Shown here: positions 1-64,000 of the stretch, one piece after another
Layout of the letters: each line of letters starts with the position of its first letter
Position numbering within the stretch: position 1 is the stretch's first letter
Assembly: GCA_003427395.1 (NCBI GenBank)
Contig: BFEA01000001.1
Span: forward strand, 2,780,017-2,844,016
Length of the DNA: 64,000 nt
Source of the DNA: Chara braunii
Lineage: Eukaryota > Plantae > Charophyceae
Direction: 5' to 3'
The notes under the pieces: model-generated
Told to the model about the DNA's origin: nothing
Seen by the model: the letters and a program-made list of their open reading frames with translations, nothing else
The model's database searches: none
Program-made: the position numbers and the translations under genes

Positions 1-206
1 AGTTGGTGGAAGTCCAACGAAACAGTCGGGCGCAGTTATGTCTCGCCCGAAACAAACGGGCACAAAAAAAAAAAAAAAAAAAAAAAAAATCTGAAAAAAG
101 GACGAAAATTTAAAAGGAATCTAAAACAGGATCTAGAAGAAAAAAAGAAAAGAAGAAAAGAAAGAAAATAAAAAAAAGGACGAACTTTCCTCACTGCCCA
201 AACGGT

Positions 207-240
207 TGCCCGTTTTCACGGGCACTTCAACAGGCACTAG
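207..240 (+). mobile_element. Possible Helitron-type 3' terminus
   Basis: 7-bp hairpin TGCCCGT-tttc-ACGGGCA (207-224) followed 12 nt later by CTAG (237-240). The next base is G rather than the usual T, and the 5' end would lie outside the window. Confidence 0.35.
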
Positions 241-463
241 GGCTAAAACGACCCAGTCACTTCTAGTGGCGCCATGTGGCGCCTCACATCTAACTTAGTT
301 TTAGTTGTGTTTTTTTTTTTCTTTTTTTTTTTTTCTCTGCCTTTTTTTTTTTTTTTTTTCTCGTCCGTTGGCTTAAGCCAACTGTCATGTCGTGGATACC
401 CAACGACCTGCTGAAATACAGAACCAAGTTCAAATCCATATGGATTCGATAAAATTTTAAAAG

Positions 464-528
464 TTTTTTTTTTTTTTTTTTTTTTACCATTTCGCGATTT
501 ATGCGTGCCATCCTTGCGCAAAGGCCAT
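464..528 (-). pseudogene. Retroposed 3' half of U6 snRNA with poly(A) tail
   Basis: Minus strand reads ATGGCCTTTGCGCAAGGATGGCACGCATAAATCGCGAAATGGT followed by A22. This matches the plant U6 3' half ATGGCCCCTGCGCAAGGATGACACGCATAAATCGAGAAATGGT as I recall it. Confidence 0.8.
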
Positions 529-1817
529 TTCACCCCGGCGCGGCTGATTTCAGTCGTGCGATCTCGAAGATCGCATGGGCGAAAGTCGGCCGCACCCCTT
601 GTCTAGTCGTGGGCCGCTCCAAAAGGAGCTAGCCCGGTAGTGCAGTTAGTCAGGTTCGATCCCCATGCCTGCGGGGTGGTAACCTAGCGACGGTACCTAC
701 TGGGCTAGCTCCTTTTCACATCAGAAGAGGAGCAGCCCTTCTCTATGAAGGGCTTCCAATGCCCAGCAGGCCCCTTCCCAGCGCTTAGCAGGCTGCGCCT
801 GCTAAGCCAGCTTGTTGCCGTGGCCGGCGGGTGGGGTCGGCGGCCGACAGCTTTAACAGTTGCCGTACTTAGCCGGCCTCGACGCCTTCGCCCCCGGGTC
901 CTTGGCGCAAAAGCTGTATGGACCCTAAGCCATCCCTTCACGCCGCGGTCCATCTTGCCGCGGCGACCCCTTCTTGGCCCGCTTAGGCCCTGAATCGCGC
1001 GGCTGTTATTATAGGTAGAGTGGGCTCAACTTTAGTTTCCCCACGACCGCACACCAGCGCGGCCTCGTCGGAACCCGCGGACGACAGTGCCGACCCCCGT
1101 TATCCCGCACGGATGTCGGTGTCGTCCTGCGTCGACGACATGAGGTTCAAAAAGTTCAAGTATTTCAGTCATAGCGCTGGTCTGGATAAACTCTGGCAAC
1201 GTCAATCTCATCAAGTCTTCTAATTAAGTGAGAAGGTCAGACAGCGTCCGACGTTGAAAAACACGGGTAGATAGATCCCTAACAATTGGACCTTGCGTGG
1301 TTGGCATGGATGATAGGCGTGGTTCTATCTATGTATGAATAGGATAGGGCATGGTAGACTATTAGATAATTGCCTCACTATAGGAGGATGATGTGGGGTT
1401 CTTCTTCTATCCCTTTTGATAAATTTTAGCATATGGCGCAGGTCGCTTTTGCTTTCTTCGAACGGCATTCCGTATCTTTTCTGTGTTTGTCTCTACTGAT
1501 CGATGCATGAATGATTGTCACCCTCTTTTGTTCATGTATGCATAAAACGGGACGCGTGGACGATGGGTATTTGTATATCGAAGCTAGGAAAGCATGTTAG
1601 AGGATCGAGGTCTGTCTCACGATAAGACTATCCACCCCTGGTTAACTGGCCAGCGCATACGAGACGCGGGTCATTGGTCTTGTCCATCGGACCTAAGGGC
1701 AGGCCCTGTGGACGCAAGTGTAAGCCTGATCAGGAGAACGCGGCCTACACTCATATCTTCAGTGCCTACCCCCGGTCCAACTTCTCGAATAACTGAGCTT
1801 TCGCCTCACCCCACAAC

Positions 1818-2837
1818 ATGAATATTGAACTTCCTTTTCGTATTACTGACCGCGAGTGTCAGAGGCAGTGCCGGACCCGTGAACGTGACCGGCCGTTCAT
1901 TTGGTGTTTCTTTTGTGAACGGGCCGACCACTAAAGAGTGGTGGTTTTTTTTTTTTTTTTTTGGGGCGCCCCCAGGTACATTCGCCTCAAGCCCCACAAC
2001 GTGGTGACATTAGGAAAAAAAAATAAAATAGAAATGACCTACAAAATAGCAAAAGAAAATGCTTATTTTGGCTGGTTGATTTTTTTTTTTCATTTTTAAT
2101 TAAAAAAAATATTATTTGTGAAGAAAAAAAAATTTGAAAAAATTATAGGGAGTTACCCTTCGATGTCCCCCACCCTCCTATAAAAAAAAAACATACCCCC
2201 CTAGCCAAAAAGAAATAAATAAAAAAAACACCGCTTTCTGTGAACTCCATGAACTCCCGTGTCGTGAACTCCATGAACTCTATGACCGGCTCCGTTCACA
2301 AACCCCGTGAACGGTGAACGGGGGTACGGCACTGGTCTGAGGGATCCAGATTTTCAGGAGTATTGGGAGCACGTGTGTCTGTCTGCACGACCGAGGGGAA
2401 AACTTCCTGAGTTTCCATACCCGGTGGGAAACGAGCGTATCTGCGTGTGGGACATCGACCGAGCTCGAGGGCGCATTCCTCACCACCCGGAATTCCCCTG
2501 CTCGTATACGTGTCACCTTGTCGCGGAGCCGAGAGTAATTATTATGGAAACCGACTTCCCTCCCTGCCACCGCATACTGCCCTTCCATTCGCTGACCACC
2601 ATCCCCTGGCGCACAATTGCTCCGTATTGGCCCCAACCACCCGCGATAGCCATAGCGTCCCGCACGTGCACCAAATACGAGCCCAACCCAGATGACGAAG
2701 CCAACAAAGGTGGTAGCCCCATGCTCAGAAACATAGAAACAGACTTCGACCCACGCCTATCCTCTTGCACTCCTATCCCTGAAACTTGCCACAGGAAATC
2801 TCAGTTCCAACCTGGGACTCCACCCCCACTTTCCTAA
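1818..2837 (+). pseudogene. Orphan 180-aa ORF interrupted by a hAT MITE, within the probable gypsy 5' LTR
   Basis: ATG at 1818 plus 16 codons (MNIELPFRITDRECQR) joins in frame to 2343-2837 (DPDFQEYWEHVCLSARP...) once the MITE 1866-2334 and one TSD copy are removed. No recognisable domain. Confidence 0.5.
1866..2334. mobile_element. Non-autonomous hAT-type MITE
   Basis: TIRs CAGTGCCGGACCC / GGGTACGGCACTG (12/13). 8-bp TSD GTCAGAGG (1858-1865) / GTCTGAGG (2335-2342). Subterminal GTGAAC repeats and AT-rich core. Confidence 0.8.
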
Positions 2838-2913
2838 AATCCTTGGTACACCCCCTTTTCACACTTCCAGGCCCACTCACACTCTGATCAAGAAGTCGTG
2901 TCGGGCGTGAGGT

Positions 2914-2925
2914 TGGTATCGGAGC
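2914..2925 (+). promoter_or_regulatory. Primer-binding site (tRNA-iMet type) of the Ty3/gypsy element; 5' LTR ends at ~2910
   Basis: TGGTATCGGAGC, 11/12 to canonical TGGTATCAGAGC, directly after the LTR-end-like CGGGCGTGA. It lies ~130 nt upstream of the gag ATG once 2991-4726 is removed. Confidence 0.7.
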
Positions 2926-2990
2926 TGACGTGTGGCAGGTCCAGAGATTGCCAATCAGATAGGGGCGTCCTAGGCAGAGGAATGTGCGGT

Positions 2991-3455
2991 CTGTGTGTCT
3001 CATTTTCGATTCAACGGGGGTTTCCCGTTGAAAGGTTCAACGGCCGTTGAACCCCCGTTATAATGCCGCGCTATATCTAACGCGATACAACGCGGCCCGC
3101 AAATTATTTTCGCGGGCAAAAAATAATAATAAATAATAATAAAAAATATGGGGGTGTAGATTGTTTTGCGCTCTACATCCCCATATTTTTATTTTTATTT
3201 TTATTTTTTTAGCATTTAAATTATTTTTTAAAAATNNNNNNNNNNNNNNNNNNNNNNNNNNNNNNNNNNNNNNNNNNNNNNNNNNNNNNNNNNNNNNNNN
3301 NNNNNNNNNNNNNNNNNNNNNNNNNNNNNNNNNNNNNNNNNNNNNNNNNNNNNNNNNNNNNNNNNNNNNNNNNNNNNNNNNNNNNNNNNNNNNNNNNNNN
3401 NNNNNNNNNNNNNNNNNNNNNNNNNNNNNNNNNNNNNNNNNNNNNNNNNNNNNNN

Positions 3456-3502
<47 letters not shown>

Positions 3503-4726
3503 CACTTACTTTCGAAGTTCCCGTTCGACAAGGTTCGTCCGATTCCGCTTCCACCAGGGCTGGGCAATCTATCAGCCCTAGTGCCTATCACTGCTGTTCG
3601 GTCCAAGTTGCCTGCCCGTTGGTAGGGCAATGGTCCTGAGTGCTGGTCACACTGAGGTAGAATAGTGGGATAAGGGGTGCGCTAGGAGTATTGACGTGAG
3701 GATAGGTTGGGAGGTGGTCTCATATTCCAGGACACCCACGGCTCACAGTTCCAGGTGATCACTGTGCACACACTGATTGGCCTCTACAACACCCTGGAGC
3801 ATGGTCCCACTAGCAACGGGATAGGATAGAAAAGAGTTTGTGTGGCAGTTGAGTGACCCAAATCTTGTCGTGCAGTACGCGTGATCCCACGGTCAGTATT
3901 TTACATATATTACCCGAAAAAGTAAGGAGATTTTGGTTCCCCTCCTCCTCTCCTTAACACTGGGCTTGGTGCAAAGGAAGCTTCCCGCCAAAATCTTTTC
4001 AATGCGTTGGGGGTATGGCCAACCCCAAAAGAGAGTGGGGTCGGCCATAGGCCCACTGGATAGAAGATTTTCAATACTTTGCTTGTTGTTGTGCAATTAT
4101 CTCATTGGGCGGGGCCCTCCTTTAATCACGGAGTATATGGAGGGCATCAAGATCACCGCTGACAGAAGTTGATTTTATTCCAGAAAATGTGGCAGTTACT
4201 TTGTTCACTGTTGTTGTGACCACCAGTTTGATAGCTGGGAAACACTCTACCGTGATTGCAGTTGGGAGGTCTCTGTTTCTTTTTTTTTTTTTTGCCATCC
4301 TCGTGTTTTCTCAGCCAATAATTCGTAATGAACCTGTCAGCCCGCTGCCACTCAGTGTCACACTGGATCGGCTTCACTCCTATCCGACTGCTAAGGGGAC
4401 CATGCTCCTGGACTTTATGGTTAGAGGTTAAAAAAAAAAAAAAAAAAAAAAAAAATCGACGGGATTCAAGGGGATTCAAGGGGATTCAACGAGATTCAAC
4501 GAGGATTCAACTGGTATTCAACGGGATTCAACGGGATGGAAAAAAAAAATTTGCTCCACGCGCGTCCAGCGACATGTCGGAGGCCTAATGCGCCCTCCCC
4601 GTTGAACAGTACTCAACAGGGAGGGTCCGTTGTACTATTCAACGGGGATTGAACGGGGCCCCGAGGGCTATTCAACGGGTATAACGACGTTGAAACTTTT
4701 TCGTTGCACGTTGAATAGACACATAG
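2991..4726. mobile_element. Probable non-autonomous hAT-like DNA element in the gypsy leader (spans an assembly gap)
   Basis: Ends CTGTGTGTCT / AGACACATAG. Many subterminal TTCAACGGG/CCCGTTGAA repeats at both ends. Shares the AAAAATATGGG.GTGTA..CTACA..CCCAT hairpin with the element at 52486-53456. TSD poorly conserved. Confidence 0.45.
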
Positions 4727-4787
4727 CGCGCCGCGCCGCGACCCGATAATAACGAGAAGTAGATCGGTAGGTTGAAAGGTCGCCGAC

Positions 4788-6913
4788 ATGAATGCCAATC
4801 TGGTGCCAAATGCTGGAGGAGTCCCCGCCCCTCGAGCACGTGCACCAACGACCCCGCCTGATTTATACCTCTTTGACCCTGCACATCACCTCATCGGAGT
4901 CTGGCTACTACAGTGCTAGCCACGCTGCGCGCGCAACAGTACGACTATGACAAGGCCAGGATCAACATCCCCGCTAGATTGGGAGGGGATGCGCACCACT
5001 GGTTTACCATTTACGTATGGGTCAATCTCCCGACCTTCGAAAGGGACTTCCTAAACCAGTTTGATTACATCCACCCTGAGCAAGTTGTCTTCATGATTAA
5101 GGATCGAGTCCAGAAACCCCTTGAATCCGTCGCTGAATACCGAAGCAGGTTCTATAGGTTGTTTGTTAAGTGAGAACTGGGCGAAAATGTCGAGAGGAAT
5201 TCATTTATTGATGGGCTTTGAAGTCGCACAATGAGGGTCAAACTGCGACAACAGTTCTCCCCCATCAACCACACCATGCAGCAAATCATGGATGTTGCAA
5301 AAGAGATGGAGAGAAAGTTCGTTGCTAGCTCCCTAGAAGGGGAGGACCACGCCAAGGAAGGGGACTTTTCATAATTAGCCAAAGCGAAGGTCGAATTAGC
5401 GGCGCTCCAAAACAAATTTGAGAACATGGTCTTTGTCTCCGGGCCCGTCACTTACCTAAGAACGATACCTGACACAACCATGCGGCTGGTCGTGATTGTC
5501 GCCCCTACACCTCCCCCGGAACCTCCCGTGAAACCAAGTGAGCCAAACGCAATACTGGAGTTGACCCGAACGTTAGTTAGCCTGATGCAAGAGAGCAAGA
5601 AGGAATAGCGTGAGCACGATGCGCGGATAGAGTCTATGATGAGATCGATGCGCCCTATTGTTGTTCGAGCTGCACCCATGGCACAGGCAGCAGCCCCCAC
5701 TCAGGTGGTGGGCGGCGCGGTGGCGAATCTAGACGTCTGCTACATGTGTAACGAGCCTGATCACCTAGCCAGGGACTGCCCCAACCGACCAGCTCGAGTA
5801 CGGGTAGGGGTTGCCCCTGTGGCAGCATCACCAGTAGCCAACGGGCCAGGAAGAGTAGGCACGGTGATTGAAGAAACGGAGGGAGGGGGAAGCATGATGA
5901 TTACCACCGAGGAAGCTGCGGAACTGATCCCGCTTGATCAATACATCTCGCTCGGTTACGCAGGGATGGGAATGATTGGAACCATCCGACCAGCGAACGA
6001 ACAACGGGAAATAGTGGAATGGAGACCATCTCCCGGAGAAATGGAATCTGACGGCCCTACCTTCATTACGGGAGAAATTGATGTCCTGAACATCATCCGA
6101 GCTCTGGATCATCGAATCCCCCTGCCCATCGGACACCTATTGTCTATATCAGAGCAAGTGAATGAACGAATGTTGCAACATTTCAAGACAAACCGAAAAC
6201 GGTTCGTCCTTGCTAAGCAATCAGCCACCAAAGGGAAAGCCCCCGCTTGTGAAGGCAAACCCAATATCCCCAAAACCTCGGACCCGATACGATTGGGACT
6301 CATTCGGAAAGATGGTCATCTTCTTCGCATAAAGCTCATTCCATGGAAATCCACGGAATGTGATGTGGAAGTTTGGGGAAATCCGTACAACGCTATAGTC
6401 GATTCAGGGGCCGCGGTCCTAGCCATTTCGTTAAAGGTCGTGGAACGAGCCAGAAGAAGAAAGGATTTGATCCCGTTGGTAGAAGGAGATCACCTTGTCT
6501 TGACCTGCGAAGAAAATATCAAAGTGGTAGGAAGGATGACGAATGTCGCGTTCCGGTTAGGAAAAGTTCACGCGTTGGGAGATGTCGTGGTATTAGATGT
6601 GAATACTTACGACATCCTCCTAGGATTACCAGCCCTTACCGCATTAAGAGCCAATCTCGACTTCGAGAGACGATCTATCATTCTTAGGAATACAGGCAGA
6701 AAGCCATACGTCATCCCGATGCGGTTAACTCTCCGGACCGCATTTCCTACGACCCAGAAGACTCCCCCGGGAAGTGGAGAACCACTCCACGTAATCACCT
6801 GGAGGGAACCCCTCTGGGAAACAGACAGGTCAAGTAGGTCCTCCAAAGGCGAGAATGAAACCAACCTCGAGATTTGGGATATGGTACACAAACAGATTCA
6901 TTACCCCGTGTGA
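4788..6913 (+). pseudogene. gag (capsid-like region and CCHC knuckle) plus aspartic protease
   Basis: Gag-like LGGDAHHWF...FERDFLNQF...QKPLESVAEYRSRF. Zinc knuckle CYMCNEPDHLARDC. Protease AIVDSGA...YDILLGLPAL. Confidence 0.9.
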
Positions 6914-7365
6914 CAGAAAACATCGAAAACATTCGTCCTTACGGAACGGAACCTCCAACGGACGAGAGCCTTAATTCTAGGGGAGCCACTTGTCCAAATG
7001 TCCCGAATGGCAGATTCTTCGGAACCCCTTCGGACCCTATACGAAGCCACCATCCCACTTCTCTCGAGATACAGTAACAAGAAAGCATTCTGCGACATTT
7101 CGGGACTACCTCATTCTCTGCTCTCTACGGGGAAAGAGGTTAGATTGCTGCGACAGGGTGCCGAGGACGGAGCTTTGGAACCCCCTGGGGGTAACAACCC
7201 ATACGAACTCGGAATCAGGATTACGGAAAAACTGGTAAGTTTGCAGGATATCAAAGACGGAGTCGTGGCAATCCAAGAAGCAGACGCCAGATGGTCGCCA
7301 CGGTGTTCTCATGACGGTCAGACAAGTCATTCATTTCGGCTCCTCCGCTAGGAAACGGCAACAAA

Positions 7366-8925
7366 GTGGACACGAAACAAGTGACAGTTAGCATACGCGG
7401 ACAACTGTATGAGTTACATGTGCCCCAATACGTGCCAGACAAAACTCATCGACTAATCGTTGATATCCCAATCGAATGTCAAGGGACGTTACTAATTCAG
7501 CACGAAATCCAAACCGGAACGCACCCAGCATTCCACTGCAAGCCATACCGATATTCCCTCGCCGAACGAAAAACAACATTGGAACGAATCAGGCAGTTCG
7601 AAGCTAACGGTTGGATTGAACTAGCTACCGGGCCATGATCATTCCCCATAGTCTTAGTTCCGAATAAAAACGGGTCGATTCACATATGCATCGATTATAG
7701 GAAGTTGAATAATATCACAATCAAAGATGTATAACCCCTCCCCCGGATTGATGACTTGCTGGATGCGATTGGGTGTATCAATTATTTTAGTAAGTTTGAT
7801 ATTCGTCATGGGTTCCATCATATCCTAGTCGAGGAGGAGGATCGGCCAAAGACGGCGTTCGTACTATTCGGAGGCATGTGGCAGTGGGTTCATTGCCCTA
7901 TGGGGATATGCAATGCACCGACGACCTTTCAGAGAGCGATGAACATGACCTTTCATAACTTCGTCAATAAGACTCGATTGACCGAGGGCATGATCAATTT
8001 TTGCGTCATTGTGTACATGGACGATACTTTGGTGTATTCTGAATCATTCCACGGGCACGCTCAGCACATCGAATGAACGCTGGGGGCGTTGCGAGATGCT
8101 GGGTTCAAAATCGCGTTGGAGAAGAGCGAGTTCTTCCTCTCGGAGATCTCGTTCCTAGGGTACGTGGTGACTCGAGGGGGATTGAGACCATATTCGAGAA
8201 AAGTCGAAGCGGTTCGAGGAGCCCCTACGCCCACGTCGCTGACGCAGGTTCGAGCCTTCCTGGGGCTGGCCTCGTACTACCGAAGGTTTATTAAGGGGTT
8301 CGCAGCAATTGCTCGGCCTCTAACAAACCTCCTACGAAAAGACCAGCCGCTGAAGTGGGACGCAGATTACGAACAAGCCTTTGTCACCTTGAAGGAGGCC
8401 CTGGCTTCCGCGCCTATTTTGATTCGGCCCGATCTAGGAAAGCAGTTCATACTCATCACGGATTGGCACTCCAAGGAAATCTCCACTATTTTGGCCCAAA
8501 AGGGGAAGGACAGTCGCGAACACGTCATCGAGTATGCCTCGCGAACTGTACCTGACGAACACGGGAACGATTCGGCCCCACAAGGAGAGTGTTACACGGT
8601 CGTCTGGGGAATTCAGCACTTCCATCCGTATCTATACGGACAAAAGTTTCTCCTCGTCACGGATCATGAGCCCCTACTAACTCTCAAAAGGCTCACTAAC
8701 TACACGGGCATGATTAGACGATGGGTTGTTCGGCTCCAAGAGTATGACTTCGATATCATTCATCGGAAGAGAGAAAAGCACGGGAACGTAGACGGGTTGA
8801 CGCGACTGCATCAACCAAACAAGGTGGCAAAATGTGAAGAGATCACTCCGTGGAAAGAGTCGGAGCCAGCCAAGGGACCCTCGTACGGAGAAGTGACCAT
8901 TCTCCCCCGACCCTCTAGGAAGTGA
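7366..8925 (+). pseudogene. Reverse transcriptase and RNase H (single frame with stops)
   Basis: RT motifs IDYRKLN, PLPRIDDLLD, FSKFDIRHGFHHI, CPMGICNAPTTFQ, VYMDD, FLGYVV, FLGLASYYRRFI. RNase H motifs FILITD, EYASR, LVTDHEPL, LQEYDFDI, HGNVDGLTR. Confidence 0.95.
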
Positions 8926-9020
8926 TACGTGGACGTGATGGCGATGGGTGGGGAAGGTAATACCAGGGGGCCCCTTTCTCCCTCTCATCCTCTTCTTTTG
9001 TTTCCTTGTCTGGCAAATTC

Positions 9021-9182
9021 TATTATTTTTGCGAAGCAATATCGCGAGTTTATTCAGTTCTTATGCGTCCTAGTGGGGAAGGATATGCCGAGTGGGTCGA
9101 TTATCAACATTGGGTCTCCCGAGCCCACGGTTCCTGTATCCAATACAGGAACACGGATAAACCCTGGTTATGTCTCTTGTGT
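9021..9182 (+). pseudogene. Degenerate PHD-finger-like domain in frame with the integrase
   Basis: (Y)YFC-x23-(Y)QH(W)VSRAHGSC-x9-WLCLLC has C4HC3 spacing with the diagnostic W-x-C-x2-C. The three missing Cys are TAT, TAT and TGG, each one substitution from TGT. Confidence 0.6.
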
Positions 9183-9329
9183 CGAACCGAGAAAATTCCG
9201 ACATAGGCTCAATTCCTCGAAGCTACGTCCGAAGGTTTAGAAAAGACATGCCGATTCCGGCATGCCGAGGTATGGACAAATGTTGTCCTGATAGCTACAG
9301 TAGTTGGAAACTCCCTCCGAGAATTCACC

Positions 9330-10460
9330 AAGGAAGATCGGAGGCGGGCTAACGAGAAAGCGCGAGATTACCGATGGAACGACGGACGGTTAGGAAAACG
9401 AAAGAGTGATGGTAGTGGCATCTGGATGTCAATACCTCATCCATTCACGAGGTAGGACTGAGTTTAGTCAACCCACGAGGAAACCGCCGCTCACTTTGGT
9501 GTCAGGATTACGGAATCGGCCATCGACAAAAACGAGTGGTATTGGTCCAATATCCGCGACGACATTAAATTCATTGTTAAAAATTGTCCATTATGCCCGG
9601 CAGACAAAGCGTCGATTCAGCCGGCTAGGTCGATAATGCCCACCGTAGTCGAACGACCATTCCAAAGGGTTAGCATCGACACCACGGATATTATTGTGCC
9701 CCCAGGACCGAATAGCTGTGAGTATTCAATTCTTTTGGTATTCGTGGATCACTTCTCGAAATGGATCAAAGCCTACCCATGTAAAACGCGACAGGTGGCG
9801 AAAATCGTGCGGTATGTTAACCATTTCCTTGAAATGCATCAGGACACCGAGGAAATTTTAACGGACAACGGAGGGGAATTCGGAGGGGAAGTCTTGAGGA
9901 GCCTAGTCATACACGGCGTCTCTATTCACATTACCGCCCCCCATATGTCACAATCGAACGGACTGGTAGAGAATGCGAACTAGGTGATTAAGACTGCTCT
10001 GTGACGAAATATCGCGGTGCGAGACTCGAGGCCGTGGCCCGACATCGTGGACCATATCCTAGCTATCCACTGGGGGACCCCTCATGAGTCCACTGGCTTG
10101 ACCCCTTTTCAATTACGAACCAACAGTCTGGCGTGTGTAGCTCTGCCAAGCCTAAACGACGAAACGACCCTTGCACGACGAGCCACGAGGGCGACGATCA
10201 AGGACAAGGCCTAGCGTCATTTAGAATTGTTGGAAAAGACCCTCCCCTGGTTAGCCCCAAAAAGACAGCGGGTGATCGAGATGGCCCACGGTCCGACAGG
10301 TCCGGAGCTACAAGGCCCAATATGGGAACGTTGGACCCCGGCCCCAGTATAAATTGGGGGACATAGTGCCGGTGAGGGAAATTTGCTCGCCAAGGCAAGT
10401 TAGCGCCACGATTCTTCGGGCGATTTCGCTTAGTCGAGCTCGGTCCTAGTGGAGTGAACA
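9330..10460 (+). pseudogene. Integrase (HHCC, DDE core, GPY/F-like tail)
   Basis: HEETAAHFG...WYWSNIRDDIKFIVKNCPLC; PFQRVSID, VDHFSKW, LTDNGGEF, SNGLVE; GKLAPRFFGRFRL. Several stops. Confidence 0.92.
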
Positions 10461-10503
10461 CGGTGCGGTTTGCACCGAAGGTCTCAGGAAGCAGATCGAC
10501 CCG

Positions 10504-10506
<3 letters not shown>

Positions 10507-10594
<88 letters not shown>
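10507..10594. repeat. (GA)n microsatellite at the gypsy truncation point
   Basis: Pure GA dinucleotide run. Similar (GA/CT)n and (CA/TG)n tracts recur throughout the window. Confidence 0.95.
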
Positions 10595-10599
<5 letters not shown>

Positions 10600-12225
10600 A
10601 GTATTGAGCCCTTACATGGCAGAACGGGCGATGCGGGATGAACAGAAAGAATAGCTACGGTGCCAAACTAACTCCTAGAGGGCCATCTTTGGTAAGCGGA
10701 AGTGGCGATGCGAGATTTTTTTTCATCTGCCTGTCGCTGTACCTTTCCCTGTTTTAGGGGAAAGTTCATCTTTGTTTTTGCACATTTAGTGAGTAGTGGG
10801 ACGATGCTGTTGTTGCACGTCATGTCCGTTGGGACGGGATTTGGTGGTGCTCACAGCGAGGTGGGCTCATGCAAGTAGCTGTTGAAAAAGGGAGGACGGG
10901 GGCATGTCATTTAGTGATGACGAGGAAGGGAGTACTAGCAGAGGAATAATAGAGAACGATCGTGGGGATAAGTAGGAAGTGAGGAACTTGTCGGGTAGGA
11001 AGTACGGTGTTTTTCCATGTCCTGCGACATGAGAGACGAGCGGCATTTAACAATGGTCGGTCAAGCACACGAGAAAGAGGAAGGAAGCAACAGGGGAGAT
11101 TCGTGTAAAAAGTGGAAGTCAGAGGCTAAGTGCAGCAAAGCGAGAAGAAATGTTTGCTCTTGTTTGTTGTGACCTTGTTGTGGCCGCGACTTCCAAACAA
11201 CGATGTACTGCCAAATTTATGCCCCGATCGCTACTGCTAGGCTTTGGGTTGATGCAGGCGCCCTGCTTAGGAGTTGTTGTTACTGTGTAAACTGCTGTTG
11301 GGATTTGTAATGTGCGGTTGTTGGGCTTCGCTGTGAGCAACTGCTGGTGGTAGTGCGCATTGCAGAGTTTGGATTGTTGTGTTTCAGCATCATCATATTT
11401 TTCTTTCTTCTAGTTGCTGCGCATTACTGAGACTACAGTGCATTGATGTGTGAATCACTGCTTTGATAACAACCTGCTGTATGTGTTGTGTGTTGGTTGC
11501 ACATGGTCGATGTGCAGACAACGGCTTGCTGAGCTTGGCTGTGTTTACTACGCCTCGAATAAAGTACGAGGGTGTGCTCTATTTAAAACAGAGTATTTCG
11601 AAGGTTGTGTAATTGCGTCCTGGTCAGTAGTTGGAGTGCGATGTTTTGAGAGTGTCATCAGGCTTTTTGCGGACGGGTCTCTGTTATGACAAGGGGGTTG
11701 TCAAGAGGCTGCTACTTGCATATTGGTCGTGGTTCGGCCGACTTCACTACGTTTTTGGCCACCATTGCAGGGCCATCAGGCGCATGAAGATTTCAAGGTC
11801 CTTTCACGTAAGTTGAGTTGGCCCTCTCTTGTATCTCGAGCGTCTAAAACCCCTCATTCTGCCTTTCTTACTCCAAGTCTAGTCTAAGGTTACGAGAGGA
11901 AGGCGGCAGGCGGGATTGCACCCCGTAGGACCGCAGCAAGACCTTGTGGGAGGCCCACCCACCGATTGTGGGAGCTCTGTCGGAGCCCAGGTGGGGTTTT
12001 GGAGGCATGAAACACTCAGGTATAATGCTCGTTTTACGCATGTGATCCCTTTCCTTAAATTGTATTACCCTTTGCTATTGTGTGCCTGCAAGTATGGCTG
12101 AGAAAATTAGTTACTTTTGTTTGTTTTGAATTCATGACATGATATGAAAGGTCAATTGGCAAGTATGTATGATAAAGTCAGATTATCTGTATAAATTCAG
12201 ACGAAATGAAAGTGTGACTTTATTT

Positions 12226-13850
12226 GTTATTGTGTTGCGGGGGCTGAGCAAACGCATAAGTTGCAGGTTGTTCTGTCACACGCACATGTTGCTTGTTTAG
12301 GCGGAGCTTGACTACTCATAAGTTAAGTAGTCTGATTTTACGCTATATGTCATTATATGGGCTGACTAGCCACACCATAAGTTGGTGTGGTCTAGTTATA
12401 TGTGGTTCGTCGTTTGTTCAGGCAAAGGCTGAACCCCTCATAAGTTGAGGTGGTTCAGTTCCTTGTGTATGCCGAATGTTCAGGCTGACCAGCCTCACGA
12501 TAAGTTGGTGCGGCCCGGTCATACGCCTTATGTCGATTGTCTAGGCAAAAACTGACCCCACCATAAGTTGGTGTGGATCAGTCTTATGCCTTATGTTTAC
12601 TTGTTTTGGCAGGCTAGTCACACCATAAGTTGGTGTAATCAAGTCATGAGCCGTGAACGTAAGTGAAACCTGAGTATACAATCTGATATAACTATATACT
12701 ATGTATATCATTGGTAGGATGAACGTCATAAGTTGGGAGATCTAGCCATATAAGCCGGTAACAGATAAAGAAGAGGAGAAAATAAAATTCAGAGTATAAA
12801 ATTGAGTGGTAACTTCGAGCACGCTGACTCATCCATAAGTTGGGTAGTTGGTCTTATGTCGCTGATAACACAAACGACAGAGAGATGATATAAGACTTGG
12901 CTATTTTTCTTTCTAAACATAAGTTAATGTTTGGATGGGAAACCTCATAAATTGAGGTGACATGACCACTCGTCTGAAGACAGAAAAAACTTATGATTTT
13001 ACTTATTGAATGTAGTTGTGTTGCGGAGGCTAAGCGAACGCATAAGTTGCGGGTTGTTTGGTCATACGCGCTTATTGCTTATTTAGGCGGGCTAGACTAC
13101 TCATAAGTTGAGTAGCCTAGTTCTACGCTATATGTCATCGTCTGGGCTGGCTAGGTACATCATAAGTTGGTGTCCTGGTCGTATGCCTTTCGTCGTTTGT
13201 TTAGGCAGAGGTTGGACCCCTCATAAGTTGAGGCGGCTCAGTTATTTGTGTATGCCGAAAGTTTAGGTTGACCAGCCTCACCATAAGTTGGTGCAGACCG
13301 GTCATACGTCTTATGTCACTTGTTCAGGCGGAGGCTAATCACATCATAAGTTGGTGCGGTGAGTTTTATGCCTTATGTTTATTCGTTGAACATGGTTGTA
13401 TTGCGAAGATTGGGCGAACGCATAAGTTGCAGGTTGTTCGGTCATTCGCGCAAATGGTTTTGTCTAGGCTGGGCTGGACTACTCATAAGTTGGTTAGCTT
13501 GGTTCTACATATCACTGTTTGGGTTGGCTAGGTTTATCATATGTTGGTGTGTTCTAGTCATATGTCTTTTGTCGTTTGTTCAGGCTAAGGCTGACCCCTC
13601 ATAAGTTGAGGAGGTTCGGTTTTTTGTGTATGCCGAGCATTCAGGCTGACCAACCTCACTATAAGTTGGTGCAGCCCGGTCATACGCCTTATGTCAATCG
13701 TCTAGGTAGAAACCGGTCACACCATAAGTTGGTGTGATTTGGTCTTATGCCCTACGTATACTTGTGCTACCAGACTAGGGCACCATAAGTTGGTGTGGCC
13801 TAGTCATATAAGCTGGCATGTCAGTCACACCCATAAGTTGGGTTGGTTGA
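12226..13850. repeat. Array of ~25 hairpin units (~61-nt period) with conserved loop C-ATAAGTT-G, organised as three higher-order blocks
   Basis: Loops at 12255, 12317, 12376, 12439, 12499, 12562, 12624, (12727, 12834, 12918, 12946), 13041, 13102, 13161, 13222, 13282, 13345, 13421, 13484, 13538, 13600, 13660, 13723, 13784, 13832. Each is flanked by unit-specific inverted arms. Confidence 0.9.
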
Positions 13851-14266
13851 TCCTATGTTTTATGTAAGGAAGGGTAAAAGGGAATAACAAGGGTTTTTGA
13901 ACGAACTATGCGACCTGGAAAGGAACCTGAGGGTTGGCAAAAGATGTTGTTACACTCACATGTGTATGTTTTGGGGGACTATCTCTGAAGACTTTTTTTT
14001 CAGTAGGTTAGTTGCTTTAGATGTTCGCTAAGTGTTGAAGCTATAGGTATGAGAGATGGATGATGGGAGAGAAATTTGGAATAAGATGGGACTGACCTTA
14101 CTAGGAGTTAGGATCGGTGTTAGCTCACGATGTCATCTTCAAGAAGGCATCGTGGAGACTATCTCCGGTTCTAACTATCACGTAAGTGTCAGAAGTTTGT
14201 CCCAAGTATAGTTGTGTTTTGTCCTTGCATTTTCCGCTTTGTATAAATCTTGGCAGTCTCTTGTTC

Positions 14267-14380
14267 CTATGGGAAGCGCTGCCGAAATTTTACAGATCTG
14301 AAAGAGTTAGTCATTTTTTAACTCCTGAAAATTCTGAAAACACACTTTTCCTACGGGAAGCGTTGCCGAAATTTTACAGA
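14267..14380 (+). repeat. Two copies of CCTAYGGGAAGCGYTGCCGAAATTTTACAGA
   Basis: Direct repeats at ~14267 and ~14350. They resemble the GCTGCCGAAATTT motif I recall near the ends of plant gypsy LTRs, which suggests ~10650-14450 is LTR-derived (inference). Confidence 0.55.
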
Positions 14381-16191
14381 ATTTGGAGAGTTATATTATT
14401 TTCTGCTATGAGAAATCTAAAGTTTCGCCCTGTTTTGGGGAGATGATGCCATTGATACCAGTTAGAGGAAGGTAGAAAGGAAACCCAGTTGCGTAGCTAG
14501 GCTACGATATGAAACAAATTTTCCATTTGGCTCAAACGTAGTAGTGACTCTCTTTGGCATGTACTGTGATGCAGGGCTGCGAATTCGATTGAAGGCTTGA
14601 CTTGTTCGGCCTGATCCTACAGAGTATCATCTTCTGTTATCACTGATAACAGGTTAGTTGCTGATTCGTCGATTTTCGACTCAACTCCAATCCACTCTTG
14701 CCACTCAACCTAAAGGTTTTAGCCCTGTGGTTTAATTTGTTTCGTTGTGTTTTTACATAGACTTTATTTGAATGGCCATTTAATAGAGATGTTGAGTATT
14801 TTATTTTGAAAGTTGCACAAAGAGTGGGGCTTGTATGGCTAAAGCGAGGGGTGTGAGCGCAAAGAATGGTTGAAGTTGACCCCGTGTAGTGCATGAACTT
14901 TGGTTGAATCTTTGATGTGATTGCAAGTATGTTTGGTGGTTCAGACTTTGGATTTGACTGTCTGCGGTCACTTAAGTATGTATGTCTAAGAGGAGTCTCA
15001 CTGTGATTGTGAGAAGTGATCGTCACATATTTATAACCTTCTATATATATGTACATACATACGCGTTGAGTGTTCGCGCGGCCTATTTTGACCGTGTGCA
15101 AGAGCTAAACAGATTATGGGTTGAGAGAAAAGAGAGATTTCCCTTTTATCCCTTTATTTTTTAGAATTTGATAGTTGGACGTTATAGTTTGTGACAGCTG
15201 TCAAAGTCAAACCCCTTGAGTTCTCTCCACGCCTTGGATGGTGGAACTGGTTTTCAGGGCAATACGAGATGATTGTCACCACAGGTATGAACCTGTGTAC
15301 CACCCACTCTCCACAGGGTGCAGAAGAGGGTGTAGTGATCAACCGCCTTGGCGGTTGTCTAGCGTTGAGAGATTAACCCCTCAAGGCGCGTGTCGGCCGA
15401 CACTTGAATGTGGAAATGTGACCCCCGAGATCATCGAGTGTCGCATGATTTTGGGTACTACACAGTACTCCATCGTAACGACTGCTTGCGTATGCTTGCA
15501 TGGCTAGTCGATATGAGAAAGCCCTGCGGTCGCGTGATTTTATCTTAAGTTTCACGCACAACGCCCAACCGACTTCCATTTTAAAAGGTTATGGGTCGGA
15601 CACTGAAGGGACTAAGAGTGTTATTGTATTGTTTGTTTTGTGTCCTTCCGTGCGTGTGAGTGTTGTGGTGTAACGCGTGGTATGTAGGATGCGTCGTAGT
15701 CGACCGACGACGAGTCATGCTCGGGACCTCAGCCCCCCAATGCGTCGATTCGTGTGCGGGTCCGATTGAGGGGCGTTGACCGCGCGTACCCCCTATGCTA
15801 CAGCAAACGAGAAATGCCCTCGACCGGACCACCTCTGCGATTGCATATGAAAAGTTTTCGCACGTGGTTCGGTAGCACGGCTGGGATACACCCACCCAAG
15901 GGATGGTGACAACTCCCATGGGTGGAGGTAAGACGTGCCTCGCGTGACCCTATTCTGTCGTAGGGGCTCGCGAGAGGTACGGCTGGTGCACTCGGCCGGA
16001 GCGGCAATCCGCGCTCTACGACGAAGTCCTGCAAAATCATGCGTGACGCGGCCTGGAGGGTCCCCCTGCGGGACCGATGCGCTCGACAACGCATTTGCGT
16101 TATGTAGGACCCAGTTGGGCTTTCCCCCTGCACTCTAGCTTTTCTTCTAAATCTATAGGCCTTTCTCCACCCTATTCATAAAAGAATCAGT

Positions 16192-16268
<77 letters not shown>

Positions 16269-18048
16269 TATGCATACACACACACTCTCTTTTGGAGTTG
16301 TGTATAGCAAACATGACAAAACACAAACACAACATAATTGTTATTTTTTTCTTTTTCTTTTTCTTTTAAGCCCAGGTTGTTGTAGAGGTGGGATACTAGA
16401 CGGATGACAGCCACCCACACGACTCGCCCACTCGGTTGTCCAGATGAACCCCTCTGAAGACCCCACCCACCCTTCCTCTCATCTTTTTGCCCTGGTGCAC
16501 TCCCACCCCCCCTGTCCTACCCTAGTGTTAACCACCCAGGACCATCTTGGCAGGGTGACCTGAGCAGACAGCGGTTGGACGTATCGGGGCTAAGCAGAGA
16601 CTCTTACCCCCTGCTCAGCCCCGGTTGAAGCAGACGCGGTACAAGCCTGATTGCATGGGGACTTCGGGAGCTAGGTATGAACATGCCACTACAGGTCTTC
16701 ATGAGGGTGCACAGTGACTCTCATCTAGCTTAGTTGTGTGGTGATGATAGAGAGTTGGGTATCCTCCGTTCCCTCGTATGTCCCTGGATCCCGTTTCGGC
16801 CATGACACTCCCGACATCCCGTGCGAAAGAACTGCTATGCCAGCCTCAACCCTATGCTACGTACTAGGAGGATAGCCAACCCTAGGTCATGAGTTATGGA
16901 CTGAGTTTCTTATCCTTATGTTGTCTTTNNNNNNNNNNNNNNNNNNNNNNNNNNNNNNNNNNNNNNNNNNNNNNNNNNNNNNNNNNNNNNNNNNNNNNNN
17001 NNNNNNNNNNNNNNNNNNNNNNNNNNNNNNNNNNNNNNNNNNNNNNNNNNNNNNNNNNNNNNNNNNNNNNNNNNNNNNNNNNNNNNNNNNNNNNNNNNNN
17101 NNNNNNNNNNNNNNNNNNNNNNNNNNNNNNNNNNNNNNNNNNNNNNNNNNNNNNNNNNNNNNNNNNNNNNNNNNNNNNNNNNNNNNNNNNNNNNNNNNNN
17201 NNNNNNNNNNNNNNNNNNNNNNNNNNNNNNNNNNNNNNNNNNNNNNNNNNNNNNNNNNNNNNNNNNNNNNNNNNNNNNNNNNNNNNNNNNNNNNNNNNNN
17301 NNNNNNNNNNNNNNNNNNNNNNNNNNNNNNNNNNNNNNNNNNNNNNNNNNNNNNNNNNNNNNNNNNNNNNNNNNNNNNNNNNNNNNNNNNNNNNNNNNNN
17401 NNNNNNNNNNNNNNNNNNNNNNNNNNNNNNNNNNNNNNNNNNNNNNNNNNNNNNNNNNNNNNNNNNNNNNNNNNNNNNNNNNNNNNNNNNNNNNNNNNNN
17501 NNNNNNNNNNNNNNNNNNNNNNNNNNNNNNNNNNNNNNTTTTTTTTTTTCCCATCAAAATAGGTTTCATAGCCCTTCGAATTAAACTCATATGACCGAGG
17601 ATGGGGACCTCACAATTCCACCCGGAGTTATCCTGGCAGCATCAGCCAGTTTAGCTTACGAGCCAAAAGCTCGCCAGTGGAGTAGGCTAGTCTAGGCACA
17701 TAAATGACCAAAACCAGGCCGCTGTCCTGAAACCCCTCCAAGAAGAAAAAAGAAACAGCTTCAAGCCTTAAAAGCCAAACAAAACAAAAAAAATAAAACT
17801 TACCTACCAAAGACCCTGCTAACAAATAGGCTGCCACAACCTACTAACTTTAATTAACTCTCTATATAACCATCCTACGCTAGCCTAAACTAAACAAACT
17901 ATCCTAAGTTCACTGTCTAAAACGACAGGTGGGACCTCCAGGGACCAAACCAAACCTCTGCTGGCACTCCCTCCACGAACTAAGACCAACTGCCTTCCTC
18001 CTGCAGATATCAACCGAGCACCCAAGTTGCTACTCCTAACTATCCTGC

Positions 18049-21000
18049 CTAAAACCATTTGTCAAACACAAGAATACCTTCTTCCAAACTCGCCAACTTT
18101 CCTCCCAATCCCCAGGTTTCGCCAAACCACCTTCCCGAGGTTTTCCTGCCTTTCCTTGCCCAATCCGCCTGAATGGTACGACGCAGAGAGGATTTAAATC
18201 CCATTCTGATTTCTTTGTTGGTCATCTCTCTGTTTTCGAAAATTTGCAGGTTACGTTGCTTCCAAATTACCTCCCATCCCACTGCCCTGGTTGCCTGGGC
18301 GACATATCCCCATCCTTTATGAAGATCCATGTTGTCTGGGATTCCCCCCAGTAGCACCCACAGCCTGTCCCATGACATACAGTGCCCTGAAATAGATTCT
18401 CAAAACTTTTGCCACCAGTCCCAAATGCATTTCGAAGTTGGGCAATCATACCAAAGATGGTTGGTGGATTCATATGCCCAGCCACATCTCTTATAGATTA
18501 TCTCGACTTGCATACCCCTCTGGAACAGAGTAATCGCTGAGGGGGTAGCAAACAGAGAAAGCAACCATGGGTTAACAGTTGCTTGCAAGTTCGGAGCCTG
18601 TACCAGTTGAGACCAGCAACGAGAAATGTTTTTTTCAATCTGGCTGACCTCACAGTCTAACACCTGTTTCCATCGTGAGGTAGCCATTTGAAGTGGGGAG
18701 CAGGTAGGACGTAGGGCATTATATCCCTGGGCTACCGAATACTGAATCAGTGGTAGATTTGCTCCTCCCTCACCTTCTCCTTGCCAACCCCACAATTTTG
18801 GGTCAACTCTTAACTCCATCAATGATTTAACCTGTGCAAACACTCTGCAGGACCACTCACCTTCCTCGTCACAATCTTCCCAGACTCTAGTCTGGAGTAA
18901 TGTCCCGTCCAATGGTGGATGTGTCTCATCCTCTTGGAGGGATAAAAAACTAGGTCTAGATAGGCCTTGCCACTGTTGGAGAACTCTTTTCCCGTTCAAC
19001 TCAATCCTCATGAGCTTCCAGAAGGAAGGACTGTTCGCCAGGGGTCGTGAAATATACCGAGTCACTAGGGGGTCAGTTTCTTTTGGACTGAAGATATGAC
19101 GCCAATCAGTCGGGATGGCTTGAATAAGCTTACTCAGTCTTTCTTCCACATACAAAACAGGGCTCAGCCGTGATCTCAGTTCTAACGGAGAAATCCATTG
19201 ATTGGAGAGGCTATCCCAGATGTCATTGTTCCTAAGTATTCCCCTTTCAATCCAATACCTGCCGAAGCTTTTGCCGGTCGAAGCGGCTGAGAAACAAGAA
19301 CCGTCCTCTGTACAGATATACGAGTTATCGAAGAGTGGTTGTAATAGGACTTCCATTTTCGTGACTGGATTCGACCAGGCGGTTGGCCTGAGTTTCCTCC
19401 AGGCAGAGATTATTGCTCTTCAGAATTTCGACTTAATTGTTCGGTTTTGATATGAGTTAAGCAATAAACACGTCCAAACGTCTGAGGGTCTACTCAAATT
19501 CCATTATGAGGCTAAAATCTCTTTTGCTAGGGAAACCCTGTGGGCATCCTCGAAGGAGCACATCGCTTTAATCATCCACCCGATGAGCATCGCAATGCTT
19601 TTACGCTGGGGGTCCATCGGTCCTAAACCACCTTCCGACTTAGGGAAGCATAACTGGTCTCAAGCGACCTTTGAAAGGAAACCTTCCCTCTCCTTAGCGA
19701 AAGGTTTCCAAACAAACCTGGTTGATCGTCTTCTAATCAAGGTACACAGGTTCCTACCCAGTGGTCTGACGGCAGCAATGAACCACAATAATGCAAAAAG
19801 GGCACAGTTAATCACCATAGCCCTGCCAAAAATTGATAGGTGATATGCCTTACCCCAAGTGGAGATTCTCTGCATGGTACGCTGTAGAAGGATACTCTCC
19901 TGGTCAATCGTACAGGATAGTAAAGCAACATGGACCCCTAAAAACCTCTCCGACTCCCCTGACTTTATTCGTTTCATTCCCCAGTTCACCACCGGAGTGT
20001 GTGGCGCAGGTAGAAAGAACACCGATTTCGACCAATTCACAGATGCTTCTGACAACTCTGAGTATTCGTCCAAACAAGACTTTAAAGCAACCATAAAAGA
20101 CTCGGTGTTTTCGGAGATTGCAAACAAGTCGTCGGCCCCTTTACCTTGCATTGAGAGTTACCTGCTTTCAGACCCCTAATTTCTGGCTTTGCTCTTATGT
20201 TACAAAGGAGGTTTTCTATTTGCAGGACAAACAAGAGAGGGGCCAAGGGACAGCCCTGGCGTAGTGATCTGGTTAGAGCGAAGGGCTCTGAGATATTGTC
20301 GTTCACCATTACTGCCGCTGTTGACTTTGAATATAAGGCGATCACCCATTTACACAGGTTTTCCCCAAAGCCCAGATGTCTGAGTGTAGACAGGACATAC
20401 GTCCAGTTTACACGATCGTAAGCTTTCTCAAGATCCAACATAAGTATCATGACATCTGCCGATGTATTCTCCACTACTTCCAGGGATTCAATGGCCGTTA
20501 CTATATTGTCAAATATAAAACGGCCTTGCACGAAAGCTGCTTGATCTTTGTTCACCAAAACAGGCAGGTATCGGCCCAACCTCCTTGCCAAGACTTTGGC
20601 CAGGAGTTTATATGACACGTTTAGTACGAAAATTGGTCTCCAATTTCTTATTTCGGACCGATCGCCTTTTTTGTATAACAGGGAAATAATCCCATTTCTC
20701 ATTCCCTTTGATAGGCTTGTTCCCAACAGAGCCTGATTATAGATGTCCACAAGGTCTTCTTTAATTGAATCCCAGATCAGTAAGTAGAGCTCAACGGAAA
20801 GGTTGTCATCCCCTGGGGCTTTTCCCTTGGCCATAGAGCAAAGAGCTTCCCAGGCTTCATCCACTGTTACCGGGCGGTCTAGATCCAACTTACCATGTGC
20901 AGAGAGTCTAGCTGTGAATGAGGACCAATGACTAGAACCGTCAGTAAGATCCGCAATAATTTCTTTTTGTGGCCTTCTAGTCGTAAGGATATCCTGATAG

Positions 21001-22249
21001 TACATTGCAGCGTAGGAACACAACTGGGACTGATCACATGCGATTGGGAGTTCCCCATAAAAAAGATGCATCAATTGGCTCATAGGGTGAGACAGACGTT
21101 TCGGGAGCAGCTTTTGGAAGGACTCTCTAGACATTCGATCGTATACTTCAATTTCTTTGACCTTCAAACATTCTGACCACAACTCTGACTGTTCCTGCTG
21201 ATAAGAATCTCACTCAACCATCCGTTTTTCCCTCACTGGGCCCCAGACCAAATTTGAGATGGGATGAAGATTCATCCTCGACTCTGCATATTCGATTTTT
21301 TTAATCATGGCTTTTTCCTGGTTCTTTCGTCCAATTGCCAAGATCCATGAGAAGAGACTCAGATGACTTGAGAAGATGCGAGAACCAGCATCCCACCAAT
21401 CTGCCTTTGAGGGGAAGGAGTCAGCATTCTTCTTCCAATCATTCCAAAATCTTTCCATCCAATCAATTACACCGGGATCCTTGAGGATCTGAGTATTGAC
21501 TCTAAAATAGCCCGGGCCCCTCTCTGGTTTCAAGAAATTAAAGCTAGCCCAGACCGGTTTATGATCTGAAAGAGTCTGTGGGCACTTTACGATGTCTATC
21601 GTGGCATTCCATGCAGCAGGAGAAAGGAGGAAAAAATCTAACCTTCTGCGTATAGTACCTACCCCCTCCCGCACATTAGAGAACCAAGTGTAGCCCGGTG
21701 TTTCCGGATGGAGTAAGCTATGGGGTTCAATTAAGTCCATTTCGGACATTACATCTAACAACGCTTTTACATCTGGATTGCCCCAAATTGACTCATTCCT
21801 GTGCAATGAAGAATTCCAATGCCCAGCAAGGACAAGATGTTCACAGTCTAGGATAACCAGAGGAAGGTCTTCGAAAAATATTCTTCGTTCCCGTAAGTCC
21901 GTTGGAGCATAAATACTGGCGATTACCCATTCTTGACCCTCTATCCAGAGTTTTATCCAGGACCATCTTCCCCAAAGGTCAGCAAAAAAATCAACAATTT
22001 CCGCTTGGAGGTTTCGATGAACTAAAATAGCAACTCCCCTCGTGAGCCTCTGGCCGGGGACCAGATCTGTGGGCCGTCCCACCATGCACCCAAGGCTTCT
22101 ATCTTAGACTCCGACAGTTTGCACTCCTAAAGACACATGATATCGATCTTCTTTTCGTGAATCCAGCTCTTGAGCCTTCCTTTCTTATTCCTAACCGATG
22201 TGTCTCCCAACCCGCGAATATTCCATGAGACAACATTAAGCCTGCCCAT
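18049..22249 (-). pseudogene. LINE ORF2: AP endonuclease, reverse transcriptase and zinc finger
   Basis: Starts MGRLNVVSWNIRGLG, overlapping the ORF1 stop. Endonuclease motifs SIYAP, LAGHWN, YTW, RLDFFL, SDHKP. RT motifs KAPGDD, NWRPI, LDLEKAYDRV, LRQGCPLAP, with a frameshift at the (Y/F)ADD motif near 20135. C-terminal KRC...ESTNHLWYDC. Confidence 0.93.
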
Positions 22250-24393
22250 TACGGGCAGAGGCTCCAGTCGGTTGGATCTGGGAGGAAGAGGAAGAAGGTC
22301 CTGCCATTACCTGAGGCCAGGCGGACACCAAGGCCTGTTTGAGAAACTGCGAGTTAAGTTTCTTGTCCTTTCCCAGTTTTGCGTTCAATTCAAACAGGAA
22401 TTCGGCGGATAACTCCGGAGACACTTGAACCCTCCGAAGATCGGATTTGCTACCCTCTGTGAACCAGGCTAGTGGGAGCAGCCGAACCCCTTCGGTCTCG
22501 AGATGCTCCAACTGACCTGGATGGAAGCAAGCATCAAAGAGAGGGGAGTAATACTTAGCCCTTGTGTCTACCAGAAACCGGGGCATGAAGATCTCAACGA
22601 TGATACGCATGGAAAGCTTATTCTGAAACAAATTCCTTGCAAGTGTTTCGGAGGCAAACGACATCGGAGATTCCGGACAATTCATATTAAATAACATCGG
22701 GATACCATCCGGTCCCAGCTAAGCAATTATCCAGATTGAATCGCGAACGAAGGAACAAACTATCGGTAGGAGCTTGGTTTCCATAACCGATTGTCCTTTG
22801 GACAGGGAATACATTCGGGCATGAGTAGATTTGCGCTTACCTGCCATTGACGAGGGAGTGCCAGAGTTGAACGAACCTTCGTTCGAGCTGCTCGAGGCTT
22901 CTGCACGAACCTCATCAACCCGGATCTCAATACCACCTCCTTCCGAAATCCGCCTTTGTTTCCCGGCGGATTCACCTCGGGATCGGCTTCCACTGAATAC
23001 TTGCCCCTGTCCTCCCACAAGGGGGGGGGGGAGGAGGTATTGAGCTGCCATTCCCAAGTTGCCTGGTTGTTGCCTAGACAACGTACAAGTCCAGCCTTGA
23101 CTCCAAGGAACAAAGGCGTGAAGGTTCGTGAGAGACGGGCTTGCGCCCAACTGAGACCCCATCTGTTGACCTATCGGCTATTGCATAGCGAATGGGTGCG
23201 GGGGTATCCCTTGCAGAAAGAACAACCATCCGCCCGGTACCATAAACCAGTACCATGACCGGATTAGTTGCGCCAACTTGGGATGCATGGAGATTACCGA
23301 CCGCTTGATGTGCTGGTACACCTCCTGGTGAGAACATTGGATTGCTATGTAGGTTGACTCCTGCCGCAACACTTGATCCTGCCGGGGCCGCTGACGAAGC
23401 CGCATTACCTTGTGGCTGTTGCTGAAGACTTCCTCCCGGGGCGCGAAGCGAACCTTGGTGAAGCTGCTTTGCGCTGCCAGCTCGAGCGTTGAACGTAGGC
23501 TGCTGACTGTTGGAAGACCCACCTCGAGTTCAACGACTCGGTCTCCTACAGGTATCCTCCGTATGGAAAAAATTGCGGCATCTTCCGCACCACTCCGTGT
23601 CGGCATTTGCCAACCTGACTTCCAGCATGTCTCCTTGGTGTGTTTGAATCCAAATCTTGTCTTTCATGCAATCTCTCTTGGATGGCTCGATATCGAAACG
23701 TAGATTCACCAACTTAGGATCCGTCTCGTCAGCTTCGGGAAGATGGCGCTTCAGGATTTTGCCGATGGCTCTTTCTACATGTACATGAATAAACACCATC
23801 TCATCGAGAGGGACTCCGACAACCACCACCCAAAACGTATCTTGATCTACCAACTTCCTCCAATCCTTGAGCTCTGCACGAGTCATCCATGGTTTAAATT
23901 CTGTGCGGTATATAACTCCCGCCAGTTCTATGAAGTCCGATCGCTTAGTGAGCATCCAATTAGTGACCTCTTGGGTTCTTGGGATATACGAAACCACGTT
24001 AGGACTCTCCACCTTTATCCTGCCCCGCTTGAAGTCTTGTCCAAACAATTCATCGCTAATCCAGCCATCTTCATAAGCTCGGATAGCATCTTCCTTCACC
24101 TTCCTTGGCAAAAACCTAGCCCCCTCTCGAAAGATTACTGTGACTGTCCTTCCTTTGAGCCACTTCACCTTGACTTCGTCCACCGAGTTGTTTAAGGTGA
24201 ATTTCACCTCTCTTCCATTGACTTCCATGACTCCTGGGTCAATGTCTGTTGGAACGATGCCTTCCTCGTAACAAGCTCTGACCATTTCCAAGACTCGTTC
24301 CTCCTCCATTCGATAATCTCCAGGTACTTGGCTCCTTGCCTCTTGGTCTGTTCCCCCCTGCAGGGGGGGTTCTGCTTCCATCTTGGTTGACAA
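22236..24393 (-). pseudogene. LINE ORF1 (frameshifted, long C-terminal extension)
   Basis: FKPW...FWVVVVGVPL...AIGKIL...NLRFDI...WCGRCRNFFHTEDTC, the plant L1 ORF1 pattern with CX2CX4HX4C. Continues in shifted frames to the stop at 22236. Confidence 0.8.
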
Positions 24394-24929
24394 CCAACCT
24401 TGCTTCGAGAAAGTTCTTCCCCTATTACGAGGCGGAATACTAACTAGATAGCAACAGAGATGTTACGTACTGCACGTATATAAGCTGAAACGTATGGCAG
24501 TGTAGACGGGGCAGGGCAGAGGCATCTAGTTGCTGACGTCACCAGCTATGGCCACCGCCATAGTCCCTTGACAAGGCAAGGGTATTGGGGCGTCACCCAC
24601 TACTACCACGTCGGAAATTGCGCCGCCAACCAGGCCTGCCGAAGTAGGCGACTTTACGACCGAGCGCCGTAGCGCCAGCGGTAACGACGGTCCGAAAGTT
24701 CATTCTCGTTGGTCCACGTTTGGTCGCTACGGGGTTTTCCGTAATACTATAATGACAAACATAAAGGCCTGAAAGGCCTTCCTGTCCAGATTCGACTCTG
24801 CAATATAGCAAGTTGTTATCCAGCAAGCCTGGTCGAAGTCAATGTTCTCTATTCCCTCCTTCCATGTATGTAGGCTGGGGGGCAAGTACGTGGGGTGTCA
24901 TGGCAAGAGCGTGCCCAGGAGAGCATAGG

Positions 24930-25040
24930 GCCGACCAGAATCGAACTCACACCCTTTCCTTTGTGCCCACAGAGCATGAGCGACCGGAATCGAACTTGCA
25001 CCATTTCCTTCGCTACGCCAGAAGCTAACCAACTGGATTC
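24930..25040 (-). other. tRNA-derived (SINE-head-like) sequence with duplicated B-box
   Basis: Minus strand reads TCCAGTTGGTTAGC (A-box-like), then GTTCGATTCC (24986-24995) and a second GTTCGATTCT (24937-24946). No full cloverleaf. Confidence 0.5.
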
Positions 25041-25172
25041 TCTTCCTCTTTTTGAGCTCTAACCGCCTACCGGGTCCAATCAAGGTGGGTGGAAAGCATC
25101 ATTTCTGACACCAATGTACACGACCGTCTCTCAGCAAAGTGCCATGGACCTCTATTCATGCTATATCGTTGT

Positions 25173-25336
25173 AGTGAACTTACCAACTCTCTTCGATCCA
25201 CGGTTGGGAACTACAATCTACCCACTTTCCCTCCACACGCACCCACCAACCGGAAGTGAACTTACCAACTCTGTTCGATCCACGGTTGGGAACTACAATC
25301 TACCCACTTTTCCTCCACACGCACCCACCAACCGGA
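25173..25336 (+). repeat. 82-bp tandem duplication in the E2 promoter region
   Basis: AGTGAACTTACCAACTCT...CACCAACCGGA at 25173 and 25255, near-identical. Confidence 0.9.
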
Positions 25337-25711
25337 GGCCGTTTCCTCCGAGCGCGCCACCTCTTTCCACCACCTGGTGAGGGAAGGGCACAAAGCCGCA
25401 CGATGTGAAACTCATCCTTTCAGCGCAGGGCGCCTCCGGCCGCACCTACGATTACATTACGAACTCGACAGCTCGCCACCGGATGCAGGCGTACGTGGGA
25501 GACGTTTGTGGAAATGATCCTTTCGGGCGCGCATCGCGTTTTGTCTAATGCCCGCCGGGTTTAAGTACCCTGTGTCGGTTTTGACGCGGTCGCGCCCTTC
25601 GTTGATATCGCGGCCACGCCATCGTTGAAGAGCCCAGCGCGGGCACGGCGTTGCAGGACAAGGAGGAGAAGGGAAAGGGCGCGATCGAGTTCAGTGACAA
25701 TTGTTGAACCC

Positions 25712-26821
25712 ATGGCGAGCGCGGGGGTCTTACGTGGCGCTTGTCCGGCGGCTATGGCTGCGGCGTGCGTGGCGCCGTCTAGCTCTGGTTCTCACCCGAC
25801 CGCATGTTCGACAGGAGGGGGGGTTGGCGTGCGGGGAGCAGCTAGAATATGCGACTTCGCGGGACTGCGTGCCAAAGGAGCTGCTGTGGACAGGGGATCG
25901 TTCATGGGGACTTGGTCGACGGAGCAATCGGCGAGGAGGAGGTTTGGGCACGTGCGTAAGGGCGAGAGTCGACAGCGAGAAGGGGTCGTGGCGAAGGTTC
26001 GGGAGATTTTCATGCCGGCGCTTAGCTCGACGATGACGGAGGGGAAAATTGTTTCATGGCTGAAAAGCGAAGGGGACAAGCTTGCGAAAGGAGAGAGTGT
26101 GGTTGTGGTCGAGTCCGATAAGGCTGACATGGACGTCGAGACGTTCTACGAGGGAATCTTGGCGGCGGTGGTCGTGGGCGAGGGGGAGGTTGCGCCGGTC
26201 GGTGCGGCCATTGGGGTATTGGCGGAGACGGAAGAGGAGCTGAGCGAGGCACGAGCGAGGGCGGCGAAACTTGGCGGGGTCGGGGGCGGGGGCGGCGAGT
26301 CCGCGGGCAACGGAGGGGCGCAAGTGGCGGCGGAACCGACGGCGCCAGCTCCGGAGCCCGTCCCTGTTCTCGCGTCTGTGGGCGCATCGCCCGCGACGGC
26401 GACGGTGGCGGCGCCCGCTCCGCCGCCCGCGCCTGTCGTGTCCACTCACCCCTCCGCCGTGGGGGGGAGGATCGTCGCGACTCCATACGCCAAGAAGCTT
26501 GCCAAGGAGTTTCAGGTTGATCTCCACACTGTGAGAGGATCAGGGCCGTTAGGTCGCATCGTTGCGGCGGACGTGGAGGCCGCGGCTGGAAGACCGCCCT
26601 CCGCGGCGGTGGCTGCGCCTCCTGCGTCTCCGTCGCCCTCCGCCGCTCCTTCCGCTCCTCGTGCTCCCGCCGCCGCCGCGCCAGCTGTCTTGGGCACCAC
26701 CGTCCCGTTCACCACAATGCAGGCGGCTGTCGCGCGCAATATGGTCGCCAGCTTGTCCGTCCCGACGTTCCGAATCGGCTACACCATCAACACGGATGCC
26801 TTGGACGCGCTCTACAAGCAG
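25712..26821 (+). CDS. LTA2: Plastid pyruvate dehydrogenase E2 (dihydrolipoamide acetyltransferase), exon 1: transit peptide, lipoyl domain, E1/E3-binding domain, start of catalytic domain
   Basis: ATG in CCATGG context. Ala/Ser/Arg-rich leader with FAGLR. Lipoyl domain EIFMPALSSTMTEGKIVSW...VESDKADMDVE. Binding domain ATPYAKKLAK...GSGPLGRI. PFTTMQAAVARNM. Donor CAG|GTGTGG, phase 0. Confidence 0.95.
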
Positions 26822-27706
26822 GTGTGGTTGCTACTTTCTCGGCCTTTTTTAGAGAGCTTTGTTTGTTTTCGGTGCTGGTCTATGAGGTATTTCCGCTCAC
26901 CGAGATTGGTTTGTACGTCTCCCCGATGTATGCATTCTACTATAGCTGTTGGGATCTCTAGTTCTATCGGTTAATCAATTCATCGTTTATTAATGTCGTT
27001 GTGTCCCGACATCTGCAATGTTATCCTTTTCTGACGTATCTGAGGGCATACGCACACTAGCACTTTCCAAAATGTATCTGACCGCAATTACGGCCATGCC
27101 TCCACGAATCTAACGGCAATCACGTCCAGGGCGTGGAGGGAAAAGTCTTCGTCTGAGTATGCCTCGAGTATGGGCGGTGCGCACGTCTCCTTTGTGCTCT
27201 CTCTTTCCGCGTGCCTGCTTTCAGTTGTGGCCTGGCGGTTGCGTTGTGCTGGGATTCGCTGCAACAATGCTCGGTCGGTATCGCAGTTGCCTCCCCGCTC
27301 CCGACCTGAGACGTTTGGTCGCAGGGTAGATTCCTGGTTTGCCTTTGTGTCATTGAGTGATGGTCTCTTTCTGTTTTGGGCTATTTGGGGAATGCTCTCT
27401 TTCTTTCTCTGTTTACGAAATCTCCTCGGAACCTGCTGTTGAGGAGATTCAAGGATAGCACGGATCTTCAGCTCCCTCACACCGTAAACTAGAAAGAATG
27501 ATTACAAGAGGGGGGGGGGGGGGCGTGGGTCCTTGTAATTTTCTGGGTGTTTGTGACATATACAAAGCGAGAAATTGTCAGTGTCGGTGGGTTGAACGGA
27601 GTCAATGCGAAGTGATGTGGAATATCTTCTTTTGGTGACCATAATAAGCAATTTGTCATCAGAGCTAGACAATCAATCCGCAGACCAGAGGGCGCTCTCA
27701 AGACTA

Positions 27707-27844
27707 CCATCTTCCCCCGAATAGAGCGTACCGCATTATGGTGTCTGTAGACGGCGTGTCGCCCGAAAACACGTGAAGTGTTTGGGGCAACAATCGGTCT
27801 ACTTACCGCAATAATGACCGTGCGTCCTAGTCGGGAGAAGACGG
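27707..27844. mobile_element. Short Tc1/mariner (pogo-like) MITE in intron 1
   Basis: TA|CCATCTTCCCCCGAATAG ... CTAGTCGGGAGAAGACGG|TA: imperfect TIRs with TA duplication. Confidence 0.55.
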
Positions 27845-27908
27845 TAGTGCTTGATAACGAGTTAAACGATCTCTTATTACATTCATTCTAATGACATGCG
27901 ATTATTGG

Positions 27909-28000
27909 GACATTCTACTATTATGACATTCTATTATTATGACATTCTATTATTATGACATTCTAGTATGATATTCTATTATTATGACATTCTATTATTA
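27909..28000. repeat. 16-bp minisatellite (GACATTCTATTATTAT)n
   Basis: About 6 tandem copies. Confidence 0.9.
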
Positions 28001-28620
28001 GATAGATATCTAATTATTAGTACGCTCAACGCTCAATCACCTACAGTACAGCGTGATAAGGCCTATCTCGTTCCCCGGTGGGTCGTTCTACCAGACCAAT
28101 AAAGCCTCTGGCCCCGCTCAGATTGACCCTGACGACCGTGGCGATTCGGTGGTCCAGAGGAGCGCTTAATGTAGTGAATGAAGTCGAAAAACCGAGTATT
28201 GGGAAGAAGACAGGCTCGGACATCCTGATGAGCGAGTGCACGTACGTATACATGAGAGGGTTCAGCCTATTGGGAAGAAGACAAGGTCGGGCATCCTGAT
28301 GATCGAGTGCACGTGCGTATAGATGAAAGGGTTCAGCCTCGTGATGAGCCGGTGAACTCCGACAAAAGCCTGTCACCGCCGCTGGTTTGTTGTCCTCTTC
28401 CCCCTCTCTGCCTACGGTTCACCGGGCAGACCTCTACTGCGATATACGATGGCCATGGCGGTGATTTCATGTGGGACCTGTCATCCGTTTTTTTTTAATC
28501 CTTTTGGCATCCTAGTTGGCTGTTTACTGTTGTTCGGCCTGTGTGTAAGGGGGCGTTGCTTTTCTGTGGGAATCGTCGTCCGGGATTGTCTTTTATACAT
28601 TTTTTTTTGCCGTTGGTGGA

Positions 28621-28656
<36 letters not shown>

Positions 28657-30544
28657 AGAAGAAAAAGAAGAAAGACGGAAGCGATACCAGTTCTTGCAAC
28701 AAATAACAATCGCAAAGGAGTTTTGGAGTTGACGCAGAGTCGCTTCTTGTTGTTTGTTATCTGGGATTGCTTGTTTGCAGGCAAGGGTGTTTTGATATCC
28801 TGGTTGGTCTTGTCCCGTCGTTTGGCCTGTGACGGAGGGGCCGATGCTTGCATGTGGGACTTGTCATATAGGATCTGTTTATGTTTGTTTCCCCCTGTTT
28901 CGTTATGTTTGGCTGTTCCCTCCTCTTTCTTTGCCTCTTTGCCTTTTGGCTGTGTGCAAGTGGTTCGATATGACACACGGGGGTGGGGCCGGCCGCCGCT
29001 CAACCTACATCCACGTGGGCGGCCTTGTACGCAAGAGGTTTTGAACAGGGGGAGTTGTAGTAAGTAAAAATATATCGTCACGCAGTGTATCAGAGCGCAA
29101 AGGCGGAAAAAACAAAACAGAAAAAGGAAAGAAGTGAGGTTAAAAAGCTCCGCTTGTTCATCACCTCTTACGTACAAGGCCGGCTACGTGGATGATGGTT
29201 GAGCACCGGCTACCCCCATCACCGTGGGTCACAAGGACCCACTTGCACGCAGCCAAAAGGCAAAGAGGTGAAGAAAAGGAGGAAACCAAACCTCACTTGT
29301 AGGACAGATAAACGCATGCTCTTTTGTGGTGACCGTTCTTCCTTCATTTTGGCCTGCAATCGACATGCCATTTGTCGGGGGTGTATGGTGGGCATGCTCA
29401 ATGCCAGCCGGCGTGGCAATTGTTGCACTGAGAATGTGCAGCTAGGTCTTATATGTGTCCATCCACCTCATCTAAGATGTATGTCCTCTCTGTCGTTAAG
29501 GACGGACGTCAAGGAAAGACTCATTCTTGAGCCTTTTCTTATCGTTTTTTATTTATCTTCACTCCACACTCCATACTTTCCGTTACTCACCTTCATCGTT
29601 CTTTTTTTGTCTGCTCTCCATCTCTCCTCCTGTGTATCCCCTCCCCCTTCACTCTGCCTCTATCTCACAGCGTACAAGTGGGCTGTTATGGCACACGGGG
29701 ATGGGGGCAGCTCGCGCTCAAATTCATCAACGTGGCGAGCCTTGTACGTGAGAGGCACGGTGAAAGGGGAATCAACAGAAGAATGAGAAAAATGAATGGT
29801 TTCAGTGCCCTTGGTGTTTGTCTTGTTTTTTATTTTTTTTAATTTTTGCCGTTTGTTTCCCGAAGTGCGCTCTTTTAGTTCATAGTTATCTGACAATATA
29901 GAGGTTCTGAACAGGGGGAGTTGTAAGGAAGAATATTAAAAAACGAATTCATTTTTTCATTTTTTCGCTTTTGCGCTCTGATATTCATGTGACTATATAT
30001 ATGTGACGATATATATATTGTCATATATGATATATATGTATATATATATCGTCACACTGTAAATCAGAGCGCGAAGGCGAAAAAAAGCAAAACAAGGAAA
30101 GGAAAAGACGGCCTGTTCATCACCTCTTACGATTAAGGCCAGCCACGTGGATGACAGGTTGAGCGCTGGCTGCCCCCATCCCCGTGTGTCACAAGGACCG
30201 ACTTGCACGCAACCAAAAGGCAAAGAGGTAAAGAAAAGGAGGGGGAAACCTCCTGACAGGGAAACAAAGCAAATGACACATCCCACAGATAATCCAATTG
30301 TCATATTTTCTTTTTTTCTCTTTTTTCCTTTTCTATCTTGTTTGGCGGCCTTGTACGTAAGATGTTCTGAACAGGGGGATTGTAAGGAAGAAGATAAAAA
30401 AACGAATTCATTTTTTTCCTTTTTCTTTTTTCTTTTTTTTTCGCTTTTGCGCTCTGATATTCATGTGACGATATATATATCGTCAAACAGAGCAGCCTAA
30501 CTGTATGCATAGAGGAAGAAGAGGACAACAAACAAGGGGCTGAG

Positions 30545-30604
30545 GCAAACTGTTTCGTCGGAGATTCACCGACTCATCAGGAGGCTGAACCCTCAACATT
30601 CTGC
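30545..30604 (-). ncRNA. Type III hammerhead ribozyme (antisense copy)
   Basis: Exact reverse complement of 31415-31474. Confidence 0.88.
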
Positions 30605-31414
30605 AGAATCGCCTTACTGATTACACTGTAATAATCCACCGTTACCCAAGTAGATATATGACAGTGGCAACTGGTTTATCTGTGGGATGTGTCATTGCAT
30701 TGTTTGACTGATAGGCCTTCCTCTTCCTTTGTCTTTTCTTTGATTGGATCTTTCTCTTTCTCTTGCCTCTGTGTGGTCTGGTTTCCTCCTCCGTGTCTTT
30801 ACCTCTTTGCCTTTTGGCTGCGTGCAAGTGGGTCCTTGTGACACACGGGGATGGGGGCAGCCAGCGCTCAACCTGTCATCCACGTGGCTGGCCTTGTACG
30901 TAAGAGGTGATGAACAGGCAGAGCTTTCTCTCTTTCCTTTCTCTGTTTTGTTTTTTTTCGCCTTTGCGCTCCGATACAGCTCTGCCTATTCATCACCTCC
31001 TACGTACAAGGCCGGCCACATGGATGTATATATCGTCACCACGTGTATCGGAGTGCGAAGGCGAAAAAAAACAAAACAGAGAAAGAGGGAAAGCTCTGCC
31101 TGTTACATTACCTCTTATGTACATTGCCGGCCACGTGGATGACAGGTTGAGCGCTGGCTGCCCCCATCCCCGTGTGTCACAAGGACCCACTTGCACGCAG
31201 CCAAAAGGCAAAGAGGTTAAGAAATGGAGGAGGAATCCAGACCACACAGAGGCAAGAGAAAGAGAAAGATCCAATCAAAGAAAAGACAAAGGAAGAGGAA
31301 GGCCTATCCGTCAAACAAAGCAAATGACACATCCCACAGATAAACCAATTGCCACTGTCATATATCTATATGGGTAACGGTGGATTATTACAGTGTAATC
31401 AATTAGGGGATTCT

Positions 31415-31474
31415 GCAGAATGTTGAGGGTTCAGCCTCCTGATGAGTCGGTGAATCTCCGACGAAACAGTTTGC
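31415..31474 (+). ncRNA. Type III hammerhead ribozyme (sense to host pre-mRNA)
   Basis: GCAGAAUGU-U^ GAGG-guucag-CCUC CUGAUGA GUCGG-ugaaucu-CCGAC GAAA CAGUUUGC. Complete core and stems I, II, III. Predicted cleavage after GUU at 31424. Confidence 0.88.
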
Positions 31475-31697
31475 CACAACTTGTTTGTTGTCTTCTCCTC
31501 TATGCCTACGGTTTACCAGGCTGCTCTGTTTGACGATATATATACATATTTCTTTGTTTCGTGGGTGTTTTGCTGGCTTGTGATGGGGTGTGAACCGACA
31601 GTCTGTAGAGTTTTCCATCTGGTGTGGGTGAGTGATAGTCTACTTTGATTTTGGCTAGGTGGATTATCACTTACAGTGTAATCAGTGAGGGGATTCT

Positions 31698-31760
31698 ACA
31701 GACTGTTGAGGGTTCAGCCTCCTGATGAGTCGGTGAAACTCCGATGATGAAACAGTTTGT
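31698..31760 (+). ncRNA. Hammerhead ribozyme copy with 3-nt insertion before GAAA
   Basis: ACAGACUGU-U GAGG..CCUC CUGAUGA GUCGG-ugaaacu-CCGAU gau GAAA CAGUUUGU. Stem III has 9 bp, but the core junction is disrupted. Confidence 0.7.
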
Positions 31761-32437
31761 CACAGCCCCTCGTTTGTTGTCCTCTTCTCCCTCCCTGCCT
31801 ACGGTTTACCGGGCAGTTCTATTTGACGATATATATACATCCATGTGGCCGGCCTTGTACGTAGGAGGTGATGAATAGGCAGAGCTTTTTCTTCTTTCCT
31901 TTTTGTGTTTTGTGATTTTTGTCTTTATTTGCCTTTGCACTCCGATACACGGTGTGACGATATATATATTGCCACAAGAATATCAGAGCGCAAAAGCGAA
32001 AAAAACAGAAAGAAAACGAGGAAAAAATGAGTTCCTTTTTTTATCATGTTCATTACAACTCCCCCTGTTCAGAACCTCTTGCCTACAAGGCCGCCCACGT
32101 GGATGTAGGTTGAGCGGCGGCTGTCCCCACCCCCGTGTGTCATATCGACGCACTTGCACACAGCCAAAAGGCAAGGAGGCAAAGACAAGAGGAAGGAAAC
32201 CGCCGAACACAACAACCACGTCGACGGGACAAGACCAACCAGGATATAAAAAAACCATGCCTGCAAAAAAAGGAATCAATCTATTGCGACTGCCGCCGTC
32301 TGTGCTGAAGGATGTCTAACAAAGCATAAAAGACAATCCCAGATGATGATTCCCACATAAAAGCACCTCCCCCAAATGCACAGGCCGAACAACGGGAAAC
32401 AACCAACCAGGATGCCAGAATAAAGAAGAGCCCGGAT

Positions 32438-32562
32438 GACTAGTCGCACATGAAAGCACCGCTACGCATCCCAAAATAGACTAGTCGCACATGAAAGCAC
32501 CGCTACGCATCCCAAAATAGACTAGTCGCACATGAAAGCACTGCTACGCATCCCAAAATAGA
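32438..32562. repeat. 41-bp tandem repeat x3
   Basis: GACTAGTCGCACATGAAAGCACCGCTACGCATCCCAAAATA at 32438, 32479 and 32520. Confidence 0.95.
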
Positions 32563-34980
32563 CCGAAGCAGCAAATTAAGATGGCCCGACGGCAGTGGAA
32601 TAAGGTATAAAGGAAAAGCTAGGAACATAACACACGAAAGCAGAATACACAAGAACATCAGGCAATTTCGTCAGGACTGGCCGGGTGGGGAACCGGGAGG
32701 GTGGGGGGGAGTGGATGGCCGAGGTGGTCGGGAAAGGGGGGTTGGAAGATGACCCGCCAAGCCTCAGGCGAGACTGCAAGCTGGCCTTCCACGAGTGGAC
32801 TAAGATTGGGGGGCATGTCCCCTTCCGGCCCCCCTCTGATTTCCCGGACCCTTTTGCCCCGAACACTGTTTTTGGTCGACTTGCATTGGTATGGGGTGGA
32901 GTGAAGAAGACATGCTTAAAGATGGTTTTCTCTGGCGCCTGAGCAGCAGGGCAGAAGAGGCAGGCCCCGTACCCCCCCCACTCAGTCAATCCCCCGGTCC
33001 ACCGGGGCAATCAATGCTGGCGGGCTCAACAGGTTAACAGTGCCATGGAGTTTTGAGACGTGAAGGCAAACATCGTGTTTATGGGACAATGGAACCGTTT
33101 TTCAGCAGTTGCTGCCCCGCACCAATAGATTGGGGCCATCCACAGAGCCCTACTACTGCAGGCTGCTCATCTCAACGGCAGTAGTTGGTCCTGGGGATGC
33201 TTAAAGGAAAAAAAAGAGAAGTTCCTTTTTTGTTTTTGTTTTCCCTTTTCCACCCCTCCTCAAGGGCCATGCAGATATTCTGTTCACTTTCACCGCCATC
33301 ATCATAACTTCTAAGTTCTGCTTTTCGTCAACACAGCTAATTAACTTGGCAGCAGAATTTAAGTCTGCTTCGCACGAAGCTGGCAAGCCTCACCTCGCAG
33401 AGTCATTTCTGTTCATCGGCCGACCATTGCCTACCAGCGTACATCATGCTCGCTTGTAGAAGTAGAGGACTCTGTAGCACAAGAAGAGAGGACCGCTTTT
33501 TTCCTGTACCAGCACGCAGAATCAAGCGTGCATTCTGTCCGTATTCTCTGCATTTCAACACGGCAGAGCAGGGTAGTGTTGTTGCGAACGTCGAGGAGAA
33601 CTCGTGTCCGTCTTTCCAGAAAAGAACTGACGGTCCTTATTGGTTTATCTGGACTGAAAGTTGTGCCAAATGCAAGCATAATAACCGTACGTTATATTCG
33701 GAGGGTGAAGAAGGTAGCAGGAGGAAATTCAAGTTCATGGTGCCTGTTGCTTGGCTCTCTGAAGTGTACAGTAGGAGGCTTCTAGCAATCACGCCGGATA
33801 CAGTTTGTGAAGTCATGTGTAGAAAAGGTTGCAAGGAATTTAGCTAGGCAAATAAGGGAGAGGTGTTGGACGTTTGTTTCACCGTAGCGGGGTACTTTTT
33901 TTTTTTTTTTCCCCCTTTCACGGAGTGGTTGGAGGGCAGCAACAAATCTGGACCTATTTTTACCTGTCACTTAAATCGGGTTATTCGTTTCCCAGCCACC
34001 TGTTTACCCAGTATGTGTGGCAGGGGTTTCTCATGGACCTCGCGGGACTCATATGAGGGCTGGGTTTTATTCCCTCTAAGGGGATACTCACTCCATGGCT
34101 TTCCTTGATGTATCTGACTGGGACTCACCATATGATCAGCAAGTGGCAACTTTGGTGCCCCAAATTCAAAGAAACAAAAAAAAATGCTGTAAACATTTTG
34201 TTGTCTAGAATTGAAATGCAGTCAACTTTTGGCTGAGGATTACTTCACAATTCCTTCTAAATTCGGAAATTGAAACAAGAAAACAAAAAGCAAAACCAAA
34301 CGTGCCCCGTGGAAGTCAACCCCCCTTTCAACTCCCTTTAACACCCATGTATTCCTTTTAAATTTGAATATAACGCCCGGGCGTTCTATTCGAAGGGGCG
34401 TTCTATTCGAAGGGGTATTTGGAAAAAAGTGTTATTTTTGGTTGAAGACGGTGGTGTATTATTATCTCAGAAAGGCAGCAGGCGTTCCTAGATACAGGCA
34501 GTCGTGCAGCTGTTGCAGCTTTTGATCACCAGAATGGAGGGCATGTGGAATGAAAGATCTTCTCTGGTTTAGGGTGTAAGGATTTGGGGTGAAGTGGTGT
34601 AAATAAATGCGTGTTCAGGAGCGTTTTGGAATTTGATTCAGGGTCTTTTGGGGAATTTTGTGGCCGAAGATGCGGGTGTTTTCTAGGTACTTTTGTGGGC
34701 CATGATTGGGGCGGGTTCGGGAGTTTTCTGGCCTTGTTTTCTTTTGGGATTTCTGTTGCCCGAGTTTCAGGTTATTTTCTTTTGGGAGTGTTAACAATGT
34801 GTGGTTTGAGTGGGTGGCAATAGCTGTTGTGCAAGCTGTGTATGGCAATAGCTTGCAGCCTGAGTTTCAGGTTATTTCCTTTGGAGCATGTGAACGACGT
34901 GTGTGGTTTGCATGGGTGGCAGTGTATGGCAATAGCTTGCAGAAGCTGATCCCATTTGTATTGCTTGGATATGGTTGCAG

Positions 34981-35172
34981 ATAAAGTCGAAGGGCGTCAC
35001 AATGACAGCTATGCTTGCTAAAGCGGTTGCTTTGGCACTTGCAAAGCATCCGGTTGTCAATGCGTGCTGTAAGGATGGGAAGTCGTGCACCTTCAACAGC
35101 GATGTCAATGTTTGTGTAGCGGTGGCCATCGACGGTGGTTTGTTGATCCCTGTCCTTGAGAAGGCCGACAAG
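34981..35172 (+). CDS. LTA2: Plastid PDH E2, exon 2
   Basis: TTGCAG| IKSKGVTMTAMLAKAVALALAKHPVVNACCKDGKSCTFNSDVNVCVAVAIDGGLLIPVLEKADK |GTAAGG; 192 nt. Confidence 0.95.
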
Positions 35173-36145
35173 GTAAGGTGATTGATTACCAAGCTCGTCC
35201 TTTAATGAGAAATGGTTTCCTAGGGGGTGGGGCGTGGTGGATGTGATAATATGTGATTGGCTTGTGGCTGCGATTTGCTGGAGTGCGGTATAGTGGTTTT
35301 GAGTGGCTTGGACGGGTTTGGAGTGGTTTGGAGGCCTGTGACTGTGAAGAGTTGTGGTTGAGAGGGTGGGCGGCAGATGGGGTGGACTGTGAAGAGTTGT
35401 GGCTGAGAGGGTGGGCGAGAGATGGAGAGGCCTTGTGTGGTGATGTGAACGGGAAGTGTGAGTGGTTGTTGTTGTGGAACGGTCATCTGAGATGGTCATG
35501 GTTGAGATGGTGGAGTGGCAGCCTTGTGGTGAGGTCAGTAAGAAGTGTGAGCAGTCGGTGGCAAAGAAGGGTCATCTGAGAGGGTAATGACCGGGATGGT
35601 GGAGTGGTGGGGGTTGTTGGCAGAACCGAGTGTCATGATTGAGAGGGTGGAGTGGTGGGGTGTGGGGGGAACTGAGTGTCATGGTTAGTATGGATTGAGA
35701 AGGGGGCGAGGTCTCGAGAATGATCATCGAAGACTCTGAGAGAAAGGGGAGCAGGGTGGGCGGGCAAGTTGGGAGGAATGGGGAGGGTAGGGTGGGGATT
35801 TCTGCTGAAGGATTGAGAGTGAACTATTAAGCACCGTGGTAATTTGAAGAGGTTATGTTAGATGGGGGAGAGTGAACTATTAAGCACCGTGGTAATTTGA
35901 AGAGGTTATGTTAGATGGGGGCAAGGTGCTCCAACGGTGGGTTGGTATGAGTTCATGGGGGGAGGAAGGAAGGAGCAAGATCAGGAGTAGGTGGCTTTGG
36001 GTGGTATGATGGTAGGGTATGACATGATGTGTGGATAGCAGTGGTCGACCTGACCTCGCCTTTGATCCTTTGTGACCTTGGCTAACAGTGAGCTTGGCTC
36101 ACCTTCGTGTGTGTGTGTGTGTGGTGTGGGTGGGTGGATTACCAG

Positions 36146-36230
36146 GTGGACGTCTACTCATTGTCTCGGAAGTGGAAAGAGCTCGTGGAAAAGGCAAGGG
36201 CGAAGGAGCTCTCCGGAAATTTCAGTGCAG
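36146..36230 (+). CDS. LTA2: Plastid PDH E2, exon 3
   Basis: ACCAG| VDVYSLSRKWKELVEKARAKELSGNFSA-G |GTGAGA; 85 nt, ends in phase 1. Confidence 0.92.
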
Positions 36231-37013
36231 GTGAGACGCGATGTGTCCGTGTGTATGCTCGATCAGATCAATCTGAGCTGAGGAGATGATGTTGCGTCTC
36301 TCAAGCAGTGGTCAGAATTATATGGAGCAATTTTTAGGCTCTTAAATTAGACAAGGGTACATGTTGCAGCTTCGCCCACAAAACACGAAAAGAAAAAGCA
36401 TAATGAAATGTCCCATCATCAGACGAAACTTGTTTGCAAGAAAACAGGAGGCCATACCACGGAACCGTTTTTTGTTTTACTCGTTTTGTGTTTGGGAAGC
36501 TGTTTACCTTTTCAGCATTTTTTTGTTTTCTGTTGTGTGCTACGACCCACAAAGCTTCAGTCCTTCATCTGTGTTCGTTTCCAAGAGATGCCTGTGCTAA
36601 AGATTCCGACTCGGAGTTTGCTTGCTGTGGCGAATATGTTTGCGATCAACCGATCTTGTATGTATGCCATGCGCTTACCTGTTGAGTTTTGACTCTGTCT
36701 GTGTGTGCAAGTAAGTGTATGTGTGTGTCAGTCTCAGCTTGGTGCATGTGTCGTGCAATAATGCTCTTGACGATTGGCCTGGGAAAGCTGTCAGAGGCCG
36801 TCTTCACTAATAAGAGTGTCACTGATATTAAGCGGGTGTTGTAATGTATGATTAACATAATCAGCATACAATCTGCTTGGCAGTTGCTGTTCGTTGGTGG
36901 AGTTCTTAAGTAGCGTGTCATGTGAGCCATAATGCCGGGCGCAGTGGGCGTGCATCTTGGAGCATTTCCTGGTTTGCAAAAGCCGAAGACAAAACCGAGC
37001 GGCAGCCTGATAG

Positions 37014-37015
<2 letters not shown>

Positions 37016-37087
<72 letters not shown>

Positions 37088-37730
37088 TTGCTTGAACTCT
37101 TCACTCCCTCTGTACCCCACCTCCTTCCTCCTTCCCTCCACCCTCTCTCCACCAGGCTTCTCCCTTTGGCCTTTCCCCCCTCTCCCTGCCATACTTCTCC
37201 CTTCGGCCTTCCCCTTCCTCTCGGCCTCCTCCCTACCTCTTCCTCCACATGCTCTTCCTCCCCCATTCCCTTCTCCGCTCTCCCCTCCTCTCCACTTGCC
37301 TGACCTCTTCACTCACTCCGCACTCCACCCAACCAACCTCTGCCCTCGCTCATCCTTCTCTTTGCTCTCCCTCCACTCTACTTCTCCCTGCCGTCTGTCT
37401 CCTTCCTGACCTCCTGCCGACCTTCTTGACCTCCTCTCAACCTCCTCTCGACCATATCCCTCCCCTTCCTTCCTTCGCCCAATCTCCGGCTGACCTCCTT
37501 CCCCCGATCTCCTCCCTCCCCTTCCTCCTGATCTCCACCTCCGCCTGACCTTCCTCCCCTGATCTCCTGCCCTCCTTTCCTTCCTCGGCCCGATCTCCGC
37601 CTGACCTCCTCGATCCATTCCGCCCTCCCACCCAACTGCAGTTCGTTTTTTTCATTTCTGTCAGGTGGACCTAAATGCTGCATTTCTTATCTCTCTCTCT
37701 CTCTCTCACACACAGTTCGTTAGGTTGGGT

Positions 37731-37803
<73 letters not shown>

Positions 37804-39065
37804 CGCTCTCTCTCGCTCTCTTGCTCTCGCTCTCGCTCGCTCGCTCGCTTTCATGCGTGCGTCGCGTGAGTTTTTTTTTTTTTGATAAGGGTCTTGATGG
37901 AGCACGGGGGGACAGATTTGAAATTGGAGCAGATACCACATGTCATTGTGGGGGGGGGGAAAGCGCGTAGTTAGTTAGAATGGGGCCTCTCTCTCTCAGA
38001 TACCACATGTCATCTTGTGGGGGGGGGAACCACGTAGATAGTTAGAATGGGGTCTCTGTCTCTCACACATCAGCTTTATCTTTTCTCTCTCTGTTTTGTC
38101 ACTCTCACTCTCTCTCTCCCCCCAGTGTGCATGCGCCATCGTGCATTTTTTTTTTTTTTTTTTGCTTGTTGTTGAAAGGACTCGGTGGACAACGGATCAA
38201 AAATGAAACTGCTCCGAGCAGATACTGCACTTGATCGGGGGAGGTGGTGCGTAGTTAGTTAGATTGGGTTCTCTCTCTCTCGTGCGCGTGTGCGAATGCA
38301 CACGCGTGCGTTTTTTTTTCTTTTAAAAAAAGTCCACGGAACAGATATGAAACTGATTGGAGCATAGACTGAGCGTATACTACACTTCATCGTGAGGAGA
38401 GGGGAAGGGGGGGGCCAGCGGGCGCAAGGTAGGTTAGATTGGGGTCTCTCTCTCTCTCTCCCTCTCTCTCTCTCTCCCCGCTTTCTCTCTCCCTGCCTCT
38501 CTCTCTCTCCACCTTCGCTTGACCTCTCCCCTCCCTCCCTACTCAACCCCACCTCTGCCCTTCTTCCTCCTTTCCCCGACCCTCTCCGTAAGGCTTCTCC
38601 CTTCGGCCTTCCCCTTCCTCTCGGCGTCCTCCCAACCTCCTCTTCCTCATGCTCTTCCTTCCCCATCCCCCCTCTGCTCTCCTCCCCCCTCCCCTCGCCT
38701 GACCTCTTAACTCCCTCCGCACTCCATCCAACGAACCTCTGCCCTCGCTCATCCTTCCCTTTGCTCTCCCTCCATTCGACTTCTCTCGGCTGTCTGTCCC
38801 CTTCTTGGCCTCCTCCTCTTCTCTTCAACCTTCTTGACCATCTCCCTCCCCTTCCTTCCCCCAGTCTCCGGCTGACCTTTCTTCCCCCTATGTCCTCCCT
38901 CCCCTCTCTCCTGATCTCCACCTCTGCTTGACATTCCTCCCTCAATGTCCTACCCTCCCTTCCTTCCTCGGCCTGATCTCCACCTAACCTCATTCCGCCC
39001 TCCACCCAACTGCAGTTCGTTTTTCTCATTTCTTTCAGATGGACCTAAACGATGCATCTCTTTTT

Positions 39066-39125
<60 letters not shown>

Positions 39126-41080
39126 NNNNNNNNNNNNNNNNNNNNNNNNNNNNNNNNNNNNNNNNNNNNNNNNNNNNNNNNNNNNNNNNNNNNNNNNNNN
39201 NNNNNNNNNNNNNNNNNNNNNNNNNNNNNNNNNNNNNNNNNNNNNNNNNNNNNNNNNNNNNNNNNNNNNNNNNNNNNNNNNNNNNNNNNNNNNNNNNNNN
39301 NNNNNNNNNNNNNNNNNNNNNNNNNNNNNNNNNNNNNNNNNNNNNNNNNNNNNNNNNNNNNNNNNNNNNNNNNNNNNNNNNNNNNNNNNNNNNNNNNNNN
39401 NNNNNNNNNNNNNNNNNNNNNNNNNNNNNNNNNNNNNNNNNNNNNNNNNNNNNNNNNNNNNNNNNNNNNNNNNNNNNNNNNNNNNNNNNNNNNNNNNNNN
39501 NNNNNNNNNNNNNNNNNNNNNNNNNNNNNNNNNNNNNNNNNNNNNNNNNNNNNNNNNNNNNNNNNNNNNNNNNNNNNNNNNNNNNNNNNNNNNNNNNNNN
39601 NNNNNNNNNNNNNNNNNNNNNNNNNNNNNNNNNNNNNNNNNNNNNNNNNNNNNNNNNNNNNNNNNNNNNNNNNNNNNNNNNNNNNNNNNNNNNNNNNNNN
39701 NNNNNNNNNNNNNNNNNNNNNNNNNNNNNNNNNNNNNNNNNNNNNNNNNNNNNNNNNNNNNNNNNNNNNNNNNNNNNNNNNNNNNNNNNNNNNNNNNNNN
39801 NNNNNNNNNNNNNNNNNNNNNNNNNNNNNNNNNNNNNNNNNNNNNNNNNNNNNNNNNNNNNNNNNNNNNNNNNNNNNNNNNNNNNNNNNNNNNNNNNNNN
39901 NNNNNNNNNNNNNNNNNNNNNNNNNNNNNNNNNNNNNNNNNNNNNNNNNNNNNNNNNNNNNNNNNNNNNNNNNNNNNNNNNNNNNNNNNNNNNNNNNNNN
40001 NNNNNNNNNNNNNNNNNNNNNNNNNNNNNNNNNNNNNNNNNNNNNNNNNNNNNNNNNNNNGGGGGGGTTAGTTAGTCAGAATGGGGTCTCTCTCTCTTTC
40101 TCCCCCCCTCTCCCTCCCTCCCCTGCATGCGTGAGTGCTCGTGCAGATCTTTTCTCTTTTCTGAAACGGAAGGGCTCAATGGACCACGGATTAGATATGA
40201 AACTAATTGGAGGAGATACTACACGTGAGTTAGATTGGGGTTTCTCGGTCACATACACACACACATCAACTTTATTTCTCTCTCTCTGTCTCTCTCTCCC
40301 CCCCACGTGCGTGTGCCCTCGTGTGTTTTGTTTTGTTTTGTTTATTTGTTGATATGACTTGATGGATGATGGATCGGATATGAAACTGCTCAGAGCAGAT
40401 ACTGCACTTGATTGGGGGGGGGGGACATGGGGGGGGAAGGTGGCGTGCAGTTTGTTAGATTGTCTTCTCTCTCGCGCGCGTGCACACGCGTACGTTTTTT
40501 TTTCTTTTTCAAAAAGGTGTCGATGGACCACGGATCAGATATGAAACTGATCGGAGCATATACTACACTTCATCATGATGAGAGGGGGGGAGGGGGGGGC
40601 AGGGGGGGGGAGTGGAGCGGGGTGCGAGGTTAGTTAGTTTGGGGTCTCTCTCTCTCTCTCTCTCTCTTTTGCTCGCTCGCTCGCTTGCACACGCATGCCA
40701 CTTTTTAGAAACTGATTGGGGCAGGGGGGGGTGTAGTTAGTTAGAATGGGGTCTCTCTCTCTCTCACCCTCTCTCTTCTCTCTCTCCCTCCCCCATGCGT
40801 GCGAGTGCTCGAGCAGATTTCTGTTTTTTTCATCTGAAAAAGGTCTTGATGTAGCACGGATCAGATATGAAACTAATTGGAGCAGATACTACACGTGAGT
40901 TAGATTGGGGAAGCTGTGGAGGAGGGGCAGAGGGGAGCAGAGAAGCTGTGCAGAAGGTGGGGAGGATGAGGAGTGGAGGGGCAGTGGAGGAGAGGTGCGG
41001 AGAAGCTGCGGAGGATCTGTGGGGGAGGGGGAGCGGGTGAGCGGAGTGGGATGGCTCTCTCTCTCCCTCTCTCTCTCTAT
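37016..41080. repeat. CT-rich low-complexity repeat complex in intron 3
   Basis: ~37190-37690 is duplicated at ~38595-39065. Recurring GATATGAAACTRATTGGAGCAGATAC and GTTAGTTAGAATGGGGTCTCTC modules. (CT)n tracts. Spans gap 39126-40060. Confidence 0.8.
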
Positions 41081-41218
41081 GTGGAGTGCAAACACTGCAA
41101 AATAGCAAACTGTGTGCCAGGGTTATGAATCGTTTGATCTAAGTAACTCTGGCTTCTGCTTGTTGAGTAAATCTTTTGATCGAAGTAATCCTGAATTCTG
41201 TATGTTGAATGTTTTGAA

Positions 41219-41327
41219 CATACCTGCGGCGCAAGTGTGCGGTGCACTGGTCACCGATGCGCGAAAAAAAAAGAACAAAAAAAAAGAAAGTGGCTGTGAT
41301 GTGTGAGAACATGCGCGAACATGTGCG

Positions 41328-41416
<89 letters not shown>

Positions 41417-41417
41417 N

Positions 41418-41475
<58 letters not shown>

Positions 41476-42239
41476 AGCAAATAGCTCCTTAACATTAATA
41501 AGAAAACTCCTGCGGATTTCTGAGAGGCCCCTGCAGAGAATTAGCAAGGCATACCCATGCTAGGGTCATGGCACGCCCAGTATATGTGGAGTTGATTCAC
41601 ATTAAGGTCCGTGTTTGAGCAGTTATGGGACCACTGAGCACATGATTTTCTGGGCAGGCCAACTCACCACGTGCTTTTCAGGGCTTCCCTCCAGTACTTC
41701 AGGGTTTCCCTCCACTACTCACCAAATGTGCAAAACTAGAACGAATGTTCTGCTAGAACATGGAACCATACGCCACCATATGTTTTGTCTTTTGTGCAAG
41801 TGGTGACGAGTGGAGCAAGGCCCTTAGGGCCACTGCTCGTAGGAAAACAAAACAAAAGAAAGAGAGAGCTATGGTAGTAAGTAGTTGTAACTTGTAACCC
41901 ATAACTGCTGGAAAACAGACCTGACTTCGGATCCACAACATATATTGCTGGCCTGCTCCGCTCTCACACAAAATTTGTTGAACGTCTCTTCTTGAGATGT
42001 TGGGACCCTTGCAGATGCATTGCTGGGGTCCTTTGGGAAAAACACTATTCAACGAGGAATACGTGGCCCCAATTTTTTTCCTTCTGTGCCCTTAGATTTT
42101 TTAGTAGGGAGGGGCACCATTGGCTACCTCAGCCAGCCTCTGAGTTGTTTTTACCCTATTTATTGGGGTGCGCATGCATGCTTGTGTGCTATGCGCCGCA
42201 CATGCGGAGTCCGCGCGCATGCGATGCGCCACAGGTGTG
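41219..42239. mobile_element. Non-autonomous hAT element in intron 3
   Basis: TIRs CATACCTGCGGCGCA / TGCGCCACAGGTGTG. Perfect 8-bp TSD GTTTTGAA (41211-41218, 42240-42247). Confidence 0.88.
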
Positions 42240-42324
42240 GTTTTGAATCTTTTGATCTCAGTAATTCCGACCTATCCTTTGTTGTTTCCCTGTGTTCGAC
42301 TTGTCCTTTGTTTTGTTTTTACAG

Positions 42325-42395
42325 GAACATTTACTGTCTCGAACCTCGGGATGTTTGGCGTTGATAGATTTGATGCAATCTTAACTCCCGGCCAG
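42325..42395 (+). CDS. LTA2: Plastid PDH E2, exon 4
   Basis: TTTACAG| (G)TFTVSNLGMFGVDRFDAILTPGQ |GTATGC; 71 nt, restores phase 0. Confidence 0.95.
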
Positions 42396-42790
42396 GTATG
42401 CCTGACTCCCCCCCCCCCCTCTCTGGACCCTTCCTTTCGTCGCTTTGGACTCTGTTCCCTAATCGTACTGTACTAAGTCCTTTCGTCGCTTTGGACTCTG
42501 TTCCCTAATCGTACTGTACGTACTTTTTTCTTTTCTGTGCCTGCCTCCTCCTTGACCTTTTAAGGTAATTCTGTTGTATCAGTGCTCGGTCAATGCACTG
42601 TGTTTTCTGTGTCCTCGAGAATCGGTTGGATCCCAGGCTGCACGTCAAAGGAATGAATGCATGTCTTTCCCTTGTCTTCCTCTTTTTTCCTCCGCAGTTT
42701 TATATGCTGCGGTAGCTTGCAGATTGGTTAAGGAATTTTCTCCATCATGATGCAATCAAATATGGGAGATGCACATGCTCGGCTTGATTT

Positions 42791-43061
42791 GTCCGGGACA
42801 TCCATGAAAGGTGGAACGATTTGGACAAGATTACTATGGTCGTTTGGGACATCCATTAGAAGTGGAACGAATTGGAGAAGATTAGCAATGGGCCCTTGGG
42901 ACATCCATTAGAAGTGGAACGAACGATTTGGAGAAGATTTGCATGGGCCTTTTGGGACATCCATTAGGAGTGGAATAATTTGGAGATGATTAGACATTCA
43001 CTAGACGTGGAACGATTTGGAGAAGATTAGCACGGCCCCTGTGCAAGGATAGAAATGGTTT
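42791..43061 (+). pseudogene. Five tandem U6 snRNA-derived units in intron 4
   Basis: Unit GGGACATCCATTAGAAGTGGAACGATTTGGAGAAGATTAGCATGG versus U6 GGGACATCCGATAAAATTGGAACGATACAGAGAAGATTAGCATGG. The last unit extends GGCCCCTGTGCAAGGAT..AGAAATGGT. Confidence 0.85.
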
Positions 43062-43185
43062 AAATGAGTTGTAGCTATGGGTTAAAATGTAAGTTCAATT
43101 GTGAGGAATTTAAGTGTCCTGCATATATTTTGAAACTGTGGGTGAAATTTTGACGTAATTTCCACTTTCTCTCCTGGTGGTGCAG

Positions 43186-43269
43186 GGTGCTATTATGGCT
43201 GTTGGATCATCTCGGCCAACTGTTGTAGCAACGGATGATGGAATGTTCTGTATCAAGCGGCAGATGCAG
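43186..43269 (+). CDS. LTA2: Plastid PDH E2, exon 5 (not in ORF track)
   Basis: TGCAG| GAIMAVGSSRPTVVATDDGMFCIKRQMQ |GTAAGG; 84 nt. Confidence 0.93.
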
Positions 43270-43333
43270 GTAAGGTTCAGGACATCGATTCTTGAAACGG
43301 TATTTGCTATGTGTCTGGCTTTTGGCTTTTAAT

Positions 43334-43450
43334 CATACTTGTGGCGCACCAGTGTGCAGTGGGGGGCGGGGCAGTGCGCAGTGCGCACGCTGCAGGCAGT
43401 GTGCCTGGTGCGCAAAAAAAAATAAAAAATGAAAAATCATTTATTTGCGG

Positions 43451-43522
<72 letters not shown>

Positions 43523-44556
43523 AAAAGTCCCCCTTTACGTCAATTCAGGGTCCCCTACAGGTAACTCAATGGCTTCGACAATGCACTTGGACATTGTGGA
43601 GACATTGAGGACCGTCGCTTTTAGCACGCACGATGGCCATGTCATATATGGGAGAGGTGGGAGCATACCACCAATATATGCTGTGGGTGCGAGTTCAGGT
43701 CTGTAGCTTGAGAGTTATGGGTCACCAATTCAGCTAGACCCTGTTCATCTCCACGCGATTCTCAGGGCCTATCTCCACCACTCACCGAATGTATAACGTT
43801 AGAATGAATCTTCTCCTAAAACATGGAACCATACAACGCTATATGTTATGTCTTTTGTGCATGTGGTGAGTAGTGGCGAGAGGCCCCTTGGGCCACTGTA
43901 CATATTCATAAGAAAACAAAAAGAAAAAAACGAGAGAGCTACAGGCATCTTCTTAACCCATAACTGCCGACATGCAGACCTGAATGCCAAGCATGTATTG
44001 GTGGTCGGATGGCCTCACCAAACATATATTTTGACTTCTGCGAGCAGTGTGGGGCAGGGCATTATTGGGCAGTTATACCCTTCTTGCAAATGCGTCCACC
44101 TCTTCAGCATATATTGGTGGTTGGCTGGCCTCACCAAACATATTTTGTGACTTGTGCGAGCAGTGTGGGGCAGGGCATTATTGGGCAATTATACCCTTCC
44201 AAATTCACCCACCGCCGTGTAGGATTTGCAGAAGGGAGGGGGAAGGCCAGTTACCACACCCCGCCTGAAACAGAAAACTCGAATGAGGCTCAATGAGCCC
44301 TTTTTTCATGTTCCATGATTTTGAAATTTTTGGGGGAGGGGCGTCCGGAATTCAAAATTTGGCAGCCCTTGCCTCCCCAAAAAAATTCGGGCCAAGGGCA
44401 CGGATGGTGTTTTTTTGTGCAGTGAGTTTAACATTTTTGCCGGGGTGGGTGCTGTAGGAAATTATGAAACCATTACTGTTTTGTTTTTTGGGACCTTAAT
44501 TTTCCTGGTGCTGTGTGTGGTGCGCTGCGCGTGCACCGATGTGCGCTGCAACTATG
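43334..44556. mobile_element. Non-autonomous hAT element in intron 5 (same family as 41219-42239)
   Basis: TIRs CATACTTGTGGCGCAC / GTGCGCTGCAACTATG. Perfect 8-bp TSD CTTTTAAT (43326-43333, 44557-44564). Shared internal AACATGGAACCATAC...TGTCTTTTGTGCA. Confidence 0.88.
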
Positions 44557-44599
44557 CTTTTAATTGATTGTGCGACATGTATCTGGCTTTCATTTTTAT

Positions 44600-45260
44600 A
44601 GATGGTGTGCTATCTGTGTGTGAGTGGCCCACTTGCCCATCTACCGGGTAAGTTAGCTTTGTTCACTCCAGCTGAAGACGAAGCAACGTATGAGCCAACA
44701 GGCCAACCGCCAGCATCTCCCTTGTCCATTCCACGCCGGCTACTTCGTATGGGTCTCGTGGAGTTCAGCCTCGAGCAAGACATCTCTCGCAAGCTCCTTC
44801 CTAAATGGATGGGGCCCTGGCCCATTGTGGCACCCACTGGGGATGCACGCGAAAGACCCTCTTGTCATTCGGGTGCCTGCCCACTTGCCCGTTTACCCGG
44901 TCTTCCATTTTTAAGTTAGCTCTGTTCACTACAGTGCAATGCGATGACGCTTGAGTGACGATCGCAAGACCCACCCTCTATGGATGGCTTTCAAGGGGTT
45001 TACGGAAGCTCCCAGCAGCATTACGGCAACAGGCATTAGAGTACTTCGTACATTTCGCCTATTGTAGCCATAAGGCTGACCGATGGTTGCCCGTGTGGAA
45101 CTGCAGGCAATAGTGCTCGATGTTCTCACACGTTGCAAACGCAAGTTACAAGGCAAGCCGGTACCTTCGGCTCCACATCGTACTCGCGTCCAGGTTCCTC
45201 CTTCGGATCGTCAGCTGCGCCCTCGACCCGGCCACTTCGTAAGGAGGGGGGGGTGTTACA
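44600..45260 (+). mobile_element. 3' remnant of a chromovirus (gypsy): integrase tail, chromodomain, PPT and LTR start
   Basis: SRKLLPKWMGPWPIV and, in another frame, RVPAHLPVYPVFH. Chromo-like LEYFVHFAYCSHKADRWLP (45036-45092). PPT AAGGAGGGGGGGG (45241-45253) followed by TGTTACA. Confidence 0.8.
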
Positions 45261-46731
45261 TGCTGAGCCTGCACACAGGCCCCATTTCCAGTGCCCGATG
45301 GTTGCTGAGGGGCGTCCAGGCTGCGTGCCCACCAGACACTCGCTCGGGAGGCCCACGACAGCCCTCAGGCTGCAGGTACGGATTAGCGACAGCATTTATT
45401 TATTTATTGTGCTGTCGTATTTTTGTCTGTTCAGATGTCGTTTTTTTTCAAACTTGCAGGCCCCAAGGCTATGTCTTGGGCTGGGTACACCAGTGGCAGG
45501 GTTTTGAGGCCAGGTGCGCTTAGGCGCCTTGCTGAATCAGCAGCACGGTCTGGATGCCCGGTAGGGGCCCAGACCGAATGGGCTGTTTTGGGCCAGAAGG
45601 CACGCCCAATGCTACTTATAGCTGGGCTACCGCTGGGCACACACACAGTTCGAGTAGCTCACTTCTTGGGCGACATGCTGCTGGACCAGCGCGGCACGCT
45701 ACAGTGCTGTGCGAGGAGGAGGTTAGAGGTAGAGGCTAGGTATGCAGAGCGGTGGAGGCCATACCTGCAGTGGGGAGCTCACCTGGTGCCATAGCTGGGA
45801 CTCCACGACGGCGACCTGCACATGACGGCGACGGCGACGATAGTCAGTCCCAGGCCACTGCTACCTGCAGGTGAGACAGTGAGGAGGATTTTTGCCTTCC
45901 TTCTTCGCCCTCCGTCTCTCCTCCCTCCGACCATCTTCTTCTTTGTCTGACAGAGAGAGAGATTACTGGTAGACAGTACATCGGGCATATGTCCATGCTG
46001 TGATTTGATATTTTGCGCCAGACATTGATTCGACACTCGGCAATGGACGAGTTTTTGGACTTCGCTATCGCAATTTTGGTTGTCTCCCTCACCGCCATCT
46101 TCGTCTCGCCTCCTTCCCCCATCTCTCATCTGCGGTACCTACCGGTAGGGTTTCTTGGTACCTCACCAAGAAACCGACGGCTTGACATTGTCCTACCAGA
46201 CCGACGGCCCGGATTATTTGCCTGTTGGAGAGGGCCATGGTACCTACCGATGGTTTCTTGGTGCGGTACCTACTGGTAGGGTTTTGTGTTCGGGAAAATA
46301 TGTTCCCATAGGCTGATGTAACTACTTTTTTGGCGGCGTGTACTGTTTTTGGGGGGGTGTTGCATATTCGTGAAACACAGTTAAAGTATGGCGCAGATTC
46401 CCAGAACCAACCAGATAATACAGAGTTAATACAAATACAGCGGAAGAGTTGATACCCATGGACTGACTCTGACCTGACTCGGACTGAGATTGAAAACTCT
46501 CAATCATGCATCGGTGGTGTGAAGTTGGTCTTGGACATAGAAGAAAGGCCAGGGTCTGAGATCGTACATGGACGGATGGAGGGAGAAGAGAGACGAAGGG
46601 AGGATGAGATGAAATCAGATCCCAAGAGTAGTCCTCAACCTACAGTCTCAATGTCGCTGTCTCCAGTGTCATCAGAACTCGTCACCATCCTTGATACTCG
46701 TCCCGTAGGAGCATCCGGGAGTTTAAGGTAG

Positions 46732-46812
<81 letters not shown>

Positions 46813-46817
46813 NNNNN

Positions 46818-46877
<60 letters not shown>

Positions 46878-47781
46878 ACACGATCACAGAATTGGATATC
46901 TCCTGATATCTGAGAAAGAATACTTGTGGTGAGCAGGAGACAGGTATGCAACGTGTGACACCCACACAACAGGTGAGTTCAAATCCGTACAACCACCTAC
47001 CCAGCAAACCACAACTGAAAGGAATGCAAACTGTGATCAGGTCTCTGACAGGACAAAAAAGCAAAAAGAAAAGAAAAGAAAACATATGTTCAAGGCATAC
47101 AAAGCAGCAGCTGCATTCCATCGGCAGTGTCAACAACAGTGCACAGGTTAGCCTAAAAAATACCCCGGCCGCCTAAACCCACACACGGACCAACAAACCT
47201 CCACCCACCCCCATTTGCACCCTTTCCCTTCTTTTTTTGCGGGCGAATCAGCAACAGGTAACCTCGTGTATTTGGATGTACACCCCTTGTTGATGCTTGG
47301 CTGATGAATTGTCCATACGAGTCCTTTTCATCACTTTGTGGATCCTTGGCTCCCATACATCGTCTGACTGGGCATGTTACATCAGTTGTCAGGAAGTGTC
47401 TGGAAGTGTCTGGATAAAAAAAACAATTCCAGAGAGAATTGTTCTCAAATCTTTTGAAATTCAGAGAAAGACACGAGCTCTTGTTTCCAACTCTGCGGCG
47501 AGCCTCCAGAGGTTACATCAGTTGTCTGGAAGTGTCTGGAAGGCTCTGGAAGTGTCTGGATGTGCTGTGCTGCGCCTGTCTTGTGCTTATCCTGTTTGAG
47601 TCTGACAGGGGTAATTTGGTAATTGGAAAGCTGGTTGTTGCTAGGAATTATTTTTTAAATGAAGGAAGGGGGCTGTAGGCTCTGTAAGTTTTGAGAGGGG
47701 TGTTTTTGTTGGGGAAGGCAGGTGTTCTTATGTGTGTTTTCTGGTCTTCATGTCTCCGTCTCTGTTCTTTTTTTCCGACAG

Positions 47782-47886
47782 GTCAATGTGACAGCCGATC
47801 ACCGGATAATCAATGGTGCCGATTTGGCGGCGTTCCTCCAAACATTTGCAGGCATCGTTGAGAATCCGTCACAGCTTACCCTTTAG
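47782..47886 (+). CDS. LTA2: Plastid PDH E2, exon 6 with catalytic His motif and stop (not in ORF track)
   Basis: Polypyrimidine tract, GACAG| VNVTADHRIINGADLAAFLQTFAGIVENPSQLTL-TAG. Spliced CDS is 1647 nt = 548 aa. Confidence 0.95.
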   Translation, partial: VNVTADHRIINGADLAAFLQTFAGIVENPSQLTL

Positions 47887-48173
47887 TTGACGTGTGCTGG
47901 TGTGTGACACTGAGGGGCTGTTGGGTTGCAGAGCAGAGATTGAGGGAAAATGGGATGCGATCTTATGTAAGCCGGAAGTTGCATTCAATCAGTGATGCTG
48001 GTAGAAGCTAGCAATCCTGGGTGCTCTCATCTTTGCTCTTGGCTCGTTTTTCCTGCGCAGAGCAGAGCTCAAATTGTCCCCTCAGAAGCTAGGTAAGTCA
48101 TGTTAGTGAACTGTACCAGTTTGTTGTTGTAGACTTTGAACTTCAGTTGTAGATCAGCTCTTTGTGCCACTTG

Positions 48174-48240
<67 letters not shown>

Positions 48241-48784
48241 CACACACACACATGCCCAGGCCAGTTCATTGGTGGAATACATCGCTGGAGGATGAATTAG
48301 GGTGTGGTGTGTGCTTTGTGCGTGTGTGTGTGTGTGTTCAATCTGTGCTTGGCCTTGTGTGTACTGAGAACTATTAAAACCAAGTGGTTTTTGTAAGGTG
48401 GTTTACTTTGTGATTGCCAGTTGGGTCAATGTGTAAGGATGGGTTTATTGTGTAGAGAGACTCCTTGAGTGGGGTTTGGTGTAGCTAGTGAATTTGAGGA
48501 CTAGAGACGGTGAGATAGTTGGATTGGTGCACTCACTGGCTTGGCTGATAGTGCAGTTGGGCTGATGGATACTTGTGATGCGTGAAGATTGGCGTTGTGG
48601 CTTATTTGGCCAGCAAAGCTTGACAGGTCACCTTGCTGTAGAAAGCCGGAGGGGAAAAGGATCTATTTTGCTTGGAGTACACGAGAGCGGTTTGCCATTT
48701 GTTGCCTCTTGGTCGTATGGCCTTGGGCTGGTAGTCTTTCTGTCGACGATGTCATGTCAGAGGGAAGCGAGAAGGGCAGTATTG

Positions 48785-49237
48785 CCTGTGGTGGTTGCCA
48801 ATTGGCATGCCAGTATTGTCATGTCAGTGAGAGGGGTCGGCAATTTCACATTATTCTTCGTTTGGCGATGACACCCATCTGATGCAGATGCAGTGATGCT
48901 TAGCAATTCTTTGTTTTCCTTCTTTGTAGACTATATCATCTTTTTCTACTGAAGATGTTATTTTGTTTATCTACATGTGCCTTTTGAGCTCAAGTTCCAA
49001 GGGAGTGCTTGTATGACCCGCGTGTGCGTGTTGCCCTTTGGCTCGGATGGAGCTCTCTCAAACACTGAACTCAAATTGTTTTTTTCTGTCAATGAGCGTT
49101 GCGGGAGAGGAAGCTGTGGTGGCTGCCGATTGGCATGCCAGTATTGTCATGTCGGTGAGAGGGGTCGGCAATGTCACATTATTCTTTGTTTGACGATGAC
49201 ACCCATCTTATGCAGACGCAGTCATGCTTAGCAATTG

Positions 49238-49270
<33 letters not shown>

Positions 49271-49810
49271 TAGACTAGATCATTTTCTACTTAACAAGTT
49301 AATATGTTATACTTAATAAGTTAATATGTTATTTAAACTTATTTTGTTTATCTACATGTGCCTTTTGAGCTCAAGTTCTAAGGGAGTGCTTGTATGACCT
49401 GCTTGTGCGCGTTGCCCTTCGGCTCGGATGGAGCTCTCTCAAACAATGAACTCAATTGTTTTTTTTCCGGCAATGAGCGTTGTGGGAGAGGAAGCTGTTA
49501 GTGAACAGACGGATAGATGTGGCGATTGCATTTCATAATTTGGATTTTAATTACCCCATTTGGTGAAACAATTAACTCAATTGCTTTTTTTCGGCAATGA
49601 GCGTTGTGGGAGAGGAAGCTGTTAGTGAACAGACAGATAGATGCGGCGATTGCATTTCGTAATTTGGATTTCGACTACCCCGTTTGGTGAAACAATGAAC
49701 TCAATTGTTCTTCCGTCAATGAGCGTTGCGGGAGAGGAAGCTGTTAGTGAGCAGACAGATGCGGCGATTGCATTTTGTGACTTTTGGATTTTGATTACCC
49801 CATCTGGTGG
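48785..49810. repeat. Tandem duplications downstream of the stop codon
   Basis: ~330-bp block 48785-49115 is repeated from 49115. Then ~122-bp units (AACAATGAACTCAATTG...GAGCGTTGYGGGAGAGGAAGCTG) at ~49441, 49567 and 49691. Confidence 0.85.
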
Positions 49811-50664
49811 GTGACACTGGATGTCGGTTCAAGTGCATTATCTTAGAGAAGCGTTGTCTTTACTCTTTCGAGGTGTGACTCGTAGATGTATAAAAAAAGC
49901 TTGAGCAACCAAATTAGAGTAGCATTTGAAAAAAATGGAGTAGACTTTGAACTTTGACGAGAATGCCCATCGCGTGCCAGGTGTGTGCGGTATAATTGCG
50001 AAAAATGGTCAAGTGTATCTGTGTAGTCCAATGGAATGATGGGTGTGTTTCAGCGGGAAAAAACTCTTGCCGCTTCTTACATGCGGTATTACATGCGGTA
50101 TTGTGTTTATGAACATGGCTGTTTGGGTGTGGTCATCATGTCCTGATTGAGGTTGCTGACAGGTGTGATGGTGTATCTTGATATGTAGGTGCCCACTTCT
50201 GTGGTGTATCGTGCTTGATCTGTTTTTTGTTCATAGTGTGCTGGCATGGCTGTTTGGGTGTGGTCATCACCAGGGTGAGTGTTGCTTCGGTTCTACTGGG
50301 CTGCTGTTGCTTCTTCTTGAAGGTGTACTCGTCATTCGCCCCATGGGAGTAGCGTCAATGCTTCAGACGCCATTTTCAAATCAATAAAACACATTACAAA
50401 GAAGCACAGGGGATGGGAGGGAGGCAATGGGCACGGAACCAGCACCACAGGATGACAAACCACAACGTGGCACATGGACTTGAGGAGCACGAGAGGATGG
50501 ACAAACAGTGAGGCAGCACATATAGGCTGGAGTGCATAGGGGAGGCAGGAGGGCAGACAACACAGGCACACAAGGCAGGGGAAAGACACCAACCAGCAAA
50601 CCCAAAAAAAAAGCAAGTCCCAAAGAAATAAAAAGACTGAAAAAAATAGAACTGATGATGAAAG

Positions 50665-50716
50665 ATTGTTTCGCCGTGCACTGACTCACTCATCAGGAGG
50701 CTGAACCCTTGGCAAT
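50665..50716 (-). ncRNA. Diverged hammerhead of the same family downstream of the gene
   Basis: Minus strand ATTGCC-AAGGGTTCAGCCTC-CTGATGA-gtgagtcagtgcacggc-GAAA-CAAT. The cleavage triplet is mutated to GCC. 51225-51275 also resembles the reverse complement of 31580-31640. Confidence 0.6.
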
Positions 50717-51325
50717 GTGGAGAGTCTAAGTATTGGATGGTTTGGGTCATGAACACTTTGAAGGAAGACTGTCCCAAAACAGAACACGGTAGCGGGCAGC
50801 AACCCAACAAAGCACCAGGTCTGTAGAGGCAACATGGCTGCTTAAGATAAAGACTAAATGCCATGGCAAGCGGATGCGCAGCGCGGCAATCGTTAGTGAA
50901 GTGCAAGGCGACACCAACAAGGCCACTGCACTGCAAGGGACGGCAGGGCAAGCTTATAAGCAGTATGACAACCATGCCTTGAAGCACAAGGCAGCACCAA
51001 CAAGGCAACCAAACTGTAAAAAGACATGTAAGGCACGGCCGGCGGATGGGCAGCAAGCCAGTGGAGCAGCAAAAAGCATAAGGCAAAACAAACAACATGG
51101 CCACACCACACAGTAAAAAGAGCAGCTTGCGAAGTAGGACCTGCGAACAAGTGGGATGGGCAGCAAGGCAGTGGCAGAGCGCAGATGCAACAGTCCATAC
51201 ATCCGATGTGGAGCAAAGCAACATGACCTACTCACATCACGGATGAACCCCACAGACTGTTGGTTCCCACCACCCACTGAGCCCGGAAGTCACTTGGACG
51301 AACATCCATCATCACCCGCAGGGCA

Positions 51326-51692
51326 GATAGACATCCCGAACGAAGCATCCCCCCTAAGAGTGCTGTAGGCACTCAGAGCGAGTAATGATCAACTGTTTGG
51401 ACAGACATCCCGAACTGAGCAGCCCCCCTAGGAGTGCTGTAGGCACTCTGAGTGAGTAATGATCAACTGTTTGGCACTGCTTGAGGGTGCTCGGTTGGGC
51501 ATACAGAGAACAGTAAAATCAGGGGAAGAATGGACAACAAGAGAAAGTCGTACATAAAATCACGTTTTCTTTTTTCCCTCTTCTTTTTGGGACATGGGAG
51601 TTTCACTCGGGATGGACAACAAGAGAAAGTCGTACATAAAATCACGTTTTCTTTTTTCCCTCTTCTTTTTGGGACATGGGAGTTTCACTCGG
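51326..51692. repeat. Two adjacent tandem duplications (~74 bp x2 and ~83 bp x2)
   Basis: GACATCCCGAAC...GATCAACTGTTTGG twice; ATGGACAACAAGAGAAAGTCG...GAGTTTCACTCGG twice. Confidence 0.9.
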
Positions 51693-52485
51693 TAGGATAT
51701 ATGATGTACCATATGGAGACGTTCTCTCGTTAACCACTACCGGTAGTTCACTAGTTCATCCAATAGCCCAGCCTGTATAAACCAATCCCCTGGGCGCTTG
51801 TCCGTGCGAGTGGGATGGTGCGTGTGCGAACGGGAAGGTCTGTGCTGCTCATGGAACGGGTAACGGCAGGGGTACAACGGCAGGTTGTGTGTGCGGCGTA
51901 GAAAGGCTCCCTTTCAAAAAATCCTGCCATTGGGGTTCGTAGCCTACTGTGGTGTTCCGTTTCCCCGCATGGCAGGGTTTTCTGAAAGGGAGGCGTGGCG
52001 GGACATTTCTTCCCTGCTGCCCTGAATACCAGCAGTGCTGTTCCTATGTTGCACTGGTACCTCATGTCCGTGCTGTTGCGGTTGTCCCCATTTGTGCACG
52101 GGGAAGCCGGACTCCGCTGGCAACGGAAGACTTTGCAAGGCCCGTCCTTCCCGTTCGGCAGAATTTCCCGAAGAAGGTGTCAAACACGTAAGCACCAGGG
52201 AGAGTGGCAATGTAGAGTCATCCTCTGATACTCTGCGTGGCCATAACTTTTCGTTCTGTGGAGTCTAAGAATTTGATTCGCCGATGTCGGATTTCTTTTC
52301 TGCCAGCCTCTGCCAGCCCTGTGGGCCAGGGGGAGCTGTAACTGTGGCCAGATACGTTCTGGGAAGTGCTAGTGTGAGAAGGCTGCGAAATGGAAGGGGC
52401 TGGAAGGACATTGATTGCTCCCGGCCTCTCAGGGGTAGTCACGTCAGAAAGAGATTCATCCAGCATGGCCATAGGTGTGGCCAGG

Positions 52486-52715
52486 CTATGTTGCACGGTG
52501 GCCGCGGCCTGGTTCGGCCCAGGCCACGGCCGGCGGCCTAGGGGGTTGGGGGGCGGGGAACGGGTCTCGAGTCGGGGGGGGGGGGGGCCTACCTCCTCAA
52601 AAAAAAAAAAAAAAAAAAATTTCGAAAATGGGGGGGTGGATTTTGTGGACTACCAAAAATAAATAAATAAATAGAAAACAAAAAAAAATTCCCTCCGCTC
52701 CACGGCGCGTGCACA

Positions 52716-52764
<49 letters not shown>

Positions 52765-52951
52765 CGCGCGCGCGCACCTCCCACACACACACACACATGC
52801 ACACACACACTTTCTCGCCGAAGTTGCGCGGGCGGGACCCCGCGCAACTTCGGTGCGAGTAAGTGAGGGTGTGTGTGAGTGTGTGTATGCGTGTGTGTGT
52901 GTGTGTGATTGAGTGGGGGTTGGGGCGGCGACCCATCCCCCACCAATCAAC

Positions 52952-52992
<41 letters not shown>

Positions 52993-53067
52993 CAAAGAAA
53001 AAAAAAAAGTGAAAACAAAAAACAAGAAAAGCGGGTTTTCCCGTTTTTGTTTTTACTTTTTTTTCTC

Positions 53068-53106
<39 letters not shown>

Positions 53107-53139
53107 GGGGGATGGGTCACCCCCCAACCCCCACCCAAT

Positions 53140-53188
<49 letters not shown>

Positions 53189-53456
53189 CTGCACGGGGTT
53201 TCAAAAAGTTTTTTTTTGTTTTTTGTTTTTTCTGTTTTTATTTTTTCTGTTTTTATTTTTTGTTACGCAATTGAAAACAATAATGCCCCCCCAAAAAATA
53301 TGGGTGTGTAAGTTTTTTTTAGCCCTACACGCCCATTTGTTTTTTTTCATGCGTTAAAAAAAAAAAAAAATCCTGCACAAAACTCGGCTGGTCGGCCTTG
53401 GCCGAACCGAGCCGATTCGGCCATCGGCCGAGGCCGCGGCCGGGCGTGCAACATAG
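52486..53456. mobile_element. Non-autonomous hAT MITE with internal inverted repeat
   Basis: Perfect TIR CTATGTTGCACG / CGTGCAACATAG. Perfect 8-bp TSD TGGCCAGG (52478-52485, 53457-53464). Subterminal GGCCG repeats. Internal (TG)n..(CAAT)n / (ATTG)n..(CA)n inversion. Confidence 0.92.
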
Positions 53457-55408
53457 TGGCCAGGTGCCTTCTAGAAAGTGCTAGCGTGAGAATGGCCTGA
53501 AACTTTTCTTTTTTTTTTTTTTTCCCTTTCGGTTGAGTCCTGCCAGCAAGGTGGGGCGCTCTCTATCCTCTTGTCCTCGCATGTGGAAACATGTGCATGG
53601 CACAAACCAGCAGGGCATGTTAGTCCGTTTGCCCCTTTTCCTTGGGCCCACGGGCTTCCTCCCTTGTTGCATTAGTGGGCCTTCCCTAGCCCCAAAGTTG
53701 TTGGAGTGGGCGACTAGTTCTTTTTCCTGCAAGGCTGGACCCGTGCACTAGTTTGAACCACATGTACATACGAGCCTCTTTTTTGCCGAGGTGGATTCCA
53801 GCTGCACGCCAAGGATTGCTGAAATGCAGTGCTGGGCTTTTCGGTTAGTCTGGCTGGCACAGCCAGTCATTTTGTCCGGTTCATCTCAAGACTGACTGGG
53901 CCATGTACTGGTGGTTTAATGTTGTTGCTGCCATCAGTAGATTCAGTACCCCAGGTTCAGGCGATCCTACCTGCAGCTGCATTAGGAGAGCCACCACGGG
54001 CCATTTGTTTTCTTATTATCGGTCACCTGCTGCCTACCGGCAAGATCCAGTTGAATGTTTTTTTTACTAGAAGTCAGAGGACCCGTAGTACCTGCCTAAC
54101 TCGACGCTGGACCCGGTTTCCAGCAGGTGCAGCTCCCCACCAATAGAATGGAGCCAGTAGCTGCAACATCACTAGCAGTTCCGACGGGTTAAAAAAAAAA
54201 AAAAAAAAAGGGAAGCACTGGCTACTTCGCCAGTAGGGAAGGGGTCTAGGTATCTGCTTAGCCTAAGCAGGATTTACTCTACACAGCCTGAAGGAACAAC
54301 TCCCTTGGATTCCGGAGTGGATGTGACCGAAAATGTACGGTGAATAATTGTGGGGTTCAAGGTCGCGGGGTCGAAGGAATGCATCGAAGTGAAGGAAATT
54401 AGGCTACCATGATAGCATGTTGTGGCGTCAGCAGAGGGCTTGCGCTGGTGCTCAAGCAGGTCTGGTTTACTATAGGCCGAACCGGCTGGCAGCCCCTGGT
54501 GGGCTAATTGTGGTTTGCATGCGTAGAATATGAGATGTCCATGGCTGAGGTGGGGACTGTAAACAACAAGCAAAAGTGGGTGTGGATGGGTCAGAGCGAA
54601 GGACGAAGGAGCGGGAAGTGGAGGGGTTTGAAGTGCTGCTATGATATGCCTCTCTCTGTCTTTGGCCTACTATATGTAAAGCACGAGTGAGTTGTCAATG
54701 AGCGCACCAAGGTCTCGAATGCCAATCCCCTTCCTGCTCTTTCGTCCTTTGCTCTGACACATCCAGGATGGGGACCGTGTCCTTGGCTCGAGCATGAGCG
54801 ACTTGACTATGGGAATGGCATGTCAGCCACATATGCGCGTTTACTATGGAGAGAAAAGGATGTGGATTGTGTTCGATTCAACTTGACGATATGTCCATCT
54901 GTGCATGGTCGATTTGAAACGAGGATCGAATCACGTGTGGCCTCAGCTTCAGGTGTTGGCTGTGGCTGACTGCAGGCACGTACTCTCTTTTCCCTCTGTC
55001 CTAGTAGAATTTGGATGTGAACTGTTTTTATACCACCGAAGCATTGACGTGGTTTTTCACTGATATTCGTGCAGCACAAGGTCAAAGTATTCATACCACA
55101 GAAAGGAAGAGAGATTGTGCTTGCATGTGTACCGTAGAAAGGAAATAGCTGAGTGGAGTAGACAGGTAGTTATTCTTTCATCCGTAGATGCCGTTGTCAG
55201 CCCTTCACGGTCTAACTATAGTCTTCCGCCATGCAGAACGTGTGGTCATAATAGCGGCATTTTGGGCCTCTTCTTGTCTGGGTATTGTGATATCGCCCGC
55301 ACGGTCAAGCGGACGATGGTAATGACCCCACGGTCAATTGTGCTTCTAGAAGCACAATTTTGGGCCTCTTCCTGTCTGGGCGCAGGACCTTTTAGATTCA
55401 GCTTGCTA

Positions 55409-55756
55409 CTACCTGTGCGGAGAGCGGATGGTGGTCTTCTCCCAATGGATGAGAAAGGCTCCCAAGGGCAGATGTTGCATCCTGTAAATCGACGTGCGGA
55501 GCTGTGGACAATGGACATAGCTCAGTTCAATCTCCCCCTTGGTGCAAGACCTCCCTCCCCCCCCTCCTCGGTGTAAGACCCCACTCCTAGAAGCACAAGC
55601 CCGGTCACAAAGCAGGTGCCTCGATGCGAGCTCGGAACAAGCATAGCACTTCCGATACCTTTGGCACGTCGAGAATCCAATCACTTCGGCGACTTCGCTA
55701 TACGCTGGAAGCGCCTTAGAATGGGAAGTTCTTTCCAAAGGAACATAAACAATCAT
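55409..55756 (-). pseudogene. Possible highly decayed LINE ORF2 C-terminal zinc-finger remnant
   Basis: SKALPAY...RKCYACSELASRHLLCDRAC resembles the CX2C..E..HL..C tail of L1 ORF2. No RT motifs seen. Confidence 0.3.
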
Positions 55757-55769
55757 CCGAGTTACCCAT

Positions 55770-55835
55770 GGGCCTAGCTCAGTTGGTACACCCGTGAACT
55801 GTTGAAATACAGACCTAAGTTCGAATCCTCATGCA
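55770..55835 (+). other. tRNA-derived SINE-head-like sequence
   Basis: A-box TAGCTCAGTTGG (55775-55786), arm CTGT-tgaaat-ACAG, B-box GTTCGAATCC (55819-55828). No acceptor stem. Related sequence CTGCTGAAATACAGAACCAAGTTCAAATCC at 408-437. Confidence 0.6.
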
Positions 55836-56080
55836 ATCAGATGAGCTGAATAATATAATTCTGAATTACCTGGGGCTGCTGAGCTCAGTAATCATATCTC
55901 TGATCTCTGATGATATCTCAAGGGCGTTGCCCTTCAGAAAGAAACTCAAAAAAACTTTAAAAATGTATATTTTTCTGAGTTCATTGGTCAATCAGTGGGC
56001 TTGCCACTAGACAACCTGCTTTGGTTGTTTTTATTTTGTCTCTTTTTTTTTTTTCTTTTTTTTTTCTTCTCCCCAGTAAG

Positions 56081-56196
56081 TGGTGGTAAGAGAACCATCG
56101 GGATTGAGGTCTTGCCTGGCGGGCCGCTCCATCTATTGGTGGGGAGCATCTCCTGCTGGAAACCGGGTCCAGCGTCCCTTGAATACATCTTTGCAA
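56081..56196 (-). repeat. Copy of a short A-tailed dispersed repeat (inverted partner of 59635-59750)
   Basis: ~115-bp reverse-complement match to 59635-59750. Core hairpin GCTGGA-CCCGGTT-TCCAGC also at 54105, 56228 (-) and 57181. Confidence 0.85.
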
Positions 56197-56493
56197 GCCT
56201 TTGCATCATTGAGCCAGGCACCACTGTGCTGGAAACCGGGTCCAGCGTCCCATAACCAAACTTTTGCCTCCCTTCCTATCCTGTGGTCTATCTCAGTGCC
56301 TGTGTGATATTATCGGTGGGTTGATGTAACAGCTGGATTGACTGGGGAAAGGGACGCATGGCCTAGGATTTGGACACGAGGCGTCAACTCAGAGGAAGTG
56401 GAGGGAGGGAGGAGGAGACTAGGAATATGGTCATTTTCCTGGAGGAAGGTTTTCATATGAACAAAATTACTGTTTGCATTCTTGTCTTATAGG

Positions 56494-56550
<57 letters not shown>

Positions 56551-57937
56551 AGCTAGACAGAAGATGGGTGATGAGATGACACATTTTTCTAAATTCCTCC
56601 TTCACCTGTTGTCTCTCTCTCTCTCTACTCTGGTTCTGTCTTACTATTGTTATGAACACAGGGACAGGCCCCACTGGTGCTATGTTTGTGTTTGAACACG
56701 AACCTGCTTGCAAAAATTGTCTTAAGTGGGACTGGCTTTGTGCTATGTTTGTGCTATGTTTGTACTTAAAAAAAAAAAACACTATCTTACTTATCTATTC
56801 TACATTGATCTTGTCACGTAATAAAAATCAATCATAATAGAGTATAATAATTTGATTACAATTTTATTAATATATTATATAGCCTGATATTCTTTTTTTA
56901 GTTTATGAATAGCTAGATTTCTTTTCAAGAAAGTATGTAACAAAACCTTCTTGCTGAAGTTTGAACATGAACCTTCTTGAAGTGGCTCAGTGGTTACCCT
57001 GTAACCTGCAACGGCAGGAGTGTGGGGCCTTGTAGAGAGATCTGGGGTTTGCCGAGGGAGGAAGGTAGAATGATATAGCATAGTATTCAGTTTTTTAGTT
57101 CTTCATCAAAAAAAGATTCTTAGCTGAAGCCGGGTAATGGTCCCGGGACCTCATATGTTGTGTAATAATTCATGTGGGACGCTGGACCCGGTTTCCAGCG
57201 CCCCCCCCCAAAAAAAAAAAAGAAAGTGGCTCAGTGGTTGGAACTTGGAAATGTGCATTCAGGTATAAGGACGAGGTTCAAATCAACGACCAGCGGGCGT
57301 CAACCGACGTACTGCCATTCGCACACTCCCCTTGGGACGACGCATGGTAAGTTTATACAGACACTGCCTGCGCACCGCCCAAGGGGTCCTTGTCCATGGT
57401 TGCTGTATGCTGGGATAGCCTTGTGGGAGGATTTTTGGGGGGTCGGTTTGCATGTTGGTCTGATGATCTCAGGTCTCTTCTGGTAGTCACTCCATGGGGG
57501 AGGTAGGGCCAAGGGGGTTAGGGGATCCAGAGATGCACTCTAGACAAGGTGTACGTATAGGAACCCGTTGGTGTCTAGGATCTATCTGAAGTCCCGGGCC
57601 GTTGCATAGACGGGTTCTACGAGGAACTCGGCGTATAAATATGAACCAATTGAACCCCACTAGCATATAAGGGAATTGATTGAGATTGTAAGTAGTATAG
57701 CATGCTGGCCTTGAACCCTGGTCTGGGGCTCCCTGCCTCTCCCTAGGGGGGGTCTGTCTAGATGTCCGGGTACCATGGAGTTTCCCTGTTAGAGGGTGGC
57801 CCTCATAGTGGAGGGGAGTGGCACAGTGGGCAGTATGTCTAGGTGTGCTACCCCTCGTGTGTGTCTCGAACCACAAGGGCAAAGGCTGTCTCATCTCTGG
57901 GGTGTGTGTGAGGGAAGGGGTACAGGAACTTTGTGGT

Positions 57938-58072
57938 AGGTTGGGCTGAATGGTTCAGATTGCTTAATGGGTAGTTCAGATCGCTTAATGGATAGTTGGG
58001 CTGAATGGTTCAGATTGCTTAATGGATAGTTCAGAGTGCTTAATGGATAGTTCGGACTGCTTAATGGATAGC
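57938..58072. repeat. 21-bp minisatellite (GTTCAGATTGCTTAATGGATA)n
   Basis: Five degenerate copies. Confidence 0.85.
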
Positions 58073-58737
58073 TCACCGTTCGAGGGGGGTAGCGGACCAT
58101 CGGGTGCGAGATGATTGGGATTAGGAGCACTTGGCTGACTAGTCGTTGATAGGCAGTGTATAGACATTGTGGTACTGTCATAGCCCCGTCATCAGGGTCC
58201 ATGGGCCCATCAGGGTCCATGGGCCCACCAGGGGACCAATCAAGAGTAGGCGATGAGATAGTCATTGGGGTTGGAGGAACTACGGTGGTAGAGAGGATGT
58301 GATAAAGTGTGGCTCGGTGAAGGACTTGTACTGAGCCTGTCTCCTGATCTAGTCTAGGATAGGCGGGATTTGGGGGGGTTATTGCACAGTAATAGTAGGG
58401 GGGTAGGTCCACTACTCCTGTCCGAGGAGGGATCGGCTAGGGATCAGCTAGTCAATGGTTGGGGGACAAAGCTGCATAGAGTGGGCCCGCAATACATCCA
58501 GTTGGAGGATAGGATCTGTAGGGACAGAACCCGAACTCTACTGGAAAGCTGTAGATGTGGAAGGGAAATGACTTGCGATAAGTCTTAGGGCTCTGAGTCC
58601 TTACGGGAGGGCCAAGTGGGTCACTTTGAGCGACTGAACCCAGAGAGTATTCCCGTGCCTGATACCCTGCCTCTACAACAACCTGGGCGTTTTGAAAGAA
58701 AAAGAAAAAAAGGCTCTCAAGTGGGACTTTTTAAGCA

Positions 58738-58862
58738 TGTCTATCTTTGTGCTATGTCTGTGCTATGTTTCTGCTATGTCTGTGCTATGTTTTCGCTATG
58801 CCTGTGCTATGTTTGTGCTATGCTTGTGCTATGTTTGTGCTATGTTTGTGCTATGTTGTGCT
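58738..58862. repeat. 11-bp minisatellite (TGTGCTATGTT)n
   Basis: About 11 copies. Related short array at 56677-56765. Confidence 0.9.
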
Positions 58863-59634
58863 TTGAAGATGGACCTGCCTGCTTGAAAAATTGACTATCT
58901 TTGTGGTTTCATAGCATAACCATAGCACAAGTGGGGGCATAGAAAGGCAGGTCTAACTGGGATATGTTTGTGATAAGAAAGCAACAACATATTGCCGTTG
59001 GGGCTTCGTGCTCAGTATTCTGGATGGTATTAGGAATGGTTGTGTTCTCAACTAGTTCCGTGAGCACACTAGTTGAGAACACAACAACTATGAGCCTAGC
59101 TCCCGAGGTTCCCGTATAACGATTCTTGTATGCTAGTGCCTCAACTGGGGCTGAATGGGGAAGCTCATTCAGCGTCAGTGCCCACGTTGGCTGTCTGGTC
59201 AGGTTGCTCCAGTAGAGAGTGATGTTCCTCGCATGAGGTAAGATAGAAATGGAGTGGGGGTGCGCCAGGAGATATATTGAGAGGAGTGGTAGGATGGGAG
59301 TCTCGTGAGTATCAAAAAAAAAAAAAAAGGATAAACATAGCACCAGTGGAGCACTGTCTTCACCGCAACAGAGCACACAGTATCACCACTGGTCTTGGGG
59401 CAAATTTTCAGTGTAGATACAGTGATAATGACGGGGCCTTCTCTTCAGGTGAAGACGGTAGTGCTTACTGTCCTTGATGGTGTTCCGATATAATGCTTGC
59501 ATTGTATATGCTAGATTGTGCTGGAGGTTGGGCAGATGGAGGTTGGGCCGATGTAGATCTTTATGGGCTGTCTATGCTTTAGATGTTATATAGGGGGGTG
59601 GGGCACAATGGTGTCACTTCCAATGATGAATTGT

Positions 59635-59750
59635 TTGTAAAGATGTATCCAAGGGACGCTGGACCCGGTTTCCAGCAGGTGCTGCTCCCCACCAATAGAT
59701 GGAGCGGCCCGCTAGGCAAAGCCTCAATCCTGATGGTTCTCTTACCACCA
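59635..59750 (+). repeat. Copy of the same dispersed repeat
   Basis: See 56081-56196. Followed by an A-run at 59786-59793 next to a gap. Confidence 0.85.
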
Positions 59751-62379
59751 CCAGGATAGAAGCCTTGCACATGGGCCTTAACCACAAAAAAAANNNNNNN
59801 NNNNNNNNNNNNNNNNNNNNNNNNNNNNNNNNNNNNNGGTGACTGTACTGGATGAAACTGCAAATCCTTTCCACCGTCAAGAATTCAATAAATTAAGAGC
59901 ACGCCCAACACTTCTCTCCAGCACAGTCGGGAGAGCCTCCGACTGAATTGATTACTCTGTAATGTAATGACCTGCCAAACACGGACTGAGACACACAGCC
60001 GATTTCTGAGTTTTGCTGATGGAATGTATGGTTTGCTGAGTTTCCCGCTTGTTGCTGATTTTTCTAAGTCTGAATGGGTGAGTGCTTGCTGGTTTGTGTG
60101 CCTGTCTGAGTGCTTGTCGGTTTGAGTGTGGGTGTGACCTGCAAAGGTACTTGACCGTGCTCGAGGTCCGAAGGGCCGGTACTTACCTGTGCCGGTGACA
60201 TTGAGGGTTGCAGCGGAGAAAAGAAGGAAAAAAAAAGAAGAAATGATGTTCAGGGACATTCTTCTTCTTATCTTCATCACCTTGGTGGGCGCTGCATCTG
60301 GAAGGGCCCGGTTGGGGAAGAGCTACACCAAGAAGCTTCGAGGCAGAGTCAGGCATGGCGGCCTGAGTTAGAGCTGCCATAGCTGCTCTGTGTTGTCCTT
60401 TGCACAGCAGGGCAATGCCCTGGTAGTCTGCCATAGCCTCGGCCTTGGAGGAAGGAGGAAGAAGGGTGGCCATGGCTATGGTGGACGTCGTGTGATGCCT
60501 GCAGTAGAAGGACTCGGACATTGATTCTGGTTCAGCCATTCAACATTATTATTATTATTATTTCTTGTTTGAATAAGAGGGGAGGAGATAAAGAGGAGGA
60601 GAGTGGTTGTCGAAGAAGGGAATTATCATTCGTCTTTGCTGGTGTATAACATCTTTCTTTCTTCTTCTTCTTCTTTCCCTCTCTCTCCTCCTCTCAAGTT
60701 TATTCATTTCTTTTTGCAATTGCACGGCGTTGTACTTTTTCATGAATGTGTACTTCGAAATTGGCCAGGTTCATAACATTGGTATGGGAGTGGATTCTGC
60801 TTGCTGGTGAGAGTTGACTTTGCTGCGCTAACCCTAACCTAAGTGGTTGAGGGCACCACTTAGGGCAAGGGCTAGTTTGTGAAGGGAAGTGGGGCAGCGT
60901 GGCCTAGGGAAGCTGGATAACTGGTAGGGTCGTGCTGGTGTTGGCTGTTGACCCGCCAGGTTGCTTGAGAGTAAGCTTGGGGTGGCGAGATATTTCGTGG
61001 AGACTTCGTGCAACAATTTGAGAGAGGTGACAGTGAGAGGCACTCACACCTGGAATGTTTAAGGGAGACACTTGGAGACTTTAGGGCTTCCCTCAAGTAG
61101 GCGAGCTCTACCTTATGGATGGAGAAATGAAGTATCTTGCTTTCGTCGAGTCCTTCTATAGTACTTTGTCTATCTCTGAGCGGTTGTAGTCTGTAGGTTC
61201 TCTCTAGAAAGTTGACATTCTTTTTCAGTATTGTAGAGGAAGAAAGTAGGTCCACGCGAAACTCCTTTTGGTTGGGACTCCGTCACGGTGTACGTGGGAA
61301 CCTTAGGTACCCTTAGGGACTGGCCCAGGCAAGCAGGGTCCCTTGGAGCCAAATCTGTTAGACATTGGTTCATCCTCTTTCTAACTGTGATTCAGTTTTT
61401 TTTGTTACGACACTCGTTGCCTAGGGAATCTCGGCGGAGACGTCTCGCACACTTTTATTGCATCATTCCTGGCTTGACTCGCACCTTGTACACCACTCAA
61501 TTCTTCATTGTTGCATTTGTTACTCGTTGTCTGATTTGTTATACATTCACAGAACTGGTGAGACTGGATCGAGGGGATCTCGTATTCGGGTTGAGTAGGT
61601 TGCTCGTCTAGCAGTTGGACCTTTGGGTTGGTTTCTTTCTTTGAGTTCATTTTCAATGTCTGTAGAGATACCAAAGGGAAGAAAGAGTGAGAAAAGGAAG
61701 AGTGGGAAAGTGGCTGTCTTGCGTGGACAATCACTGGGAAATGGAATGTTCTTCCTAGCGAAAGGGGGAGTGTACACCTTGAGAATCTGGTTGATTCCTT
61801 TGTTGATTGACGTCTCGCCCAACCCATCTGTCGACAGTAACGCTTCAAAAATGGCCCAGCCACAGCTAACCTCAGTGCAGTGGTAAGCCGTATTGAATGC
61901 AGTTTGTGAGTCAGAAAAACCGTACGTGCGGGTACTCTATGATGTTGCTCTCAAAAGGGAACAGTAGACGGAGAAAGAGAGGAAGGAGTTGTTGCTCAAA
62001 AGTTCAATGTCCATGTTGGAAATTGTTCCCTTACTGAGTAAAGAATGGTGTCGGGAAAAAGTACAACCTATCCTCATCGCTATCGTTCAAGTCCGAAATC
62101 TTGAGGATTATACCACTCAGTTCTTCAAAGTTCTTGCAGAATACAGAAACTTGAGAAGGATTTGAGCAATATGACTTGCAAGTACGACAAGCTCAAGCAG
62201 TTAATCCTCTCCCTTTATACCCTTGGTCCGGAGGTGCTATTGAAATTGTGGCGACAAGTCTTTTGGGACATGCAGCAAGTGTAGATTCCGTTGTCCCTAC
62301 AGTATGTCATAACGCGGAAAATATTGCAAATACTGCAACCCCAAAATCAAAACCAACAGGAGTTGGTCCCAACTACGGC

Positions 62380-62900
62380 GATTCCTATGTTGATCAAAAG
62401 GTGGTGCACATACCGTGTAAGTACAACGACAAGGAAGATATTGAATTATGGATCAGCTCCATGAGACCTTATTTCAAGGGTATGAGAAGTTGGATAGAGA
62501 CACGTTCCGTTATCATAGGAATGCATGTCAAACCTATTGTACGAGGCTTCTTAGAAATTCAATCTACGCAAGTTCGGGTCTCAAAGATAGAAATGACATG
62601 TCTTAAAGCCACGCCGATTGCCACATTTGAAGAACTTTAATTAAACAATACATGGATCCACATGCTGCTGCAAGGGCAAGGAGGCAGCTTGATAACATTG
62701 AACGCAGCTCCGTGAAAACCCTTCAAACCTACCTTAGCAAAATGTTTGCCACACTCGGATTAGAAATGATCGGATGTATTGAAAGGCGCAGTTCGGACTA
62801 CCTTTACTAATCAACTAGGCATGAATTTTATTGGAAATATTGGCCGTTGTCCTTAATGAAGGATGTAGGCAGTTTTGAGGCAGTGTACCTCGTTTTCACA
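62380..62900 (+). pseudogene. Decayed retrotransposon gag remnant
   Basis: IPCKYNDKEDIELWISSMRPYF... has the P.KY.G..D...W...M..YF gag N-terminal pattern. Stops and frameshifts follow. Confidence 0.55.
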
Positions 62901-63422
62901 GCAAGCAATAAAAAATTAATAGGCGATAGGCGACTTAGAGGCAACAACCGCTTTGTTGTACATAACTTGTTGGACGTGGGTGAGAAGGTCTATAGAGATG
63001 ACCCCACTCTTGGTATAACGAAGAACAATACGTTGATACAGTTTGTTCCTCTTCCACCCATGAGTCTGACACTAACCACGATGAGAAAAACTTACTACCA
63101 TTAAAAAAATTGTCAATGTAAAAGGACCGAACAACAATTCGAGGAAGAACTATATCCAACTTCTCTGCGGAGATAAAATCTCATAGAAACCGAAGGACGC
63201 AACAAACAAAATGGTTGAGTTTTGGATCATTGAAAATGATTGCAGGGTTAGACTCAGGAAAAGGGTTTGCCTACATAGTCAAAACCGAATCGCAAAGTAC
63301 AGGGTTGTTTAGGCTGCAAGGAAACTAGAATCGGGTGTAGAGTTGACATCAGCACCCTCTGCAACAAGGAAGATTGGATCTGATGCAGATCAACAATGCT
63401 CTTTTGAAACCCCATCAGCTGG

Positions 63423-64000
63423 TGATTGCAAGGCTGACGCGTGTCATGTTCTTTATGTGAAGCCTTAAAAGGAGTCTAAGAAGGTTAATTTTTACTATCA
63501 TATTTAGCATTGTGTTGAGAATAAACAACATCGTCCTCAAGGGACAATATAATTGATCATCTTCGAGCTTTTCCTTGGCTACCCTCGTATCTTAGTTTAT
63601 TGTGGCGCAACTACGAACATCTGCTGATTGCACGCGTGTCATGTTTTTTATGTTAAGCCTTAAAAGGAGTCTAAGAAGGTTAATTTTTACTATCACATTT
63701 AGCATTGTGTTGAGAATAAACAACATCGCCCTCAAGGGATAATGTAATTGATCATCTTCAAGCTTTTCCTTGGCTACCTTCGTATCTTAGTTTATTGTGG
63801 CGCAACTACGAACATCTGCTGATTGCAAGGCTGACTGTTATGTTCTTTATGTTAAGCCTTAGGAGGAGTCTGAGAAGGTTAACTTTTATTATTACCTTGA
63901 GCATTGGGCTGAGATAAAACAACATCGTCCTCAAGGGACAATGCAATTGATTGCCTTCAAGCTTTTCTTTAACCATCGCTACCTACGTATCTTAGTTTAT
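63423..64000. repeat. ~200-bp tandem satellite, at least 3 copies, running off the window
   Basis: Units start TGATTGCA at 63423, 63625 and 63820. Confidence 0.92.

Follow-up and report, generated by a model that had tools for sequence, protein, structure and literature searches.

Type III hammerhead motifs in a nest of short (TA)n-flanked non-coding repeats within an intron of the Chara braunii plastid pyruvate-dehydrogenase E2 gene

Intron 1 of CBR_g46, the plastid pyruvate-dehydrogenase E2 gene of Chara braunii, hosts in its sense strand a 4.3-kb nest in which at least 14 insertions can be assigned to two short non-coding families, referred to here as H and OP, and to which one inverted duplication (30472-31547) has been added. 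The most probable origin of this nest, in our estimation, is an intronic (TA)n microsatellite into which two families of short non-coding retroelements inserted repeatedly and in either orientation. The initial annotation of the analysed 64-kb stretch of DNA (hereafter the window, to which all coordinates given without a locus name refer) had described one fold-back element family bearing ribozymes; this has to be replaced by two (TA)n-targeting families piled upon each other and one inverted duplication, with the hammerhead confined to H.

Composition of the Intronic Nest

Positions of the flanking exons were established by tblastn (exon 1, 25712-26824; exon 2, 34969-35175), the exon-1 open reading frame being 100% identical to NCBI CBR_g46, and they bear out the proposed location of the nest inside the first intron of a core metabolic gene. 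Its two open reading frames of ~195 aa gave zero Pfam matches, and the region is therefore regarded as non-coding, as had been suggested. The following features were delineated.

26825-34968 (+): intron 1 of CBR_g46, bounds approximate, from tblastn
28197-28338 (+): two 71-nt tandem units, each ending in the first 12 nt past the hammerhead cut site (GAGGGTTCAGCC)
28328-28446 (+): H copy with decayed hammerhead (28327-28372), 5'-truncated at H position 161, just past the predicted cut
28458-29075 (+): OP copy, near full length, with ~160-nt insertion (28597-28757) including an A31 run; collinear with L003:13956-14526 and L008:1452-1813
29065-29296 (-): OP 3' part, tail-to-tail with the preceding copy across (TA)n
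29591-29849 (+): OP 3' part, old and diverged (65-70% identity)
29900-30002 (+): OP 3' tail fragment with (TA)n at its end
30039-30297 (-): OP 3' part
30344-30480 (+): OP 3' tail fragment, 92% identical to L003:14388-14526
30472-31547 (no strand): 1.08-kb palindrome, two arms 92-95% complementary; inverted duplication
30472-30649 (-): H copy with hammerhead 30547-30602(-), 5'-truncated at H position ~103; outer left palindrome arm
30650-30978 (+): OP 3' 330 nt, inner left palindrome arm, with covarying stem 30860-30865/30887-30892
30973-31027 (-): short OP fragment, palindrome centre
31027-31368 (-): OP 3' 330 nt, inner right palindrome arm
31379-31547 (+): H copy with hammerhead 31417-31472(+), 5'-truncated at H position ~104; predicted cut 31424/31425; A.G mismatch in stem III
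31549-31835 (+): H copy with full hairpin and tail, without the 122-nt leader; hammerhead 31700-31758(+), predicted cut 31707/31708; 95.8% identical over 288 nt to L009:1874-2158
31836-31969 (+): OP copy, 5'-truncated, (TA)n on either side
31960-32462 (-): OP copy, near full length, forming the outer inverted repeat with 28458-29075
32438-32563 (+): three 41-nt tandem repeats, right edge

Both palindrome arms consist of the same head-to-head H/OP composite, which identifies the palindrome as an inverted duplication. The adjacent H-H pair (31379-31835) represents two insertions differing in their 5' truncations, and every H copy of the nest is either truncated or mutated. The inverted and tandem architecture does resemble that of Penelope-like insertions, as initially noticed. 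For the 71-nt tandem units no copies were found in the other Chara loci examined.

Hammerhead Motifs

The hammerhead motifs are confirmed as real at the level of sequence and fold. Three matches to the Rfam model RF00008 (Hammerhead_3, curated gathering score 48.5 bits) were obtained: two mutually identical ones at 30547-30602(-) and 31417-31472(+), with 37.6 bits each (E 1.5e-5), and one at 31700-31758(+), with 36.7 bits (E 2.8e-5), the E-values applying to a 6-kb search and rising to 1.7e-4 and 3e-4 across the whole 64-kb window; a single-family E-value of ~4e-8 per 64 kb was derived from the whole-window search. All three score below 48.5 bits and are for this reason absent from a default Rfam scan listing, so that the profile check proposed for these motifs yielded matches, at ~37 bits, none of them reaching the curated score. 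The two identical complete folds had been predicted at 31415-31474 (+) and 30545-30604 (-), and the third, with its 3-nt insertion, at 31698-31760. In the cmscan alignment and the sequence the two identical copies display the core CUGAUGA ... GAAA and cleavage triplet GUU; stem I is GAGG/CCUC (4 bp, loop GUUCAG), and stem II is GUCGG/CCGAC (loop UGAAUCU). Since stems I and II are closed and stem III is open in the cmscan structure alignment, the assignment to type III stands. Loops 1 and 2 are complementary (UUCA/UGAA), and natural hammerheads with loop-loop contacts carry such complementary loops. The predicted cleavage sites follow positions 31424, 30595 (on the minus strand) and 31707.

Each copy in the window has its own defects. 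Both identical copies share the A.G mismatch in stem III; 31700-31758(+) has three additional bases within 31744-31749, immediately 5' of GAAA; and the fourth, decayed copy recognized earlier at 28327-28372 carries C3->G and G12->A. These defects are private to the window copies. The three-helix fold is the minimum free energy (MFE) structure, or nearly so, for a consensus-like copy and for 31700-31758(+), and in the best family copy the core is intact and stem III extends over 7 bp. At 45.8 bits against RF00008, also below 48.5, a better-preserved copy from another part of the genome (L009:1951-2006) marks the hammerhead as a family feature rather than a chance match. The stem covariation expected among genomic copies was not found within H, a young family.

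H and OP in Other Chara Loci

Full-length H (~410 nt) comprises a 122-nt leader, a ~205-nt imperfect hairpin with the type III hammerhead in its 3' arm and a ~80-nt tail, while OP measures ~570-620 nt and is devoid of the hammerhead. Both families terminate in ..TGACG(AT)n and sit in (TA)n, and both occur elsewhere singly and in either orientation; OP modules at window 28458-29075, L003:13956-14526 and L008:1452-1813, three mutually unrelated loci, are collinear. In 231 kb of other Chara DNA ~20 further H copies were found, nearly all 5'-truncated and constant at the 3' end, which brings the total to ~25 copies in 295 kb, present in 6 of 11 regions. Every H copy ends in ..TTTGACG(AT)n, and nearly all have (TA)n just upstream. 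The leader was found in L011 and L009, where it starts directly after (TA)n (L011:783- and L009:-2211). Nine H copies form a head-to-tail array at L009:1000-2413; its units, like those of the pair at 31379-31835, are unequal, mostly truncated and each (TA)n-ended. A diverged relative, L003:20650-21368(-), shares the 5' arm and hammerhead, has a 400-nt minisatellite and another tail, and reaches the end of its locus.

Copies of H begin at H positions 18, ~103-109, ~157-163 (3-4 copies), 170-180 (5), 201-212 (6) and 222-270 (5), so that 5' ends at the predicted cut site make up a small cluster (3-4 of ~24 copies), and much of this distribution could be explained by ordinary 5' truncation or a stop at the hairpin. 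A constant 3' end together with mostly 5'-truncated copies points to retroposition as the way in which H spread, and the initial idea of a non-autonomous, non-coding, ribozyme-bearing algal repeat family is sustained for H.

Features of angiosperm retrozymes did not emerge: there are no LTRs at H copies, which outside the window are single units with one hammerhead, and the tRNA-Met primer binding site TGGTATCAGAGC, searched with up to 2 mismatches, has zero matches in any H copy. Its 9 matches in the window are close to the 4.5 expected by chance, one falling within an OP copy (29085-29096). The (TA)n flanks of H copies hide any short target duplication, and there is no LTR boundary from which to place a polypurine tract (PPT) search. 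The suggested linkage to a GIY-YIG/RT (Penelope) element likewise found no counterpart, a GIY..YIG pattern search of the window and the 231 kb having revealed no Penelope-like ORF. Among the large ORFs of the window Pfam recognized gypsy and L1-like domains only, none of them Penelope-like; the L1-like LINE of the window ends in poly(A).

Folding of H RNA

The sense strand of H folds with an MFE of -116 kcal/mol (z -7.1), as against -65.5 kcal/mol (z -1.35) for the antisense strand. The hairpin contains 19-21 G.U pairs and, because these constitute about a quarter of its pairs, it exists in the sense RNA only. The computed cost of adopting the ribozyme fold amounts to +28 kcal/mol within the H hairpin, ~0 in a copy without the 5' arm and +94 kcal/mol within the palindrome. 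By these energy calculations the H hairpin is predicted to mask its own ribozyme thermodynamically.

The ribozymes of the nest are probably weak or silent, each in its own manner: 31417-31472(+), with its mismatched stem III, would be trapped by its antisense counterpart in a duplex of ~520 bp; 31700-31758(+), with the 3-nt insertion beside its core, would be buried in its own hairpin; 30547-30602(-) is antisense to CBR_g46; and 28327-28372 is a dead copy. Such silence in the pre-mRNA, which we infer from folding and mutations, may explain how sense-strand ribozymes are tolerated in a housekeeping gene, probably through being masked or broken.

Relation to Known Ribozyme-Bearing Elements

On sequence features H does not look like a plant-type retrozyme, and its nearest counterparts appear to be non-LTR retrozymes of the Penelope style. 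The non-LTR retrozymes of metazoans, which are short non-coding RNAs of 170-400 nt with a high degree of self-pairing (Cervera and de la Pena, 2020, PMC7229834), resemble H in having one hammerhead per unit, no LTR, primer binding site (PBS) or PPT, and very high copy number, and they were proposed to be derivatives of Penelope-like elements (PLEs) (Li, Clavereau and Pollet, 2026 preprint, bioRxiv 10.64898/2026.07.22.740005). They differ in the hammerhead, which is type I in metazoans and type III in H, and in genomic organization, as metazoan units run from cut site to cut site in regular tandem arrays, whereas H is dispersed, always (TA)n-ended and mostly 5'-truncated; circular RNA, moreover, was shown for the former and is hypothetical for H. 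Angiosperm LTR retrozymes (Cervera, Urbina and de la Pena, 2016, PMC4918200) share with H the type III hammerhead, the non-coding and non-autonomous character, the green lineage and the location of the ribozyme in strongly paired RNA, but possess a hammerhead in either of two ~350-bp LTRs and, in addition, a tRNA-Met PBS, a PPT, 4-bp target duplications and machinery borrowed from gypsy elements, none of which was found for H, and they accumulate as 600-1000-nt circular RNA. Avsunviroid and viroid-like RNAs also embed a type III hammerhead in a rod-like, G.U-containing structure inactive at equilibrium; these are autonomous or satellite circles that carry hammerheads in both polarities and lack a DNA copy, in contrast to H, which resides in genomic DNA with a single hammerhead polarity and an antisense arm lacking the core.

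Canonical hammerheads occur within the same species in PLEs of the Chlamys-2 and EN-minus types (Craig et al., 2021, PMC8557442); PLEs target microsatellites, are subject to 5' truncation and form insertions in tandem or inverted arrangement (PMC8557442). Chlamys-2_cBra and EN-minus PLE-X thus share with H the 3'-proximal hammerhead, the microsatellite-directed insertion, the 5' truncation, the tandem or inverted structures and the very high copy number; their description, 3-8 kb with an encoded RT accompanied or not by GIY-YIG, sets them apart from H, ~410 nt without an ORF. The usual Chlamys targets are (CA)n and (C)n, not the (TA)n of H and OP (PMC8557442). Chara Penelope-like hammerheads being already published (PMC8557442), what is left of the undescribed algal family initially envisaged is at most its short non-autonomous form, H.

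Origin of the Nest and of H

Termination of both H and OP in ..TGACG(AT)n means that insertion re-creates the target and nests grow. According to the preferred reading of a repeatedly struck (TA)n microsatellite, H RNA would be copied into (TA)n via target-primed reverse transcription with an RT supplied in trans, most likely by a hammerhead-bearing Penelope-like (Chlamys/PLE-X) element of Chara; self-cleavage by the ribozyme in vivo, or the hairpin blocking reverse transcription, may then leave many 5'-truncated dead copies, and one head-to-head H/OP composite would later have been duplicated in inverted orientation, giving rise to the 1.08-kb palindrome. The Penelope partner is what we infer from these likenesses; the lack of a Penelope-like ORF in the window and 231 kb and the usual Chlamys targets count against it.

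A more ambitious scheme, rather unlikely in our estimation, treats H as a true non-LTR, circle-forming retrozyme, in which transcripts of head-to-tail H-H arrays are cleaved by both of their hammerheads and the fragment between the cuts (locally 31425-31707, 283 nt) is ligated into a self-paired circular RNA serving as transposition intermediate. The two sense hammerheads 283 nt apart, whose cut-to-cut unit is a circular permutation of H hairpin and tail, agree with it, as do serial insertion into (TA)n tails, which makes tandem arrays (L009), and a predicted rod-like, strongly self-paired RNA similar to the 170-400-nt animal retrozyme circles (PMC7229834). Genomic copies, however, are not circularly permuted, all of them ending at the (TA)n tail and none extending from cut site to cut site; arrays are built of truncated units without the 5' strand of stem III, and the local dimer has defects in both of its hammerheads.

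It is also unlikely that H copies are merely 5'-truncated 3' ends (pseudo-LTRs) of a catalogued autonomous Chara Penelope-like family (Chlamys-2_cBra or EN-minus PLE-X) instead of a separate short element. Those families, with their canonical 3' hammerhead, often 5'-truncated copies, insertions in tandem or inverted arrangement and very high copy number in C. braunii (PMC8557442), would suit such a derivation, and so would the diverged relative at L003:20650-21368(-), which keeps the 5' arm and hammerhead with a different tail up to the locus end. Yet the leader starting directly after (TA)n in L011 and L009 delimits a defined ~410-nt unit without an ORF, 0 of ~25 H copies (a small sample) run on into coding sequence, and 295 kb contain no GIY..YIG ORF.

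Highly improbable is the notion that the hammerhead-like motifs are look-alikes, catalytically inactive in every copy. Scores below the gathering value for all RF00008 matches, a stem I of just 4 bp, the lack of covariation inside H and the 28 kcal/mol by which the hairpin disfavours the active fold speak for it; opposed to them are the presence of every invariant core position in the consensus-like copy, three correctly registered helices and a permitted NUH triplet, the single-family E-value and the 45.8 bits of the best copy, the complementary loops, and the hammerheads established in Chara retroelements (PMC8557442). A fold-back/MITE family of DNA transposons, bounded by terminal inverted repeats and duplicating a TA target, which the palindromic junctions GTGACG(AT)nCGTCAC, nested inverted repeats and TA flanks might bring to mind, is extremely improbable, as copies are constant at one end and variably truncated at the other, the junctions are two tails meeting within one (TA)n tract, H and OP are found alone elsewhere in either orientation, and a one-strand-only hairpin relying on G.U pairs is unexpected for DNA inverted repeats.

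Concluding Remarks

For CBR_g46 itself the practical message is modest, the copies being truncated or damaged intron passengers. To our knowledge, type III hammerheads in eukaryotic genomes were until now linked with the LTR retrozymes of angiosperms, and Penelope-associated non-LTR retrozymes with animal type I hammerheads. An abundant Chara family combining a type III hammerhead with non-LTR, microsatellite-directed, Penelope-like insertion would push ribozyme mini-retroelements back to streptophyte algae and would bear on the origin of plant retrozymes and hammerhead viroids, and its self-masking hairpin would represent a natural on/off ribozyme design. That H is a working streptophyte-algal non-LTR retrozyme, uniting a viroid-style type III hammerhead and rod-like G.U-rich RNA with Penelope-style (TA)n insertion and releasing ~290-nt circles from head-to-tail arrays such as 31425-31707, is doubtful; if true, it would supply the missing link between Penelope-derived animal retrozymes and the type III retrozymes of flowering plants together with hammerhead viroids.

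Genomic setting of the nest

The product of an ORF at 25625-26974 matches NCBI protein CBR_g46 with 100% identity, the latter being the plastid-type dihydrolipoamide acetyltransferase of Chara braunii, and since tblastn places exon 1 of this pyruvate-dehydrogenase E2 gene at 25712-26824 and exon 2 at 34969-35175, the nest of repeats under study (28197-32465) lies inside intron 1, the plus strand being the sense strand of the gene. The nest is non-coding, as initially annotated, its two ~195-aa ORFs having no Pfam match; self-comparison reveals numerous direct and inverted repeats, and its modules are absent from the rest of the 64-kb window. The locus is ordinary for the C. braunii genome, representing an intron nest of truncated and mutated passengers. 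The same window contains an L1-like LINE at 17540-24400 (minus strand; endonuclease, RT, and zf-RVT), whose poly(A) end adjoins an assembly gap, and a gypsy element at 2900-9000 (plus strand; zinc knuckle, protease, and RNase H) with PBS-like TGGTATCGGAGC at 2914-2925. U6 snRNA-like copies exceeding the Rfam gathering score were registered in three unrelated loci together with U2-like fragments, and dispersed snRNA-derived copies seem to be common in this genome.

snRNA-like copies matched by Rfam (L003 and L008, comparison loci elsewhere in C. braunii)
window 42978-43083, plus strand
window 40490-40588, minus strand
L003:11473-11567
L003:15943-16049, minus strand
L008:2652-2761

Hammerhead motifs

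The Rfam model RF00008 (Hammerhead_3) matches three of the four sites where hammerheads had been claimed, the fourth (28327-28372), with C3 and G12 lost, being a remnant read from the sequence; the initial observation is thereby confirmed.

Hammerhead matches in the window
30547-30602, minus strand, copy 2 (RF00008, 37.6 bits; sequence identical to copy 1)
31417-31472, plus strand, copy 1 (RF00008, 37.6 bits)
31700-31758, plus strand, copy 3 (RF00008, 36.7 bits)

A 6-kb search gave E-values between 1.5e-5 and 2.8e-5, and comparison of the 64-kb window with 4227 families gave values between 1.7e-4 and 3e-4. All three scores are below the RF00008 gathering score of 48.5, and the motifs surface only with E-value reporting, i.e., under that score; the default Rfam scan of the window reported U6 snRNA only and no hammerhead. 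In the Rfam alignment, the type III motif is complete: stem I GAGG/CCUC with loop GUUCAG, stem II GUCGG/CCGAC with loop UGAAUCU, open stem III AGAAUGU/ACAGUUU with one A.G mismatch, the core CUGAUGA plus GAA-A, and the cleavage triplet GUU, with cuts predicted after 31424, after 30595 (minus strand), and after 31707. UUCA of loop 1 and UGAA of loop 2 are complementary and might bring the two loops into contact, as is typical of natural hammerheads.

In copies 1 and 2, stem III carries C->A and loop 2 carries A->U, and copy 3 has a 3-nt insertion immediately 5′ of GAAA. A consensus-like copy in L009, another comparison locus (L009:1874-2158, minus strand), combines an intact core with a 7-bp stem III (AGACUGU/ACAGUUU), is free of the insertion, and scores 45.8 bits; judged by this sequence comparison, the defects are private to the window copies. 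Stem covariation, named earlier as a test, was not found in the hammerhead among family copies, every change being one-sided decay. The hammerhead thus gains no support from covariation, although the absence of compensatory changes is expected of a young family of dead-on-arrival copies.

A diverged relative at L003:20650-21368 (minus strand) shares the 5′ arm of the hammerhead-bearing family. In its hammerhead (L003:20762-20836), the triplet is the canonical GUC and the 7-bp stem III is perfect, but G12 is deleted; the arm and the ribozyme are separated by a ~400-nt CTGCC-rich minisatellite, and this copy has an unrelated tail. Because it runs off the end of the locus, it might represent the 3′ portion of a larger element, perhaps an autonomous one.

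Two families compose the nest

Independent copies were sought in ten further Chara loci (231 kb of GCA_003427395.1) anchored on LINE reverse-transcriptase genes. The nest had been described as a single fold-back family; cross-locus comparison retained the hammerhead-bearing repeat (H) and resolved the rest into a second family, designated OP. For H, window 31549-31835 and L009:1874-2158 are 95.8% identical over 288 nt, while an additional 122-nt leader, beginning directly after (TA)n in L009 and in the 1.1-kb public contig L011, brings the full-length element to ~410 nt. OP (570-620 nt, non-coding, without Rfam match) is collinear across window 28458-29075, L003:13956-14526, and L008:1452-1813. 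Either family terminates in ..TGACG(AT)n. Four H and no fewer than ten OP copies, lying in both orientations with (TA)n remnants between them, make up the nest, and its outer inverted repeat corresponds to two facing OP copies. In each arm of the 1.08-kb palindrome at 30472-31547, truncated copies of H and OP are arranged head-to-head; since truncation points are identical in both arms, an inverted duplication of one composite is indicated rather than four independent events. As for the head-to-head pair, whose tails point outward beside (TA)n, it might have arisen if both strands were primed at a single break.

The contig L011 (BFBZ01014625.1, 1-1110), which comes from a metagenome collection, has A-runs at both ends and Chara-type H copies, including the only complete 122-nt leader seen, and resembles DNA or cDNA of Chara present in a different data set. 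It is the one metagenome contig matching the 26-nt hammerhead core, for which viral contigs gave 0 matches. At the edge of the nest (window 28197-28338), there are two 71-nt tandem units with CCUGAUGAG, each terminating in the first 12 nt downstream of the H cut site. These units have no copies in the other loci, and their interpretation as a second or permuted hammerhead was rejected given the lack of Rfam matches at E up to 10 and unconvincing stems.

Retroposition signature of H

About 25 H copies were detected in 295 kb, being distributed over 6 of 11 regions, from which 10^4-10^5 copies per genome can be very roughly extrapolated. The 3′ end is constant over all copies, (TA)n precedes nearly all of them, and 5′ ends are variable.

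5′ ends of H copies (numbering along full-length H; predicted ribozyme cut 159|160)
position 18: 1 copy
~103-109: 3 copies, 2 of them palindrome arms
~157-163: 3-4 copies
170-180: 5 copies
201-212: 6 copies
222-270: 5 copies

The combination of a constant 3′ end with 5′ truncation at varying points is characteristic of target-primed reverse transcription and not of a cut-and-paste fold-back transposon. Nine H copies follow one another head-to-tail in L009:1000-2413, each residing within the (TA)n tail of the copy that comes next. The cluster of 5′ ends at 157-163, near the predicted cut, fits reverse transcription of self-cleaved RNA, and the larger one at 201-212, at the hairpin base, is compatible with arrest of the polymerase by RNA structure, neither amounting to proof. 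In an H derivative at L009:997-1078 (plus strand), a deletion from H ~129 to ~205 joins two ACAG motifs, and what it removes is precisely the hammerhead together with some of the hairpin.

RNA structure of H and OP

The 287-nt H copy folds as a long imperfect hairpin, in which the 5′ arm pairs with the arm holding the hammerhead. The sense strand has MFE of -116 kcal/mol (z -7.1 versus shuffles), and the complementary strand, at -65.5 kcal/mol (z -1.35), folds no better than shuffled sequence, because the G.U pairs of the sense RNA (19-21 of ~81-86 hairpin pairs) turn into A.C mismatches there. The 5′ arm reads as an antisense hammerhead, and its differences are almost all transitions preserving pairing in the sense RNA. 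According to these predictions, the hairpin is an RNA-level, sense-specific structure. Adopting the catalytic fold costs +28 kcal/mol in hairpin-bearing copies, about 0 in the 5′-truncated copy 31379-31547 taken alone, and +94 kcal/mol for the same copy within the palindrome, where upstream antisense H pairs over ~520 bp. As modeled, H RNA masks its own predicted ribozyme.

Within the ~105-nt conserved core of OP, a 6-bp stem (30860-30865 / 30887-30892; columns 88-93 / 115-120 of alignment A4) varies on both sides between copies, appearing among nine related sequences as GCCAGC/GCUGGC, GCCGCC/GGCGGC, and GCUCGC/GCGAGC. This covarying stem was proposed by eye, the structure produced by RNAalifold itself showing little covariation. 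It would cross an invariant CACG/CGUG plus GAUG/CAUC helix and may thereby form a pseudoknot. The stem is positioned approximately where H carries the hammerhead and has no matching Rfam family.

Relation to known retroelements

Two C. braunii Penelope-like types, Chlamys-2_cBra and an EN-minus one, carry canonical hammerheads, and Penelope-like elements are characterized by microsatellite targeting, 5′ truncation, and tandem or inverted insertions, the short non-coding family not being among those described (Craig et al. 2021, PMC8557442). These common features leave room for H as a plain truncated Penelope tail, which we nevertheless regard as rather unlikely. The usual Chlamys targets are (CA)n and (C)n (PMC8557442), whereas H is found at (TA)n. 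The anticipated linkage to GIY-YIG/RT did not emerge, no RT or GIY-YIG ORF being located near any copy and no GIY..YIG pattern occurring in six-frame translations of 295 kb. From the comparison of H with the published descriptions of Chlamys-2_cBra and PLE-X, a Penelope-like partner is inferred.

In plant LTR retrozymes, a pair of LTRs containing type III hammerheads is accompanied by a tRNA-Met PBS, a PPT, and duplications of 4 bp (PMC4918200; PMC7229834), while H is devoid of LTRs and of PBS. A tRNA-Met PBS for H was rejected, as the single match is near chance and belongs to one OP copy: GTGTATCAGAGC at 29085-29096 (plus strand) shares 10 of 12 bases with the plant tRNA-iMet PBS ~20 nt from the (TA)n end, is antisense to the assumed OP sense, and occurs at a near-chance count window-wide, with other OP copies retaining only ATCAGAGCGC. 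The L1-like LINE of the window is no partner either, because it ends in poly(A) and H in (TA)n. Animal non-LTR retrozymes are short, self-paired, and PBS-less, are thought to derive from Penelope-like pseudo-LTRs, and possess type I hammerheads in regular tandem arrays from which circles are made (PMC7229834; 10.64898/2026.07.22.740005).

On sequence grounds, the H family represents a variant of an already known kind, a retrozyme-like element without LTRs that is directed to (TA)n and carries a predicted ribozyme of type III.
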